Origin: Gemmata palustris
GTDB lineage: Bacteria > Planctomycetota > Planctomycetia > Gemmatales > Gemmataceae
Assembly: GCF_017939745.1 (NCBI RefSeq)
Contig: NZ_JAGKQQ010000001.1
Span: 6,089,299-6,153,298 of the forward strand
DNA length: 64,000 bases
Reading direction: 5' to 3'
The stretch's first letter is position 1. Each line of letters begins with the position of its first letter. The translations under genes and the position numbers were made by a program. Below the pieces are notes generated by a model that was given only the letters and a program-made list of their open reading frames with translations, had not been told where the DNA came from and did not search any database. This document shows positions 1 to 64,000 of the stretch, piece after piece.

Positions 1-576
1 TTCGACGGCAAGGACTTCTCGAAGTGGGTGAAGCCGAACGGCAAGGACAAAGTGAAGTGGACGCTCCGCGACGGCGGAATCATGGAGGGCGTGAAGGGGC
101 ACGGCGACATCATCACGAAGGAAACGTTCGGCGGGACGTTCAAGTTACACGTCGAGTTTCGCGTGCCCTACGAGCCGGCCGGCGCGGGCCAGGGGCGGGG
201 AAATTCCGGCGTGTACGTGCAAGGTCGGTACGAGGTCCAGATCCTCGACAGCTACGGGCTGAAGAGCGGAAAGAACGATTGCGGCGCGATTTACGGCGTC
301 GCGGCGCCGACGGAGAATGCGTGCAAGGCGCCGACCGTGTGGCAGACTTACGACATCGAATTTTCGGCGCCGAAAGTCGAAAATGGCAAGAAAACCGAAC
401 CTGCCCGCATGACGGTGTCTCATAACGGAATCAAGATTCACGACAACGCGCCCGTGACGAGCGACAACACAACAGCCGGCCTCGGCGGGGACATCGCCAA
501 GCCCGGGCCGATCATGCTTCAGGACCACGGGCACCCGGTGCAGTTTCGGAACATCTGGCTGCTGCCCATCAAGTGA
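1..576 (+). CDS. DUF1080 / 3-keto-disaccharide hydrolase-like domain protein (5' end outside window)
   Basis: Reading frame is open from base 1, in frame with ORF 28..576. Motifs GNSGVYVQGRYEVQILD, NDCGAIYGVAAP, GPIMLQDHGHPVQFRNIWL fit the DUF1080 jelly-roll family. Confidence 0.7.
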   Translation, partial: FDGKDFSKWVKPNGKDKVKWTLRDGGIMEGVKGHGDIITKETFGGTFKLHVEFRVPYEPAGAGQGRGNSGVYVQGRYEVQILDSYGLKSGKNDCGAIYGVAAPTENACKAPTVWQTYDIEFSAPKVENGKKTEPARMTVSHNGIKIHDNAPVTSDNTTAGLGGDIAKPGPIMLQDHGHPVQFRNIWLLPIK

Positions 577-612
577 CTCGCCCGGACCATAAAAACAAGG
601 ACGACGGATCGC

Positions 613-2247
613 ATGGGAATTAATCCGGTTGAACCCTCCCCGACCGAAAGTGCCCAACCCGCCGCCCGTCTCGAATCCGGTGCCGATCCGACCGCTGTTC
701 CGCCCCCGGACCTCGGAATGCCGACCAGCCCGTATTCGGAGCCGGTCGGTGCGAGCGAGGCCGGTGAAACTGCAGCCGCCGAGTGGCACGCGCTCCCACC
801 CGAATCGGACGCGCCCGGCGCGCCGACGGCAGTTCCGGGTGGGTCGAAAGAACTTCTCAAACTCGCCCTGCCACTGATCGTCAGCCAGAGCTTCATGACG
901 GTGCAGGTGTTCGTGGACACCGTGCTCCTGTCGTGGCACGACCCGCTGGAAATGGCCGCGTCGTTCCCCGCGGTGATGTGGTACTGGCTGTTCTTCGGGC
1001 TGCTGCAGGTTACCGCGAGTTACACATCGACGTTCGTCGCGCAGTACACCGGAGCGAAGCGGCCCCACCGCGTCGGCGCGGCCGTGTGGCAGGGGATTCA
1101 CTTCGCGATCGTCGCGGGAATCCTGTTTTTGGTGGTAGCACCGGCGGCGCCGCTCCTCATCGCCTTCACCGGCCACCCGCCGGAGATCCAGCCGCTGGAA
1201 GCCACTTACCTCAAGTGTTTGGCGTTTGCCGCGCTGCCAATGCTCGTGATGGGTGCCGTCAACGGGTTCTTCTCGGGCCGCGGACAGACGTGGACCGTAC
1301 TGGGAATCGAAGCGTTCGGCACAGCGGTGAACATCGCCCTCGCGCTGGTACTGATCTTCGGCCGATTGGGGTTCCCGGAACTCGGCATCGAGGGCGCGGG
1401 TTGGGCGACGGTTGCGGGGTCGTGGGCCGCGGCGCTATTTGCGCTAGCGCTGATGCTCCGCAAGAAGTACCGCGCCGAGTTCGGTACGCTCAGCGGATGG
1501 AAGCCGGAGCGCGAACTGTTTCGCCGACTGATGGTTTACGGCGGCCCGGCCGGGATGCAGGTATTTTTAGATGTATTGGTGTTCCACTGCTTCACGATAC
1601 TCGTCGGGAACCTCGGCTTCGCGGCGCTCGGGGCGACCACACTCACGATCCGGCTGAACATGATCGCGTTCCTGCCGATGATGGGGATGGGGCAGGCGAT
1701 CTGCATTCTCGTCGGTCAGCGGCTCGGCGGGAACCGGCCGGATCTAGCGGAGAAGAGTACCTATACCGGGCTGAAGTGGGCGTTCGGGTACATGTGTCTC
1801 ATCGCGCTCGCCTACGTCACGATCCCGAGCATTCTGGTCGAGCCGTTCCGACCGGACAAGCCGGAGGAGCAAGAGAAGTTCGCCACGATCGTCGCACTCG
1901 TGCCGACGCTCCTGTTATGCGTCGCGGTGTTCTCCGTGGCGGACGCGATCAACGTGTCGTTCGCGTTCGCGCTCCGCGGCGCCGGGGACACGAAGTACGT
2001 CACCAAGCTGACGTTCGCGCTGGCGTGGCCGCTGATGGTGATCCCCACCGCGATCACGGTGTTCGCGGGCGGGAGCGTGTACTGGTGCTGGGTGTTCGCC
2101 ACGCTGCACATTCTCGGTATGAGCGCGTGCTTCTGGTTCCGGTTCCGTAGCGGGAAGTGGAAGTCGATGCGCGTGATCGAATCGGGCGTGGAAGAAGAAA
2201 AGAGTTTCACCGCAGAGGGCACAGAGGGCGCCGAGAAAGGCAAATAG
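613..2247 (+). CDS. MATE family multidrug/oligosaccharide efflux transporter with Pro/Ala-rich N-terminal extension
   Basis: 544 aa with about 12 hydrophobic segments and a typical MATE/NorM repeat architecture (LALPLIVSQ…; second-half repeat). Confidence 0.8.
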   Translation: MGINPVEPSPTESAQPAARLESGADPTAVPPPDLGMPTSPYSEPVGASEAGETAAAEWHALPPESDAPGAPTAVPGGSKELLKLALPLIVSQSFMTVQVFVDTVLLSWHDPLEMAASFPAVMWYWLFFGLLQVTASYTSTFVAQYTGAKRPHRVGAAVWQGIHFAIVAGILFLVVAPAAPLLIAFTGHPPEIQPLEATYLKCLAFAALPMLVMGAVNGFFSGRGQTWTVLGIEAFGTAVNIALALVLIFGRLGFPELGIEGAGWATVAGSWAAALFALALMLRKKYRAEFGTLSGWKPERELFRRLMVYGGPAGMQVFLDVLVFHCFTILVGNLGFAALGATTLTIRLNMIAFLPMMGMGQAICILVGQRLGGNRPDLAEKSTYTGLKWAFGYMCLIALAYVTIPSILVEPFRPDKPEEQEKFATIVALVPTLLLCVAVFSVADAINVSFAFALRGAGDTKYVTKLTFALAWPLMVIPTAITVFAGGSVYWCWVFATLHILGMSACFWFRFRSGKWKSMRVIESGVEEEKSFTAEGTEGAEKGK

Positions 2248-2312
2248 GAGAGTTTAAAGAGCAGTTCTGGTTCTTCTCTCCGTGCTCTCCGCGCCCTCTG
2301 CGGTGAGCACGC

Positions 2313-3200
2313 TTATTTCTTGTCCTTCAGTAGCTTAAGGTGAACGGCGGCCACGTCCCACATGTAGTGGCTGATTTCGTACTTCTCGACGGCTTCCGTG
2401 AGGTGCTCGCGGCACTTCTTCGCGTCGCCCTCGGACTCGTAGTAGAGGGCGACGTAGAGGTTCGCGTAGAACCGGGCCTCCTTGAGCGGTTCGCCCTTGA
2501 GTTTTTCGTTCTCGGCCGCATCAATCACGTCCTTCGGCTTGATCTTCCCCGCGAACAACTCGAGCACCTGCTTCATCGGCACGCGCGCGTCTTTCGTGAC
2601 CGGGATCAGGTCTTCGCGGGCCTTCTTGGGCGTGTTCGCGCGCGCGTTGCAGAGGTAGTGCCACGCGGAGTTCTCGACGTCCTCGCCGTTCACCGTGCGG
2701 TGCTGCTCGAACTGGTCCACGCCGTCCTTGAAGCGGCCCGCGTAGTAGAGCGCGATCCCGCGGCGCCAGTGGTCCGGGGCGAACTTCGGGTCCGACTTGA
2801 GGTACTCGTCGAAGTCCGAGAGGGCTTCCTTGAAGTTGCCGAGTTTCAGTTGCGCGTCGCCGCGGGAATCGTAGGCGCGCACCGCTTTCGGTTCCAGCGC
2901 GAGGAGCTTCGTCCACTCCTTGACGGCTTCCGCGTTCTGGCGGAGTTGCGTGTGTGCGGTGGCCGCGGCGAACGGTGCCGCGGGGTTCTTCGGGTCCAGT
3001 TCGGATGCCTTCTTCGCCAGCGGAATCACGTCCGCGTATTTCTTCGCCTTCATCGCGGTTTCGATGTCGTCGAGCAGCTTGGTTAACTCTTTTTCTTTCT
3101 TCTCGTCCTTCTTATCTTCGGCGCGCGCGCGCCCGAGCGGGCTCACGCTCGTGGTGAGGCAAGCGCCCGCGACGAACGCGGCAACAACGAACACGCGCAT
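2313..3200 (-). CDS. TPR-repeat secreted/lipoprotein
   Basis: ORF 2313..3443 truncated to the internal Met at 3200 (MRVFVVAAFVAGACLTT = signal/lipobox-like). Rest is TPR-like helical repeats (AYDSRGDAQLKLGNFKEALSDFDEYLK). Confidence 0.6.
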   Translation of the reverse strand: MRVFVVAAFVAGACLTTSVSPLGRARAEDKKDEKKEKELTKLLDDIETAMKAKKYADVIPLAKKASELDPKNPAAPFAAATAHTQLRQNAEAVKEWTKLLALEPKAVRAYDSRGDAQLKLGNFKEALSDFDEYLKSDPKFAPDHWRRGIALYYAGRFKDGVDQFEQHRTVNGEDVENSAWHYLCNARANTPKKAREDLIPVTKDARVPMKQVLELFAGKIKPKDVIDAAENEKLKGEPLKEARFYANLYVALYYESEGDAKKCREHLTEAVEKYEISHYMWDVAAVHLKLLKDKK

Positions 3201-3298
3201 GGGTAGCCCTCGTGAGGAAACAATGGGGATGATCCTATTCCGATGGGCGGTCCTATAACAACTTCCATCTTCCTCATTCGCGCTCGCGGAGGCACACG

Positions 3299-4240
3299 GT
3301 GGCGGAACCCAATAAGAGCCAGCCCGAGGGGCTGGACAAACAGAAGATGAAGCAGATCCTCGTACCGGCGCTCGCGGTGGCGGCGATCGTGATACTTGTG
3401 GGGTTGGTGGTGTACGTCTCGGAAGCCGCGGCCCCGAAGACAATGTCCGACGGCTCGAACGGCTCGGTCGATGACCCCGACCTGAAGGAACTCAGCACGG
3501 GCGTCAAATGCCGCGATTTAAGGTTCGGAACGGGCGAATCGTGCCCGCCCGGTGCGGAGGTGAAGATCCACTACACCGGGTGGGTTCCCGACGGCACCGT
3601 GTTCGACAGTAGTAAGGACCGCGGGCAACCCGCGACTTTCAAGCTCGAGGACCTGATCGTCGGGTGGCAAGAAGGTATTCCGGGCATGAAACCCGGGGGG
3701 GTTCGCAAACTGGTGATCGCGCCGGACAAGGGCTACGGAAAGCGGGGGAAAGGGAAAATTCCGCCCGACAGCACACTCGTATTCGAGATCGAGCTAATTG
3801 AAGCGCACAACCATAACCACTCGGAGGCGCCGAAAGACGTTACGGTCGGCTCCGGCAAACCGATGTCCGACGGGTCCAACGGGGGCACCGAGGATCCCGG
3901 TCTCAAAGACATTGGCAGCGGGCTAAAAATCCGCGACTTGAAGGAGGGTACCGGCGAACCCGTTGCGGAGGGTGCGACGGTGACGATGCACTACACGGGC
4001 TGGTTGGTGAACGGGCACCAGTTCGACAGCAGTAAAACGCGGGGCGTACCGTTCGACGCAGTTCTCCGCCCGGGTACCGAAAAATCGGTAATTAGGGGCT
4101 GGGAGCGCGGAATCCCGGGGATGAAGCCCGGTGGCGTGCGGAAGCTCGTGATACCAGCGGATTTGGCCTACGGTCCCAAAGGTCGATCGGGTATTCCCGG
4201 GGGCGCCACACTCATTTTTGAAGTGGAACTCGTCAAGTGA
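3299..4240 (+). CDS. FKBP-type peptidyl-prolyl cis-trans isomerase, two tandem FKBP domains, N-terminal membrane anchor
   Basis: Two copies of the FKBP signature (…HYTGW…DGTVFDSS…GWQEGIPGMKPGGVRKLVIAPD…YG…G.IPP.STLVFE.EL). Confidence 0.85.
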   Translation: MAEPNKSQPEGLDKQKMKQILVPALAVAAIVILVGLVVYVSEAAAPKTMSDGSNGSVDDPDLKELSTGVKCRDLRFGTGESCPPGAEVKIHYTGWVPDGTVFDSSKDRGQPATFKLEDLIVGWQEGIPGMKPGGVRKLVIAPDKGYGKRGKGKIPPDSTLVFEIELIEAHNHNHSEAPKDVTVGSGKPMSDGSNGGTEDPGLKDIGSGLKIRDLKEGTGEPVAEGATVTMHYTGWLVNGHQFDSSKTRGVPFDAVLRPGTEKSVIRGWERGIPGMKPGGVRKLVIPADLAYGPKGRSGIPGGATLIFEVELVK

Positions 4241-4278
4241 TTCGTTAATCGTCCGTATTCAGTTGTTGTCAAAAACCG

Positions 4279-4318
4279 GGCGGGGACCGTCGCGGTACCG
4301 CCCGGTGTTAACTGACAG
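4279..4318. terminator. bidirectional intrinsic terminator between convergent FKBP and PfkB genes
   Basis: aaaaaCCGGGCGGggaccgtcgcggtaCCGCCCGGtgtt. GC stem flanked by an A-run and a T-run. Confidence 0.5.
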
Positions 4319-4337
4319 CAAACGCGAACCGCCTCCG

Positions 4338-5423
4338 TTAGCGCTGCACCCGAGCCCCGGCGCCGGAGGCGAACGCTTCGACCTCCGCGAGCGTGCCCAT
4401 CGTGGTGTCGCCGTGGTACGTGGTGAGCAGCGCGCCGTGTGCCCAGCCGAGATTGAGCGCCTGCTGGGTGTCGCGCCCGCTGAGGAGCCCGTAAATGGTG
4501 CCGGCCGCGAACCCGTCTCCGCCGCCGATGCGGTCGATCACGTCGAGCTGCGTCGTCGGGCTGACGTACCGCTTCCCGTCGAGCCACAGCACCGCGGCCC
4601 AGTCGTGCCGGTTGGCCGAGTGCGTTTCGCGGAGCGTGGTCGCCACCAGTTTGATGTTCGGGAACTCCTTCACCGTGTTCTCGATCATGCCGAAGAACAC
4701 GTCCGGGTTCAGCTTCGATTCCTCTTTCTTCGTCACTTCGGGGCCTTTGACGCCCAGTCCCTTCTGCATATCCTCTTCGTTCCCGATGAGGCAATCGACG
4801 TTCGCGACGATGCGCCGGAGCGTTTCCACCGCGCGCGTCTCGCCGCCGACCGGCTTCCACAGCTTCCCGCGATAGTTCAGGTCGAACGACACGATCGCGC
4901 CCTGCGCTTTCGCGGCCCTCATGCCCTCAATGATGAGCTCCGGGTTGTTTTCGGACAGCGCCGCGAAGATGCCGCCGGAGTGGAACCAGCGCACGCCGCC
5001 GGCCATGATCTTGGCCCAATCGAAGTCGCCGACCTTGAGGAGCGAAGCGGCTTCGTTGGCGCGATTGTAGAAAACGACCGGGGCGCGGACGCCCTGCCCG
5101 CGGTCGCTGTAGACGGTGGCGATGTTCGGCCCGCGCACGCCGTCGTGCTCGAAGTGCTTGTAGAACGGCGTGACGCCCATTTCGCGCACGCGGGCCTGCA
5201 CCAGGTCGCCGACCGGGTAGTTGACCATCGCGCTCGCGACGCCGGTGCGCAAACCGAAACAGTCGGAGAGGTTCGCGGCGACGTTGTACTCGCCGCCGGA
5301 AACGTGAACGTCGAACCCGCGGGCCTTGCGGAACGGCGTGACACCGGGGTCGAGCCGGTGGACCAGTGCTCCGAGCGAGAGGAAGTCGAGCGCGCAGGTG
5401 TCGGTGCGGATCGGAAGAGGCAT
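4338..5423 (-). CDS. PfkB-family carbohydrate kinase (2-keto-3-deoxygluconate kinase-like)
   Basis: C-terminal DRIGGGDGFAAG anion-hole/ATP motif and N-terminal GG dipeptide region typical of the ribokinase/PfkB family. Confidence 0.8.
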   Translation of the reverse strand: MPLPIRTDTCALDFLSLGALVHRLDPGVTPFRKARGFDVHVSGGEYNVAANLSDCFGLRTGVASAMVNYPVGDLVQARVREMGVTPFYKHFEHDGVRGPNIATVYSDRGQGVRAPVVFYNRANEAASLLKVGDFDWAKIMAGGVRWFHSGGIFAALSENNPELIIEGMRAAKAQGAIVSFDLNYRGKLWKPVGGETRAVETLRRIVANVDCLIGNEEDMQKGLGVKGPEVTKKEESKLNPDVFFGMIENTVKEFPNIKLVATTLRETHSANRHDWAAVLWLDGKRYVSPTTQLDVIDRIGGGDGFAAGTIYGLLSGRDTQQALNLGWAHGALLTTYHGDTTMGTLAEVEAFASGAGARVQR

Positions 5424-5503
5424 GAAGGAACTCCGGGAAGCGTCTTGTGTGGTCTACGCTATCGCCGAAGAAAGGACGGACAAGACGGTGCAAAATGAGG
5501 AAA

Positions 5504-5761
5504 TCAGTACGTCCAGAAGTGCGTGACCCGAACGGTGCCGCCCGCGGTATCAACAGTGAACCGAATCGCACACGGTGAATCATACGCGATCCGGCGCCCG
5601 GCCCCTGAGCGCGACTCGCCGAGATCGTTTGGGTCCGCAGCGAGCTGGTTATTGAACCGAATTACAGCCCGTTCGATCGCGTCGCGCGTTGACGTGTTCG
5701 CTTGAACGAAGGCATCCGCCAGTGCGTCAAGAGCCGAATCGCGCCAGATCACCGCGAACAT
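5504..5761 (-). CDS. type II toxin, RelE/ParE superfamily-like
   Basis: 85 aa starting at internal Met (MFAVIWRDSALDALAD…RFTVDTAGGTVRVTHFWTY). Small size, 13-nt overlap with the upstream 79-aa ORF, and pattern similar to ParE toxins. Confidence 0.45.
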   Translation of the reverse strand: MFAVIWRDSALDALADAFVQANTSTRDAIERAVIRFNNQLAADPNDLGESRSGAGRRIAYDSPCAIRFTVDTAGGTVRVTHFWTY

Positions 5762-5988
5762 CGCAGATCCCTCAATTTCGCCCCGACCTCCGCAGCGGTG
5801 TACCACGTGCCAGTGGTCACGTCCTCGCACTGGCGTAGTTCTTCTTCGGAGATGTGCGGTTCTGCACCGTGCATAGAAGCCGGGGTAAACGTCCCCAAGA
5901 TCCGACCGTCACTCGCGCGGAACTCTACCGGCGCGCTGGCTCGGGCGAGTTCAGTAACGAGGAGCGCGTCGGCGATCGTGATGGACAT
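5749..5988 (-). CDS. putative antitoxin partner of the ParE-like toxin
   Basis: 79-aa ORF immediately upstream of, and overlapping, the toxin-like ORF. No recognisable HTH seen; assignment by context. Confidence 0.35.
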   Translation of the reverse strand: MSITIADALLVTELARASAPVEFRASDGRILGTFTPASMHGAEPHISEEELRQCEDVTTGTWYTAAEVGAKLRDLRCSR

Positions 5989-6084
5989 GGCTATCTCCTT
6001 GCGAATAGCCGAATTATATCACCGAGCCAGCCTCCGAACAATCGATCCGCGCTCTTCGGCGCCGGGCGCGGAACTGCAGCCCGG

Positions 6085-9072
6085 TCACTTTTCCGCGGGT
6101 AATTTCGCGGCCTTTTCCCGCCACGACGCGGCTTGTTTTTCGTCCTTTGCGACCCCGATGCCTTTCTCGTAGCACCGGGCCAGGTTGGTCATACCGTTCT
6201 TGTCCCCGTGGTCCGCGGCTTTGCGGTACAGTCGAACCGCTTCCCCGGCGTCCGCGGGTATACCGCGCCCGTGTTCGTAAATGAGACCGAGGTTGTTCGT
6301 GGCCCCGACGTGCCCCTGGGCGACCGCCTTTTCGTACCACTCGCGCGCCTTCACGTGGTCCGGCTTCCCGTTCCCGTCCTTGTGCTTGCCCGAACTGTAG
6401 AGGACACCGAGGTTGTGGAGGGCCTGCGCGTGCCCCTGGGCCGCGGCCTTCTCGTACCACTCTTGCGCCCTGGCGTGGTCGGGTGTGCCGGTCTTGCTGT
6501 CGTGGCGGCCCGTACCGTACAGGAACCCGAGGTACAACTGGGCGTTAGAATCGCCCTGGGCAGCCGCTTTCTCGAACAGTTCGCGCGCTTTGGTGTAGTC
6601 CTGCGTGACACCCAGGGGCCGGTAGTACAGCAGCGCGAGGTGGTACTGGCCGATGGCGTACCCCTGTTCGGCGGCCTTCTCGTACCACTCGCGCGCCGTC
6701 TTGTAGTTCTGGGTGACGCCGAGTCCGCTTTCGTACAGGACGCCCAAGTTATTTTGAGCACCGGGGTGGTTCTGCGACGCGGCCTTTTCGTACCACTCGC
6801 GGGCCTTGGCGTAGTCGGTCGAGACCCCGAGCCCGTTACCGTACAGGAGCCCAAGATTGTTCTGGGCGTTGGAGTACCCCTGTTCGGCCGATTTCTCGTA
6901 CCACGCGTGGGCCTTCGTGGGGTCTTTCTTGACCCCGCGGCCGTGAGCCAAGCAGTACCCCAATTCGTCCATCCCGATCGCGTTACCGCGGTCGGCGGCT
7001 TTGCGGAACCACGCGACCGCCTCCGGTGGGTTCTTCGTCACCCCGGAACCGGTCGCGTAGCAGTACGCCAGTTCGACCATCGCGGCCGGCCCACCGAGAT
7101 CGGCAGCTTTGCGGAACCACTCGGCGGATTCCGCTGAGTCTTTTGTCACCCCGCGCCCGTCCCGGTAACTGACCCCGAGTAAATACATTGCCATCCGGTC
7201 GTCGAGATCAGCGGCTTTGCGGAACCACGCGACCGCTTCGGTTTCGTCCTTCGGAACGCCCTTACCGTCGCGAAAGCACCCGCCCAACTCGGTCATCGCG
7301 ATCGGCTCACCGGCCTCGGCCGCTTTGCGGTACAGCCGGGCCGCCTTCGATTCGCTCTTGGCCGCGCCGATGCCGTTTTCCAGACAGTTCGCGTACAGGA
7401 CCATGCCGTACACGCAATCGCCTTCGGCCGCTTCGCGCCACGCGCGCCACCGGGTCGGCCCGCGCTCTTTGAAGAACGGGTGGGACGTTTCCCCCCCCGA
7501 GGCACTGAGGTAGTCACTCCAGTCGCGCCGGAGGTCCGCATCGATCGCCGGCTTCGGGTCCGGGGCCGCGGGCGCCGGTTCCGGCTTTTTCGGCTCCGGT
7601 TCTGGGGGTTCCGGCTTCAAAGTCGAAACCGGGCGCGGGTCCGGGGCTTCGGAAATGGGTTCGGGCTTAGTGATAACGAGTGTGGATGCGCCCGGATCTG
7701 TTACGGGCGGTTTCGGTGTCGCGCCGTCGCCGAGCGCGACCGGCGGACCCGAGTCCTTCGTGGGTTCCGGCTTCTGCATCACCAGAAGCGCCACTGCCGC
7801 CCCGCCGACCAGTAGCGCTGCGCCCGACACGAGTAACGCAATTACGGGCAGGCGCTGACGGGCTCGCGGTGCGGGCGCCGCAGTTTTTGGCGCGCGTAAT
7901 TCGCGGACCGAACGGGGGAGCGGGGGCGGGACCGGCCGGTGCTTGGCCGAGGATTGTGGCGACCGGCCCACGGGCACGGTGGGGAGTTCGGGAACCTCGT
8001 CGGCGAGGGGCGGCTCCTCGGTGAGTTCCAGCGCGCCACCCAATCGGGGTTCCGCGCTATCAAAAGCGGCCACCGGGAGCGCGCCGCCCCGCTCACTCGA
8101 GCGCAGGTAGGCCCCGAGTGCGGTCGCGAATTCTTTCGCGGAGCGGTAGCGGTCGGCGGGGTGCTTGGCCAGCGCTTTGAGGCACACGGCATCGAGCGCC
8201 GGGTCGAGGTCCCCAACGACCCGCGACGGGGGCACCGGGGCGGTTTCGCAGTGGTCGCGCATCACCTCCCAGACGGACCCGAAAAAGGGCACGCGCCCGG
8301 CGAGCATCTCGTAGAGGATGACGCCGAGGCTGTACACGTCCGACAGCGGCCCGATCTCGGCCACCAGCCCGCGGGCCTGCTCCGGGGACATGTACGCGGG
8401 CGTTCCCTTGGGCACCCCGTTACTGGCCGCGGACCCCTGATCGACGAGCCGGGCCAGCCCGAAGTCGGCGATCAAAACCTCGCGGTGGGTCTCGTCGAAG
8501 AGCACGTTCGCGGGCTTCAGGTCGCGGTGAACGACCTTCTGTGCGTGCGCCGCGGCCAGCCCCAGTGCGAGCTTCCGCGCGATCGCGAGCGCGTGGCGCG
8601 GGGGCACCGGGGCCGCGCGGCGCTGGAGCAGCCCGGCCAGCGTGCCCGGGACCACGCGCATCACGATGTAGGGCAGCGTGCCGTCGGTGCCGACCTCGTA
8701 GACCGGGCACACGTTGGGGTGGTGGATGATGGCGGCCAGTCGGTTCTCGCGGAGGAACGATTCGCGGAACTCCGGGGTCAGTTCGTCGACCTTCGGAACC
8801 TTGATCGCGACCTCTCGTTCGAGTTCCAGGTCGAACCCCAAGTACACGCGCGCGAACGCGCCCTCGCCGAGCAGCGCGCGGACCTCGAAGCGCCCGATGC
8901 GGACGGGCCGGGTGCCCGGGATCGACCGGGCCGGCGCGCTCGGACCGGTGCGCCCGCCCGTGAGCGTCTCGGGGTCCGGCGCGCGGGGCGGAGTTTTGGG
9001 TACGGCAAAATCGGCCGGGTCGAGTTCGGACATGGTGCTCGGCTCGCGGGGGAACGCGGACACGAATAACAA
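6085..9072 (-). CDS. Hanks-type Ser/Thr protein kinase, TM/Pro-rich linker, C-terminal Sel1 (TPR-like) repeats
   Basis: Kinase subdomains: GEGAFARVYLG, AIKVPK, HRDLKPANVLF, DFGLAR, PAYMSPEQ. C-terminal repeats of the form …GxGVxKDxxxAxxWYxKAAxQG… are Sel1. Confidence 0.85.
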   Translation of the reverse strand: MLFVSAFPREPSTMSELDPADFAVPKTPPRAPDPETLTGGRTGPSAPARSIPGTRPVRIGRFEVRALLGEGAFARVYLGFDLELEREVAIKVPKVDELTPEFRESFLRENRLAAIIHHPNVCPVYEVGTDGTLPYIVMRVVPGTLAGLLQRRAAPVPPRHALAIARKLALGLAAAHAQKVVHRDLKPANVLFDETHREVLIADFGLARLVDQGSAASNGVPKGTPAYMSPEQARGLVAEIGPLSDVYSLGVILYEMLAGRVPFFGSVWEVMRDHCETAPVPPSRVVGDLDPALDAVCLKALAKHPADRYRSAKEFATALGAYLRSSERGGALPVAAFDSAEPRLGGALELTEEPPLADEVPELPTVPVGRSPQSSAKHRPVPPPLPRSVRELRAPKTAAPAPRARQRLPVIALLVSGAALLVGGAAVALLVMQKPEPTKDSGPPVALGDGATPKPPVTDPGASTLVITKPEPISEAPDPRPVSTLKPEPPEPEPKKPEPAPAAPDPKPAIDADLRRDWSDYLSASGGETSHPFFKERGPTRWRAWREAAEGDCVYGMVLYANCLENGIGAAKSESKAARLYRKAAEAGEPIAMTELGGCFRDGKGVPKDETEAVAWFRKAADLDDRMAMYLLGVSYRDGRGVTKDSAESAEWFRKAADLGGPAAMVELAYCYATGSGVTKNPPEAVAWFRKAADRGNAIGMDELGYCLAHGRGVKKDPTKAHAWYEKSAEQGYSNAQNNLGLLYGNGLGVSTDYAKAREWYEKAASQNHPGAQNNLGVLYESGLGVTQNYKTAREWYEKAAEQGYAIGQYHLALLYYRPLGVTQDYTKARELFEKAAAQGDSNAQLYLGFLYGTGRHDSKTGTPDHARAQEWYEKAAAQGHAQALHNLGVLYSSGKHKDGNGKPDHVKAREWYEKAVAQGHVGATNNLGLIYEHGRGIPADAGEAVRLYRKAADHGDKNGMTNLARCYEKGIGVAKDEKQAASWREKAAKLPAEK

Positions 9073-9197
9073 TTATTGTGACCGCGAAACGACACGGTGC
9101 CAAGAGGCGAAGCCCGGGCTTTCGGCGGGCCGCGCTACGGAACAGGAAATGATTCGCGCCGGGAACCCGCAGATTTGATCGGAACGGCACCGTTCCC

Positions 9198-9239
9198 GGA
9201 CAAAAACGACACCGCCCCGGCTCACGTGAGCCGGGGCGG
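9198..9239 (-). terminator. intrinsic terminator downstream of the giant surface-protein gene
   Basis: Perfect palindrome CCGCCCCGGCTCACGTGAGCCGGGGCGG (9212-9239), followed on the minus strand by a GTTTTTG tract. Confidence 0.6.
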
Positions 9240-9250
9240 TGGAACCGAAC

Positions 9251-12200
9251 TTACTTGGTACTACCGCCGACGAAGATCCCGGGCGAGGGGGGCATGTTCA
9301 CCGGCACGGCCAGGAAGCTGTCCAGGAGGTCCAGCGTCTGGCCGTCGAAGACCTTGACGTGCGGGGCGCTGCCGCCCGCGCCCGTGAGGATGTCCGCGAG
9401 CCCGTCGCCGTCGCGATCGATCGCCCCGACGCGGACCCCGAACGTTGCACCCGGGTACGCGATGAAGCTCTGCAGCTCCGCACCCGTCAGCGCGTCGAGG
9501 GCCTTCACGTGCGGTGCGTTCGTCGCCCCGGTGATGATCTCGGCGCGCCCGTCGCCGTTCAGGTCCCCGGCCGCGACGTAGATGCCCCCGAGGTACCCGG
9601 CCCCGTATGCGAAGTAGCTCCCGAGGAGTTGCCCGTTGTTCTGCCCCGAGAACGCCTTGACGTGCCCGGCGAACGTGGCCGACCCGGTAATCACGTCGGC
9701 GAGGCCGTCGCCGTTTACGTCGCCCGCGCCCACCGTAACCCCGACCGGGTTCCCGCCGCTCGTCGAGTAGGCGAAGAAGCTCAGGAGCGTGTCCGCGGGG
9801 TTGCGCCCCGAGAACGCCTTGACGTGGTCGTTGGCGATGGCCGTGCCGACGACGATGTCCGCGAACCCGTCGCCGTTCACGTCCCCGGCCGCCACGTTCA
9901 CCCCGCCCGTGTACCCGATGAACGTGAAGAAGCTCGCGAGTTCCGAGTAATCGGACCCGCTGTACACCTTCACGTGCCCGCCGGGCGCCCCCGCCCCCGC
10001 GGACACGATGATATCGCTGATCCCGTCGTTGTTCACGTCCCCGGTCGCCACCTTCACCCCCAACGTGTAACCGTCGAAGGGCGTGAGCACCCGGAGCAGC
10101 GCGCCGGTCCGCGGGTCGAAGACCTGGACCGTGGCGACCGGACCCGCGTCCGTGCCGACCACCAGGCGCGCCTGCCGGTCAACGATCTGGGACGCGGTAC
10201 CGGACCCGGACCGGTAGAACGTGTCGCCCGAGTAGACGGCCGAGATGATGCTCGTGCCCGCACGGATCGTGCTGGTGCTGAGGCTCGCGGCGCCGGTCGC
10301 GTCGAGGGCCACAACTCCCAAGACCTCGCCGGTCGTGGAGTTGATGAAGGTAATCGTGCCGGTCGGGACCGCGAGCCCGGTCTGCCGCGCCACCCGCGCG
10401 ACGAAGCCGACCGTGTCCCCGAAAACGCTCGGCCCGTTCAGTGCCTGCAGGGTCGTCGTCGAGACGACGGTGACCGACTGTATCAAGCGCAGATCGGTCT
10501 GGGTGCGTGCTTCGTAGGTGGACGGGGTCGGCGTGAACGTCGCGGTAACGGTATACGAGCCGGCGTTCGCGAACGTCGTCAAGAACGAGGCCGCCGCCTG
10601 ATTGAGCGTGCCCGTTGCAGCGAGCGCTTGCGTCCCGATCGACACGCCGTTGACGAAGAACTCCACCGTGCCCGCCGGTACAGCGTCACCGGCCGCCGCG
10701 GGTGCGATAGTGACGGTGTATGTCACGGCTTGACCGGGGAGCGACGGGTTGGTATTCGACTGGATCGTCGCGGTCGAAGCGAGGGCGAGCACGCGGACGA
10801 GGACACTGTTCGCGGTGTAGTCGATCTGGTAGGTCCGGGTGCCGATGGTGAAGGTCGCCAGGTCCGCCAGCCCACTGAAAGTACCGGTAACGCCGCCCGT
10901 GGCCGTAAGGATCGTAAACGTGGCGCCCACGTTGGGACTGAAGGTCGGGCTGAACACCAGGGTCGCGCTGTTGTTGAGCGTCGCGATCCCGCTGACCGCG
11001 ACGCTGTCGTAGCCGGACCCGAGCGTCGTGCCGTTCGCCTCCACAACGAAGGTCGAGGAGTAAAAGGTCAGATCCCCGTTGATACTGAGGAGCGCGGGAC
11101 TGAGCCCCGGCGAGAGCGTACCGCCGGAGGTCACCGTGACGCTCCCAACGGTCCCGGTTCCACCGAGCGTGGCGCCGGGGCGCACCTCCACCGGCGCGTT
11201 CCTCAGGTCCGTGTTCACGAACACGGTCCCGCCGACGATGATCGTCGTGCCGGCGTAGCCGAGACTGGCGGGGCCGTCCAGCGTGAGCGTGCCGGTACCG
11301 ACCTTCCCCACCCCGCCGCCCGCGGTACCCGTGATGGTGCCCGAAAAAACCGACGAAGAGTTATCGCCGCCGATTATCAGCGCCCCGGCGCCGAGCACGA
11401 GTGTGCCCGAGCCCGATAGAGAGGCGACCGCGTCCGATTGACCGTTCAAGTCCAGCGTGGTCCCCGGCGCGAGCGCAACGACGGTGCCGTCGGGGAGCGT
11501 GTTGCTCCCGGTCAACTGCAGGGTTCCGCGGGCGACCGTGGTCGTACCACTGTACGTGTTCGCCCCGCTGAGGCGCAGTTCCCCGCCCCCGTCCTTGATG
11601 ATCCCGTCACCGGGGCTCCCGGAGATCACGCCGCTCACCTCGAGGAAACCGTCCTGCGCGGCCGTAACCGTCTTGTTGGGTGTCGGGAGCGTGGCCACCA
11701 CCATCTGGGTCGGAGCCACCGTCGCCGTCTGGCCCTCGTAGAACGTGTCCCCGGTGTACGCGGCGGTGATCGTGTGGGAGCCTTGAGTCAGAGCCGATGT
11801 TGTGAACGACGCCACGCCACCGGTAAGAGGTATTGCGATCGCGCCCGGCATAGCGACCCCGTTATCGAAGAACGTCACCGTCCCGGTCGGCGCGGGGTTA
11901 GCGGCGACCTGGCGCGTGGCGGTGAAGGTGAACGTCACGCTCTGGTTCACCAGGGACGTGTTGGCGCTCGAGCGGAGCTGCACAGTGAGGGGGTTGGTAA
12001 CCGCCTGCTGCGGCCGGAGCTGCACCGTCGTGTCCGCATAGGCAGATCCGGCGCCCGCGGCGTACCTGGCGGTGATGAAGTGCGTGCCGAACGTCAGGTT
12101 CGAGAGACTGAACGAGGCGAAACTGGTGAGCCCACCCGCGGGGGTGGTGAGATTCACCGCCGCGAGCTGCGTCGCCCCGTCGAAGAACGTCACCATCCCA

Positions 12201-15200
12201 CCGGGCACCGGATCACCGGCCTGACGGGTGGCAACGAAATCGAACGTTACAATTTGCCCCGTTGACGACGGGCTGGCGCTCGAGCTGAGCTGGATCTGGA
12301 GCGGGGTGGCCACCACCTGGACCGGCCCGAGGGTCGCGGTCCCGCCCGCGTTGCCCCCGTCCCCGGAGTACACGGCGGTGATGGCGCGTAATCCGGCAGG
12401 CAGCGCGTTAGTGGTAAACGTTGCCACCCCGTTGACCACGTTAACGGGGACGGTGTTGAGCGGGATGCCGGCATCGAAGAAATTCACCTGCCCGGTCGCG
12501 GTCGCGGAGTTGACCTGGAAAGTGAAGGTGATGGCCTGCCCGACCGGGGTCGGGTTGGCGTTGGAACTGAGGAGCAGCACGGGGGCGTTGACCACGATCT
12601 GCCCGCCCAAGAGGACCACCGTTTGGGCCTCGTAGAACGGATCCCCGGAGTACACGGCAGTGATCACGCGGGTGCCCGCGGCCAGGGTCGAGATCAGGTC
12701 CGAGGTCGCCTGGCCGTTCACGAGTGTCTTCGCCACACCGATGATGGTGGCACCATCGAAGAACGTTACTGTCCCGGTCGGCACGGGGCTGCCGAACTGG
12801 TTCGTGGCGGTGAAGTTGAACGTCACACCCTGACCCACGGCGGACGAGTTGGCACTGGACGTGAGCAGAAGTGACGGGGCGTCGACGACGATCTGGCCCC
12901 CAAGGAGGGTGACGCTCGAGGGGGCGTAGTACGCATCACCGGAGTACTGGGCAGTGATGACGTACACCCCGGCACCCAGCCCGGAGTTCAGCGTCGCGAC
13001 CCCGTTGGCGTTCAGGAAAGCGCCACCGATCGGAGTCGTAACCCCGTTTGCCGTGGCAAAGAATGTGACACTCCCGGTTGGGAGCGGGTTGCTCGCCTGC
13101 GACCGGGTGATCGTGAACGTGAACGCCGCGTTCCCGGGGCTGGTCTGGTTCGCGTTCGAGGTGAGGAGTTGCCGCGAGGGGGCCCCGACCACCTCCTGGG
13201 TCGACGGCAGCGCCACGGTCGTGCCCGCGTAGACCGCGTCCCCGGAGTACTCGGCGGTGATCGTGTGGCTCCCGGCCGACAGGTTGCTCGTGGTGAGCGT
13301 GAACGTCGTGACCCCGACGTTGAAAGAGGGAGTGCCGAACCCGAGGGAGGTCGCGCCGTCGAAGAACTCCACCGACCCGCCCGCGGCTGGCCCGCTCCCG
13401 GTGATGATGTTCACGGTGAACGTGACTGCGCTACCGAATTGAGACACGGCCGAACTCGAGAAGAACTCGGTCGCCGCCAGCGACTTCACGCTGAAGGTGC
13501 GCGTGACCCCGCCGAGGGACACGTTACCGGTGATCTTCGCGGTGTCGCCCGCACCAGCAACGAGCACGTCGCTGGCGAGGGTCAGCAACCCGGCCCCAGT
13601 CGTCAACTCGCCGCCGGCGAGGGTCACCGCGCCGAGCGTCTCATTGAACCCGTTCAGGTTGAGTAGCCCGTCCTGCTGGACGCGCACGCGAATCGTGGTC
13701 GCGCTGACCGATTCGGGGATCTGGTTGGACGCTTCCAGGCGCAGCTCGGCCGAGTTATTGGCACCGGTGCCGTCGCCGACGAACACTTGACCGTTCAGCG
13801 CGTTCAGGCCGGGCGTTTTCGCGAGCGTGAGGCGCCCGTCGTCGACGAACGTGGGCTTGACGAACGTGTTATTCGCGGTCCCGCTGAGGCGCAACTCACC
13901 GGCGCCGATCTTGTGGAAATCGGCGTCACCACTCACAACGCCCGAAAACGTGAGCGAGCCGCCGGCGGCCACGTTAATATCGGCCCGGGTCGCGTCAACG
14001 CCGAGGAGAGTGATGAGGCCGGTGATTTGACTGTTGCCCGGGCCGACCACGAGAGCGCCGGTACCGGACACCCCGGTCCCCGAAAGTGTCAAGGCTTCGG
14101 TCATGGTGATCGCATTGGCCACTTGCAGCGTGGCCCCCGCGAACACCCGAGTACCGGCCCCGTTGGTCCCGCCCAGAGACTGGTTGGATTGGATAATGGT
14201 CAGCCCCTGACGCAGGGACGTGGACCCGAGGTACGTGTTGTTCCCAGAGAGGGTCAGGGTTCCGGTCCCGGTCTTTTCCAAGCTCGGAATGGTGCCCCCG
14301 GGGGGCGTCGCGACGTCGCGGATGCTGCCCGAGACAGTCAGCGAACTCCCACCGTCGACGTTGAGAGAGGCCGCAGATCCGAGCGTGGCGGCGCCACTGA
14401 ATGTAATCGCCGACCCGCCGATGATGTGAACCGCGCCACTGGTCTCGAACCCGACACCGTTCAGGACCAGCGGCCGTGCTAATGTGTAATTCCCCTCGAT
14501 TTGAAGGGTACCAACCGCCCCGTCCGTACCCGAAGTCGAGTTAACCGTAACGGTACCACTGGACCCAAGGGCCAGAGCGTTAGCGATCTCCAAGGTGCCG
14601 TTATTGACGTTCGTGTTACCGGTGAAGGGCGTGAAGCCGGTGGGCACCCCGGTCGCACTGTTGTTGCGAGCGATGCGAACATTCCCCTGGTCGGTCTTCG
14701 ACATATCGGCCGCACCACCGAGCGCCCCAGAAAGCAGCAACTCGCTGCCCTGAGTCGCCCCGATGTTTGAAGCGCTCTGCAGGGTAATGGTGCCGAGCCA
14801 CGTGGACGCGCCCACGAAGTCCAAAAGCAGAGCGCCGAGGCGCCGCTGGGCAAGGTCCACGAATATGCCGGGGCCGTTCAGGAAAAGTGTTTCGTTAACG
14901 GCGAGCCCACTGTCGAGCCTCAGAGTTGTGCCGTTGAACACCGTGGTCGAGAAACCGGGCGAGAGCGCATTGTTATCGTAGATCGTGACGCTCCCCCCCC
15001 GAATCAGAGTATTGCCCCCGTAAGTGTTCCCGACCTCCAACTCCAAATCACCGGCGCCCACCTTCGTCAGATTGCCGCTCCCACTGATCCCGGTGGTATC
15101 GACAATGAGCCCCGTCCCAGGGGTTCCCAGCGTAAAGACGTCGACGCCGATGCTCACGTTGCCAATGAGCGCGATCCCCCCGGACCAGGTACCGTGCGGC

Positions 15201-16234
15201 AGTTGCGTGGTCGTAGAACCGCGGAACGTGCGGTACGGGTCATTCATACCGCGGAGGGCCCCCAACCCGCCCACCCCGTCCCCGACGAGGTCGAGCGAGT
15301 CGGAGACGGTGGCCCCGTTCGCAATGCCCATCGTCGCACCGAAGTCCACGACGGTTCCGCGGACCGTGTCGCCGAGTGCGTTGTCGCTCGAGGCGATAAG
15401 GATGCCCTCAGCGACACGCACCCCACCGGTGAACGTGTTGTTCCCGGCCAGCGCGATCGTGCCGGTCCCCCGCTTCAGCAACCCGCCCATCCCCCCGGCC
15501 GGGTCGATGATGTTCGCGTTGATGTACAACACACCGACGCCATCGCTCCGGAACTCCTGGTTGAGGCCGTTCAACTGGACGGTCAGGTTCGAAACGCCGT
15601 TCCCCGGCGTGAACGTCGGCCCGAGCAGCGAGAGCCCGGCGAGCGAACCTACGGTCTGCGGGATGTTGGCAGTCACGCGCCCCAGGATCGTCAGCGTCGT
15701 GCCCGCGGTGAGTGCGTCGATGTGATAATTGTCGTCGTTGATCTGCAGATTGCCGATGATCCAGTTCTTGCGGGTCGCAAAGCTGTGAAACGGGTTATCA
15801 TCGATGATGGAGTTCGCGAGCTTCCCGCCGTCGATCCCTACGGCCGGAGGAGTGGGGGGCGGGTTGTGAGCCCCGTTCGGGAAGATGAACGCGCCGTTGA
15901 CGATCGCCGCAGGGGGCTTGTTGGCGGCCGCGAGCCCGGCCGGGAAGATGACATCGTCCCCGTCCTGGGGAATATTACCGAGCTGCCAGTTGAGGGAATT
16001 GCTCCACAAGGCGGATAAATTCCCACCCGTCGGGGCAGGGATCCCACCACCGGTCCACACCGCGACGGCCATCAGGGCGCGGTCCTCCAGCGCCTCGACC
16101 GTGAGCGCCGGCTGAATCGGGGCGCACGCACCCTGACCGACAAACCGCTTCTTGAGCAATTGGCGAAGCCACGATCGCGACATAGCTGTACCCGCGTGGT
16201 GTTTATGGACTGTATGTTCCGTGTCAAAAACCAA
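9251..16234 (-). CDS. giant (~2,300 aa) secreted cell-surface protein: N-terminal PATR (autotransporter-associated beta-strand) repeats, Ig-like array, C-terminal FG-GAP/VCBS repeats
   Basis: N-terminus …LTVEALEDRALMAV… export motif. Repeated GTGTLTLSGNNTY / LRLSGANTYSGTTTV units (PATR). Many ~100-aa VTFxV…TAxYSGD Ig-like repeats. C-terminal DVNGDGxADIxxG FG-GAP repeats. True start may be the Met at 16183. Confidence 0.8.
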   Translation of the reverse strand: MVFDTEHTVHKHHAGTAMSRSWLRQLLKKRFVGQGACAPIQPALTVEALEDRALMAVAVWTGGGIPAPTGGNLSALWSNSLNWQLGNIPQDGDDVIFPAGLAAANKPPAAIVNGAFIFPNGAHNPPPTPPAVGIDGGKLANSIIDDNPFHSFATRKNWIIGNLQINDDNYHIDALTAGTTLTILGRVTANIPQTVGSLAGLSLLGPTFTPGNGVSNLTVQLNGLNQEFRSDGVGVLYINANIIDPAGGMGGLLKRGTGTIALAGNNTFTGGVRVAEGILIASSDNALGDTVRGTVVDFGATMGIANGATVSDSLDLVGDGVGGLGALRGMNDPYRTFRGSTTTQLPHGTWSGGIALIGNVSIGVDVFTLGTPGTGLIVDTTGISGSGNLTKVGAGDLELEVGNTYGGNTLIRGGSVTIYDNNALSPGFSTTVFNGTTLRLDSGLAVNETLFLNGPGIFVDLAQRRLGALLLDFVGASTWLGTITLQSASNIGATQGSELLLSGALGGAADMSKTDQGNVRIARNNSATGVPTGFTPFTGNTNVNNGTLEIANALALGSSGTVTVNSTSGTDGAVGTLQIEGNYTLARPLVLNGVGFETSGAVHIIGGSAITFSGAATLGSAASLNVDGGSSLTVSGSIRDVATPPGGTIPSLEKTGTGTLTLSGNNTYLGSTSLRQGLTIIQSNQSLGGTNGAGTRVFAGATLQVANAITMTEALTLSGTGVSGTGALVVGPGNSQITGLITLLGVDATRADINVAAGGSLTFSGVVSGDADFHKIGAGELRLSGTANNTFVKPTFVDDGRLTLAKTPGLNALNGQVFVGDGTGANNSAELRLEASNQIPESVSATTIRVRVQQDGLLNLNGFNETLGAVTLAGGELTTGAGLLTLASDVLVAGAGDTAKITGNVSLGGVTRTFSVKSLAATEFFSSSAVSQFGSAVTFTVNIITGSGPAAGGSVEFFDGATSLGFGTPSFNVGVTTFTLTTSNLSAGSHTITAEYSGDAVYAGTTVALPSTQEVVGAPSRQLLTSNANQTSPGNAAFTFTITRSQASNPLPTGSVTFFATANGVTTPIGGAFLNANGVATLNSGLGAGVYVITAQYSGDAYYAPSSVTLLGGQIVVDAPSLLLTSSANSSAVGQGVTFNFTATNQFGSPVPTGTVTFFDGATIIGVAKTLVNGQATSDLISTLAAGTRVITAVYSGDPFYEAQTVVLLGGQIVVNAPVLLLSSNANPTPVGQAITFTFQVNSATATGQVNFFDAGIPLNTVPVNVVNGVATFTTNALPAGLRAITAVYSGDGGNAGGTATLGPVQVVATPLQIQLSSSASPSSTGQIVTFDFVATRQAGDPVPGGMVTFFDGATQLAAVNLTTPAGGLTSFASFSLSNLTFGTHFITARYAAGAGSAYADTTVQLRPQQAVTNPLTVQLRSSANTSLVNQSVTFTFTATRQVAANPAPTGTVTFFDNGVAMPGAIAIPLTGGVASFTTSALTQGSHTITAAYTGDTFYEGQTATVAPTQMVVATLPTPNKTVTAAQDGFLEVSGVISGSPGDGIIKDGGGELRLSGANTYSGTTTVARGTLQLTGSNTLPDGTVVALAPGTTLDLNGQSDAVASLSGSGTLVLGAGALIIGGDNSSSVFSGTITGTAGGGVGKVGTGTLTLDGPASLGYAGTTIIVGGTVFVNTDLRNAPVEVRPGATLGGTGTVGSVTVTSGGTLSPGLSPALLSINGDLTFYSSTFVVEANGTTLGSGYDSVAVSGIATLNNSATLVFSPTFSPNVGATFTILTATGGVTGTFSGLADLATFTIGTRTYQIDYTANSVLVRVLALASTATIQSNTNPSLPGQAVTYTVTIAPAAAGDAVPAGTVEFFVNGVSIGTQALAATGTLNQAAASFLTTFANAGSYTVTATFTPTPSTYEARTQTDLRLIQSVTVVSTTTLQALNGPSVFGDTVGFVARVARQTGLAVPTGTITFINSTTGEVLGVVALDATGAASLSTSTIRAGTSIISAVYSGDTFYRSGSGTASQIVDRQARLVVGTDAGPVATVQVFDPRTGALLRVLTPFDGYTLGVKVATGDVNNDGISDIIVSAGAGAPGGHVKVYSGSDYSELASFFTFIGYTGGVNVAAGDVNGDGFADIVVGTAIANDHVKAFSGRNPADTLLSFFAYSTSGGNPVGVTVGAGDVNGDGLADVITGSATFAGHVKAFSGQNNGQLLGSYFAYGAGYLGGIYVAAGDLNGDGRAEIITGATNAPHVKALDALTGAELQSFIAYPGATFGVRVGAIDRDGDGLADILTGAGGSAPHVKVFDGQTLDLLDSFLAVPVNMPPSPGIFVGGSTK

Positions 16235-16764
16235 TTAGAAAAGAACACAAGAGAACAACACTTAGCGCCCCGCTAAGTTTCGCTTGACGTTACATGCCCT
16301 TGTGTTTGTGCTTGAGCTTGAGGACGGTTCGGTGCAGATTCACTTCCAGTATGCCCGCAGTTTATGAGAAGGCTATGAGCCGGGAGTCTCTTCGCACGAG
16401 AATGCACGGCCGATTCGTTTGTGGAACGCAAATCTCGGAATTGTGCTGTCGAGGCGCGAAACCTTGAATTTCATGGATACAGCGGCGATCTCGGGCGTGT
16501 GTCGCATGAAAATGTGATTATTACTAAACATCGACCAAAGAACGGGTTCCCGAGTCTGTCAACGACGGTACTTGCCTATGATCTGAAGCTAATTCGTCAT
16601 CAATTGCTCTGTCGCCACGCGCACGGCGCCCGATAACCGGACACTTCGTCACGACGATTGTAACAACCCAATTAATACCCCCGTGGGCCGCGGGTCAGGC
16701 GCCCAACGACTATGCCCTACCAGTACAACGATTGTAACAGCCCTCCGCGCCGATCCCGCGCCGC

Positions 16765-16794
16765 TTGACACGACTCGGCCCCCACTCCTATAAA
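16765..16794 (+). promoter_or_regulatory. sigma70-like promoter for rimO (TTGACA-18-TATAAA)
   Basis: TTGACA at 16765-16770, an 18-nt spacer, then TATAAA at 16789-16794, about 25 nt upstream of the rimO ATG. Confidence 0.45.
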
Positions 16795-16819
16795 GACTGT
16801 TCGATCTTTGCCGAACACC

Positions 16820-18247
16820 ATGCCGGGCCGCAACCGAATGTCCGTTAAGAGCCTGCCGCTAACCTCAACGCCCGGTGCCGGCACGTCCCGCGCGCCCGAG
16901 TCCAAGGGGAATTACGCCTTCATTAGCTTGGGCTGCCCGAAGAACACCGTGGACAGCGAGCGGATGCTCGGCAAGCTCGCCCAGGACGGCTACGCTCTCC
17001 AGCCCGGGGCCGACGGCGCGGACGTGGTGATTGTGAACACGTGCGGGTTCATTGAACCGGCCCGGCAGGAATCGCTCGCGGTCATCCGCGAAATGCTCCA
17101 ACTCAAAAAGGCCGGCAAGGTCGGCGCGGTGGTCGTGGCCGGGTGCATGGCCGAGCGCCAGCGCGAGGTGCTCCTCGAACAGGTGCCCGAGGTCGATCAG
17201 ATCGTCGGGGTGTTCGGGCGCGAGGAAATCGCCGACGTCGTGGACCGGGCCGTGTCCCAGCGCGACGAGCAGAAGTCACTGTTCCGCCCGGCCCCGGTTC
17301 GCGCGCTCGAAGACACCGCCCGTCTGCGCATCACCCCGCGCCACTTCGCGTACCTCAAGATCAGCGAGGGGTGCGACCGGGTCTGTACCTACTGCGCGAT
17401 CCCGAAGATGCGCGGGAAGCACGTTACGAAGCCGATCGAAGAGATCGTCCGCGAGGCGCACGAACTCGTGGCCGACGGCGTGCGCGAACTCATCATCGTC
17501 GCACAAGATACTACCTACTACGGAATGGACCTATACGGGCGCACGCGGCTCGCCGAGTTGCTGCGCGAACTCGACAAGGTCGACGGCATCGAGTGGATTC
17601 GCACGCTCTACGCCTACCCCGAGCACATTTCGGACGAACTGATCGAGACGTTCGCCGGCGCGACCAAGATCATTCCGTACCTGGACATGCCGCTCCAGCA
17701 CATTAGCGACCGCGTCCTGAAGCGGATGATCCGCCGCGTGGACCGCGCCGCGACCGAGAACTTGCTCCTGCGCCTGCGCGAGAAATGGCCGGACCTCGCG
17801 ATCCGCACCACGTTCATTACGGGTTTCCCCGGCGAAACGCAGTCGGAGTTCGAGGAACTCAAGCAGTTCGTTGCGGACTTCAAGTTCGAGCGCGCCGGCG
17901 TGTTCCCCTACTCGCTCGAACCCGGCACGCCGGCGGAGAAGCTCGACGGGCACATGCCCGAAGACGTGAAACAGGCGCGCGTGGCCGCGATCATGGAAGT
18001 GCAGCAGCGGGTCGCGTTCGGGTGGGCCGAAGCACAGGTCGGCAAAGAGCACCCCGTCATTATTGACGGCCCGGACCCGGAGTTCGCGAGCCACTTCCGC
18101 GGGCGGACCTTCGCGGACGCGCCGGAGATCGATTGCGAGGTCCGCGTGAAGGGCAAAAACCTGCGCTCCGGCGATTTCGTGCGGGCGAAGATCACCGCCG
18201 CCGACGGCTACGATCTCACCGCGAAGGCACTGGGCAAGTCGTGGTGA
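16820..18247 (+). CDS. rimO: ribosomal protein S12 methylthiotransferase RimO (radical SAM MTTase + TRAM)
   Basis: FISLGCPKNTVDSE N-terminal MTTase motif. Radical-SAM CDRVCTYCAIP motif. C-terminal TRAM-like region. ATG at 16820 preferred over the TTG at 16808. Confidence 0.85.
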   Translation: MPGRNRMSVKSLPLTSTPGAGTSRAPESKGNYAFISLGCPKNTVDSERMLGKLAQDGYALQPGADGADVVIVNTCGFIEPARQESLAVIREMLQLKKAGKVGAVVVAGCMAERQREVLLEQVPEVDQIVGVFGREEIADVVDRAVSQRDEQKSLFRPAPVRALEDTARLRITPRHFAYLKISEGCDRVCTYCAIPKMRGKHVTKPIEEIVREAHELVADGVRELIIVAQDTTYYGMDLYGRTRLAELLRELDKVDGIEWIRTLYAYPEHISDELIETFAGATKIIPYLDMPLQHISDRVLKRMIRRVDRAATENLLLRLREKWPDLAIRTTFITGFPGETQSEFEELKQFVADFKFERAGVFPYSLEPGTPAEKLDGHMPEDVKQARVAAIMEVQQRVAFGWAEAQVGKEHPVIIDGPDPEFASHFRGRTFADAPEIDCEVRVKGKNLRSGDFVRAKITAADGYDLTAKALGKSW

Positions 18248-18322
18248 GGTGAGTGGCGTGGGCAAAGGGCGCCGGTACCGCTAGAATGCCGGTCTTCGCA
18301 TACACATACCGGAGAACCGACA

Positions 18323-18433
18323 ATGGGCATTCAACACGCACCGAAGAGCCAGCGGAACGCTTCCAAGAAGCGCCGCAAGGCCCGCAAGCACAAGCTCCGC
18401 AGCACGAAGAAGTACAAGGGCGGGGTGCGCTAA
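18323..18433 (+). CDS. 36-aa highly basic small protein (bS22-like?), not in the ORF track
   Basis: ATG at 18323 preceded by GGAG 8 nt upstream. Translation MGIQHAPKSQRNASKKRRKARKHKLRSTKKYKGGVR, stop TAA 18431-18433. The Lys/Arg pattern resembles small ribosomal proteins such as bS22. Confidence 0.5.
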   Translation: MGIQHAPKSQRNASKKRRKARKHKLRSTKKYKGGVR

Positions 18434-18545
18434 AGCACCGCAACAGCATTGCAACGCGCGGCCGGGAGGTTCCCGGCCGTTGCTCATTTCACAGCCCGGC
18501 ACAAGGCACTTTGGTTCGCTCCACGATTGGGACGAGAAAAGCCGC

Positions 18546-18776
18546 GGATCAACGCAGATAACGCAGATAACGCAGATCAGACAAAGCAAAAGCAAAAACA
18601 GATTGGCCACAAAAAAGCAGAGGTCAGAAGGCAGAGAGCAGAGGACGAAAAGCAAGGTACCAGATCGGATGCGTATGGTTTCTCTAGCCCCATTCGAGGC
18701 AACAATACCTCTGCCCTCTGCCCCCTGCCCTCTTTTTTGTGGCTATTCCGTCTTCTGTCTTGATCTGCGTTGATCC
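18546..18776. repeat. long imperfect palindrome with purine-rich left arm, pyrimidine-rich right arm, and a 3x CGCAGATAA tandem repeat
   Basis: ggatcaacgcagat (18546-59) pairs with atctgcgttgatcc (18763-76). gccacaaaaaag (18606-17) pairs with cttttttgtggc (18732-43). AG-rich versus CT-rich arms. Local GC is well below the genome average. Confidence 0.6.
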
Positions 18777-18799
18777 GTGGCTCTTCATTCATCCTTGTT

Positions 18800-20110
18800 T
18801 CAATCCGCTTCGCCGATCCGGGCGTCCTTTAGTGAGAAGAGGTACCCCTCGGGGTCCGCGCGGTTGAGGACGAGTGTACCCGTTACCTTGATGAGCCCCT
18901 TGCGGGCCTCGGCGCTTTTGCCCGCTTTCAGTTCCACATTCAGTAGCCCCGTCGGGTCGGGCACTTCGCAGAACCAGCACCCCACCGGGTATTCAAGCAA
19001 CAGGAACTCCCGTGCCGCGAGTTCGTCCTTCACCGGCTGCATGAACCCGGTGAGCGCGACCGTTTTGCCGTCGAGTTGTTCCAGGTACTTCACGAACGCC
19101 GGACGGCCCTTCGCGTTGATGCTGGTCGCGGCGAGAAGGGGCCACGGCAGCGCGTTGGTCTTGTCGCTCTCGATCGCGGGCAAGAGCGCTTCGTCGAACG
19201 CCTTAATCAGCGGGCGCGACGACTTGGTCTTCAGTGTCCCGCGGTGCTGTTCGTGGCCCGGCTTCTTCGCGAGTTCATCGGCCGCGGCGCGGTACACGAG
19301 CCGGCGCTTGCGGAGGTCGGGTGAGCCGAGTGCGAATTCCGTAACACAGCCGTCGAGAGCGGCGGCCGCAGCGCGCACGTCGCCGAGGGCGTTGCACAGC
19401 TCGCCGAATTGCCACAAGAGTCTTGCATCCGCCGGCAGCCACAAACCGAGTTGTTGGACCGTAACCAGCGCATCGGCGGGGAGCTTCTTCAACTCTGCGT
19501 CTGCGAGCGCGCCGGCTTCGGGCGAACCGGACGCGCCGACGAACTTCACGCCGAACAGGTCATCAATCGTCGCCGGCTGGTTCGCGGCCTTACCTTCCTT
19601 GAGTCGGAGGCGCACGAGTTTGAGGTGCGCCTGCTCGAACGGCTTGAGTTTCGCGGGAGCGAGCCGAACGGCTTCTTCGAGTTGCACGCCCGCGCGTTCG
19701 AGGTCGCCGGTCAGTTGGAACGCGGTGCCGAGGTTCGCCGCGATGCGAAAGTGTTCGGAGAACTTGCGAACGGCCGGCGCGAGCACGTTGAGCGCACTGT
19801 CGGTTTTGCCCAGGCGAATATAAACCGCCCCGAGATCCGCGATTTCATCAGCCGTCAGTGCCCGCGTTTTTGCGAGTTTCTCCAGTCGTGTGGCCGCAGC
19901 GAGGTAGTCGTCACGGAGCGGCGAGGGCAACCCGTCGGGGCGCTCGCGCCCGGCGGCCCTCAGCGCGCGCTGGTCGGTCAGGAACCCGGACGGACGGCTC
20001 GGCAGTTCCGCGAACTGCTCACCGGAGTAGTGCAACCCGGCCCGTGCGAGTGCCGGTAGTGAAAGTACGGCGAGGGCACCCACGAGTACGCGCCCGCGGA
20101 ATGAGTTCAT
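18800..20110 (-). CDS. secreted protein, N-terminal TPR-like helical region and conserved C-terminal Cys-containing domain (unknown function)
   Basis: Signal peptide MNSFRGRVLVGALAVLSLPALARA at the internal Met (20110). C-terminal …EYPVGCWFCEVP…GYLFSLKDARI domain. Confidence 0.5.
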   Translation of the reverse strand: MNSFRGRVLVGALAVLSLPALARAGLHYSGEQFAELPSRPSGFLTDQRALRAAGRERPDGLPSPLRDDYLAAATRLEKLAKTRALTADEIADLGAVYIRLGKTDSALNVLAPAVRKFSEHFRIAANLGTAFQLTGDLERAGVQLEEAVRLAPAKLKPFEQAHLKLVRLRLKEGKAANQPATIDDLFGVKFVGASGSPEAGALADAELKKLPADALVTVQQLGLWLPADARLLWQFGELCNALGDVRAAAAALDGCVTEFALGSPDLRKRRLVYRAAADELAKKPGHEQHRGTLKTKSSRPLIKAFDEALLPAIESDKTNALPWPLLAATSINAKGRPAFVKYLEQLDGKTVALTGFMQPVKDELAAREFLLLEYPVGCWFCEVPDPTGLLNVELKAGKSAEARKGLIKVTGTLVLNRADPEGYLFSLKDARIGEAD

Positions 20111-20336
20111 CACGTCTGCTCCTCGTGGTGCCGTTCCCGGTGGTTCCACTATACCCGGTTCGGGCCGCCGAGCCTTGCCGTTCTCGCAGCGTTTCCCAGA
20201 ACATCCGCTGCCTCACAATCAGCGGAGTTCCACGTTTCACGTTCCAAGTTAGCGGCGCGGGCGCCGGGCGGTTCTTGGGTCAGCGGGCCTTCAAACTTGG
20301 AACTCGGACGTCGGAACCCGGAACGCGGAACTCGCA

Positions 20337-21347
20337 ATGCCTCACACGATTCTACTCACCGGTGCGACCGGGTTCGTCGGTTCGCACGTCGCCGAAGCAC
20401 TCATCCGCCGCGGGGACACGGTTCGCACGCTCGCCCGCGCCGGGAGCGATACCACGTTCATCGAATCGCTCGGGCCCACCGTAGTTCGTGGGGATCTCAC
20501 GGACTCGGAAGCGCTTATGCGCGCGGTCGAGGGCTGCGACGTGGTCGTGAACTGCGCCGCGAAGGTCGGCGATTGGGGGCACGTTGACGGCTACCGCGCG
20601 GTGAACGTGGAGGGACTGCGCCACCTGCTCGACGCGACCCTGGGGCGATCGCTCCACCGGGTCGTTCACGTCAGTTCGCTCGGGGTGTACGCGGCCCGGC
20701 ACCACTACGGCACGGACGAAACCGAACCGCTGCCGAACGACCACATCGACGGGTACACGCAATCGAAAGTCGAGGCCGAGCGCCTCGCGCTCCAGTACCA
20801 CCGCAAGCAGAAGGTGCCGGTCGTGATCCTGCGGCCGGGGTTCGTGTACGGCCCGCGCGACCGCACGGTGCTCCCGCGCCTCGCGGACCGACTGAAGGAG
20901 CGGAGCGTCATGTACATCGCGCGCGGGCGCTTCGCGCTGAACACGACGTTCGTGGGCAACATCGCGGACGCGGTACTGCTCGCCATCGACGCACCGGCGG
21001 AAGGCACTGTGGGCGAAGTGTTCAACATCACCGACGGCGAATTCGTGAGCAAGCGCCGGTTCTTCGAGACGGTGGCGGACGGGCTCGGGTTGAAGCGTCC
21101 GCGCGGGTTCCCGCCGGTCCCGGTGTGGCTGGCGCGCATCGGGGCCAACTGGCGCGAGGGGGTGTTCCGCCGAAAGAACAAGCCGCACCCGCCGCGCATC
21201 ACCCAGGCGCAACTGAAGTTCGCCGGGCTGAACCTCGATTTCTCCATCGCGAAGGCCCGAACCAAACTCGGCTACACCCCGCGCGTGCTGTTCGATGAGG
21301 GCATGAAGCAAGCACTCGACTCGTACAAACCAGCAACCCGGGGTTGA
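20337..21347 (+). CDS. NAD(P)-dependent epimerase/dehydratase (extended SDR; 3-beta-HSD-like)
   Basis: N-terminal TGATGFVGSHV Rossmann motif. Active-site YxxSK (YTQSKVEAE). Confidence 0.8.
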   Translation: MPHTILLTGATGFVGSHVAEALIRRGDTVRTLARAGSDTTFIESLGPTVVRGDLTDSEALMRAVEGCDVVVNCAAKVGDWGHVDGYRAVNVEGLRHLLDATLGRSLHRVVHVSSLGVYAARHHYGTDETEPLPNDHIDGYTQSKVEAERLALQYHRKQKVPVVILRPGFVYGPRDRTVLPRLADRLKERSVMYIARGRFALNTTFVGNIADAVLLAIDAPAEGTVGEVFNITDGEFVSKRRFFETVADGLGLKRPRGFPPVPVWLARIGANWREGVFRRKNKPHPPRITQAQLKFAGLNLDFSIAKARTKLGYTPRVLFDEGMKQALDSYKPATRG

Positions 21348-21455
21348 AACCCCGGGCTGCCTTCCGTTGCGCATCACGCGCGTAACAACTCCAACACCCC
21401 GCGCTCCCGGCGCGGTATCATCGCTTGCGAAACGACTCGGTTCCGATTTCGCGAG

Positions 21456-22541
21456 GTGATACCCATGTTCACGCGCGTGATTCCCGCGGCCCTCTTGGTC
21501 GCGGTCGTCGGGTGGACCACATCGATCGCACAACCAACGACCGGCACCGGGAGCCAGCCACCAAAGGACAGCAAATCGGGCGGAGCGAAGTCGAGCGGAC
21601 CGGCCGCGAAAGCCGAACCCAAGAGCGAACCGACCTCGTTCGAGATCCGCATGGTGGACGACACCGTTATGAAGGTGTCGCTGATGGAGCCGGCGCTGGC
21701 GATCGCCACGAAGTACGGCAAGCTGATCGTCCCCGCGGACGAGGTTCGGCGCCTGGAGTTCGGGTTCCGCTACCCGGATGGAACGGAAGCGAAAATCGAC
21801 AAGGCGATCGCCGACCTCGCCGCGCCCGACTTCCGCACGCGCGAGAACGCGGAACAAACACTCGCCAACATCGGCCAGTTCGCGGTCCCGGGGCTGCGCC
21901 GTGCGTCCAAAAGTGAGGACGCGGAAGTGAACCGGCGCTCAAAGGCGGTTCTCAAACTTCTGGAAAGCAAGCTCGCACCGGACCAGTTGGAACTGCGCGA
22001 CCACGACACAATCGAAACGGCCGAGTTCACCATCAAGGGCCGGATGGACATCAGCACGCTAAAGGTGCGCACCAAGTATTTCGGCGACGCGACCGTAAAG
22101 CTCTCGGACATCCGCACGTTCCGGTCCGTCGGGTCCGCGTCGGCCTCGGAGTTCGCACTGGACGCGGCCAAGTACGCCAAGATGAACCAGGCGGATTGGC
22201 TGGAAACGGCCATCGAGGTCAGTTCCGGGCAGCAGCTCGAAGTGACCGCGACGGGCAAGATCGACCAGTGGCCGCAGGGACCGGGGCAGTACATGTCCGA
22301 GGCCGGCGGGCTGCCCGGTCACGCCGGCGGGGGCGTGGTGCTGGGCGGAATGCAGCGGATCGGCGCCCCGGGTCAGGTGGTCGGGCGGATCGGCGCGAAC
22401 GGAACCCCGTTCGTCATCGGCGCATCGTATAAGGGGAAGATCACCGAGAACGGTAAGCTCTACATAAGAATCTCCCCCAGCCCGTGGAACTGCGATTCGA
22501 TCGGCTCGTACAAAATCAGCGCCAACGTCACGACCCCGTGA
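21456..22541 (+). CDS. secreted hypothetical protein with HEAT-like segment and C-terminal beta-rich domain
   Basis: Signal peptide (FTRVIPAALLVAVVG). Low-complexity Ser/Pro/Lys linker. No catalytic motif recognised. Confidence 0.45.
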   Translation: MIPMFTRVIPAALLVAVVGWTTSIAQPTTGTGSQPPKDSKSGGAKSSGPAAKAEPKSEPTSFEIRMVDDTVMKVSLMEPALAIATKYGKLIVPADEVRRLEFGFRYPDGTEAKIDKAIADLAAPDFRTRENAEQTLANIGQFAVPGLRRASKSEDAEVNRRSKAVLKLLESKLAPDQLELRDHDTIETAEFTIKGRMDISTLKVRTKYFGDATVKLSDIRTFRSVGSASASEFALDAAKYAKMNQADWLETAIEVSSGQQLEVTATGKIDQWPQGPGQYMSEAGGLPGHAGGGVVLGGMQRIGAPGQVVGRIGANGTPFVIGASYKGKITENGKLYIRISPSPWNCDSIGSYKISANVTTP

Positions 22542-22615
22542 CCGCACCGGAGTTCGGTTCATAAACTTGACCTTCGACGGGGGCCGCGCGCGGCCCCCGC
22601 GTTCGTTCCTACCTC

Positions 22616-24427
22616 TTGATGAGTGACGCTCCACTGTCACAGTCTTCACCCGCTTCCGTTTACACCGAGCGATTGGCCGCGCGCCGCGCGACCGTGACCG
22701 CACTCGCGGCCCGGCTCGACGCGCTCAGCACCGCGCGCCTCGGGGCGTTCCTGGTGGTACTCGTGGTCGCGGGGCTGACCCTCGGCGCGGACCTCTTTTC
22801 GCCGTGGCTTACGCTGCTCCCGGCGCTCGTGTTCGTGTACTTCGTGGCGACGTTCGAGGCGACGCGCCGGCGCAAAGCGTGGGCCGAGCGCGCGACGCGG
22901 TTCTACGCGGGCGGGCTCGATCGACTGGCCGGTAAGCCCAGCGGGGTGGGTCAAGGCGAGCGCTTCGCTAGCGACGCGCACCCCTACGCCGCGGACCTCG
23001 ACCTCTTTGGTCCCGGATCGGTATTCGAGCGCGTGACCGCCTGCCGCACGCGGGCCGGTGAAGACACCCTCGCGGCATGGTTACTCGCACCGGCTGCCCC
23101 GGCAGAAGTCAAAGCGCGCCAGGAAGCCGTTGCCGATTTGACTACGAAGCTCGATTTGCGCGAAGCTATTGCGGTTGCCGGCGCGGAAGCCCCTGCAGCC
23201 GATTACCACGCCCTAGCGGAATGGGGAACGGTCCCGATCGAATCCCCGCCCGCGTGGAAGCGGTGGGCGGTGGAACTCCTCGGCTGGGCGAACGTGCTCG
23301 CGTGGGCCGGGTGGTTCTTCGTCGGTACGTCCGCCCTGCCGGTGCTCGTGTTCGGGTTACCGTCACTCGCACTGGCGCTTCCGCTCGTGTCGTGGGCACG
23401 GCGCGTACTCGCGCCGCTCGATCGCGCGACCGAGAACCTTTCCCTGTTTGAAGCCGTTCTCGGCCGATTAGAGCGCGAAACCTTCAACGCGGCGCGACTC
23501 AAAGAACTTCAAAACGCGATGCGCGCGGGCGGGTACCTGCCTTCGGAACAAATTCGGCAACTCCGATTACTCCTCGACGGCTACAACGCCCGGCGGAACG
23601 CCTTCTTTATTCCGGTCGCGGTTCTGCGCGTGTGGAACGTGCGGTTCGCGTTCAAGCTCGAAGCGTGGCGGGCGCGGTCCGGCCCTGCAATCGCGCAGTG
23701 GTTGCGCGCGGTCGGCGAAGCGGAAGCGCTCTCATCGCTCGCGGGCTACGCCTACGAGAACCCCACCGACATTTACCCGACGGTCGAAACCGGCCCGGTG
23801 CGACTCACGGCAACCGGGGTGGGTCACCCGCTGATTCCCGCCGAGAAGTGCATTCGGAACGATGTCACCCTCGGCGGCGAATCGGGACCGCGCGTCCTGA
23901 TCGTGAGCGGGTCGAATATGTCGGGTAAGAGCACGATGTTACGCGCGGTCGGCGTGAACGCAGCACTGGCCCTTGCAGGCGGAGTGGTACGTGCAACCAG
24001 CTTCGCGCTGACGCCGCTCGCTCTCGGGGCGACGATGCGAGTGCAGGACTCGCTCCAAGAGGGCAAATCGCGCTTCTTCGCGGAAGTCACGAAGGTGCGG
24101 CTCTTGCTCGACATTGCGACCCGCGAGAGCGGTTTACCGCTCCTCTTCTTGCTCGATGAGCTTTTCGCGGGTACTAACTCGGCGGACCGCGTTGCGGGCG
24201 CAGAAGGCGTAACGCGAGCGCTCCTGGACGCCGGCGCGATCGGCTTCGTGACAACGCACGACCTGAGTCTAACCGCAGTGACCGACACGATTCCCGGCGC
24301 TGTGAACGTCCACTTCTCCGACGGCTTCGGGGGCGGCGAGTTGCAGTTCGACTACACGATGCGTCCCGGCGTCGTGCCACACGGCAACGGCCTCGCCCTC
24401 ATGCGCGCGGTCGGGCTGAAGGTGTAG
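22616..24427 (+). CDS. MutS-family domain V ATPase fused to an N-terminal polytopic membrane domain (MutS2-like paralogue, no mismatch-binding domain)
   Basis: Walker A GSNMSGKST. MutS signature …LLLDIATRESGLPLLFLLDELFAGTNSADR…HDLSL. The first ~300 aa contain several hydrophobic helices. Confidence 0.7.
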   Translation: MMSDAPLSQSSPASVYTERLAARRATVTALAARLDALSTARLGAFLVVLVVAGLTLGADLFSPWLTLLPALVFVYFVATFEATRRRKAWAERATRFYAGGLDRLAGKPSGVGQGERFASDAHPYAADLDLFGPGSVFERVTACRTRAGEDTLAAWLLAPAAPAEVKARQEAVADLTTKLDLREAIAVAGAEAPAADYHALAEWGTVPIESPPAWKRWAVELLGWANVLAWAGWFFVGTSALPVLVFGLPSLALALPLVSWARRVLAPLDRATENLSLFEAVLGRLERETFNAARLKELQNAMRAGGYLPSEQIRQLRLLLDGYNARRNAFFIPVAVLRVWNVRFAFKLEAWRARSGPAIAQWLRAVGEAEALSSLAGYAYENPTDIYPTVETGPVRLTATGVGHPLIPAEKCIRNDVTLGGESGPRVLIVSGSNMSGKSTMLRAVGVNAALALAGGVVRATSFALTPLALGATMRVQDSLQEGKSRFFAEVTKVRLLLDIATRESGLPLLFLLDELFAGTNSADRVAGAEGVTRALLDAGAIGFVTTHDLSLTAVTDTIPGAVNVHFSDGFGGGELQFDYTMRPGVVPHGNGLALMRAVGLKV

Positions 24428-24467
24428 TAAACGCGGGCGCAAATCAGCTTGTGCTAATGCCTTTAAG

Positions 24468-24528
24468 CGAGCCGCGACCGCAGGGAACGGGAAGCGCCTC
24501 CCGGCTCCCTTGCGGTCGCGGCTCGTTG
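24468..24528 (+). terminator. long hairpin downstream of the MutS-like gene
   Basis: gagccgcgaccgcagggaa…tcccttgcggtcgcggctc, a ~17-bp imperfect stem. Confidence 0.4.
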
Positions 24529-24567
24529 TAGACCCGTCCCGTATCGCTTCGCTCACTTCGACAAATC

Positions 24568-24598
24568 TTGATTTTCCTCCTTGAACCTCACGTAACGT
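24568..24598 (+). promoter_or_regulatory. candidate MerR-type promoter with 19-bp spacer upstream of the MerR/TipAS gene
   Basis: TTGATT (24568-73), 19 nt spacer, then TAACGT (24593-98). Over-long spacers are the hallmark of MerR-activated promoters, and ptipA is autoregulated. Confidence 0.3.
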
Positions 24599-24644
24599 CA
24601 GGCTGTACCATGCCCGCGTCGGGTGACTTTGGGAGATCGATGCC

Positions 24645-25415
24645 ATGCCGGAACAACGGTGGAAGATCGGCGAACTGGCCACGCGCACGGGATTGACGGT
24701 GCGCGCGCTGCACCACTACGACGCCATCGGGCTGCTGTGCCCGTCGGACCGCAGCGGGTCGGCGCACGGTTCCGGGCACCGGCGGTACACCGCCGCGGAC
24801 GTGACCAAGTTGCACCAGATCATGTGCCTGAAGCAACTCGGTTTCAGCCTGGAGCAGATCAAAGAGTACATGACGCGGGCCGACTACGACCCGCGCGAAG
24901 TGGTCCGGCTCCACCTCGCGAAAGTGCGCGAGCAGGCCGCGGAACTGGCCCAATTGGGCGATCGACTCCAGGGGCTTTCCGAAACACTCGACGCGGCGAG
25001 CGACGTGCCCGCCGAGACGTTTCTCCAAACGATTGAGGTGATGACCATGATCGAGAAGTATTACACCCCCGAGCAACTGAAACAGCTCGAAGACCGGCGC
25101 AACACCGGCGGACCCGAGATGGAAGAGACCATCCAAAAGGGCCCGCAAATGTGGGCGGATCTACACGCCGACGTGAAGGCCGCGATGGACACGGGCGTCG
25201 ATCCGGCTGATCCGAAGGCGCGGGCACTCGCGGAGCGGTGGCTCGCGCTGGTGATGGGGTTTACCGGCGGCGACCCCGGCATCTTCAATTCTCTGAAGAA
25301 GATGTACGAGAACGAGGACAACGTGCGCGGCATGGACGTGAAGGCCATGCGCCCGCTGAACGAGTACCTCGAGAAAGCGCGTATCGCCGCCGGGATCAAG
25401 CACCCGGGACAATAA
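24645..25415 (+). CDS. MerR-family transcriptional regulator with C-terminal TipAS antibiotic-recognition domain
   Basis: N-terminal HTH WKIGELATRTGLTVRALHHYDAIGLL. C-terminal …ALAERWLALVMGFTGGDPGIFNSLKKMYE… TipAS pattern. Confidence 0.8.
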   Translation: MPEQRWKIGELATRTGLTVRALHHYDAIGLLCPSDRSGSAHGSGHRRYTAADVTKLHQIMCLKQLGFSLEQIKEYMTRADYDPREVVRLHLAKVREQAAELAQLGDRLQGLSETLDAASDVPAETFLQTIEVMTMIEKYYTPEQLKQLEDRRNTGGPEMEETIQKGPQMWADLHADVKAAMDTGVDPADPKARALAERWLALVMGFTGGDPGIFNSLKKMYENEDNVRGMDVKAMRPLNEYLEKARIAAGIKHPGQ

Positions 25416-25523
25416 CCAAAGTGGGTGTGTCGGGCGGGTGGTACGTCGGGTATCACAGTGGGTGAAGACCGCGTGCGTTTTCATCTACTGAACCCGCATA
25501 CCGACTCGCGCCGAGGATGAACC

Positions 25524-26315
25524 GTGAACCTGGGTTTGAATGACAGTGCCGTTATTGTGGTCGGCGGCGCACGCGGATTGGGGCGCGCGATCGCGTCCAC
25601 ATTTGCCGAGGAAGGTTGTCGCGTCGGCATCTGGGACGTGTCCCCGGACGCGCAAACGGCCGCGACCGAACTCGGCGGCACGGGTTGGCAAGTCGATGTC
25701 ACCAACGATTCGGCCGTTCGCGCTGCGACCACTGAGACGTGGGCGAAGTTCGGTGGGGTGGATCACGTCGTGTTCGCGGTGGGGATCGGTTCCGGCAAGT
25801 TCGGCTTCCCGTTCTGGGAAATCGACCCCGGAGTTTGGGCGCGCGTGCTTCAAGTGAACCTCATCGGCGCCGCGATCGTGGCACACCACTTCGCCCCGCG
25901 CCTCGCGGACCGCAAGAAGGGAACGATACTGTTCCTCTCATCCGTTGCTGGGCAAATCGGCTCGCAGACAGACCCGCCTTACAGCGCATCCAAGGCCGGG
26001 CTCATCAACTTCTCTCAGTGCGCGGCCAAGGATCTCGCGCCGTTCGGTGTGCGTGTGAATTGCCTGTGCCCGGGCATGATTAAGACCCCACTGAACCGTT
26101 CGGTGTGGCAATCGTGGGCGGACCGTCAACCGCCGGAGGCGCGCACGGACTACGAAACGTGGGCCGCGGAGAAGATCGCGAAGATCGTGCCCCTAAACAG
26201 GTGGCAAACCCCAGAAGACATCGCGGCGATGGCAGTGTTTCTCGCGAGCGACCGCGCCGCGAACGTCACCGGCCAGACGGTCAACGTGGACGGCGGGTAC
26301 GTGATGCACTGGTGA
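25524..26315 (+). CDS. SDR-family oxidoreductase (3-oxoacyl-ACP reductase-like)
   Basis: GTG start with AGGA 7 nt upstream. VVGGARGLGRAI cofactor motif. YSASKAG catalytic YxxxK. Confidence 0.85.
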   Translation: MNLGLNDSAVIVVGGARGLGRAIASTFAEEGCRVGIWDVSPDAQTAATELGGTGWQVDVTNDSAVRAATTETWAKFGGVDHVVFAVGIGSGKFGFPFWEIDPGVWARVLQVNLIGAAIVAHHFAPRLADRKKGTILFLSSVAGQIGSQTDPPYSASKAGLINFSQCAAKDLAPFGVRVNCLCPGMIKTPLNRSVWQSWADRQPPEARTDYETWAAEKIAKIVPLNRWQTPEDIAAMAVFLASDRAANVTGQTVNVDGGYVMHW

Positions 26316-26366
26316 TTCCGTTCGCTATGCTGTCTTTGCGATTCCCCATCTTACGATGCCACACCC

Positions 26367-27068
26367 ATGAAACACATCTTTGTTCCCGCTGTTGCCGTTC
26401 TGCTGTTTGCGGCCCCACACGCCAGCGCGTTCGAGCCGAGCGAAAACTACAAGAAACGCGAGGTTCAGGGGTTCACGGTGCTCGTGCACCCCGAGGTGGA
26501 GAAGCACGCGGACGAGGCGAAAGTCGCGTTCGAGGAGTTGGATAGCCAGCTCAAGAAGTTGTGCGCGGTCGTGCCCGAAAAGCCGCTCGCGGCACTCAAG
26601 AAGGTCAAGTTCTGGGTGGAGTGGCAAACGAAAAAGAACGGGGCTGCGGAGTTCCACGTGTCGAAGGGGTGGCTCAAGGACAACGGCTACAACCCGGAGA
26701 AGGCCGGCGGCGTGGAGATCAACAACCTCAAGAACTTCGTCGATTGGTCCCGCCGAGCGCAGCCCTGGATGGTGCTTCACGAACTGGCCCATGCGTACCA
26801 TTTCCTCACGCTCGGCGACGCATACGATCCACTCGAATCTGCCTACAAGCAGGCCATCGAGCGGAAGCTCTACGAGAGCGTCGAGTACATCGGGGGCGGG
26901 AAGAAGAAGGCCTACGCGACTACCGACCGGGCGGAATACTTCGCCGAGTTGAGCGAAGCGTACTTCGGCAAGAACGACTTCGCCCCGTACACGCGGAGCG
27001 AACTGGAGAAGCACGATCCCGTCGGCTTCGAGCTCATGAAGAAGGCGTGGGGCGCGCCGGTAAAGTGA
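26367..27068 (+). CDS. secreted putative zinc metallopeptidase-like protein (HExxH + downstream EYFAE; anthrax-lethal-factor/PPEP-like M34 fold suspected)
   Basis: Signal peptide. HELAHAYH and …DRAEYFAELSEAYF… motifs. Paralogous to the first domain of the 50817..52370 gene. Confidence 0.5.
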   Translation: MKHIFVPAVAVLLFAAPHASAFEPSENYKKREVQGFTVLVHPEVEKHADEAKVAFEELDSQLKKLCAVVPEKPLAALKKVKFWVEWQTKKNGAAEFHVSKGWLKDNGYNPEKAGGVEINNLKNFVDWSRRAQPWMVLHELAHAYHFLTLGDAYDPLESAYKQAIERKLYESVEYIGGGKKKAYATTDRAEYFAELSEAYFGKNDFAPYTRSELEKHDPVGFELMKKAWGAPVK

Positions 27069-27121
27069 ACGCGGTTCCCGCGTGTGGTGTCTCATCTGAC
27101 AACCGCACGCGGGACACAGCA

Positions 27122-27661
27122 ATGACTCCCAGTTTACTTGAGAGTGGCTCCATTCGGCTCTCCGCCGACTTCCTGCCCGGTGGCTACGCGCTCTACGAAC
27201 ACCTCGTTGCTTCCGTTGTGTGGGACACACGCATTCGTGCCCGGAAGTCGGCCAGTTTCGGCGTGCCGTACAACTACTCGGGCATCGAGTGGCCTCACAC
27301 CCCGATTCCCGATGTGGTAGCACCGCTATTCGCTCGCGTCACGGGGGAGGTCGGATTCGAGCCGAATAACTGCCTCGCGAACTATTATCCCGATGGCAAA
27401 TCCTCGATGGGCTTTCACTCCGATTCGACCGCGGAGTTGGAACCGAGCACCGGCATTGCGGTCGTCTCGCTCGGCGCAGAACGCACCATCACGTTTCACC
27501 GCATCGACGATAAGACGGTGACCGAGAGCTACCGCCTTTCTTCCGGTTCGCTCTTGTGGATGTGCCCCGAAATGCAAGCCGACTGGCGGCACGCGATTCT
27601 GACAGACCGGGACGCGACCGGCGGTCGGATCAGCCTCACATTTCGTCGCGTAAAAGCGTGA
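27122..27661 (+). CDS. AlkB-like Fe(II)/2-oxoglutarate-dependent dioxygenase
   Basis: 180 aa from the ATG at 27122; the track ORF has a spurious N-terminal extension. HSD…H iron triad (GFHSDSTAE…WRHAI) and RISLTFR 2OG-binding motif. Confidence 0.7.
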   Translation: MTPSLLESGSIRLSADFLPGGYALYEHLVASVVWDTRIRARKSASFGVPYNYSGIEWPHTPIPDVVAPLFARVTGEVGFEPNNCLANYYPDGKSSMGFHSDSTAELEPSTGIAVVSLGAERTITFHRIDDKTVTESYRLSSGSLLWMCPEMQADWRHAILTDRDATGGRISLTFRRVKA

Positions 27662-27720
27662 ACCTCAGCAGCCATTTCGGTGTCCGGGGTTGCAGGCCCA
27701 CTCCCCAATCGAGCCAAAAC

Positions 27721-27921
27721 ATGGCGCGCGATCAAAAGCCCCAAAAGGCCAACAAAAAAAAGTACGCGGACCCGAAAACCGGCGAGTTCCGGCACGCGGA
27801 CGGCGACCGCAGGCACCGGCGCGGGGCCAGTGCGAAGCAAGCGATCAAAAATAAAAAGATCATTCGCGAGTTCGACGGCGGCGCACCGGTCGATGAGCCG
27901 CCGGGTGACGCGAATGAGTGA
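27721..27921 (+). CDS. small (66 aa) Lys/Arg-rich hypothetical protein
   Basis: ATG at 27721. Its stop overlaps the ATG of the next gene by 8 nt (ATGAGTGA). Could instead be an out-of-frame artefact of a longer 27680 ORF. Confidence 0.35.
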   Translation: MARDQKPQKANKKKYADPKTGEFRHADGDRRHRRGASAKQAIKNKKIIREFDGGAPVDEPPGDANE

Positions 27922-28312
27922 ACTGTCTGTTCCCATTCGCCAGCGCGGGGCGGTCGTGAAGGTCGTGGTCCGCGTTGCGGGCACGCTCAACGAATTTGGT
28001 CCGTTCCCGGCGTACCTCGATACGGGCGCGAGCGTCACCGTTCTCGACCCGGGCGTGATTCACGTTCTCGGCGCCGAACCGATTGCGGAAGCCGGGTTGC
28101 ACGTCCTCGGGCGCGACACCGTGAGTCACCACGGCGTGTTCGTGGTGGAAATCGCCCTCGCGGACGCCGGCGAAAAACGGTGGCTCACCCTGGAAGCGCT
28201 CGACGGGCCGATTAACCCCAAAGGCACCGCGGCCGCGTTGGGACGCGACTTCCTCGAACACTTCGTCTTCACCTACGATGGGCCGGGCAACCGTGTTTGC
28301 CTGCGCTGGTGA
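27914..28312 (+). CDS. retropepsin-like (clan AA) aspartic protease domain protein
   Basis: AYLDTGASVTVLD signature plus …GRDFLEHF… flap/C-terminal region. 133 aa from the ATG at 27914. Confidence 0.6.
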   Translation: MSELSVPIRQRGAVVKVVVRVAGTLNEFGPFPAYLDTGASVTVLDPGVIHVLGAEPIAEAGLHVLGRDTVSHHGVFVVEIALADAGEKRWLTLEALDGPINPKGTAAALGRDFLEHFVFTYDGPGNRVCLRW

Positions 28313-28430
28313 ATCGCATTTCACGCATCTGCTTCGCGGGTCCGGGGAAGCGTCACTGTGCCATTGCTGCCCACTTGATACAGCAACGGATACGGCGTCC
28401 GACTTCGCACCACCTGTTTCCACGGCCCTC

Positions 28431-29144
28431 ATGCAGTTACTCGATCTCACATTGCCCGATCCCGCCGTAAACCTCGCGCTCGATGAAGCGCTGCTCGTGT
28501 CCGCGGAAGAAGGTACCGGTGGTGAGGTACTGCGACTCTGGGAGCAACCGACCCACGCGGTTGTGGTCGGGTCCGGTGGGTCGGTCGTGATCGATGTGAA
28601 CTTGTCCGCGTGCGCGGCGGACGGGGTGCCGGTGTTGCGCAGGGCGAGTGGGGGAGGAACGGTCCTGCTCGGTCCCGGGTGCCTGTGCTTCAGTCTCGTG
28701 CTGAGTTACGCCCGCGCCCCCGGGCTGAACGAGATCCCCGCCAGCAACCGGTACATCCTCGCGCGCATCGTGAACGCACTGAAACCGGTGGTCGCTGCGT
28801 CGGTGGAGGGAACGAGTGATCTGGCGGTGACCGGCGTGAAGTTTTCGGGAAACGCCCAGCAGCGCAAGCGCAAGTTCTTCCTCCACCACGGTACGCTGCT
28901 CTGCGGTTCCGACCTCGCACTCGTCGCGAAATACCTGAACCCGCCGGAGCGTCAGCCCGAGTACCGCCGGGACCGCGCGCACGGGGATTTCGTCACGAAC
29001 TTACCTCTGCGCGCGGAGGAGGCCAAGCAACTGCTCATCGCGGAGTGGCGCCCCGAGGGTGACTACGCTCCGGTGCCACTCCCCCAAGCGCACGCACTGG
29101 TCGCCGAAAAATACTCCCGTGTCGAGTGGAACCGGCGCCGTTAG
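28431..29144 (+). CDS. lipoate-protein ligase / octanoyltransferase family protein (BPL_LplA_LipB catalytic domain)
   Basis: RRASGGGTVLLGPG and KFSGNAQ (lysine) motifs of LplA/LipB. Start taken at the internal ATG 28431 (MQLLDL…). Confidence 0.7.
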   Translation: MQLLDLTLPDPAVNLALDEALLVSAEEGTGGEVLRLWEQPTHAVVVGSGGSVVIDVNLSACAADGVPVLRRASGGGTVLLGPGCLCFSLVLSYARAPGLNEIPASNRYILARIVNALKPVVAASVEGTSDLAVTGVKFSGNAQQRKRKFFLHHGTLLCGSDLALVAKYLNPPERQPEYRRDRAHGDFVTNLPLRAEEAKQLLIAEWRPEGDYAPVPLPQAHALVAEKYSRVEWNRRR

Positions 29145-29338
29145 CTATCAGATCTGCGGCATACAAATTGCCCCTGAGTTCACTTCTCGCGGATCGCAAC
29201 TCATAGAGCGGTCCTATCGATCCCGTTGGTTCGTGGTGATTTACCAATCCATCGAATTGTAGTACAACTCGTTTCAGGTTCGCGGACCGCGCCGACGCGG
29301 TGCCGGTCGGTTCGTGCCCCCTCTCCGAGGAACCTTCC

Positions 29339-30775
29339 ATGAGTCGCGTTCGGAACTCGGGCTGGACCCTGCCGGTGATAGCCGCCGGGAGTCTGATTGC
29401 GCTCGCGGCGTGGCAACTGGTGCCCGCCAACCAACCGCCTGCGCCGAAGCCGGACCAACCACTGGTCGCGGAGCCGGCTGCGGCCCAACCGCCGGCGGCC
29501 AACGACTTCGCCGCGGTCATGGCGAAGATGAAGGCCGCGAAAGCCGACATCGCGAAGAAGCATAACGAAATGCTGGCCGCGCGGTACGACCTCGCGGAGC
29601 GCGCCGCGGCGGACGGGAAGATGACGCGCGGCAAGGCCGTGCAGCAGGGGCCGCGCGCGAAGCTGGCCGCCGGGACCACGTGGGCCGCACTCGCGGACAT
29701 GAAGCCGGAAGAGATCCGCGAGAAGGGGCTGTTCCCCGCCGGGTACCTACCGCTGCCGCACCCGAACCACCCCGAAGGCGGGATGCTGTTCCCGAAGTTC
29801 CACATCGACGAAATCAAGAAACAAGAGGCGCGCGACCTGACGCGGTTCGATCTCGATTTCGACCTTCCCGACCACTTCCTGCCCGAGTTCCCGCCGCCGA
29901 TCTTCCTGACCACCCGACTCGACCTCGGCGACATCTCGAAGGGTAAGCTCGTCACCATCGACAACTTCGAGGAGCTGTTCAAGGACGCACTGAACCCGAA
30001 ACAACTGGAAGGGCTGCGGTTGCTCGTTACCCCGTTCCCGCAACAGCAGTTCAACATGACCGCCGACCGGCGCAGCGAGAAGGCGCACCGCGGTGTCACG
30101 TGCTTCGACTGTCACGTGAACGGCCACACGAACGCGGCCACGCACTTGGTCGGCGACATCCGACCGCAAGAGTTCCGGCACCGCATCGACGTGCCCTCGC
30201 TGCGTGGCGTGAACGTGCAGCGGCTGTTCGGCTCGCAGCGCGCACTGAAGAGTATCGAGGACTTCACCGAGTTCGAGCAACGGGCCGCGTACTTCGACGG
30301 CGACCACACGCAGGCCGCGCGGAAGGGCGTCAACCCGCTGGACCGCGGCACCCAGGTCCACTTCATGGCAGAGTTCCAGGATCTGGTCGACTTCCCGCCC
30401 GCACCGAAGCTGGATTTGTTCGGGAAACTCGATCAATCGAAGGCGACCGACAGCGAGAAGCGCGGCGAGGCGCTGTTCGTCGGTAAGGCGAAGTGTTCGA
30501 CGTGCCACCCGGCCCCGTACTACACCGACAATACGCTACACAACTTGCAGACCGAACGGTTCTTTAAGCCGGTGACGGTACTCGGGCGGACGGCGAGCGT
30601 AGACGGGCCGATCAAGACGTTCCCGCTCCGCGGTATCAAGGACAGCCCGCCGTACCTGCACGACGGCCGGTTGCTCACGCTCGAAGACACGGTCGAGTTC
30701 TTCAACCTGATTCTCGAAACGAAACTCACCGAGGACGAGAAGAAAGATCTGGTCGCGTTTATGAAGTGCCTGTAA
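29339..30775 (+). CDS. di-haem cytochrome c peroxidase-family protein (signal-anchored)
   Basis: Two CxxCH haem motifs (CFDCH, CSTCH). N-terminal TM/signal. Confidence 0.7.
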   Translation: MSRVRNSGWTLPVIAAGSLIALAAWQLVPANQPPAPKPDQPLVAEPAAAQPPAANDFAAVMAKMKAAKADIAKKHNEMLAARYDLAERAAADGKMTRGKAVQQGPRAKLAAGTTWAALADMKPEEIREKGLFPAGYLPLPHPNHPEGGMLFPKFHIDEIKKQEARDLTRFDLDFDLPDHFLPEFPPPIFLTTRLDLGDISKGKLVTIDNFEELFKDALNPKQLEGLRLLVTPFPQQQFNMTADRRSEKAHRGVTCFDCHVNGHTNAATHLVGDIRPQEFRHRIDVPSLRGVNVQRLFGSQRALKSIEDFTEFEQRAAYFDGDHTQAARKGVNPLDRGTQVHFMAEFQDLVDFPPAPKLDLFGKLDQSKATDSEKRGEALFVGKAKCSTCHPAPYYTDNTLHNLQTERFFKPVTVLGRTASVDGPIKTFPLRGIKDSPPYLHDGRLLTLEDTVEFFNLILETKLTEDEKKDLVAFMKCL

Positions 30776-30781
30776 TCCGGA

Positions 30782-31132
30782 TTTCGTTGGGATTTTGTAG
30801 GGTGGGTCCAGGCTTTGCGCAGGCCCACCAGCCGGTCTTTGGCTTGCTGGTAGGCCCGGGGCTTGCGAGGCATTTTTGGTCTTGTGGGTCTTGTAGGGTG
30901 GGTCCGGGCTCTGCGCCGGCCCCTATCCGGTCTTCGACTCGTCAATGAGGAGCTTGCGAGCGCTTCGTTTATATTCGCGCTCGCAAGCAGGTGTGGTGGG
31001 TCTGCGCAGAGCCTGGACCCACCCTACAACTACAACAAAGAGCTTGCGGGCGCTTCGTTTGTATTCGCGCTCGCAAGCGGGTGTGGTGGGCCTGCGCAAA
31101 GCCTGGACCCACCCTACAAAATCCCAACGAAA
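30782..31132. mobile_element. 351-bp MITE-like / nested REP-like element with perfect 48-bp terminal inverted repeats
   Basis: tttcgttgggattttgtagggtgggtccaggctttgcgcaggcccacc (30782-30829) is the exact reverse complement of 31085-31132. Internal imperfect inverted pair at 30891-30923 / 30995-31030. Two ~90-bp direct units each carrying a 12-bp-stem hairpin gcttgcgagcgc…gcgctcgcaagc (30951-30987, 31041-31077). Confidence 0.65.
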
Positions 31133-31135
31133 CCC

Positions 31136-32866
31136 TTACCCGACCTTCGCGTGTGTGCCGTTCGTGCTCGGCGGCTTGCTCTCGGTGGGTGATTCGCTGG
31201 TGAGCTTCGCGAGGTACTCGGGCACCTCCACGCCGCCGATGTCCTTCATCACTTGCATCATCGGCGGCATCATCCGGGCCATGTTCTGAAGGAACGAAGC
31301 CGTGCTCGACGTGCCGGCGGCCGCGTTCCCTCCCCCACCACCTTCCCACACCACCACCTTGTCGAACTTGATGTTCGAGATGGCCTTCGCGGAGGCGTCC
31401 GCGAGCGCGTCCATGTGTTCGAGCATGAGCAACTGGAACGCGGCCTGTGGGCTGCCGCACGCATCGATGATCTTCTTCAACCCCTCGCCCTTCTTCGCCA
31501 GGATCTCGAATTGGCCGCGGGCCTCGGCTTCGAGCTTCGCGTAGATGGTCGCGGCGGCGGCTTGCGCTTCGAGCTTCACGCGCTCCGCAGCGGCCTCGGC
31601 GTCCACGATTATCTTCGCCTTCTGAGCCTTCGCGGGAGCTTCGAGCGCGGCGCGCTGTTCGGCTTCGATCTTCTCGGCCTGTGCGAGTGCGGCCCGGGCC
31701 ATCGCCTTGTTCTGCGCTTCCAGAACCGCGGCTTCCGCTTCGCGCTTCTTCGTTTCGGAAATTTGATACGCCTCGGCGTTCTTCACCGCGAGCGTGGCCT
31801 GCGCGCCCGCGATACTGGCTTGCGCAGTGGCCTCACCGCCGATCGCTGTGGCATTGGCTTCAGCCAAACGCACGCGCTTGTCGCGGTCGGCCTCGGCGAT
31901 GCGCGATTCCCGCTCGAACACGGCTTGCTGCTCGCCGACCTTCTGGTCGCGGTCGAGTTCGGCGATGCGGATCGCTTGCTGGCGCTGCGATTCCTTGATG
32001 AGCGTTTCTTGTTCGAGCAGCGCGGTCTGCTCGCCGACCTCCCGGTCCTTGTCGAGTTGGGCGACCTTGATGGCCTGCTCGCGGGTCGCTTCGCGGGTGC
32101 CGATCTCGCGCACCTTCGTCGCGTTCGCGACCGAGATGGCCCGCTCGCGCTCGGCCTCCGCGACGCCGATCTGCCCCTTCTTCTCTTGTTCCGCCACGTC
32201 GATTTTCGCTTGCTGGATCGCGACCGCGGCCGCCTTCCGGCCGATGGCCTCGATGTAGCCGCTCTCGTCCGTGATGTCGGTGATGTTCACGTTGATGAGC
32301 ACGAGGCCGATCTTCTTCAGCTCCGGTTCGAGCGACTTCTGCACGCTCTCCAAGAACTGGTCGCGGTTGCGGTTGATGTCCTCGATCCGCATGGACGCGA
32401 TCACCTGCCGCAGTTGGCCGAAGATGATGTCGCGCGCCTGTTCCTTGATCTCCTGGGTGCCGAGACCGAGGAGCCGGATCGCGGCGTTCTGCATCGTTTC
32501 CGGGTCGGTGCCGATGGCGACGGTGAACACGCTGGGCACGTTCACGCGGATGTTCTCGATCGAGAGGGCGCCCTTGAGCGGCACTTCGATCTGGATCGGG
32601 TCGAGGTTGAGGTAGGCGTAGTCCTGAACGAGGGGCAGCACGAACGCCGCACCGCCGTGGACGCACTTGGCCGCGTTCCCGCCGCCGGTCTTACCGTAGA
32701 TCACGAGGATGCGGTTCGAGGGGCAGCGCTTGTAGCGCCTCACGAGGAGCATGAGGAGGCTGAAGAGGACCAGCCCGGCGGCCAGTGCGGTGACGACCGG
32801 CCACGGGACGTCCGCGAGGTTCGGGTCGCCGGATTTCGATTGAGCGAGGAGAGCGAGCGACAACAT
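31136..32866 (-). CDS. floT: flotillin-like SPFH/band-7 protein (YqiK/FloT type)
   Basis: N-terminal TM, SPFH domain, long Ala/Glu/Lys coiled-coil repeats. Start at MLSL… with GGAG 7 nt upstream. Confidence 0.85.
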   Translation of the reverse strand: MLSLALLAQSKSGDPNLADVPWPVVTALAAGLVLFSLLMLLVRRYKRCPSNRILVIYGKTGGGNAAKCVHGGAAFVLPLVQDYAYLNLDPIQIEVPLKGALSIENIRVNVPSVFTVAIGTDPETMQNAAIRLLGLGTQEIKEQARDIIFGQLRQVIASMRIEDINRNRDQFLESVQKSLEPELKKIGLVLINVNITDITDESGYIEAIGRKAAAVAIQQAKIDVAEQEKKGQIGVAEAERERAISVANATKVREIGTREATREQAIKVAQLDKDREVGEQTALLEQETLIKESQRQQAIRIAELDRDQKVGEQQAVFERESRIAEADRDKRVRLAEANATAIGGEATAQASIAGAQATLAVKNAEAYQISETKKREAEAAVLEAQNKAMARAALAQAEKIEAEQRAALEAPAKAQKAKIIVDAEAAAERVKLEAQAAAATIYAKLEAEARGQFEILAKKGEGLKKIIDACGSPQAAFQLLMLEHMDALADASAKAISNIKFDKVVVWEGGGGGNAAAGTSSTASFLQNMARMMPPMMQVMKDIGGVEVPEYLAKLTSESPTESKPPSTNGTHAKVG

Positions 32867-32891
32867 GATGTAACTCCGGTTGGGTGCGGCA

Positions 32892-33455
32892 TCAGGCCGC
32901 TTCGACTTCAACGGTGTCCGAGTTGATTACGGCGACGACTTTGATCGGTTTGCCGGTCGCGAGTTCGGTGCCCGCGGTCATCGCCTGGCACTCAACGGTG
33001 CGGTTCTGGAGCGCGAGGTGAACTTTCCCCGAACCCTCTTTCGCGCCGGGGACGCGCAGGTACACGGTACCCGTACAGCCGACCGAGCGCTCGACGCGAA
33101 CGGTGCCGTCGGCCTTGAGTTGCTTCAGCGTGTTCATCGCGGTCGCGACGAGGTAGAAGGTGGCTGCGCCCGAACCGAGGGCCGCGCCGAAGGCCGCGAG
33201 TTCGCTCGCCCCGTAATAGCGCGCCGTCAGCCCACCGAGACCGAAGAACAGCAGCCCGGACGTGAGGGTCCGAACGGACAACATCCCGAAGAACCAGTTA
33301 CTAACGCCTTTTTCGTGCAGCCCGTCGTGGGCGGTATCGTGACCCGTGTCGTGATCGGTATCGTGATCGCCGCCGAACCCGATCATCCCCGCAACAAGCA
33401 GACAAACAACGAGCGTGCCGCCCGTAACCGCACAAACCAAGAAAATCGTTTCCAT
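32892..33455 (-). CDS. nfeD: NfeD-like (YqiJ) membrane protein, operon partner of flotillin
   Basis: Membrane helices plus a C-terminal OB-fold-like beta domain. Located immediately upstream of the flotillin gene on the same strand. Confidence 0.7.
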   Translation of the reverse strand: METIFLVCAVTGGTLVVCLLVAGMIGFGGDHDTDHDTGHDTAHDGLHEKGVSNWFFGMLSVRTLTSGLLFFGLGGLTARYYGASELAAFGAALGSGAATFYLVATAMNTLKQLKADGTVRVERSVGCTGTVYLRVPGAKEGSGKVHLALQNRTVECQAMTAGTELATGKPIKVVAVINSDTVEVEAA

Positions 33456-33686
33456 AATGGTCTCCGCCGGAGATTTCCGCTCGCACCCTGACGAAAATCG
33501 AGCGCTGCTACCCGGGCATTCGTTGGAACACCCTGATGATTTGAGAAGTTCGGGGAGGAGTCAACGAAAACCCGCAATCTGCCCAATCGAACGAAGCTTC
33601 ACAACCGAAAAAAACGACAGAACACGGGCAATCGGCGGCCGGGACATTCATTCGCGCCAGACACGCGGCGTGGTATCCTGTCAGCC

Positions 33687-35915
33687 ATGAAAACCACCAT
33701 CGCGCTCGCCCTAACCCTATCCAGTGCCGCCTTCGCGCACGCGGCCGACCCTACCCCAAGTAAATCCGTGGACACGTCGTTCCTGAAGAAGTTCGCGGAG
33801 ACGCGGCGGTTCATGTTGGGCCGCCCGCAAAACCCCAAAATCGCGCCCGATGGCAAGACGGTGCTGTTCCTCCGCGCCGAGGTCGACAAGCCCACGCTCA
33901 AGCTGTTCGAGTTCGATGTCGCGACCGCGCGGACGAAAGAAATTCTCTCTCCGGAGTCGCTGCTCAAAGGAAGTGCGGAGAACCTCACGCCCGAGGAGAA
34001 GGCCCGACGCGAGCGGATGCGGCTCTCCGCCGGCGGCTTCGCGGACTTCCACTTCGACAAAGACGGGACGAACATTCTTCTGCCGCTATCGGGCAAGTTG
34101 TTCGTGTACGAGCGCGCGACCGGGAAGGTCACCCAACTGAAGACCGGCGAGGGCGGCTCGGTCGTCGATCCGAAGTGGTCGCCGGACGGGAAGAAGGTCG
34201 CGTATGTTCGCGGGTTCGATGTGTTCGTGTGCGACCTCGCCACAAACACAGAGACCGCGGTCACGAAGGGCGGCACCGCGATCAAAACGCACGGACTGGC
34301 CGAGTTCGTGGCGCAAGAAGAAATGGGGCGGTTTACCGGGTACTGGTGGGCGCCCGATGGCAAGCACATCGCTTACGAAGAAGCCGACCACACCGGCGTC
34401 GAGACGTGGTTCGTCGCGGACCCGTTCAAACCGGACGCGAAACCGGCCGAGCAGTTCTACCCGCGCCCGGGCAAGAAGAACGTGAGCGTGCGATTGGGCG
34501 TGGTTCCAGTTGGGGGCGGGAAGACGGAATGGGTCGCGTGGGATCGTGAGAAGTACGAGTATTTGGCCGCAGTCAAGTGGGACAAGCGGGGCGGATTGAC
34601 CGCTCAACTTCAGAGCCGCAAGCAAAACAACATCGCACTGTATCAGGTTCAACCGGGAAGCGGGGAACTGAAGTTACTACTCAACGACGACACTCCCGGG
34701 GCCTGGACCAACTTACGGGGGTCGTTCCCGTGGTGGCTCGATAGTGACCGCTTTTTGTGGATCACAGAAAATGACGGCGACGCGCGGCTCGCCCTGTTCG
34801 ATCTCACACGGCCTTCCGAGAAGCCGGCGCGCTTCATCACCCCGTCCGACCTTCAAGTGACAGACATTGCTCAGCTCGATGAGAAAACAGGCGGCTTGCT
34901 CATTCAGGCAACGGACGACCCGTCACAGTCGAAGCTGTGGGCCGTCGGTACCAACCGGCCGGACGGCTCGGTAATCGCGCAAATCGACCGCACGGCCGCT
35001 CCAGGTATTCGCACAGCAGTCTACTCACCCGACATCAACATTAGCGTTCAGACCACGACCACACTTCAGCAGATGCCGAAATCCGTGGTGGGGTTTGAAG
35101 GCAATCGTGCGCTGGGCGAGTTACCGTCCGTCGCGATCGAACCAGACATCAAACTGAACGTGAAAATCGAGAAGGTCGGCGACTACTGGACCGCGGTCGT
35201 GCGGCCCCGCAACTTCGACCCGAAGAAAAAGTACCCGGTGATTGTGGACGTGTACGGCGGGCCGAAGCACCTGCACGTTGTCCAGGCGATGCGGAACTGG
35301 CTCGTCCCGCAATGGCTCGCGGATCAGGGGTTCGTTGTGGTCGCGGTTGATAATCGCGGAACGCCCGGCCGCGGGCGCGAGTGGGAGCGGAGCATCTACC
35401 AGAAGTTCGGTACCGTGCCCTTGGAAGATCAGGTGAAGGGGCTGAACCTCCTGTGCGCCAAGTTCCCGGAATTGGACAAGGACCGCGTGGGGATCGTGGG
35501 GTGGTCGTTCGGCGGGTACATGGCCGCGAACGGCGTGCTCCGCGCACCGGAAGTGTTCAAGGCCGCTGTTGCGGGCGCCCCGGTCACCGACTGGGAGGAC
35601 TACGACACGCACTACACCGAGCGCTACATGGGCTTACTTCCCGAATCCAGAAAGCAGTACGACGACGCGAGCCTGCTCCCGCTCGCCAAAGACCTAAAGC
35701 GCCCGCTGTTGCTGGTCCACGGCACCGCGGACGACAACGTGTACTACCGCCACACGCTGAAGCTCTCGAACGCACTGTTCCGTGCCGGCCGCGACTTTGA
35801 ATCACTGCCGTTACCGGGCGTCACGCACATGTACACGTCCGACCCGGTGGTGATGGAGCGCTTGTGGGCGAAGACCGCCACGTTCTTCAAAACTCACTTG
35901 GGCGAACCGAAGTGA
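33687..35915 (+). CDS. S9-family serine peptidase (dipeptidyl-peptidase IV-like), secreted
   Basis: Signal peptide, N-terminal beta-propeller region, C-terminal alpha/beta hydrolase with GWSFGGY nucleophile elbow. Confidence 0.85.
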   Translation: MKTTIALALTLSSAAFAHAADPTPSKSVDTSFLKKFAETRRFMLGRPQNPKIAPDGKTVLFLRAEVDKPTLKLFEFDVATARTKEILSPESLLKGSAENLTPEEKARRERMRLSAGGFADFHFDKDGTNILLPLSGKLFVYERATGKVTQLKTGEGGSVVDPKWSPDGKKVAYVRGFDVFVCDLATNTETAVTKGGTAIKTHGLAEFVAQEEMGRFTGYWWAPDGKHIAYEEADHTGVETWFVADPFKPDAKPAEQFYPRPGKKNVSVRLGVVPVGGGKTEWVAWDREKYEYLAAVKWDKRGGLTAQLQSRKQNNIALYQVQPGSGELKLLLNDDTPGAWTNLRGSFPWWLDSDRFLWITENDGDARLALFDLTRPSEKPARFITPSDLQVTDIAQLDEKTGGLLIQATDDPSQSKLWAVGTNRPDGSVIAQIDRTAAPGIRTAVYSPDINISVQTTTTLQQMPKSVVGFEGNRALGELPSVAIEPDIKLNVKIEKVGDYWTAVVRPRNFDPKKKYPVIVDVYGGPKHLHVVQAMRNWLVPQWLADQGFVVVAVDNRGTPGRGREWERSIYQKFGTVPLEDQVKGLNLLCAKFPELDKDRVGIVGWSFGGYMAANGVLRAPEVFKAAVAGAPVTDWEDYDTHYTERYMGLLPESRKQYDDASLLPLAKDLKRPLLLVHGTADDNVYYRHTLKLSNALFRAGRDFESLPLPGVTHMYTSDPVVMERLWAKTATFFKTHLGEPK

Positions 35916-35924
35916 GGATTAATT

Positions 35925-36524
35925 GTGATTCGGAGTGAGATTTCGGGACGAAAACGGCTCTTGAAAGGGTGTGCCATTGCGTGGACGGTGGCGCACCTCT
36001 TCCCAGACTATTCATGTCGGCGGGCTCTTCTTGTCGCAGAAAAACTCGCTGACGGGAACGCAACCAGCGATGACTGGTCGGCTGCTATCTCGCAATGCGG
36101 TGCGCACCTCTATCACCTGCGAATGACGGAGGACGCGAAAGTTGCAGCCGACATGGTGTGTTGGATTCACCTTTGTGGTAGAACACCGCCCGATCAACTT
36201 TACGAACGACTACTACACACCGCGGCAGGCGCACTCGCCCGACCAACCCAGGAGCGAGATTATTGGCTGAGCCATTTTCAATCTCTTTTTAACGATATTG
36301 AAACACATTCAGGACCATTTTCTCCATCGTGGCGTACCGGAACTGTCGGATCACTTGCTCGTGTAATGTACGAGTCACGCGACTTCAGCGCGATGCCGAT
36401 CCTGGCCGACGCACTTCAGGACGCCGGCTGCGACAACGCCGACATTCTTTCTCACTGCCGCGATACGTCGCTGACACACGTCCGCGGGTGCTGGGTTGTT
36501 GACCTCGCACTCGGCAAGCAGTGA
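35925..36524 (+). CDS. hypothetical protein (conserved C-terminal MPILADALQDAGC…HCR…HVRGCWVVDL motif)
   Basis: 199-aa ORF with lower GC than its surroundings. Family not securely identified. Confidence 0.45.
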   Translation: MIRSEISGRKRLLKGCAIAWTVAHLFPDYSCRRALLVAEKLADGNATSDDWSAAISQCGAHLYHLRMTEDAKVAADMVCWIHLCGRTPPDQLYERLLHTAAGALARPTQERDYWLSHFQSLFNDIETHSGPFSPSWRTGTVGSLARVMYESRDFSAMPILADALQDAGCDNADILSHCRDTSLTHVRGCWVVDLALGKQ

Positions 36525-36551
36525 CGTTAATCTCACGGTGAGGAGGCTCAT

Positions 36552-37145
36552 ATGACTGCTAACCCACCCCCATCATCGGAACGCTCGCGCCGGTTGACCC
36601 GAGAGCAGTATTACGAACTCGGTAACCGCGGCTTCTTCGACGGTAAGCGGGTCGAACTCATTTTCGGAGAGGTCGTCGAAATGAGTCCGATCAACTGGCC
36701 CCACGCGCTCGGTGTAGGACTCGTCACGGACATACTCCGGGTTGCTTTCACACCAGACTACTGGATCAACGTCCAGCAACCGTTCTCGGTGTTGGGCTTG
36801 GCTTTTGGTTCGGAACCACAACCGGACGTGGCCGTAATTCCGGGCACGAAACGAGACTACACCGATCACCCGACCGTCGCGGCCCTGATCGTCGAAGTCG
36901 CGGACGCAACCCTGTCTAACGACCTCACGACGAAGGCCGAACTGTACGCGACCGCGCACGTCCCCGAATATTGGGTGTTGGACGTGGCGAACCGACAACT
37001 CCACGTCTTCCGCAACCCGGCGCCTCTCGCCGCCGGATTAGACGCCACGGCCTACGGCTCGCACGCGACACTGGCACCCACAGACACCGTTTCGCCGCTC
37101 GCGGCCCCCGGCGCATCGATCCGGGTTAGCGATCTTCTGCCGTGA
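36552..37145 (+). CDS. Uma2-family (DUF820) putative restriction-endonuclease-like protein
   Basis: Typical Uma2 layout: …LTREQYYEL……PDVAVIPG…YWVLDV… PD-(D/E)xK-like core. Confidence 0.75.
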   Translation: MTANPPPSSERSRRLTREQYYELGNRGFFDGKRVELIFGEVVEMSPINWPHALGVGLVTDILRVAFTPDYWINVQQPFSVLGLAFGSEPQPDVAVIPGTKRDYTDHPTVAALIVEVADATLSNDLTTKAELYATAHVPEYWVLDVANRQLHVFRNPAPLAAGLDATAYGSHATLAPTDTVSPLAAPGASIRVSDLLP

Positions 37146-37241
37146 ACACGAACCACCGCGTTGTCGCGGGGCGCCGCGTCCACTATGCTTATTAAACGAG
37201 CGAACTTGCAGACACTTTCGGGTGCCGGGTGAGTGCGCCAC

Positions 37242-37328
37242 GGAGAGGTGGCAGAGTGGTCGATTGTGCAGCACTGGAAATGCTGTGTACGGGAAACCGT
37301 ACCGAGGGTTCGAATCCCTCCCTCTCCG
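37242..37328 (+). tRNA. tRNA-Ser (anticodon GGA)
   Basis: Acceptor GGAGAGG/CCTCTCC. Anticodon stem CAGCA/TGCTG with loop CTGGAAA. Long variable arm GTACGGGAAACCGTAC. T-loop GAGGG-TTCGAAT-CCCTC. Discriminator G. Confidence 0.9.
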
Positions 37329-37654
37329 CTTGACGGTTCACATCACGCGCCCCGATGTCATTCCCGCGAACCCGTTTCGCCGGGTTCATAGTCCCACTTC
37401 ACAGAATCATAATTCGTCCGTGACACGTTCCGCACAGAACACGGTCTCCGGGCACGAAATCCCTTGCGATCGCCAGAACCGGACCTTACGTTAAACCCTG
37501 TTCCAACGATCCCGTCACCCGGTGGCGAGTACCGCACCGTTCGCACGTTCCCAACACAGCACGAGGAGAAGGTACGACACCGGCCCGTCCGAGTTCTATT
37601 CCCGCTCGCGGCTCCGTGCCCCGTAGAGACCGATAGAGGAAGCCCCTAATCGCT

Positions 37655-40579
37655 ATGGCAAGTTGGCCGACCCAATCCGACTACAAGGACGCGCTCCAGA
37701 ACCCGGACACCGCGTTCCGCGACCCGGACCTGCGCCAGAGCCGGGCGGAGCGCAGCCCGATGGGGGTTCCGCGCGCGCGGTCGGGTGCGTTCGCCAGCGT
37801 GTACAAGATGACCGGGCCGAAGGGCGTGGTCGCGCTCAAGTTGTTCAACTTCCCCAACGAGGACCGCGCGCGGCGCTACCGGGCCGTTTCCGATTACCTC
37901 GAACTCACGCTCGGCCCCAAGAAGCCGCCGTGCGTGGTCAAGTTCCGGTACCACGCGGACGGAATCCGGGTCGGGAAGCTGTGGTACCCCACGCTCACGA
38001 TGGCCTGGGTCAAAGGCGTGTCCCTCGGCGAGTGGGTGCGGCAAGCCGTCGAGCGCAAGGGGCCCGGCCTCGCGGACGTCCGAAAGATGGCCGATAGCTG
38101 GGTCGCCCTCACGGAACAGCTCCGAAGCACGAAGATCGCGCACGGCGACCTCCAGCACGACAACATCATGGTGGTGGGCGACGCGCCGGTGCTGGTCGAC
38201 TACGACGGCATGTGCGTGCCCGCGCTCGACCCGGCCGACCCGACGAAGAAGCTCGAACAACTCGAATTCGGCAAGCCCGCGTACCAGCACCCGGCCCGGG
38301 CCGTCGAGCGCCTCGGCAGCACCCTCGACCAGTTCTCGGCGTGGGTCATCTTCATCGCCCTCCGCGCGATCGTGGCCGACCCGCAGTTGTACGCGAAGTA
38401 CGTGCTCAAGACCGATAACGAGAACCTGCTGTTCACGCCGGCCGACATGCAGCACCCGGCCGCGTCGGAACTGTGGCCGGACCTGATCGCGTGCAAAGAT
38501 CCCGAGATCAGCGGATGGGCACGGGCACTGCGGGAATCACTCGACAAGCCGTTCAACAAGATCCCCCCGTTCACGCTCGATCCGTTCGTCCGGTTGCGGA
38601 AGCTCGCCGGGGCGGGCACGCGCGACTGGGTTCAGATCGAGGCCGAAACGGAGCGCCTCAAGAAAACCGGTAAGGACGTACCCGTGGACCTCTGGGACCG
38701 GGTGAACCCGGTCGGCGCGCTGAGGGAACTGTGCGCGGCGCGGGTCAAGGATTGGGTGAAGATCGCGGGCGAGGGCGAACGGCTGCTCGCGACCGGGCGC
38801 TTACTGCCGACCGATGTGAAGCCCGTGTACGAGGGCGCCCGCAAGCGCGTCGCCGCGCGCAACGCGGTAAAGAAGGCCCTGGATGATCGCAACCCCCGGG
38901 CGGCCGTAACCGCGTACCAGGCGGCTCTGATCGACGACTGGGCGGACCCGAAGCTCGTTACGGGGGCCAAAGCCGCGGCCGAACAGGTGCCCCTGCTTAA
39001 CGAGCTGAAGGCCGCGGTCGCGGCACCGGGGGACGGTCGGGCACTCGTGAAACTCTGGGACGCCCACGCCCCGAAACTCGCGACCGTTGCGGAAGCGCGG
39101 ATCTACGAGGCGGCCGCGGCCGGGTGGCGCACGCGCATCAAAGCGGCCGACACCTTCCTCCGCGTGTTCGCCAAATCCCCGCAGACCGAGCGCGAGGTTG
39201 CTGAAGCATGGCAAGCCGTTCTCGCGGCCGGGCCGTTGCACCCCAGCGTGACCGAAGTACACCGCCAGCGCGGAACGGATGCGCTCCGCTGGTGGCCGCT
39301 TTTGGAGCGGCTCCGGCGCTTACCGAATGCCGCAGCCCACGAGAACGATACCCAGTTGCTCACCGCCTGGGGAAACGGTTCCGCGCTCGCCGGGTGCGCG
39401 GAGGCGATCCCGTTCGCTCACCGCGCGATCGAAGCGCGCGAGCGGGTCGCGCTCGTGGACGCGCTCGAACGCGCGATCAAACAGGCCGAACAGGGCGGTC
39501 CCGAAGACGCCGTCGTTGCGGCCGCGAAAAAGTTGCCCGCGGGCTACCCGCACCCGCACGCGAACCGCGCCGGCGAGGGGTCCGAGGGGCTCTGGCTCAT
39601 GGCCGAAGTCCAGCGCGCGATCGACCGCCCGCGCCCGTCGGACCGCGCGATCGCCGCCGCGTATGACAAGCTCAAAGAGAAGAACCCGCGGCTCGCGGAC
39701 CGGCTCGAGCGCGTGAACCCGGCGCTGTACGCCGAGGGCGAGAAGGCAACTCAGCGGCGGCAGTTGCTCGACCGGTTCGCGCGCATCGACGCCGAAGAGC
39801 TCCGCGTGGACAAACAGGACCAGAGGTGGCTCGCGCTGTGGTCCGAGCACGGCAAGGCACTCAGCGACCGGGCCGACCGCGAGGAACTCCGCGCCCGGCT
39901 CACTCTGGCCCGCGACCGGCTCGAGAAATGGAGCAAGATCGCCGAAGCGCTCGCGGCCCGCGACGTGTTCGCGCTCCGCAAGCAGTTCGCAGCCCACAGC
40001 GCGGCCCTCGCCAACTACCCGCCGTTCGCGGACCGTCTGGGCGAGATTCAGGAACTGCTGGCGCGGGCCGATCGGATCACCAGTATCCAGCAAAAGATCG
40101 ACGCGACGGCCGCGCTCGCGCCCGACGACCTGGCGTTTCTGCGAGACAATCACAGCGTGTTCGATGCGGACACCAAATCGGCGATCGAAACTCAGGTGCG
40201 TGCGCGGTTGGCCGGCGAAGCGCGGCTCGTGCCGGCGTTCCCGGCGTATTCGAGCGCGGGCAAGCGCGGCGGACTGGTGAAAGCGTGTTGGTCGTGGGGC
40301 GGGCACGGGCTGATTTCGCACTGCATCGTCGCGGTGGACGGGCGCCGCTTCCTCGCGGACCCGTCCGAGGCGGACCCGTATTCGCGCATCAACTGTCTGC
40401 CCGAGAACCACCAGCGCGAGGGCGGGGGAATCACGCTCGTACCGCCCAACGGTGCGCCGCAGGCGTATGTGACGATCTGGCCGGTCGTGGAATTGGGGTG
40501 GAAGACGATCTACGGGGCGCCGTTGACCATCGGTCCCGTGCCCGTCGGTAGCACCAGCCCGAGCGCGAGCCGGTGGTGA
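37655..40579 (+). CDS. large (974 aa) protein with N-terminal protein-kinase-like/APH-like domain and long Ala/Arg-rich helical C-terminal region
   Basis: GAFASVYK…VVALKLF (Gly-loop / Lys). IAHGDLQHDNIMV (catalytic loop). LVDYDGM (DFG-like). About 650 aa of predicted helical repeats and a unique C-terminal domain. Confidence 0.6.
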   Translation: MASWPTQSDYKDALQNPDTAFRDPDLRQSRAERSPMGVPRARSGAFASVYKMTGPKGVVALKLFNFPNEDRARRYRAVSDYLELTLGPKKPPCVVKFRYHADGIRVGKLWYPTLTMAWVKGVSLGEWVRQAVERKGPGLADVRKMADSWVALTEQLRSTKIAHGDLQHDNIMVVGDAPVLVDYDGMCVPALDPADPTKKLEQLEFGKPAYQHPARAVERLGSTLDQFSAWVIFIALRAIVADPQLYAKYVLKTDNENLLFTPADMQHPAASELWPDLIACKDPEISGWARALRESLDKPFNKIPPFTLDPFVRLRKLAGAGTRDWVQIEAETERLKKTGKDVPVDLWDRVNPVGALRELCAARVKDWVKIAGEGERLLATGRLLPTDVKPVYEGARKRVAARNAVKKALDDRNPRAAVTAYQAALIDDWADPKLVTGAKAAAEQVPLLNELKAAVAAPGDGRALVKLWDAHAPKLATVAEARIYEAAAAGWRTRIKAADTFLRVFAKSPQTEREVAEAWQAVLAAGPLHPSVTEVHRQRGTDALRWWPLLERLRRLPNAAAHENDTQLLTAWGNGSALAGCAEAIPFAHRAIEARERVALVDALERAIKQAEQGGPEDAVVAAAKKLPAGYPHPHANRAGEGSEGLWLMAEVQRAIDRPRPSDRAIAAAYDKLKEKNPRLADRLERVNPALYAEGEKATQRRQLLDRFARIDAEELRVDKQDQRWLALWSEHGKALSDRADREELRARLTLARDRLEKWSKIAEALAARDVFALRKQFAAHSAALANYPPFADRLGEIQELLARADRITSIQQKIDATAALAPDDLAFLRDNHSVFDADTKSAIETQVRARLAGEARLVPAFPAYSSAGKRGGLVKACWSWGGHGLISHCIVAVDGRRFLADPSEADPYSRINCLPENHQREGGGITLVPPNGAPQAYVTIWPVVELGWKTIYGAPLTIGPVPVGSTSPSASRW

Positions 40580-40629
40580 TTCGGCGGGCGGGCCGCGCCA
40601 ATTCCTTCAGCACGTCATCCGGTCAAAGT

Positions 40630-41568
40630 TCACTCCGCGGGAAGCGCCTTGCCCTTCGCGGCGAGGAGGCGCCCGAGTTGATCGGCGCTCAGGCGCGGAT
40701 CGTCGGTGAGCAGCGCGCCGAGTTCCGTTAAAACGAAGTCTTCCAAATCGTCACCGGCCCAGCCCTCGGCAATGAGCTTTCCGCCGACGTGTTCGAGCGC
40801 ACGGTCGCGGAGCTTGTCCGTGCGCCGGGTGAGCGTGCCCTCGTTCAAATTGAACAGCTTCGCGGCCTCGCGCTGGCTCAACCGGTACCGCCACCGGAGG
40901 CCGAGCAGCAGGCGCTCGTCGTCATCAATGGTGCCGAGCCACTCGCGCGCCGCGGAGACGAACGTCTCGTGCCACCGGTCCGAACCGTTCGCCTTCGGCG
41001 CGTCCATCGGGAGCGCGATTTCATCGTCCGGGAGGGCCGTGACACCGGTGGTCTGGCGCAACTTCGAGAGGTGCCAGTTCTGGAACACGCGGATCAGCCA
41101 CGGGGCCAGCGGGCGCTGGCCGTCGTACCGCGCGAGCACGGGGAGCGTGCCCTCGCTCTCGGGCGCGATCAGATTGCTCCAGAACTCCGTTACGGCCGTG
41201 TCCTGGCGCTCTTCGTTGCGCGGGTAGAGGCGCACCGCTCGGGCGCGGAGCGCGTCCACGAGCAGGCAATCACTGCGCCCGGTGCGGGCGTTGAACAGCG
41301 CCTCCCACGCGGCGTTCTGCCCGTCCAGGCACCCGACGCAGACGAGCCAATCGACCGCGTACAGGCCCTCCAGGTACCCCGCCCAGGAGAGCGGGCCGGG
41401 GGCCTTCGGGAGGAAAATGCGGAGCGTGCGCTGGAGGTGCGTGAGGAACGCCGGTTCGGAGAGCTTGACTGCGGGCATTTGGAGCCGCGCGAAGTGGTAG
41501 AGCAGCGTGACGCGGCCCTTGTCCGCGGGGCTGAGCGGCGGCAGTTCCGGGGGTGCAATCACGGCCAA
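40630..41568 (-). CDS. sigma-70/ECF-like DNA-binding regulator (region-4-type HTH at C-terminus)
   Basis: C-terminal …LLLGLRWRYRLSQREAAKLFNLNEGTLTRRTDKLR… resembles sigma region 4. N-terminal part is atypical. Confidence 0.4.
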   Translation of the reverse strand: MAVIAPPELPPLSPADKGRVTLLYHFARLQMPAVKLSEPAFLTHLQRTLRIFLPKAPGPLSWAGYLEGLYAVDWLVCVGCLDGQNAAWEALFNARTGRSDCLLVDALRARAVRLYPRNEERQDTAVTEFWSNLIAPESEGTLPVLARYDGQRPLAPWLIRVFQNWHLSKLRQTTGVTALPDDEIALPMDAPKANGSDRWHETFVSAAREWLGTIDDDERLLLGLRWRYRLSQREAAKLFNLNEGTLTRRTDKLRDRALEHVGGKLIAEGWAGDDLEDFVLTELGALLTDDPRLSADQLGRLLAAKGKALPAE

Positions 41569-41695
41569 TCCAGGGAGCGGATGAATCTCAAGACAAGGAC
41601 ATTCTACGCGCCCGGAAACGGCTTGCGCGGGCCGGGCGCCTCCACACTATTTTCGTCTCTTTCCGCGCCCGGGATTTGAGTTTCGCAATTTCTTT

Positions 41696-42898
41696 TTACC
41701 GCGGTGTGAACATCAATATCTGCACGTTCGAGGGGGCGTTCGGGTCCGGGTCGGTGGGCGAGAGATTCATTCCCATTCCCAACGGAATGATCTTGCGCCG
41801 GGAAAAGGCGCCCAGTTTGTGGGCACCGGCGGCCTTCAGGTACTCGGCCACCACCTCGGCCTGTTTCTTGGTTAACTCCTGTGCAACAGCGGACGTCGTC
41901 ACTTTATCTTTCGGGTCGTGGAACCCGACCACGACGATTTCGGACCCGGCCGCTTTGTTTCCCTTGAGAGTGCTCGCCACGCCGTCCAGGTGTCGGCGGC
42001 CGTCACCGGTGAGTGTGGCGGTACCGGGCTCGAAGACGTCTTTGGACTGATAAAGCATCTGCGTGCGGGACATCGTCGGGCGGACGAGCAGGGCCACGGA
42101 GTCCTCGACGTAACTGCGCACGATCGGCAGTTTGCTCAGCGCTTCACTTCCCTGCTTCACGGACTTCAGTGTATCGCGGCCGTCGGAGACGAACCCGCGG
42201 AGATTGCCCATCTCATTTTCCATCGTGCCCACGGCCTTATCCGTTCGGCCGACCAACTTGCGCAAGTCACCGAGCGTTCCGCGCGCGTCCTCGTACAAAT
42301 CGTCGTCGCGGATGAGTTTCGCGAACGTGCCGTTGCTCTCCTCGACGCCGCTGATGAATCCCTTCGCCGCCGCCACGGTTTCGCGTGCTTCCGAAGCGAG
42401 CAACTTCACCTCGGAAGCGGTGCCCTTCGCTTCTTTCGCCAGGTCGCGCACTTCGGCGATCGCGTCTTCGAGCGCGAACGGCTTCACGCCCCGGAGCCGG
42501 CCGTCGGCGAGAGCCCCTTTATTCGGGTCGCCGGGTTGAATGCTGATAACCTTCGAGCCCAGCATCCCGGTTCCGTGGATCTGAGCCGAAGCGTTAGAGT
42601 ACAATCGGCTGGCGAACTTTGCTTGCAGGCGCATTCGGACGGTCACTTCCGCGCCGGGGCCGTCGTGATCGGGATATTCGACCGTAATTACCTGCCCCGC
42701 GTCCACGCCGCGGATGCGCACCGGCGTACCCGGGGTAACGTCGTGTGCTTCGGGGAACCCCGCCGTAACTTCGACGGTGTCGGCCCACAATCCTTGTTTG
42801 TCGGCGATGCGCGCGACGCCGTAACTGCCCAGAGCGAGCGCGGCGACCACCACCAACCCTAACGTGACCGCCTGCCAGCGCGAAAGCGATTGCGACAC
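41696..42898 (-). CDS. MCE/MlaD-domain protein with C-terminal OmpA-like domain
   Basis: N-terminal TM, MlaD beta-barrel region (…VRIRGVDAGQV…), coiled-coil segment, C-terminal OmpA-like (…EIVVVGFHD…). Confidence 0.65.
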   Translation of the reverse strand: MSQSLSRWQAVTLGLVVVAALALGSYGVARIADKQGLWADTVEVTAGFPEAHDVTPGTPVRIRGVDAGQVITVEYPDHDGPGAEVTVRMRLQAKFASRLYSNASAQIHGTGMLGSKVISIQPGDPNKGALADGRLRGVKPFALEDAIAEVRDLAKEAKGTASEVKLLASEARETVAAAKGFISGVEESNGTFAKLIRDDDLYEDARGTLGDLRKLVGRTDKAVGTMENEMGNLRGFVSDGRDTLKSVKQGSEALSKLPIVRSYVEDSVALLVRPTMSRTQMLYQSKDVFEPGTATLTGDGRRHLDGVASTLKGNKAAGSEIVVVGFHDPKDKVTTSAVAQELTKKQAEVVAEYLKAAGAHKLGAFSRRKIIPLGMGMNLSPTDPDPNAPSNVQILMFTPR

Positions 42899-43052
42899 GA
42901 CACAGCTCCCCGAAATTGGTTCCGCGGCATTATACTCTTCGACGTGTCGCCCCGCGGATTACCGTTGTACTTCGGCGAGAAAAGACGATCGGCGGCGTGG
43001 ACAACCACGCCGCCGATCGTGAAATCAGGTGCGTACTACCAAGCACTGACGT

Positions 43053-43317
43053 TCACACTTCCTCTGGCCCCTGCTCGTAACCAATGCACACGGCCGCCCG
43101 CACCCACTCCCATTCCGCTGTTTCTCCCCGAAGAAACCACCCGGCCTGAAGTTCCGTCTCCACGTCACAGAACTCCCGACCCCGATATTGCGATTGGGCG
43201 CGCGCCCCGTACCGCATCGCCCGCCGCAAAGACGCGGGGTCGATCGATGGTGGCTGTACCACCTCCTGGAACAGATTGATTGTCAAATCGGTCGCGTCGT
43301 CGGAATTCCTCGACATG
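43053..43317 (-). CDS. possible 88-aa hypothetical protein
   Basis: Only the C-terminal 88 codons of track ORF 43053..43715 avoid overlap with the well-supported LapA-like gene. No RBS or motif support. Confidence 0.2.
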
Positions 43318-43451
43318 AGCGACTCCACTGCGTGGGGGTGAATACAGACCGAAACATGCGAATGGGGTGCCACATTTAAGGATCGGCACTCCGTTCGCAT
43401 CACCGTGAGCGTCGAATTGGCGAAAACCTCATCCCTATTCGGGAGAAAACC

Positions 43452-43685
43452 ATGCGGCTCATTAGCGGCTTGTTCCTGATCGCGTTGATCGCTGTTCTCG
43501 GCGTTCTGACTTACGAAAACTCCAGCGTCACGCGCGTGAATGCGTGGTCGTGGAACTGGGACGTACCGCTGCCGCTGCTCGTGGGGAGCGTATACGTACT
43601 CGGCATGGTGAGTGGATGGTGGCTCATCGGGCTGACAAAGCGTTCCTGGCAACGGGTGACCGAACCCGACCGCGCCCGAGCGTGA
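43452..43685 (+). CDS. small LapA/DUF1049-like inner-membrane protein
   Basis: GGGAGAAAACC-ATG strong RBS. Two hydrophobic helices flanking a short loop; 77 aa. Confidence 0.6.
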   Translation: MRLISGLFLIALIAVLGVLTYENSSVTRVNAWSWNWDVPLPLLVGSVYVLGMVSGWWLIGLTKRSWQRVTEPDRARA

Positions 43686-43718
43686 AATCGAAGCACCGCC
43701 GTCGGTCGCATACATGAT

Positions 43719-43759
43719 TAAACGTCGAGGGGGCGCAAAGTTTGCGCCCCCTCGACGTT
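43719..43759. terminator. bidirectional intrinsic terminator (perfect 20-bp-stem palindrome) between the LapA-like gene and ligA
   Basis: AAACGTCGAGGGGGCGCAAA-g-TTTGCGCCCCCTCGACGTTT. Confidence 0.75.
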
Positions 43760-43772
43760 TCGACGACTCGGT

Positions 43773-45818
43773 TCACCCCGCGCCAATGATCTGGCGGAAC
43801 TCGTCCTCGTTGATGATCTTCACCCCGAGCTCCTTTGCCTTGGCGTGCTTACTACCGGGGTTTTCGCCGAGTAGCAGGAAATCCGTCTTCTTCGACACGC
43901 TCCCGCTCGCCTTCCCGCCCGCGTCCTTGATCGCGGTCTCGATACTAACGCGGTCGTAATTCACGAGCGTACCCGTAACCACGATCGTCTTGCCCGCGAG
44001 AGGAAGCCCGCCGACCGGCGCGGCCTTCTTGTCGTGCGTCATCTTGATGCCGAGTTCTTTCAGCTCCGCGATGAGCTTCTGACCGTTCTCGCCGTCGAAG
44101 TACGCGCGCAGGTACTTTGCCCGCTCCGGCCCCCAACCCTTCACTCGTGCCAGATCTTCCGGCTTCGCGGCGATGATGAGGTCGACATCGGGGAACTCTT
44201 CGACGAGGTCGTCGGCCATCTTCTCGCCGACGCTGTAAATCGCCAGCGCCGGGAGCAGTCGAGCCAGTCCGCGGTCCTTACTCGCAGCGATCCCGTCGAG
44301 TAGCTTCTGAGCCTTGGTGTCTGCGAACTTCTCCAGTGCGAGGAGCTGTTTCTTGGTCAACCGGTAGAGGTCGGCGACCGACTTCACCAGCCCGGATTCG
44401 ACGAGTTGAATCGCGACCTCGCGGCCAAGTCCATCAATCTCCATTCGCGTTTTGCGGGCGTAGCCTTCGAGTCGTTTCCACATCCCGCCGGAGCACGATT
44501 CCGAGTTACCACAAATGAAGTTGTAACTGCTCGCGGATTCTTGCTTGACGACCGGTCCGCCGCACTCCGGGCAGTTCTCCGGCCACGTGATGACCTGCTC
44601 TGCACCCGTGCGGTCGGCCTTGATGACGTCCACGACTTGCGGGATGATCTCGCCCTTTTTCTCGACCACGACCGTGTCGCCGATTCGGACGTCCATCTCC
44701 GCGACCCACGACGCATTGTGCATGCTCGCGTGCGTGACCGTGGTGCCGGCCAGTTGCACCGGAGGGTCGAACGTCGCGACCGGGGTCAGCTCGCCGAACT
44801 TCCCGATGTGGAACACGACCGCGCCGAGCTTCGTCGTCCCCTGCTCGGCCTCGAACTTGAACGCCCGCGCCCACTTCGGTACCTTCGCCGTGTACCCGAT
44901 CCGCTCGCGCTGCGCCCAATCGTTCACCTTCACCACGATGCCGTCGGTGTCGTAGGGCAACTCCTTCCGCTTCGTGTCCCACTCCTTGCAGTACGCGATC
45001 ACCTCATCAATGCTCGCACACAGCCGCTCGTGCGGGTTCACGGGGAACCCGAACTCCTTGAGTTTCGCGAGCATCTCCGATTGCTTCTTGATGACCAGTC
45101 CGTCGATCGCGCCGGACCCGTAAGCGAACATGCTGAGCTTCCGCTTCGCGCACTCGCGGGGGTCGAGCAGTTTGAGCGTACCGGCGCTGAGATTGCGGGC
45201 GTTCTTGTACGGCTCCTGTTTGTTCTTGGTCTGCTCGGAATTGATTCGGGCCAGTTCGCTGCGGGTCATGTAGACTTCGCCGCGCGCCTCGAAGATTGTC
45301 GGCGGGTTGGCGGTGTTGAGTTTCAGCGGGATGGCGGCGATCGTCTTGACGTTGTGCGTCACGTCGTCGCCGACACTTCCGCTACCGCGCGTGGCCGCGA
45401 ACGCGAGCTTGCCGTTCTCGTAGGTGATCGACATCGACACGCCGTCGATCTTCAGTTCCACGACGTATTCCACAACCGCGCTCGGCCCGAGGGCTTTCTT
45501 CACGTCCGCATCGAATTTCCGCAAGTCGCCCTCGTCGTAGCTGTTCTCGATGGACAGCATCGGCACCTTGTGCGTGACCTGCTTGAACCCCGGGATCGGC
45601 GCCCCACCGACGCGCTGCGTCGGGCTGTCCGGGGTGACGAGTTCCGGGTGCGCCTTTTCGATGGCGGCGAGTTCCTGGAGCAACTTGTCGAACTCGCGGT
45701 CCGAAATGACCGGCGCGGCTTCGACGTAGTACAGGTGGTTGTGGTGATCGAGTTGCTTGCGGAGTTCGGCCGCCCGGTCCGCGGGTGCGACGGGCGAAGC
45801 GGTAGTGGTTTTGGCCAC
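43773..45818 (-). CDS. ligA: NAD+-dependent DNA ligase
   Basis: KxDG adenylation motif region (ELKIDGVSM), Cys4 zinc finger (CPECGGPV…C), HhH and C-terminal BRCT. Confidence 0.95.
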   Translation of the reverse strand: MAKTTTASPVAPADRAAELRKQLDHHNHLYYVEAAPVISDREFDKLLQELAAIEKAHPELVTPDSPTQRVGGAPIPGFKQVTHKVPMLSIENSYDEGDLRKFDADVKKALGPSAVVEYVVELKIDGVSMSITYENGKLAFAATRGSGSVGDDVTHNVKTIAAIPLKLNTANPPTIFEARGEVYMTRSELARINSEQTKNKQEPYKNARNLSAGTLKLLDPRECAKRKLSMFAYGSGAIDGLVIKKQSEMLAKLKEFGFPVNPHERLCASIDEVIAYCKEWDTKRKELPYDTDGIVVKVNDWAQRERIGYTAKVPKWARAFKFEAEQGTTKLGAVVFHIGKFGELTPVATFDPPVQLAGTTVTHASMHNASWVAEMDVRIGDTVVVEKKGEIIPQVVDVIKADRTGAEQVITWPENCPECGGPVVKQESASSYNFICGNSESCSGGMWKRLEGYARKTRMEIDGLGREVAIQLVESGLVKSVADLYRLTKKQLLALEKFADTKAQKLLDGIAASKDRGLARLLPALAIYSVGEKMADDLVEEFPDVDLIIAAKPEDLARVKGWGPERAKYLRAYFDGENGQKLIAELKELGIKMTHDKKAAPVGGLPLAGKTIVVTGTLVNYDRVSIETAIKDAGGKASGSVSKKTDFLLLGENPGSKHAKAKELGVKIINEDEFRQIIGAG

Positions 45819-45898
45819 GGGCGGGAACCTCGGTTGGTGTGTGTTTCAACACCGGGATTGTGCCGTGAAAAATAGGCGAGAGCAAGCTTGGGAGTTGT

Positions 45899-46321
45899 TC
45901 AAGCCACGGGCGAATTGGTCGCCCAATTTTCCGTGTGTAGCCCCGGCACCGCAGAGAGATCGGAATCCGTGGTGACAACGGTACACCTGCCGAGCACGAG
46001 CGCGATTGCGGCAATCTGGATGTCAATCTGCTGCATCGGGCGCCCGATGCGCCGTAGTTCGGCGGCCAAGCGCCCGTATTCTTCTGCGGCATCGTTCGCG
46101 TACGGCCAGATCTTCAGCGACGGCAACGCAGCGCGAAGTTCGCGAAGTGCTCGTTCCCGTGATGCACTGTGTTCTGCACCGTAGTGAAGTTCTCCGAGAA
46201 CCGGAACGCAGATACCGATAACGTTCCCCTTTCACACTTCATCCCGGGCGCGAGCGAAAACCGGATCGCGGCGAGCGATGTACGCTCCAGCAATGCCGGT
46301 GTCGAGGAGGTAACGTTTCAC
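45899..46321 (-). pseudogene. vapC: vapC-like PIN-domain toxin gene interrupted by an in-frame TGA
   Basis: GTG start at 46321 overlapping the antitoxin stop (GTGA). Reads VKRYLLDTGIAGAYIARRDPVFARARDEV-TGA(46232-46234)-KGNVIGICVPVLGELHYGAEHS…IDIQIAAIALVLGRCTVVTTDSDLSAVPGL. Complete PIN acidic residues apart from the stop. Confidence 0.6.
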
Positions 46322-46620
46322 TCCCACGATTCCGCGGCCTCCTGATTCCACTTTTCCCACTGACTGAGTTGAAACGCCTTATCTTCCGCGCGCATCTTCT
46401 CCCACTCGGCGAACTCTTCCGGCGTCATCCAGGCTTGAAACTGGTCCATTAGCGCGAGGCGCTTTTCAATCGCTTCGGGACTGTTGCCATCATCATCGGG
46501 AAGCGACTCTTCCACACTCGGCGCGACCAGATCAACAACCACTCGCGTTCCATCGGGTAAGTCGGGTGGTGTGTCGAAAACGACTTTACCACCGCGAATC
46601 GTTCCGTGAATTGTGCTCAT
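46318..46620 (-). CDS. vapB: VapB-type antitoxin (AbrB/DUF104-like N-terminal swapped-hairpin domain)
   Basis: 100 aa from the internal Met: MSTIHGTIRGGKVVFDTPPDLPDGTRVVV…. Sits directly upstream of the PIN ORF with a 4-nt overlap. Confidence 0.55.
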   Translation of the reverse strand: MSTIHGTIRGGKVVFDTPPDLPDGTRVVVDLVAPSVEESLPDDDGNSPEAIEKRLALMDQFQAWMTPEEFAEWEKMRAEDKAFQLSQWEKWNQEAAESWE

Positions 46621-46717
46621 GCGTTGCCCTCCCGAAAACTTCGCCCTCATTATACCACAAGGGCGGCCTCGACTCCTCGGAGCCAGAAGCCGCCCTCGAT
46701 TGCGCGTCACGGAGTGA

Positions 46718-47008
46718 TTATCGGCGGAAAGTTTGCTTGCTGAACTGACCCGAGAGCGGGTTGTAGACCGTGCCGGTGTACTTCGACTTGTGCGTGAACG
46801 GGTTGGTGAAGTGCCCCGTGCGCTGAACCGAACCGATGACCGGTTGCAGTTTCGCAGCGGCCGGAACAAAGCCCCCACCACGGGGATCGACAACCGCCGT
46901 GCGCGTGGTCGTCCCGCGCGTGCCCACTTTCGATGGCGACAATCCGCCCGCGCTGGCAGTGCCTGCAAATACCAACGTCACCAGCGCCGCAATCAGCGTG
47001 TTTCTCAT
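46718..47008 (-). CDS. small secreted hypothetical protein
   Basis: 96 aa with a clear signal peptide MRNTLIAALVTLVFAGTASA. Confidence 0.4.
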   Translation of the reverse strand: MRNTLIAALVTLVFAGTASAGGLSPSKVGTRGTTTRTAVVDPRGGGFVPAAAKLQPVIGSVQRTGHFTNPFTHKSKYTGTVYNPLSGQFSKQTFRR

Positions 47009-47151
47009 GGCTCCGCCCCCTGTGATGTCACGTCCGCCCCAACTTCACCATCTTTCGACCGGGAGCGGCACCAAAAGCAAAGCCTTCCGATCGCGGGTGC
47101 AATCAGAAGGCGGGAGCAGTTCGGTTTGTGCGAGCTGGCGCGAATACCTTG

Positions 47152-47598
47152 TTACGCGACCCAGTTCGCGTCCGTCGAAGTGAACGCGACCAGCTCTTCC
47201 GGGGTGAACCACAGCGCGATTTCGATCGCGGCGTTCTCGGTGCTGTCGCTGCCGTGAACGAGGTTGTTCTGCACACTCAGCGCGAAATCCCCGCGGATCG
47301 TGCCAGGCGCCGACTTCGCACCGTCGGTCACGCCCATGAGGTTACGGCACACCGCGACCGCTTCGCGCCCCTCCCACACCAGCGCGACCGTCGGCCCGCT
47401 CGTGAGGAACGTGAGCAGGCTCTCGTAGAACGGCTTGCCCTTGTGGACGGCGTAGTGCTTTTCGGCGAGCTCGCGCGACACCTGCACCAACTTCAACCCC
47501 GCGAGCCGCAAACCCTTGCGCTCGAACCGAGTGATGATGTCGCCGACCAACCGGCGCTGCACCGCGTCCGGCTTCAACAGAATGAGGGTTCGTTGCAT
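47152..47598 (-). CDS. ndk: nucleoside diphosphate kinase
   Basis: [19 protein letters not shown]…NLVHGSDS (active-site His). Start at the internal Met 47598. Confidence 0.95.
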
Positions 47599-47828
47599 GG
47601 CGGGTCTCATTTTATTTGGGAGAACACAACGTCGCGTACCGGTCATGGTGCGGAACGGGCGCGGGTTCGTCCACCGACGACGGAGTTCCAAGTTCCCGAA
47701 CCCCGAGTTCCGGGTTCAAAACGCCCCATAACTTCGCGCCCTCGGTCTTCAACCTGGAACCCGGGAAAATCGTTCAACCATTCGCTTCGGTCTTCCCTTT
47801 TTTCGCGCGCACCGGTATTCCGCGGGTC

Positions 47829-48812
47829 ATGAGGCCGCACTCCCGCTCGACCCGTGTCGCGTTTCGCAGTGCGGTGGGTGCGTCCGTTGCCATTCACGTT
47901 GTCGTTGCAATAGCGCTTTTCGTTCTGTCGCGCTCCGAAGAGCAAAAGCCGCGCGAAGCGGCGATCAACACCCGCGCTTCGGCCGACCCGGACGTGCGGA
48001 TGCGCTTCACCGAGGACGCAGCCGGAGTCGAGGTCTCGCCACAGCCGGTTCCACCAACGCCTCCGACACCGACACCACCAAGCACGACTCCCGAGATCAC
48101 ACCCACGAAACCCGCGCCCACCGCACCACAACCGCCCGAAGCATTAACGGGTACGAGTGCGGATCAGGCGCTGTCGGCGGGACCGTTTAAACCCGCTGTG
48201 CCCAAGGCACTTCCGCCCGAACTTGTTGCGCTGATCCGCAAACCGGGCGCGATCACGACTTCGCCCCCCGCGCCTCCATCAGCTGTCCACGACCCCAACG
48301 TGAAGCCCGCGAGCGGCATCAGTGGAGCGAAGCCCGGTACATCTGCCGCGCGCGCGATACACGGCGCATTGGGTCCGACGCAAACGGTGGTGTACGTCCT
48401 CGACACTTCGGGCAGCATGGGTGCAGCGGGGAAATTCGATGCGGCCCGTGCCGCGCTCGTCGCCACACTCAAACAGCAGCCCGCGACCGTGCGGTTCCAG
48501 GTGGTTGTTTACGACAGCAGCGCTTACCCGCTCCTCGCGTCCAACGGCACCGCGCTAGCCGCGACCGACGCGAACGTCCGCGCCGCGACCACCGCACTCG
48601 CGGCACTGAACTCGCGGGGGAAGAGCAACCACCTCGTCGCGGTGCGTACCGCGCTCGACTTCGGCCCCGACATCATCGTGCTGCTCACGGACGCGGACGA
48701 CCTGACCGCCCGTACTCTCAAACCTGTGTTGTCATCAGTTCCGAAACCGCCCCTGGTCTGTGTCGGACTTGTCACCGCGGAGGGCGTACAACAGCCACGC
48801 GAGTTGAAATAA
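47829..48812 (+). CDS. membrane-anchored von Willebrand factor A (vWA) domain protein with Pro-rich linker
   Basis: TM helix (VAIHVVVAIALFVL), PTPPTPTPP linker, MIDAS motif VLDTSGSM plus downstream vWA fold. Confidence 0.7.
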   Translation: MRPHSRSTRVAFRSAVGASVAIHVVVAIALFVLSRSEEQKPREAAINTRASADPDVRMRFTEDAAGVEVSPQPVPPTPPTPTPPSTTPEITPTKPAPTAPQPPEALTGTSADQALSAGPFKPAVPKALPPELVALIRKPGAITTSPPAPPSAVHDPNVKPASGISGAKPGTSAARAIHGALGPTQTVVYVLDTSGSMGAAGKFDAARAALVATLKQQPATVRFQVVVYDSSAYPLLASNGTALAATDANVRAATTALAALNSRGKSNHLVAVRTALDFGPDIIVLLTDADDLTARTLKPVLSSVPKPPLVCVGLVTAEGVQQPRELK

Positions 48813-48822
48813 CGGAGGCGAC

Positions 48823-49602
48823 ATGCCGAGCAAGCTCGTTTCGTGGCCGCGCCCGCATTTCGTACCCGGGGGCGGTGACCCGTTCCTGTTCTTCGTGGTG
48901 TTCGGCGACTTCGATCTGACCAAGCCGTTCAGTGCGCTAAAGTACCGCTCCCACGGCCCGGGTACGTGGTTGGAGGTCGTTCGGCTCACCCGCGCCGAAG
49001 CCCCGACCGAGGCCGCGGAGTACCAGTCCGGCCCACTGTGGGAACAGATCCGGCGCGACGCGCCGGTAACGGCATCTGAAGCGGAACGTGCCCCGCACAC
49101 GGTGGTCGTTCGCGGCACTGCGACCGATCCGAACACGCTCGACTACTTCCGCGACGCGATCGGCGTCGTCTCGTGGCTGCTCGATTGCGGCGGGACGTCG
49201 GTTTACGACCCGCAGCGCTTGTGGTTGTGGTCCGCCGACGAGTGGCGGGACGAAGTGTTCGCGCTGGGCGAATCGCAACCGCTGGCCCACACCGTGATCC
49301 TGGTGTCGGACGACGACAAGCCCGAAACGACGTGGCTCCACACGCGCGGGATGCGCCAGTACGGGCGCCCGGACCTGAGTGTTCGCGGCGTCGGCCCGAC
49401 TCACATTGATGCGGTCACGGAGATGATCGAGCGCTTCACCGCGTTTCAGGCGCTCGGCGGCGTGATTAGTGAGGGCGAAAGCATCCGAATGGAAGCGCTC
49501 CCGCCGGGCGGTGTGTGCCACCCGCGCGGGACCCTCGAAGACCCCGATTTCAACAACGTTCACGTCGCAATCGAGTGGGCGAACGGTGCGATTGGGGACT
49601 AA
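48823..49602 (+). CDS. hypothetical protein
   Basis: 259-aa ORF with native GC and no recognisable motif. Translationally close to the vWA gene (10-nt gap). Confidence 0.4.
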   Translation: MPSKLVSWPRPHFVPGGGDPFLFFVVFGDFDLTKPFSALKYRSHGPGTWLEVVRLTRAEAPTEAAEYQSGPLWEQIRRDAPVTASEAERAPHTVVVRGTATDPNTLDYFRDAIGVVSWLLDCGGTSVYDPQRLWLWSADEWRDEVFALGESQPLAHTVILVSDDDKPETTWLHTRGMRQYGRPDLSVRGVGPTHIDAVTEMIERFTAFQALGGVISEGESIRMEALPPGGVCHPRGTLEDPDFNNVHVAIEWANGAIGD

Positions 49603-49603
49603 A

Positions 49604-49680
49604 AGCGTCACAGGTCGCAGGTCCGGAAGTCGTAAAGTCGAAGAACAGATCGCGACCCGACTTTACGACTTCCGGCCCTG
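49604..49680. terminator. long-stem hairpin (bidirectional terminator) between convergent genes
   Basis: gtcacaggtcgcaggtccggaagtcgtaaagtcg … cgactttacgacttccggccctgcgatctgtgac; ~34-bp stem with 2-3 mismatches. Confidence 0.6.
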
Positions 49681-49697
49681 CGATCTGTGACGGGTCT

Positions 49698-50612
49698 TCA
49701 AGCCAGCTGATCTTCGTACTCGTCAGCGTCCTCGTTCGTCCCGTCTTGCGGCGGAGTGTTCGCGAACTCGGCGCTCGACGGGTTGTGCGCATCGATCGAC
49801 CGGAGCAACTTCGCCGCCTCTTCCAGTTCGTTCCCCATGCAGCACACGCTGATGACCACTTCCGCGAGCGCCGCGAACGGGAGGTCGTTTGTGAGTTCAA
49901 CCCAGCGCGCGAGTTCGGTCGCGGTGAGTTCCGGCAACTTGCGGGCGAGGTACGCTTCGCGCATCCGGGCGTCCGGGGCGTCGATGCGCAGGATGCGGTC
50001 GAAGCGACGGGGGCGCGAGATGATGCGCCGGTCGAGTTTCTCCGGGTAGTTGGTCGTCGCGAGGTTCACGGCCTTGTCGACTTGGTGGTTGCCGTCGAGC
50101 CACTGGAGCAGTTCGGAGTCGCCGTACTGCTCGATGATGGCGTCGATGTCCTCGAACACGCACACGATCGGTCGGGTCGGTTCCACCTCGCGGAACTTCT
50201 GCATGCAGTGGATAAAGTGGCCGGGGTACTGGCAGTAAAACGCGAGGTGCCCGTCGGCGACCACATCCGAGATGATCTGGTTGACCAGCGACGACTTCCC
50301 GCACCCCTGCTTGCCGTAGAGCAGGTACCCGCGCCGGTGCAGGTACCCGTAGCGCGCGAACCGGTCGCCCAGCGCCCAGAACTTCTTGATCTCGTTCTGC
50401 ACTTGAGCCGGGAGGCTGTCCGGGAAGTGGATCAGTTCGTCCGCCTGGACGTCGCGGCCCTGGTAGTTCGGGTGCCCGCAACTATCGAGGAACACGGTGT
50501 ACGCGCCGGCCGGGAGCACGTCGGCCGTGCGCCCGCACACCTGGTACTTGTTCGGCCCGGTAATCATCCACTGGTAGCCGTACTCGTTGCGGACCGGGAG
50601 ACGGTTCACCAT
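49698..50612 (-). CDS. classic-clade AAA ATPase with ~135-aa unknown N-terminal domain
   Basis: Walker A GKQGCGKS. Walker B IVCVFEDID. Sensor-1/Arg-finger region NLATTNYPEKLDRRIISRPRRFDRIL. Start preferred at Met 50612 (GAGG RBS); alternative GTG at 50816. Confidence 0.75.
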   Translation of the reverse strand: MVNRLPVRNEYGYQWMITGPNKYQVCGRTADVLPAGAYTVFLDSCGHPNYQGRDVQADELIHFPDSLPAQVQNEIKKFWALGDRFARYGYLHRRGYLLYGKQGCGKSSLVNQIISDVVADGHLAFYCQYPGHFIHCMQKFREVEPTRPIVCVFEDIDAIIEQYGDSELLQWLDGNHQVDKAVNLATTNYPEKLDRRIISRPRRFDRILRIDAPDARMREAYLARKLPELTATELARWVELTNDLPFAALAEVVISVCCMGNELEEAAKLLRSIDAHNPSSAEFANTPPQDGTNEDADEYEDQLA

Positions 50613-50816
50613 TGTGCCCTCGAAGGGTGAGAATTCGCGAACAGGACCGCTGAAGTTGGTTCGTGGTTCGCGCGCGGAAATTGGGGAGCGGAGAAATTTG
50701 TAACCCAGCGCGGGGCCGAACGCAGTGTCGGTAGTCGGGCGAAAATCTTTGAGTCGCGGGCGCGCCCCGCGTAACGTAGCCGGGAACCGTTTCGCTACTC
50801 GCTCCCGGAGCCGCAC

Positions 50817-52370
50817 ATGCGTTACCGCGCGCTATTCGCGCTTCTCGCCGTCACCTTTTTTCTCACCAGTGCTTCGGCCCAGCCCAAGGTGGCCGCGCCG
50901 CCGGACGCGGTGTTCGACAAGTACCGCGCGGGCGACAAGGAGGCCGCCCGCAAGTTCTACAAGAAGCACATCGACATGAACGGGCTGTCGATCCTCGCGG
51001 CGAACGAGGTCGCGGACGAGGCGCTCGTGCGCACGCACCACATCGTCACGCACATGCTCGCGGGGCGCCCGGACGTACTGGAAGCGATGGCGAAGCACGG
51101 CACGCGGCTCATCATCATCGGCAAGGACCAAGTCTACACCGACATGCCGGAGTACCGGAACACCCCGAACCCGGCGTACATGAACGAGCGCGTGCGCGGG
51201 ACCGGCGGGCTCGGGGTCACGAGCTTCGGCGAGGAGAACCTGTTGAACCTCGCGGGCGACCGGTACGACGACGAGAGCATCGGCGTCCACGAGTTCCTGC
51301 ACACGGTTGATGCGGCCCTCGGGCGCGTCGACGTGGGCTGGCGCAACCGCCTGGGCGAAACGTACAAGGGTGCGCTGGAGAAGGGCTTGTGGAAGAACAC
51401 CTACGCGGCCTCGAACCCGGCAGAATATTGGGCCGAGATCGCGCAGTGCTACTTCGACTGCAACCGCGTGAACAACTGGAACCACGGGCCGATCGCGACG
51501 CGCGAGCAACTGAAGCAGCACGACCCGGACGGCTACGAACTCGTGAGGAAGACGATGAACCTGAAGCCGGAGACCGACTGGCGGTACGCCCCGGTGCGCA
51601 AGCAGCCGAGCGTGATTGCCCCGCCCGCGCGGTTCAAGTTCGACGGGTACTACACCAAGTTCACATTCGCCCGCGAGTTCCCGGTGCTGGGGTCGAAACA
51701 GGTAAGCGACGCGGCCCTGCTCGCGGCGAACGATACCGTGCGCAAGATGTTCGCGTACCGGCACGACATCCTGAAAGCGATGATCGCGGACGGCGCGCGA
51801 CTCGTGGTCCTCGGTCGCACGGAGAAGCTGAGCGACCTGCCCGAGTTCGCCGGCGCGAAGAACAAGACGGAACTCGATCTCGTGCGGTACCTCGACTACG
51901 CGCCGGCGCTGAAGCTGATGGTCGTCCCGGAGGAGAGCGTGCTCAAAGCGCCCGACGAGCCGTTCGCCGGGAAGTGCATGGTGGTGAGCGTGTTCGCGAA
52001 GGGGCTGTACCACGTCACCGCGACGCGCCCGGCAGACCCGGAGTTCGAGAACCGGCGCGAGAAGCAACAGTACGAACTGCGCGTGAAGCGACTGGACATC
52101 GAGTTCGACAAGAAGCTCACCACACTATTCGACGCGGCCAAAGACAAGAAGTTGTGGAAAGGCACGGCGGCGGCACGCGACCGCGCCGAATATTGGACCG
52201 CGGGCGTGGAGGCGTATTTCGACGCGGTCGGGACCGGAGTCGCTCCGAATGGGGCCGACCGACCCATCACGACGCGCGAGATGCTGAAGGCTTACGACCC
52301 TGAATTGTTCGCGCTGGTGGACGAGACGATGGCCTACAAGGAGCGCGTCGATTGGCGGGTGAAGCGGTAA
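50817..52370 (+). CDS. secreted protein with two tandem M34/ATLF-like metallopeptidase-like domains (first has HExxH, second lacks it)
   Basis: Signal peptide. Domain 1: HEFLHTVD…NPAEYWAEIAQCYFD. Domain 2: GLYHV…DRAEYWTAGVEAYFD. Paralogous to the 26367..27068 protein. Confidence 0.5.
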   Translation: MRYRALFALLAVTFFLTSASAQPKVAAPPDAVFDKYRAGDKEAARKFYKKHIDMNGLSILAANEVADEALVRTHHIVTHMLAGRPDVLEAMAKHGTRLIIIGKDQVYTDMPEYRNTPNPAYMNERVRGTGGLGVTSFGEENLLNLAGDRYDDESIGVHEFLHTVDAALGRVDVGWRNRLGETYKGALEKGLWKNTYAASNPAEYWAEIAQCYFDCNRVNNWNHGPIATREQLKQHDPDGYELVRKTMNLKPETDWRYAPVRKQPSVIAPPARFKFDGYYTKFTFAREFPVLGSKQVSDAALLAANDTVRKMFAYRHDILKAMIADGARLVVLGRTEKLSDLPEFAGAKNKTELDLVRYLDYAPALKLMVVPEESVLKAPDEPFAGKCMVVSVFAKGLYHVTATRPADPEFENRREKQQYELRVKRLDIEFDKKLTTLFDAAKDKKLWKGTAAARDRAEYWTAGVEAYFDAVGTGVAPNGADRPITTREMLKAYDPELFALVDETMAYKERVDWRVKR

Positions 52371-52449
52371 GTCACGTTCGGCGCGCTGTGGTTACGCAGC
52401 GCGCCGAACAGTTCCGATCAGTAGTTGAGCGCACGACATAGGTCGTGGG

Positions 52450-53760
52450 TCACTGAGCCGGCTTGATCTCGAACTTACGGGCGACGGGCGCGGCGAGCTT
52501 GTAGATCTCGGCTTGCGCGGCATCGATCTTTTCCATCCGCTTCTTCAGTTCACTCGCCCGCCGCTCGGCCGCGGTCTCGGCGAGATCCTTCAGCCACTCC
52601 TTGTTCGGGAACTGGAACATCACCACGTCGTAGAACCGCTGCGCCACGATGCCGTTCTTCGCGTTGATCGCTTGCAGCACCTTGTTGCTCTGCTCCCACA
52701 CCGGGCCGGTGGTGACGTTACCGAGGTTCACGCCCTTGCCCAGTTCCGCCGCGGAGAACTTGCCCACCGCAGTACCGTCGATGCTCACGGTGTAGTCGCC
52801 GTCCTTCAAACCTTGCACGGTCAGACCGTAGTAGTTCAGGTCTTTGAGTTCGTTCGTGTACGGCAGCATCGGCAGCCAGTCCTTCTGGACCGGGAGCGGC
52901 AGGGCATCGTCGGTGCGGGTGAAGGCTACGCTCGTAGGCGTGACTTCCAGACCGTCCACTTTGCATCCCTTACCGGCCGCTTGCGAGCTCTTCACTTCCA
53001 CTGAAACGTCGCTCACGAGCGCCGGCGCCTTCAGGCCGGTGAGGATGGCGTGGGCCATGAGCATCCCGCCCGGAGGGGAGGTGTGGAACCCGTCGTAGTA
53101 CGGCACGGCCTTCTTCGCCGCCGGGTCGTCCACTTCCATTTTGTCGGTCGCGGCGCGCGTGAGTGCGTACTGATCGACGAAGCTCACCTTGTGCTTGGCC
53201 GCGAGATCCTTGAGCGGCGCGTAGAACTCCTTCTGCGTTTCGACGTACTGCTTGCCGTTGCTCTTGTTGCGACGGTCCACCGCGTTGGGCGAGAGCAGCG
53301 CGACACGCGCCCCGGCCTTGTTCGCCATGTCGAGCATGGCCGCGGTCTTCTCGACGAACACCTTGTTCGTTTGTGGATTGAACGCGCCGTACCCGCCGTC
53401 GTTCATGCCGAAGTTGATCGTGATGGCTGTGGGTTTTTCGGCGAGAACGTGGGTTTGAAACCGGTTCGCGCCGCCGTTGGCGGTGTCGCCACCGATGCCC
53501 GCGTTGATGAACGCGAAGTTCCCCTTGGGCATCCGCGTGGTGAGGTACAGCTCGATGTAGGTCGAATACTGGTACTGCGCGGTGATGCTGTCACCGAGGA
53601 AGACGATGCGGTCGTTCGGTTTGAAGAAGAAGTCTTTTGCCGCCCCCTCTCCCGATGCGGCGGCCAGTTTGGGGTCAGCGGCGCGGAGGGTGGGTGGAGT
53701 AGGTGCGAGTCCGACAACAAATGCAGACACAAACGCGGCCGAAGCGAGCAAGCGAACCAT
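52450..53760 (-). CDS. SGNH/GDSL-family hydrolase with C-terminal extension, secreted
   Basis: Signal peptide. Block I FLGDSIT. Block III GxND (FGMNDGG). Block V DGFH (YYDGFHTS). Confidence 0.75.
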   Translation of the reverse strand: MVRLLASAAFVSAFVVGLAPTPPTLRAADPKLAAASGEGAAKDFFFKPNDRIVFLGDSITAQYQYSTYIELYLTTRMPKGNFAFINAGIGGDTANGGANRFQTHVLAEKPTAITINFGMNDGGYGAFNPQTNKVFVEKTAAMLDMANKAGARVALLSPNAVDRRNKSNGKQYVETQKEFYAPLKDLAAKHKVSFVDQYALTRAATDKMEVDDPAAKKAVPYYDGFHTSPPGGMLMAHAILTGLKAPALVSDVSVEVKSSQAAGKGCKVDGLEVTPTSVAFTRTDDALPLPVQKDWLPMLPYTNELKDLNYYGLTVQGLKDGDYTVSIDGTAVGKFSAAELGKGVNLGNVTTGPVWEQSNKVLQAINAKNGIVAQRFYDVVMFQFPNKEWLKDLAETAAERRASELKKRMEKIDAAQAEIYKLAAPVARKFEIKPAQ

Positions 53761-53916
53761 CGGGTAAACCTCGTGCGGAAAGGTGGCACGAGGCGGATTG
53801 TAGCCGGTCGCGAGCCATTTGGACCGAAGAAAGGTGAGCGCTGCCCTTGTTCTTGGTAAAATGAGTTGAGAAGCTCAAAGCGAGGTGCAGAAACCGTGCT
53901 CAAGGCAAGTGAATTC

Positions 53917-54618
53917 ATGCCGATTGCGTTTGAAGCGACCGCCGTCGGCTTCAATTTGAGCGCCTCGAGAAGTAAGCTCGCCGCCCGTCTGCTCAATCAC
54001 TACGGCGACCGTATCGACGACATCACCGAGTTAGGTTTTACCCGACGGAAGCAATCCTACTCGGATGAGTTCCAAATCATGTTTGGGAGCGTGGGATTTC
54101 TTACGGTCGATCACATCAGGGCGAAGGTTGAATGCGGTTTTCCCGCCGAATCTGGTCCGGGAAAGAAATGGATACCCGAGCGCGTGAACTGGGCGGTCGA
54201 TCTCCTCTCGCTGATCTTAGACTTTCACAAGCAACGAGCGTGCTCCTTGTGGTTTGAAATGACTTGGCTTCTTTGGGAGGAATCTTCCACGACTCGTCTG
54301 ATAGATCAGCTGGGGTTAACTCGCTCCTTGAACGGGTTCTTTGCCGCGTCCCAAGAGTTTGAAATTCGTGGCGACTCGCAAACGGAATTGCCGGGGCTGT
54401 TCCCGGTAACGTGCGAGCTCACGATGGGGCGCATGGTAAACTACGAGCCGCCCGAAGATATTGGGGTTCAATTAAAGTACCGAAGCCCAGACAATCGACA
54501 CGATGATGATTACCCTGTTGACTACTCTCGGGAGACACTCGACCTGTTCTTTGCAACTGCTCCAGAGGTCATGTATCAACAGTTCGATCGTTTGTTCCCG
54601 GATGGAGAAGCTCCATGA
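53917..54618 (+). CDS. hypothetical protein A of low-GC three-gene operon
   Basis: ATG 53917; the track allows TTG 53866. About 53% GC with AT-rich third codon positions. No recognisable motif. Confidence 0.5.
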   Translation: MPIAFEATAVGFNLSASRSKLAARLLNHYGDRIDDITELGFTRRKQSYSDEFQIMFGSVGFLTVDHIRAKVECGFPAESGPGKKWIPERVNWAVDLLSLILDFHKQRACSLWFEMTWLLWEESSTTRLIDQLGLTRSLNGFFAASQEFEIRGDSQTELPGLFPVTCELTMGRMVNYEPPEDIGVQLKYRSPDNRHDDDYPVDYSRETLDLFFATAPEVMYQQFDRLFPDGEAP

Positions 54619-55124
54619 ATACTTGGCCCCGGCAGGACAATCTCACTTTCGCCCTCTCGGACCGGTCGCGGCACAGTTCTGAACCTATCCGAGAGAAAAA
54701 ATTCCGAGTCGTGCGCGGAGCTAAGGGGGCTTCGCGATTCCAGTTTTGTCGCACGAACGCGCGCGCGGACGACCAAGGCAAGATAGATGAACACCTCGCG
54801 TACTTGAAGCGCATGGCGACCGATGCGGTCGTGTCGCCCGCACTCGCGCACCGGGCCAAAGTTGTCTGGCATGTTGCTTGGATCTCTTTGGAAGGTGCAT
54901 TGCCCGTTCCGGCAGCTGCCGCAATTACCGATGGACCTGTCGAGTATTTCTGGGAGATCGGGGCGCATCAGATGTCGGTCGAAATTCCGGTCGAAGGTGC
55001 GTGCCACTGGTTCTACCGGAACAAGACCACCGGCGAAGTGTGGGGCGGTGATAACCCAACCGACGACGTATTGCCCTTGCGCATCGTTCGCTATTTAGAG
55101 CGCCTCGTAGCGAGCAAACACTGA
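54615..55124 (+). CDS. hypothetical protein B of low-GC three-gene operon
   Basis: Start overlaps the gene A stop (ATGA). 169 aa with no recognisable motif. Confidence 0.5.
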   Translation: MNTWPRQDNLTFALSDRSRHSSEPIREKKFRVVRGAKGASRFQFCRTNARADDQGKIDEHLAYLKRMATDAVVSPALAHRAKVVWHVAWISLEGALPVPAAAAITDGPVEYFWEIGAHQMSVEIPVEGACHWFYRNKTTGEVWGGDNPTDDVLPLRIVRYLERLVASKH

Positions 55125-55726
55125 TGCCGTCGGACGCCCAGCCCGAACCAATTATTCCTGGCCTGGACGGGACTCCCGTGCCTGGAGGGATACGCGCTAT
55201 CCGCATGGGCAATGAACCCAAGCTCGACAATCTCAGTCCCGAAGCACTTCGACGAGTTCAAGAAGGGAAGGCGATCCCGTCTTTCTTTAAGTTGTCATCC
55301 GAAGACGAGAAGCAAATCGTCCCGCGCCTTTCCGTCTGGCTTGAACCATTGACCAGTGTAGCTCAAGCCTGGATTTTAGTTGGTGCGAATTTAAAACGTC
55401 GCTGGGTGTTATTCCTGAAGATCGACCAAATTCGCACTGTCATCGCACCGGCGGTAGAGAAGTTCCCGCAAACGCCGCCACTTGAAGTTGAATGGGAGCG
55501 TGCGACCCGGCTGACGGAAGCTGGTGATCGCGTTCCAGAAACCCGCACCGGGTGGGAAGGGCACGCAGGAATCACGAATCTGAACAAGGGAAACAAAACA
55601 CAGCGAGAGGCAATCCGCTGGCAACTGGCCGATCTCGCTGTGGTACAAATCCTATCGGAAGAAGATTTGACTTCGTTTATCAATGAGCAGAAGTCAGACC
55701 ATAAATCTTCCTCTACACCTTCTTAA
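55124..55726 (+). CDS. hypothetical protein C of low-GC three-gene operon
   Basis: Start overlaps the gene B stop (TGATG). 200 aa, about 52% GC, no recognisable motif. Confidence 0.5.
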   Translation: MPSDAQPEPIIPGLDGTPVPGGIRAIRMGNEPKLDNLSPEALRRVQEGKAIPSFFKLSSEDEKQIVPRLSVWLEPLTSVAQAWILVGANLKRRWVLFLKIDQIRTVIAPAVEKFPQTPPLEVEWERATRLTEAGDRVPETRTGWEGHAGITNLNKGNKTQREAIRWQLADLAVVQILSEEDLTSFINEQKSDHKSSSTPS

Positions 55727-56567
55727 ACTGTGTGGTGAGTTCAAAGGTGCCGTCGGGCAGCGGAACTTTCTGGTAATCGCCAAAGAGGTTAGGCGCGTCC
55801 TTCTGGAGCACGTCGAGGACCGCCCCCGCGAGCTTGCGAATCTCGGGTTCGGCGAACGCGGACCCGCGTTGCTCGAAGAAGTGCCGCAGCGCGCGGGCGT
55901 TGGCGGTGATGAAAATCTTCGTCTCGGTCGCGTTCGGCAGCACGCTGCGTGCGGCTTGGCGCGCGGTCTTGCGCCGGGTGGTGCGGTCCGAATCGGGTGG
56001 GAGCATTGCAGCCGTGGCCGCTGCGGGATCGGCCAGTTTCGTGTTCAGCGCTTCGGCCAGTTTGACGTAGGCCGCGTGCGACTGCTTCACGGTTTCGAGC
56101 CAGATCGCGTGCAACTCGGGGTCGTTCGCGATGATGTCCGGCTCGACGTACTCGGCCACCGACTCATCCACATAGCGCTGTGAAAGTTGCGAGAACCCGA
56201 ACCCCGCGCGGTGCCGCACCAGTTCGTGCGTGAGCGAACGCGACACCCCCGTGAGGAGCAAGTTCCACACGGCGTGCTCGAGCACGCTGCCGTGGCCGAC
56301 TTCCTTGATGTGCGTGAGGTACGCCGCGTTCCCGCCCGGGCGGGGCTTCGCGAAGCTCATGTAGCACACGCGCCCGGCCGTTTCGGTGAGCACCTCGCCG
56401 GCGACCTCGCTGTCGCTCTCCCAGCTCACGCCGTGGTCCGCGAGGAAGCGATCGAGTTCGGCGTCGTCCACCGTTTGCTTGCCGAGAACGTACACCGACG
56501 GCTCGGTAATGACGCGAATGCCGGTATCCACTGTGGAAACTGTGGGGTGAGGAGTTGGCACAACCAT
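55713..56567 (-). CDS. thyX: flavin-dependent thymidylate synthase
   Basis: ThyX signature RHRAGFGFSQLSQRY (RHRx7-8S-x-RY). Confidence 0.85.
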   Translation of the reverse strand: MVVPTPHPTVSTVDTGIRVITEPSVYVLGKQTVDDAELDRFLADHGVSWESDSEVAGEVLTETAGRVCYMSFAKPRPGGNAAYLTHIKEVGHGSVLEHAVWNLLLTGVSRSLTHELVRHRAGFGFSQLSQRYVDESVAEYVEPDIIANDPELHAIWLETVKQSHAAYVKLAEALNTKLADPAAATAAMLPPDSDRTTRRKTARQAARSVLPNATETKIFITANARALRHFFEQRGSAFAEPEIRKLAGAVLDVLQKDAPNLFGDYQKVPLPDGTFELTTQFKKV

Positions 56568-56640
56568 GTGCGAGGTCCGTCCATAAGGTACGATGTAATC
56601 ATCTTAATCGACTGTTCCGATTGTGTGAATTGAGTCCGAG

Positions 56641-57531
56641 TTGCCCATGTCACGTTTCGACGTGTCGCAGGCCGCGCCACACGAACTGTTGCCCGCGTGC
56701 CGGCTGTTGTTCGCCCGATCTGGTGCCGCAGACCGCGATCAGTTCGTGGAGCGCTGTCACGACCGGCTCCTTTCGGACGGCGAAGCGTCGCGCATTTTTG
56801 TCGCACGAGAAAGCGGGCGACTACGGGCGGCGGCCCTCGTTCAAACGCTACCGGGAGCACTCGGAATCGCGTTACCACCGCGCGGTCATTCCCGACAATT
56901 CGAGGACGCAGTTACGGCCGCCGCGTGCGCGTGGCTCCGCGAACGCGGCGTGAAGGTTTGCCAGGCGTTTGCCGCCCAGAACGAACGCGACGAAATGGCC
57001 CCACTCGAGCGCCACGGTTTCAAACACACCACGCAGTTGGTGTTCTTGCGGCACTCGGGCACCCGAACAAAAAGCTCGGCGCAACCAACCCCTCGGTTAA
57101 CGTTCGCGTTCAGTGCGCCCCCGCTCGTCGATCACATGGAAGACACGCTCCTCGCCACACACATAGACAGCCTCGACTGCCCCGAGCTGAACCGCCCGCG
57201 AACCGCCGCCGAGATCATGCGGGGCTTCGCCGAGACCCCTCATTCCGAATGGTATCTCGCGACGCGGGGCGACGAGCACGTCGGCTTGGCGATCATCGAA
57301 CCGGGCGCGGAGGGGGCGATTGATTTGACGTACCTGGGCATCGAACCCACGAAGCGCGGGCGCGGATTCGGTTCGGAATTATTGAACTTTGTTATCACCT
57401 CGGTTGCGTACTCCGGCCCGCTGAACGTATCCGTCGATGCCCGGAACGCACCGGCCATGCGCCTCTACGCACGGCACGGGTTCGCCGAGTACGATCGGCG
57501 CGAGGTTTGGCTCGCGTCGTGGAGCATCTAA
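56641..57531 (+). CDS. GNAT-family N-acetyltransferase (two-lobed)
   Basis: C-terminal acetyl-CoA motif IEPTKRGRGFGSELL…ARNAPAMRLYARHGF. Confidence 0.7.
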   Translation: MPMSRFDVSQAAPHELLPACRLLFARSGAADRDQFVERCHDRLLSDGEASRIFVARESGRLRAAALVQTLPGALGIALPPRGHSRQFEDAVTAAACAWLRERGVKVCQAFAAQNERDEMAPLERHGFKHTTQLVFLRHSGTRTKSSAQPTPRLTFAFSAPPLVDHMEDTLLATHIDSLDCPELNRPRTAAEIMRGFAETPHSEWYLATRGDEHVGLAIIEPGAEGAIDLTYLGIEPTKRGRGFGSELLNFVITSVAYSGPLNVSVDARNAPAMRLYARHGFAEYDRREVWLASWSI

Positions 57532-57764
57532 CTTCACTCTGATTTCGTTCAAGTACACCTTCGCGCTTTCAACTGGGGCACTTGCGCCAAACGGCGCCAT
57601 ATTGCGCCTTCTGGCGCGATTACTGCGCGCATACCCGGCGCGCGTGACTCTGCCGGCCGCGCCAAGCCCCGTTCCCGGATACCGCCACTTACCGACCTTC
57701 CTGCGCGTAGGCGCGGGGCTCGGGGCGCAGATATTGAAAGGAACTCAGAATCGCACCGGGGAGT

Positions 57765-59372
57765 TTGTCTGTGCCACCCCGACTCGCTACTCGTGCTCTC
57801 GCATACCAGGACACGCCGGTTTCGGCCGCCCCCGTGCGGACGGGACCGTCCGTGCAAGCCCTGGCCGACGCGGTCTCGTCCCGCGTCGGGGCCGCGCGCT
57901 TCAACCTCTGGTTCCAGGGGAACGCGACGTTCGTCCCGCTCGGCGGCCGGATCGTCGTCGCGACCCGGAACCAGCACATGCAGGAGTGGCTCGAGCACAC
58001 ATTCGGCACGGCCGTGAAAGCGGCGGTCGCCGAAGTCTACGGCGCGGACACGACTCTGCGGTGGGCTGTGGACAACCTCCCCCTCGAAGAAACGCGGAGC
58101 GAGGAAAACGGAGCGCGGAGCGAAGACAAGAAGAGCGAGAACCGGGATCGTGGGGCCGCGCGGAGCGAAGACAAGAAAGCCGCGGATTCTGCTTCCAAAT
58201 CTGCCCTCCGCGCTCCGCACCCCGCGATTCCCCAAGTCGACTTGTTCGGCGACCCGGTCTCGCAACCGAAGCCGAAGGTCAAGCGCCCCGATCCGGAAGC
58301 GGAAGCCCTCGCTCGGCCGATCTCGTCGCAGCGCACCGGGCGCCGGTGGAAGTCGCTCGCGGACTTCGTCAGCGGCCCGTGTAACCGCGTCGCGCACGCT
58401 TCAGCGCTCAGCGTGATCGAAGAACCGGGGCAGGGGGCGAACCCGCTCGTGGTTCACGGCCCGGTCGGGACCGGTAAGACGCACCTCCTCGAAGGCATCT
58501 ACGCGGGGATGAAGCGGCAGAGCGATCAGCGCCCGTGCTACGTAACCGCGGAAGAGTTCACCACGCGGTTCGTGCAGGCGTCGCGGCTCGGCAAGATGTC
58601 CGCGTTCCGGCGCCAGTTCCGCGAGTGCAGCACGCTGCTCCTCGACGATCTGCACTTCCTCGCGACCAAGAAGGCCACGCAGGAAGAGTTCCTCCACACG
58701 TTCGATGCGCTCGTGGCCGATGGTCGGCAGGTCGTGGTGACAATGGATTGCCACCCGCGCCTGGCCGACGAACTGATGCCGGAGTTGCTCGACCGGCTCC
58801 TCGGCGGCGCGGTGTGGGGCCTGATGCCCCCGGACCCGGAGACGCGGCTCGAAATCCTCCGCAAGAAGTCGTGCGGCCCCGGGCCGATGATTCCCGACGC
58901 CGTGCTGAAGGCGCTCGCGAACACGCTCCGCGGGAACGTGCGGGAACTCGAGGGCGCGGTGAACAGCGTGCGCCACTATGCGAAGGTGACCGGGCGCCCG
59001 GCAGACATGGCGACGGCCCGTGAAGCGCTCGGCGACCTGCTCCGGCACGCGGTGCGGGTGGTTACCGTTGCGGACGTGGACGCGGCCGTGTGTACGACGC
59101 TCCGGCTCGCCGCGGGTACGCTGCAATCAAAGGCCCGCACCTGGGCCGTCAGTCACCCGCGCATGATCGCGATTTACCTGTCCCGCAAGCACACGGCCGC
59201 GACCTATGGCGAAGTGAGCAAGCACTTCGGCGCGAAGACGCACAGCACGGCGGTGGCGGCGGAGAAGAAGGTGCGGGCCTGGCTCGACAAGAACGCGAGC
59301 GTGGCCATCGGCGACCGCGAATGGTCGGTGAAGGAACTGGTCGACCGCATCGAGCGCGAACTGCAGCGCTGA
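57765..59372 (+). CDS. dnaA: chromosomal replication initiator protein DnaA
   Basis: Domain I (FNLWFQG…). Low-complexity linker with ARSEDKK repeats. AAA+ domain III (GPVGTGKTHLL, LLLDDLHFL). Domain IV DNA-binding (HPRMIAIYLSRKHT…FGAKTHSTAVAA). Confidence 0.9.
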   Translation: MSVPPRLATRALAYQDTPVSAAPVRTGPSVQALADAVSSRVGAARFNLWFQGNATFVPLGGRIVVATRNQHMQEWLEHTFGTAVKAAVAEVYGADTTLRWAVDNLPLEETRSEENGARSEDKKSENRDRGAARSEDKKAADSASKSALRAPHPAIPQVDLFGDPVSQPKPKVKRPDPEAEALARPISSQRTGRRWKSLADFVSGPCNRVAHASALSVIEEPGQGANPLVVHGPVGTGKTHLLEGIYAGMKRQSDQRPCYVTAEEFTTRFVQASRLGKMSAFRRQFRECSTLLLDDLHFLATKKATQEEFLHTFDALVADGRQVVVTMDCHPRLADELMPELLDRLLGGAVWGLMPPDPETRLEILRKKSCGPGPMIPDAVLKALANTLRGNVRELEGAVNSVRHYAKVTGRPADMATAREALGDLLRHAVRVVTVADVDAAVCTTLRLAAGTLQSKARTWAVSHPRMIAIYLSRKHTAATYGEVSKHFGAKTHSTAVAAEKKVRAWLDKNASVAIGDREWSVKELVDRIERELQR

Positions 59373-59380
59373 GCGGCCCG

Positions 59381-61795
59381 CTACTTTTTCTCCCATCGCC
59401 CGATCGCGCGCTTTGCTTCCTGAGTGCGGAACGCTCCCGCGTGACCGGCGGCCAACTCCTTCAACAGCGTGCGCGAACTGTCAGTGCCAAGCGCTTCGAG
59501 TAACTCGATCGCGCGGCAATCGGTGACCTTGCTCTCATCGGTTTCGCGCTCCCCCCTTGCGGCCGGTTTGAGGCGCATCCTCACGATCTTAACCGCCGCC
59601 TCCGGTTCGCGGGCGAGGCGCGCCATCGCGAGGTACGCATCTTTTGCGTTGGGGGCTGTGAGCGTGTCCCATAACTTCGCTGCGCTCGTTTCTTTCTTGA
59701 GCGCGTCCGGCAACGGCACGGACTGGAGCCGCACGTCCCACACGAGAACGGTGTGATCCCCGCCCGCGGTGAGGAGCTTCGTCCCGTCGGGGGTGAACCC
59801 GAGTACGCGAACTTCGCCGCGGTGTCCCTGCAACGTGCGGCGAAGTTCGCTAGTGACGGTTTCGCTCAAATGAAGGACGTCCGGCTCATCCAGGTTCCAT
59901 AACCAGGCGTATTGACCGGTACTTGGTGCCAGCGCGACACCGCGCGGATCGCCTTGGCTCCCGTCATACTCGTCCCGAACAGTATGTACCTCCGACATTA
60001 GCCGGCCGGTTCCGGCTTCCAGGGTGCGCAACCCCTTGAGGGACCGATCGATTAATAACCGCGGGTTCGGGCGCAGTGAGAGCAACGTGAGGGGTCGGTT
60101 GGGGGCGTCCTTCCATGCGGTAGTTAGCTCCTTGCCAGTTTTCGCGTCCCAGCACTGCGGCGAACAGCCGTCCGCAAATACTGCAGCGCCGTCGAATGTG
60201 AACCCGGGCGTACCCTCACTTAATAGCCCTTCCAAGGCAAACCGCTTCTTGCCACTCGGCCAGTCCCATACTGTGAGGTATTTCGGGTTCCCGGTCCATG
60301 TCAGCGCTGCTTTGCCGTCGGGAGCGAACACGACGAAGTGCGGTTCTAGTTCCGCCATGCCGCCGGGCAGCGGCACTTCCAAACTGGCGAGCAAATCGCG
60401 CGCGACCAAGTGGGTTTTCGTGCTGTAAAGCACCGTCGTCCCGTCCGGCGTAAACGTCGGTCGGTTGAGGTAACGGTTCGTATCGAATAGTCCCGGTGCG
60501 CCGGCAAACGCGCGCAGTTCCTTTCCTGTCGCAACGTCCCACAGCCGCACGGTTTCGTCTTCGGCCCACGTCAGAAGGCGTTTGCCATCGGGCGACAGTT
60601 CCGCGTGCTCGACCGGCGCCCGGTGCCCGGTTACTTCTTCAAAGGGGCGCAGTGTATTCGCGCCCCACAGCCGGACCAACCCGTAACAATCCGCGGTCGC
60701 AATCGTGGCGCCATCGGCCGACACCGCAACCGCGCGCGGCGCATCGGCGTGCCCTTCGAGCCGGCCGAGTTCCTTCCCGGTTTTCAGGTCGATGACGAAC
60801 GTCTGGCGGTCGATGGCGACGAACACCTCGCACCCGCTCGGAGCGAACACGAACGCGCCCCTGTCGTCCGGCCCGCCGTCAAGTTGAGCTGCCGTGTACC
60901 GCCACCGGGTCAGCGCGCGGCGCTTGCCGGTCGCAAAATCGAACAGATCGAAGCCCCATTCTTCTTGTTCAGCCGTATACACGACGATCGCGCTGGCGTC
61001 GGGCGCGAGCATGAGGCGATTTGCGCCCGGCGCTCGTACCGGCTTCCCCGGCCTGCCCGTGGCCACGTCCCACACGGTCGCGGTGCATTCCCGGGTACCG
61101 GGGTTCGCAAGCGCGCGGAACGTGACGATCTTCTTGCCGTCCGCAGAGAGGTGTACCGCGTCGGCTCCTTCTGCACCGAGATCGATCGCGCCAATTCGTG
61201 TGAGTTTGGCTGCAGTGGGCGCCGATTTCAGTTCAAACACGTGAACCGCGTGCCGCCCGTCTGCGGACTTCCACCGCGCCGCACCCCGCGTGCCGTCGGC
61301 GCTGAACTCGAAGTCGGTGTACTCGGGGCCGTGTTTCGGACGCACCACGTTGAGCCAATCACCCAATTCAAAATAAGGAGTGACCGATATTACGGGCGGC
61401 GGAACAATTTTCGGATCAGTGAAGTCCCACACGCGGAAATCGTCCGGGAACAGCTCGCCGGTCCCATTTTTCGGCCCCGGTTCGGCGCGGCACACAACAG
61501 CGAACGCGCCGCCTTTTCCCCACACCAACCCCCGGAACAATTCGCTGTTCACTTTCTGTTCGCGGATCGGCTTTCCGGTGCTCGCGTCCCACGTTGTCAC
61601 TGCCAGTAACCCGATTCCGGCCTCTCTCACCGTAACAAACTGCTTACCATCGGGCGAAAGGGCGAGGTGCGTAACCACCCCACCGGCGCGGAAGCGGTCG
61701 TCGCCCAGGCGCGCGACGGCGCCCGGCGGCAGGTCGGCCGCGGACGCGATTTGTGCGAGAAACAGCAGAGCGATCGACAGCGCGGCACGCGACAT
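59381..61795 (-). CDS. secreted WD40/beta-propeller repeat protein with C-terminal helical domain
   Basis: Signal peptide. Multiple WD-like repeats (GHRAPVEHAELSPDGKRLLTWAEDETVRLWDV; GHRGEVRVLGFTPDGTKLLTAGGDHTVLVWDV). Confidence 0.75.
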   Translation of the reverse strand: MSRAALSIALLFLAQIASAADLPPGAVARLGDDRFRAGGVVTHLALSPDGKQFVTVREAGIGLLAVTTWDASTGKPIREQKVNSELFRGLVWGKGGAFAVVCRAEPGPKNGTGELFPDDFRVWDFTDPKIVPPPVISVTPYFELGDWLNVVRPKHGPEYTDFEFSADGTRGAARWKSADGRHAVHVFELKSAPTAAKLTRIGAIDLGAEGADAVHLSADGKKIVTFRALANPGTRECTATVWDVATGRPGKPVRAPGANRLMLAPDASAIVVYTAEQEEWGFDLFDFATGKRRALTRWRYTAAQLDGGPDDRGAFVFAPSGCEVFVAIDRQTFVIDLKTGKELGRLEGHADAPRAVAVSADGATIATADCYGLVRLWGANTLRPFEEVTGHRAPVEHAELSPDGKRLLTWAEDETVRLWDVATGKELRAFAGAPGLFDTNRYLNRPTFTPDGTTVLYSTKTHLVARDLLASLEVPLPGGMAELEPHFVVFAPDGKAALTWTGNPKYLTVWDWPSGKKRFALEGLLSEGTPGFTFDGAAVFADGCSPQCWDAKTGKELTTAWKDAPNRPLTLLSLRPNPRLLIDRSLKGLRTLEAGTGRLMSEVHTVRDEYDGSQGDPRGVALAPSTGQYAWLWNLDEPDVLHLSETVTSELRRTLQGHRGEVRVLGFTPDGTKLLTAGGDHTVLVWDVRLQSVPLPDALKKETSAAKLWDTLTAPNAKDAYLAMARLAREPEAAVKIVRMRLKPAARGERETDESKVTDCRAIELLEALGTDSSRTLLKELAAGHAGAFRTQEAKRAIGRWEKK

Positions 61796-62015
61796 CGGGA
61801 ACCCTCCGGCCGCATGGTAGCCGAACGACGCAGTTCGCCGCGAGACGAACCTGTTACCGGTGGAATGTGCTGTGGGTGCCGCACGTTGGCGAGTCCGGCA
61901 CTAGTTCTGCTTTACCCCATTTCGGCCGCAGTCCGCCGGCCCCTTGCGGCGCGTGTTGTGCGTCGGTATCCCAACCCCGACCGACCGCCCATCACGCATC
62001 ACAACGGAGGCGCGC

Positions 62016-62951
62016 GTGCGCACGCTCATCACCGGCGGAGCCGGGTTCATCGGGTCTCACCTGTGCGAACGGTTCCTCGCCGAGGGGCACGAAGTCATCG
62101 CCGTGGACAACATGATTACCGGCGACCTCGCGAACCTCGACCCGTTCCGCACGAACCCGCGGTTCCGGTTCATCGGGCACGACATCTCCGCGCCGCTGAA
62201 AGTGAAGCAGAAGCTCGATAACGTTCTGCACTTCGCCAGCCCCGCCAGCCCGGTCGATTACCTCGAGCACCCGATCCCGACGCTGAAGGTCGGCTCGCTG
62301 GGCACGCACAACACGCTCGGTCTCGCCAAGACGCACGGCGCGCGCTACCTGCTCGCCAGCACCAGCGAGGTGTACGGCGACCCGCTCGAGCACCCGCAGA
62401 AGGAGAGCTATTGGGGCAACGTGAACCCGATCGGCGTGCGCGGGTGCTACGACGAAGCGAAGCGGTTCGCCGAATCCATCACGATGGCCTACCACCGCGC
62501 CCACGGCGTGAACACGCACATCATTCGCATCTTCAACACGTATGGCGAGCGCATGCGGCTCAACGACGGGCGCGTGCTGCCGAACTTCATGTACCAGGCG
62601 CTGATGGGCGAGCCGATCACCGTGTACGGCGCCGGGGGACAGACGCGGAGCTTTCAGTACGTGTCCGACTTGGTCGAGGGGATCTGGCGGTTGCTGTTCA
62701 CGGACTTCCACGACCCGGTGAACCTCGGCAACCCGGCCGAAATCACCATTTTGGAGTTCGCAGAGGAGATTCGGAAGCTCGCGGGCAGCAAGAGCGAAAT
62801 TGTGTTCAAACCGCTGCCACAGGACGACCCGAAGGTGCGTCAGCCGGACATCACCCGCGCGCGGCATCTTCTGGGCTGGGAACCGAAGGTCGGCCGCGAC
62901 GAGGGGTTGAAGCGGACGATGGACTTCTTCCGCAACAAGTTGGGGAAGTGA
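62016..62951 (+). CDS. UDP-glucuronate decarboxylase (UDP-xylose synthase-like extended SDR)
   Basis: GTG 62016 with GGAGG 5 nt upstream. [10 protein letters not shown] motif. [36 protein letters not shown] is a UXS-type signature. Confidence 0.8.
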
Positions 62952-62957
62952 GTCTTC

Positions 62958-63395
62958 TCACCGGAGCCGCAGGAACTTGTTCATGCGGCGCTCCAGGCGC
63001 TCCCAGACCGCGCCCGTGGGCGTGCTCACGGCCGGGAGCCGTTCGGGAAAGTGCGTGAGTTTACCGTCCGGGTTCACCTGGGCGAAGCCGAAGAGCGCTT
63101 CCGCCCACGGGCCGTTATCGTCCCACGGGGCGCCCACCAGTCCGCACACCAAATAGGCTGCCGTTCGGTGCAGTACGGCACCCTGGATCTCCACCACGAT
63201 GCCCACCGGCACCGGGCGCAGGCACTCCATGTTCAGCACGCGCCGCAGCACGAGGTTCGCTTCCGGGCCAATGTGCTTCCACGCGGTCGCGTAGCCCGCT
63301 TCGAGCACGAGCCGGAGCATCGCGCCCGCGTACAGCGTGCCGTGGTGGTTCGCGTCGGCGGGGAGAACGAGTTTGTGGCTGTGTGTGATGGCCAT
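62958..63395 (-). CDS. hotdog-fold acyl-CoA thioesterase (YciA-like)
   Basis: MAITHSHKLVLPADANHHGTLYAGAMLRLVLEAG… from the internal Met 63395. Confidence 0.7.
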   Translation of the reverse strand: MAITHSHKLVLPADANHHGTLYAGAMLRLVLEAGYATAWKHIGPEANLVLRRVLNMECLRPVPVGIVVEIQGAVLHRTAAYLVCGLVGAPWDDNGPWAEALFGFAQVNPDGKLTHFPERLPAVSTPTGAVWERLERRMNKFLRLR

Positions 63396-64000
63396 GACGG
63401 GCAATCGGTTGACCGGCTCGGGTCCGGTGGAATCGCCTACTCGATGAACGGGTTCACCACTGCGCCGCGGTTCGCGGACCGCGCCAGTGGTAACTGCGGG
63501 TCCACCCGACCGTGCTACTTCTGCCCGAACGAGTGCCACCCCGTGAACGACCGGTTCGGTTTCCACTGTCGCTCCCTCGTACCCATCGACGTGACACAAA
63601 ACAGCGGTTCACCTTCGAGCGGCGGAAGTTCGACACGCGAAGCGGACCCGGCAATTGTTCGCAGCGCGCTCACGGGCAGTTTCAACCGTGCCGCACGTGA
63701 CGGAGCGAGTGGAACGTTCAATTCCCACGCGGCGGATACCGCACTGCGTTCGGAGGCGATGCAACGGAACCGGTCAACACCGGCGCCACCGGGCACACAA
63801 ATCGTACACACCGTCCGCGCGTATCTTTCACCCGGCAGCGCCCTTTTACCGACGCGCCGGCGGCGAAACAAGGGCACCTGCGCAACGGATTTCCGGTTCC
63901 CAGGAGGGCGTACCCGCTCTCCTGGGAACCGTTCTTCGCGTCGAAAGAAGAATGCGGGCACGGCGCCCGCGGTTCCAAGAAATGTCGCACGGTCAGTTGT

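Follow-up and report, generated by a model that had tools for sequence, protein, structure and literature searches.

GAP1-N2 GTPase-centric conflict systems contain a fibronectin type III (FNIII) component with variable N-terminal domains and include a kinase/PP2C/vWA theme (Kaur, Burroughs, Iyer, Aravind 2020, PMC7159879). The conflict or defence role of these systems is a computational prediction. The definition of the TerY-P triad and its role in defence follow PMC11090510, which summarises Anantharaman et al. 2012 and Gao et al. 2020. Kinases of the TerY-P type carry a C-terminal OB fold or zinc ribbon.

The 974-aa gene described here, located in a 64-kb stretch of DNA that was analysed as a whole (the window), comes from a lineage-specific variant of a known system and has become an orphan. 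It very probably encodes the Ser/Thr kinase of a composite, defence-like conflict system that is conserved across the Gemmataceae and whose flanking genes were lost in the lineage of the window. A preliminary description of the locus had placed tRNA-Ser(GGA) before a 974-aa open reading frame (ORF), with a convergent regulator across a 50-bp gap, and this layout was borne out (Table 1).

Table 1. Coordinates of the features of the kinase locus, in positions of the window
Feature	Position	Strand	Basis or remark
tRNA-Ser(GGA)	37242-37329	+	ARAGORN, sole tRNA in window; Rfam RF00005, 58 bits
Non-coding spacer, 325 bp	37330-37654	+	Between tRNA-Ser(GGA) and kinase ORF; 59.4% GC
974-aa kinase ORF	37655-40579	+	
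Conserved N-terminal extension and Hanks-type non-RD Ser/Thr kinase domain, TerY-P lineage, aa 1-305	37655-38569	+	PADLOC, Foldseek, phmmer, AF2
Catalytic loop HGDLQHDN (aa 163-170) to DFG-equivalent DYDG (aa 182-185)	38141-38209	+	Alignment
All-helical rod, aa ~306-853, ~550 aa	38570-40213	+	AF2 secondary structure, pLDDT 83-94
C-terminal FNIII-like β-sandwich, aa ~854-965	40214-40549	+	
Gap, 50 bp	40580-40629		Rearrangement junction between kinase block and inverted NDK-LigA-MlaD-sigma block
Sigma-70/ECF-like ORF, 312 aa	40630-41568	-	Convergent with kinase ORF

Kinase domain

As predicted from its sequence and structural model, the 974-aa protein is a genuine protein kinase by fold. Its N-terminal region (aa 3-318) matched the PADLOC model of the TerY-P kinase, PDLC02223 STK_OB, with an E value of 8.1e-53 (178 bits), over model positions 2-300 of 562 only, which marks it as a homologue of the TerY-P Ser/Thr kinases. 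The AF2 model of the protein had a mean pLDDT of 88.8 (~90 over aa 40-300). A Foldseek search of this model against the PDB returned 1191 matches at an E value of ≤1e-3; all 50 of those listed were protein kinases, the best being LIMK1, ASK1, PINK1, CaMKII, and JAK (E value, ~4e-6). Likewise, PAK1 was matched over aa 59-313 in a phmmer search. The kinase/APH-like fold proposed in the preliminary description was therefore upheld by structural modelling as far as the kinase is concerned, with more than 1000 kinase matches in the PDB in addition to the STK_OB match. However, the protein is not APH-like but rather a eukaryotic-like Ser/Thr kinase.

The bilobal fold is shared with Hanks-type kinases, as are the HxD...N loop, a DFG-like DYD, an APE-like motif (YQHP), and subdomain IX (DxFSAW). 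In contrast to these kinases, the 974-aa protein has HGD for HRD and Gln for the catalytic-loop Lys, and it adds a conserved N-terminal extension of ~40 aa (WPxxxDYxxALQNP). The non-RD loop HGDLQHDN and the DYDG motif, which had been recognised previously, are indeed present and align with HRDIKSDN and DFG of PAK1. Among 67 homologues, residues H163, G164, D165, Q167, H168, N170, D182, Y183, and D184 were invariant and G185 was nearly so. Residues G44, A47, and V49 of the Gly-rich loop were conserved. K62 aligned with the β3 Lys of PAK1 (K299) and was conserved in the clade of the window, with Arg in a few distant members, while the αC acidic residue according to the PAK1 alignment is D80, which was kept in close clades and was Lys, Ser, or Asn in distant members. 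The 974-aa protein had no match to PF00069 and reached no Pfam kinase threshold, its sole Pfam match being to TCAD9 (20.9 bits). Distant relatives do pass PF00069, including a Bacteroides protein (L068; 53.9 bits versus a cutoff of 31.7) and several P-hits.

According to Kaur et al. (PMC7159879), the kinase domains of VMAP ternary systems are for the most part inactive. Together with the substitutions at the αC and β3 positions and the weak TCAD9 match, this would be consistent with a pseudokinase or scaffold that has kept the kinase fold for binding only. We regard such a function as unlikely, as D165, N170, and D182 are invariant in all 67 sequences and the Gly-rich loop residues and, within the clade, K62 are conserved. 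Furthermore, GAP1-N2-linked kinases were called catalytically active in the same study (Kaur et al. 2020, PMC7159879), and a PP2C phosphatase has been retained in the operon of relatives (see below), which implies that real phosphorylation takes place. The 974-aa protein is probably a cytoplasmic, catalytically competent kinase; catalytic competence is put no higher than probable because the αC acidic residue is not invariant and the β3 Lys is replaced in a few distant members.

Rod and C-terminal domain

The kinase domain is followed by a rod, which in the AF2 model is built of approximately ten pairs of helices, one short and one long in each pair. The rod is rich in Ala (19.5%), Leu (10.9%), and Arg (10.6%) and showed no significant internal sequence repeat. 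In the C-terminal FNIII-like domain, W879, W881, and W942 were invariant and C890 was near-invariant. A long helix and a unique C-terminal domain had been described before; a helical region and a distinct domain do exist, but the domain is FNIII-like and not unique. It stands where other TerY-P kinases have an OB fold or zinc ribbon. An FNIII component with a variable N-terminal enzymatic domain, as found in the 974-aa protein, is also a feature of the GAP1-N2 system (PMC7159879), from which the present protein differs in being planctomycetal and in having only one FNIII domain, which follows a helical rod. The FNIII end and the rod may serve as a partner- or ligand-binding sensor or adaptor.

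Operon context in relatives and loss of partner genes

In nearly all other Gemmataceae genomes, the kinase gene comes second in a conserved operon with the order DO-GTPase2, kinase, GAP1-N2, two or three uncharacterised genes, TerY (vWA), and a vWA-like/PP2C phosphatase. DO-GTPase2 (PF19993), the search for which gave at least 54 matches, is located upstream of the kinase and GAP1-N2 (PF20013) downstream of it in Fimbriiglobus, G. obscuriglobus, CJuql4, and many metagenome-assembled genomes. In most of the related loci whose upstream flank is long enough, DO-GTPase2 directly precedes the kinase orthologue, and it lies ~4 kb upstream in two others (L018 and L026); a GAP1-N2 gene is found downstream in most relatives. 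The operon gene of ~298 aa was identified as TerY (PADLOC; E value, 9e-78), and the gene that follows it carries PP2C (PADLOC; E value, 4e-22; L022:19667-21508). Relatives of the kinase domain in Rhodoplanes and Bacteroides are located in canonical TerY-PP2C-STK triads. Overall, the operon of the relatives represents a GAP1-N2 GTPase-centric conflict system in which a TerY-P triad is embedded, and the position of its kinase gene between DO-GTPase2 and GAP1-N2 is a likeness to the described GAP1-N2 system (PMC7159879).

In contrast, the locus in the window contains neither DO-GTPase2 nor GAP1-N2, and TerY and PP2C, which share the operon in relatives, are both missing as well. Searches of the whole 64-kb window (tblastn) with DO-GTPase2, IVP, GAP1, d134, d709, TerY, and PP2C as queries returned chance matches only (E value, >0.1), with E values of >1 for the TerY queries (L006 and Rhodoplanes) and a best E value of 0.12 for the PP2C queries. 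The vWA protein encoded in the window (47616-48812) had no TerY match in PADLOC. The partner genes are also missing beside the kinase in the closest relatives, Gemmata sp. SH-PL17/IIL30. The loss of the partners is a derived state, as the G. obscuriglobus kinase orthologue (70% identical) is surrounded by an intact core and DO-GTPase2 follows tRNA-Ser in three related genomes (see below). In the lineage of the window (Gemmata sp. G18-like, SH-PL17/IIL30), the flanking system genes would have been lost by deletion of DO-GTPase2 between the tRNA and the kinase and by a rearrangement that replaced all genes downstream of the kinase, leaving an unrelated sigma-like gene adjoining it.

Linkage to tRNA-Ser

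The position of the kinase gene behind a tRNA 3' end had previously been read as a sign of an integrated element. Accordingly, the kinase, and ancestrally the whole system, would be the cargo of a genomic island inserted at the 3' end of tRNA-Ser(GGA). Indeed, tRNA-Ser(gga) is linked to the system in at least four genomes and two kinase clades; it precedes DO-GTPase2 in L003, L017, and L030 and the orphan kinase in L001, with different genes on the 5' side of the tRNA. Furthermore, the gene content is defence-like and the region is prone to rearrangement. However, the only copy in the window of the 23-nt 3' end of the tRNA (up to 3 mismatches allowed) was the tRNA itself, and a direct-repeat scan of 37200-64000 yielded nothing relevant. 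No integrase or recombinase was detected among the neighbour genes scanned (DPP-IV, a hypothetical protein, Uma2, the kinase, the sigma-like factor, MlaD/OmpA, and LigA). The GC content of the kinase gene (68.8%; GC3, 0.87) is typical of window genes, in agreement with the native appearance noted earlier. Kinase identities roughly track genus relationships, and no tRNA lies within 10 kb of most intact systems, that of G. obscuriglobus among them. An island origin is therefore improbable. Instead, the tRNA linkage is inherited, as tRNA-Ser stands directly before the intact system in three related genomes.

The spacer between the tRNA and the kinase had been described as AT-richer, but its GC content does not fall outside that of other spacers between genes in the window (53-64%), and it is thus not unusually AT-rich. 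In relatives, this position is occupied by the DO-GTPase2 gene, with or without a 23S_rRNA_IVP gene; no remnant of either was found in the spacer by tblastn with both as queries. The spacer weakly resembles its counterpart behind the tRNA of L017 (74% over 61 nt; E value, 0.001) and contains one sigma-70-like promoter match (37385-37413).

Sigma-like neighbour

Modules of an ECF sigma factor and a Ser/Thr kinase are known from planctomycetes, and the kinase and ECF-like sigma genes of the window are likewise adjacent. The 312-aa protein has a counterpart with 100% identity in Gemmata sp. G18, named a "sigma-70 family RNA polymerase sigma factor" by NCBI, and one with 93% identity in SH-PL17; 1863 homologues were found, with identities of 73 to 100% among the 120 matches listed. 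It matched NCBIfam TIGR03001 (aa 64-265; E value, 1e-9; below the cutoff) and TIGR02937 (aa 144-258; E value, 3e-8; 33.5 bits versus a cutoff of 42.9). Regions 2.3/2.4 through 4.2 of Escherichia coli RpoE were aligned with it by hhalign at a probability of only 9.6%, and it had no match in the PDB. The sub-threshold matches span regions 2 and 4, in keeping with the sigma-like regulator of the preliminary description. The gene probably encodes a divergent sigma-70/ECF-like factor; it is conserved in Gemmataceae and has no functional tie to the kinase.

The window is syntenic with SH-PL17 over positions 29697-40577, with the break falling exactly on the stop codon of the kinase gene. In SH-PL17, in which the kinase is 85% identical, the sigma gene is located ~125 kb from the kinase, inside a conserved LigA-MlaD/OmpA block. 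The arrangement of the window was also observed in a 99%-identical genome (L077), but no sigma-like gene was found beside the kinase in the 70-odd other related kinase loci. It is therefore very unlikely that the two genes, compared earlier with such modules, form a regulatory pair in which the kinase controls the sigma factor by phosphorylation. The intergenic distance of only 50 bp, the sigma-70/ECF-like nature of the neighbour, and the recurrence of the adjacency in L077 would fit such a pair. However, in contrast to the planctomycete modules, the adjacency is limited to two near-identical genomes, and elsewhere the sigma gene is found in a conserved context of its own. In addition, the genes are convergent and hence not co-transcribed, and the conserved partners of the kinase in other loci are DO-GTPase2, GAP1-N2, TerY, and PP2C. 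The kinase-sigma adjacency is a rearrangement junction and not a regulatory pair.

Selection on the orphan kinase

The window, L077, SH-PL17, and IIL30 all have the 974-codon ORF in intact form. Between the window and SH-PL17, dN/dS of the kinase gene was 0.14 overall (dS, ~0.6), with values of 0.086 for the kinase domain, 0.058 for the FNIII domain, and 0.18 for the rod, the least constrained part; these ratios are approximate, as dS is perhaps damped by the strong GC3 bias. The orphan kinase is thus intact and under purifying selection. Although every partner gene is gone from the locus, a decaying, functionless leftover of the lost operon is very unlikely in view of the intact ORF in four genomes, the dN/dS of <0.09 in both globular domains, and the retention of all catalytic motifs.

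The real partners of the kinase, DO-GTPase2, GAP1-N2, TerY, and PP2C, are recognisable in other genomes and not visible from the window alone, where all of them are missing. In intact systems, the kinase would phosphorylate its targets under the control of a GTPase/GAP1 switch, with PP2C opposing it. In the genome of the window, the kinase may work alone or with partners encoded elsewhere.

Locus layout and identity of the 974-aa protein

The arrangement put forward in the preliminary description, a tRNA followed by a large kinase-fold open reading frame (ORF) and a convergent sigma-like ORF, was confirmed by ARAGORN, Rfam, and the ORF coordinates (see table). The tRNA-Ser(gga) is the sole tRNA of the window, and the stop codons of the two convergent ORFs lie 50 bp apart. 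The 325-bp spacer between the tRNA and the kinase gene has a GC content of 59.4%, equal to that of the remaining intergenic regions (overall GC of the window, 64%), and the GC3 of the kinase gene (0.87) is similar to that of its neighbors. A consensus scan for promoters and terminators gave a single weak promoter-like site, located in the spacer; within the 50-bp gap, no terminator candidate was convincing. A sub-threshold Rfam match to RF04351 antisense to the tRNA is almost certainly a tRNA-like artefact.

Features of the window and of related loci (L numbers)
Locus	Feature	Position	Strand	Remark
Window	Canonical Ser/Thr kinase, 12 Sel1 repeats	6085-9072	-	Pkinase, 151 bits
Window	2327-aa giant protein	9251-16234	-	8 Big_3_5 Ig-like domains, FG-GAP repeats, PATR repeats
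Window	Uma2-family putative restriction endonuclease	36552-37145	+	Directly 5' of tRNA
Window	tRNA-Ser(gga)	37242-37329	+	ARAGORN; Rfam agrees
Window	RF04351 match (plastid 3'UTR family)	37277-37328	-	48 bits; gathering score, 68
Window	974-codon ORF (kinase)	37655-40579	+	
Window	312-codon ORF (sigma-like)	40630-41568	-	
Window	vWA protein	47616-48812	+	Not TerY-like
Window	259-aa protein	48823-49602	+	No assigned function
Window	Divergent AAA ATPase	49698-50816	-	Weak PADLOC IetA matches, E 8e-11
Window	DnaA	57765-59372	+	Bac_DnaA and Bac_DnaA_C
L003	tRNA-Ser(gga)	5019-5106		
L006	Operon-end TerY vWA gene	16764-17660		
L017	tRNA-Ser(gga)	7445-7532		
L022	Operon-end TerY vWA gene	18764-19660		
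L022	Operon-end vWA-like/PP2C fusion gene	19667-21508		
L030	tRNA-Ser(gga)	7147-7234		

Single-sequence searches with the 974-aa protein returned weak hints that are not decisive by themselves: the sole Pfam match was TCAD9 (20.9 bits), NCBIfam gave Bud32 (~17 bits), and phmmer against the PDB gave PAK1 (E 0.01, aa 59-313). In the PAK1 alignment, K62 corresponds to the β3 Lys, HGDLQHDN to HRDIKSDN, DYD to DFG, GKPAYQHP to GTPYWMAPE, and DQFSAW to DIWSLG. The motifs quoted earlier, HGDLQHDN and DYDG, are indeed present, at aa 163-170 and 182-185. A database search recovered 407 homologues, nearly all of ~900-980 aa, and those with a named source all belong to Gemmataceae (Gemmata, Frigoriglobus, Fimbriiglobus). 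In a 67-sequence alignment, residues G44, A47, V49, H163, G164, D165, Q167, H168, N170, D182, Y183, D184, Y210, H212, D225, and W230 were invariant. AlphaFold2 modeling with this alignment (mean pLDDT, 88.8) yielded a kinase-like α/β region to ~aa 300, an all-helical region (~aa 310-852), and a β-sandwich (aa 859-963). Foldseek returned 1191 PDB matches at E<=1e-3, and the best 50 listed were without exception eukaryotic-type protein kinases, with LIMK1, ASK1, PINK1, CaMKII, and JAK at the head of the list; the kinase fold proposed from the sequence is thus borne out. The decisive sequence evidence on kinase identity is a match of residues 3-318 to PADLOC STK_OB, the model for TerY-P system kinases (E 8e-53). 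The canonical, Sel1-fused kinase encoded elsewhere in the window is unrelated to this TerY-P-type kinase.

Ala, Leu, and Arg are abundant in the helical region, which resembles ~ten helix pairs, yet no significant internal sequence repeat was found in it despite this structural periodicity. As no 19-residue window reaches transmembrane-level hydrophobicity (maximum Kyte-Doolittle mean, 1.49), a cytoplasmic location is probable. With the helical rod and the FNIII-like C-terminal domain as the query, only 197 relatives were recovered among 1.84 billion cluster representatives. In full-length matches, the alignment begins near residue 300, and therefore rod and FNIII domain are essentially always joined to a TerY-P-type kinase domain. 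Rod length appears to be evolvable, because relatives of ~1650 aa show extra matched stretches: in P0079 (1672 aa), two alignments of the helical module to the window protein precede the FNIII end, and P0081 (1638 aa) has four stretches matched to it. The 700-aa homologue P0109 has a TerY-P-type kinase domain (75% identity to window aa 1-306) followed, in place of rod and FNIII, by a second, canonical Pkinase domain; P0111 (743 aa), compared by Pfam domains alone, has the same domains.

Operon context in relatives

A shared gene order around the kinase was observed in Fimbriiglobus ruber, G. obscuriglobus, Gemmataceae CJuql4, and ~20 metagenome-assembled genomes (MAGs), spanning three kinase clades with ~65-75%, 53%, and 33-46% identity to the window kinase. 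The first gene encodes DO-GTPase2 (PF19993; ~700 aa, with a zinc ribbon and TM segments) and is sometimes followed by a 23S_rRNA_IVP gene. Next come the kinase, GAP1-N2 (PF20013/PF20014; 900-1340 aa), a ~134-aa gene, a ~700-aa gene, a ~298-aa gene encoding TerY (PADLOC E 9e-78; Pfam vWA weak), and finally a ~570-610-aa gene with a PP2C domain (PADLOC E 4e-22). Because these operons end with TerY vWA and vWA-like/PP2C genes, as at loci L022 and L006, a complete predicted TerY-P triad is split around GAP1-N2 in Gemmataceae. Intermediate states were seen in F. tundricola and G. algarum, which have retained the GTPase and lost GAP1. The contig of homologue P0012, checked for co-occurrence of two kinase clades, holds one kinase copy. 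Distant relatives (Rhodoplanes, Streptomyces, Bacteroidales, Armatimonadota, and others) have the kinase domain alone in common, and most adjoin TerY-like genes; the Rhodoplanes and Bacteroides loci inspected in detail also contain PP2C and are canonical TerY-P triads.

Kaur et al. (PMC7159879) defined DO-GTPase/GAP1 "GTPase-centric" conflict systems, of which those with GAP1-N2 include an FNIII component, possibly with variable N-terminal domains. Their "third theme" combines an active kinase, PP2C, and a stand-alone vWA protein. TerY-P triads have been described as phosphorylation switches associated with other defense systems, and kinase-OB versions as stand-alone antiphage systems (PMC11090510; Gao et al. 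2020, as cited there). In Gemmataceae, the operon therefore represents a planctomycetal version of the third theme. Whereas that theme was reported to be restricted to actinobacteria, the Gemmataceae form is planctomycetal and carries a kinase-rod-FNIII protein. Gemmata is not named in the searched text of Kaur et al.

Loss of partner genes and selection on the kinase

None of the partner genes (DO-GTPase2, IVP, GAP1-N2, the 134-aa and 709-aa proteins, TerY, PP2C) was found by tblastn in the 64 kb, where only chance matches were obtained (best E 0.11). Likewise, tblastn and blastn detected no remnants of them in the tRNA-kinase spacer or the whole window. The vWA protein, 259-aa protein, and AAA ATPase genes downstream may form another vWA/ATPase module, and the 2327-aa product probably belongs to the surface or adhesin-like proteins.

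In the closest relative, Gemmata sp. SH-PL17 (IIL30), the kinase is 85% identical and the partner genes are likewise missing at the locus. Upstream synteny is kept (Band7, DPP-IV, hypothetical, Uma2, tRNA-Ser, kinase), and a HAMP histidine kinase follows the orphan kinase gene. The Uma2 gene is the most diverged of the syntenic block (58% amino acid identity; dN 0.37). A pattern scan of GTDB representative genomes found a single family member in IIL30. No DO-GTPase2 was recognized elsewhere in SH-PL17 or in Gemmata sp. G18 among 54 homologues, a search whose sensitivity is too limited to establish absence.

Judged by gene order, the orphan state is derived, because in G. obscuriglobus the orthologue (70% identity) is part of an intact DO-GTPase2-kinase-GAP1-N2 core and because tRNA-Ser(gga) lies directly upstream of DO-GTPase2 in three relatives (Frigoriglobus tundricola, another Frigoriglobus, and a clade-B MAG). 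The adjacency of tRNA and kinase in the window is therefore what deletion of the GTPase gene left behind.

The orphan kinase is under purifying selection and is not decaying. Between the window and SH-PL17, dN/dS was 0.14 for the whole gene (dS ~0.6), with regional values of 0.086 (kinase), 0.18 (rod), and 0.058 (FNIII); these are comparable to or lower than those of the neighboring DPP-IV gene (dN 0.18; dS 0.59; ratio, ~0.30). A decaying remnant is disfavored by these ratios and by the catalytic motifs, all of which are intact.

The tRNA and the sigma-like gene as neighbors

The preliminary description had also suggested a tRNA-integrated island and a kinase/sigma pair. The large kinase is real, but neither suggestion is supported. 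A search allowing <=3 mismatches gave no further copy of the tRNA 3' end, no relevant direct or att-like repeat lies downstream, no integrase occurs among the scanned neighbors, and the composition of the locus is native. Nevertheless, in three genomes from two kinase clades (L003, L017, L030) the DO-GTPase2/kinase system directly follows tRNA-Ser(gga), as the orphan kinase does in the window, while the genes 5' of the tRNA vary between genomes. As the linkage recurs in two clades with differing 5' genes, it could stem from old or recurrent insertion beside the tRNA or from an origin-proximal hot spot of rearrangement; it could also be ancient. The DnaA gene places the window close to the origin. 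DnaA and DnaN also lie within 8 kb of the tRNA-Ser/system locus in Frigoriglobus (L003).

NCBI uses the name "sigma-70 family RNA polymerase sigma factor" for a G18 protein with 100% identity to the 312-aa protein; the SH-PL17 counterpart has 93% identity. In all, 1863 homologues were obtained, the best 120 listed being 73-100% identical. Sub-threshold NCBIfam matches cover regions 2 and 4 (TIGR03001, aa 64-265, E 1e-9; TIGR02937, 33.5 bits against a cutoff of 42.9). By eye, PWLIRVFQNWHLSKLR resembles ECF region 2.3/2.4 and LSQREAAKLFNLNEGTLTRRTDKLR resembles region 4.2; hhalign against Escherichia coli RpoE aligned these segments weakly (probability, 9.6%), and a profile search of the family against the PDB gave no matches. 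On these likenesses and sub-threshold matches, the protein is plausibly an ECF-like sigma factor, divergent and extended at both termini.

The sigma-like gene is not linked to the kinase. It is missing from every other related kinase locus, and in SH-PL17 it lies ~125 kb from the kinase, where it closes a conserved gene series (epimerase, NDK, PIN, LigA, MlaD/OmpA, sigma). Nucleotide synteny with SH-PL17 stops at position 40577, the kinase stop codon, and the NDK-to-sigma block is inverted in the window; the 50-bp gap thus marks a rearrangement junction. The window's arrangement also occurs in a 99%-identical genome (ENA ERZ26867449). A kinase/ECF sigma pair is thereby removed as a false lead.

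Proposed role and implications

The window kinase is an orphan from a lineage-specific variant of a conflict system that is already known from computational prediction. This reading is based on the kinase fold with its conserved catalytic core, the FNIII end, the partners present in relatives, their loss here, and purifying selection. Following the family descriptions in PMC7159879 and PMC11090510, the kinase of intact systems would deliver phosphorylation as the output of a TerY/PP2C/STK switch, which would be governed by the membrane-associated DO-GTPase and GAP1-N2, with the FNIII domain and rod acting as a putative sensor or adaptor. In the G. palustris genome, the kinase may act alone or with partners encoded elsewhere.

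None of these results overturns current understanding. A "hypothetical protein" family of ~400 sequences, nearly all from Gemmataceae, is reassigned to a defined, predicted immune/conflict system, and the kinase/phosphatase/vWA theme of GAP1-N2 systems extends to Planctomycetes with a distinct kinase-rod-FNIII architecture. A partner-less copy under selection could offer a way to study the function of the kinase in the absence of the GTPase switch. More tentatively, after loss of DO-GTPase2, GAP1-N2, TerY, and PP2C, the kinase-rod-FNIII protein might have been domesticated, taking on a new cellular role as a sensor kinase that acts alone, or it might serve as a single-protein defense module. 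In either case, this would be a naturally occurring instance in which one component of a multi-gene immune system has survived and functions alone.
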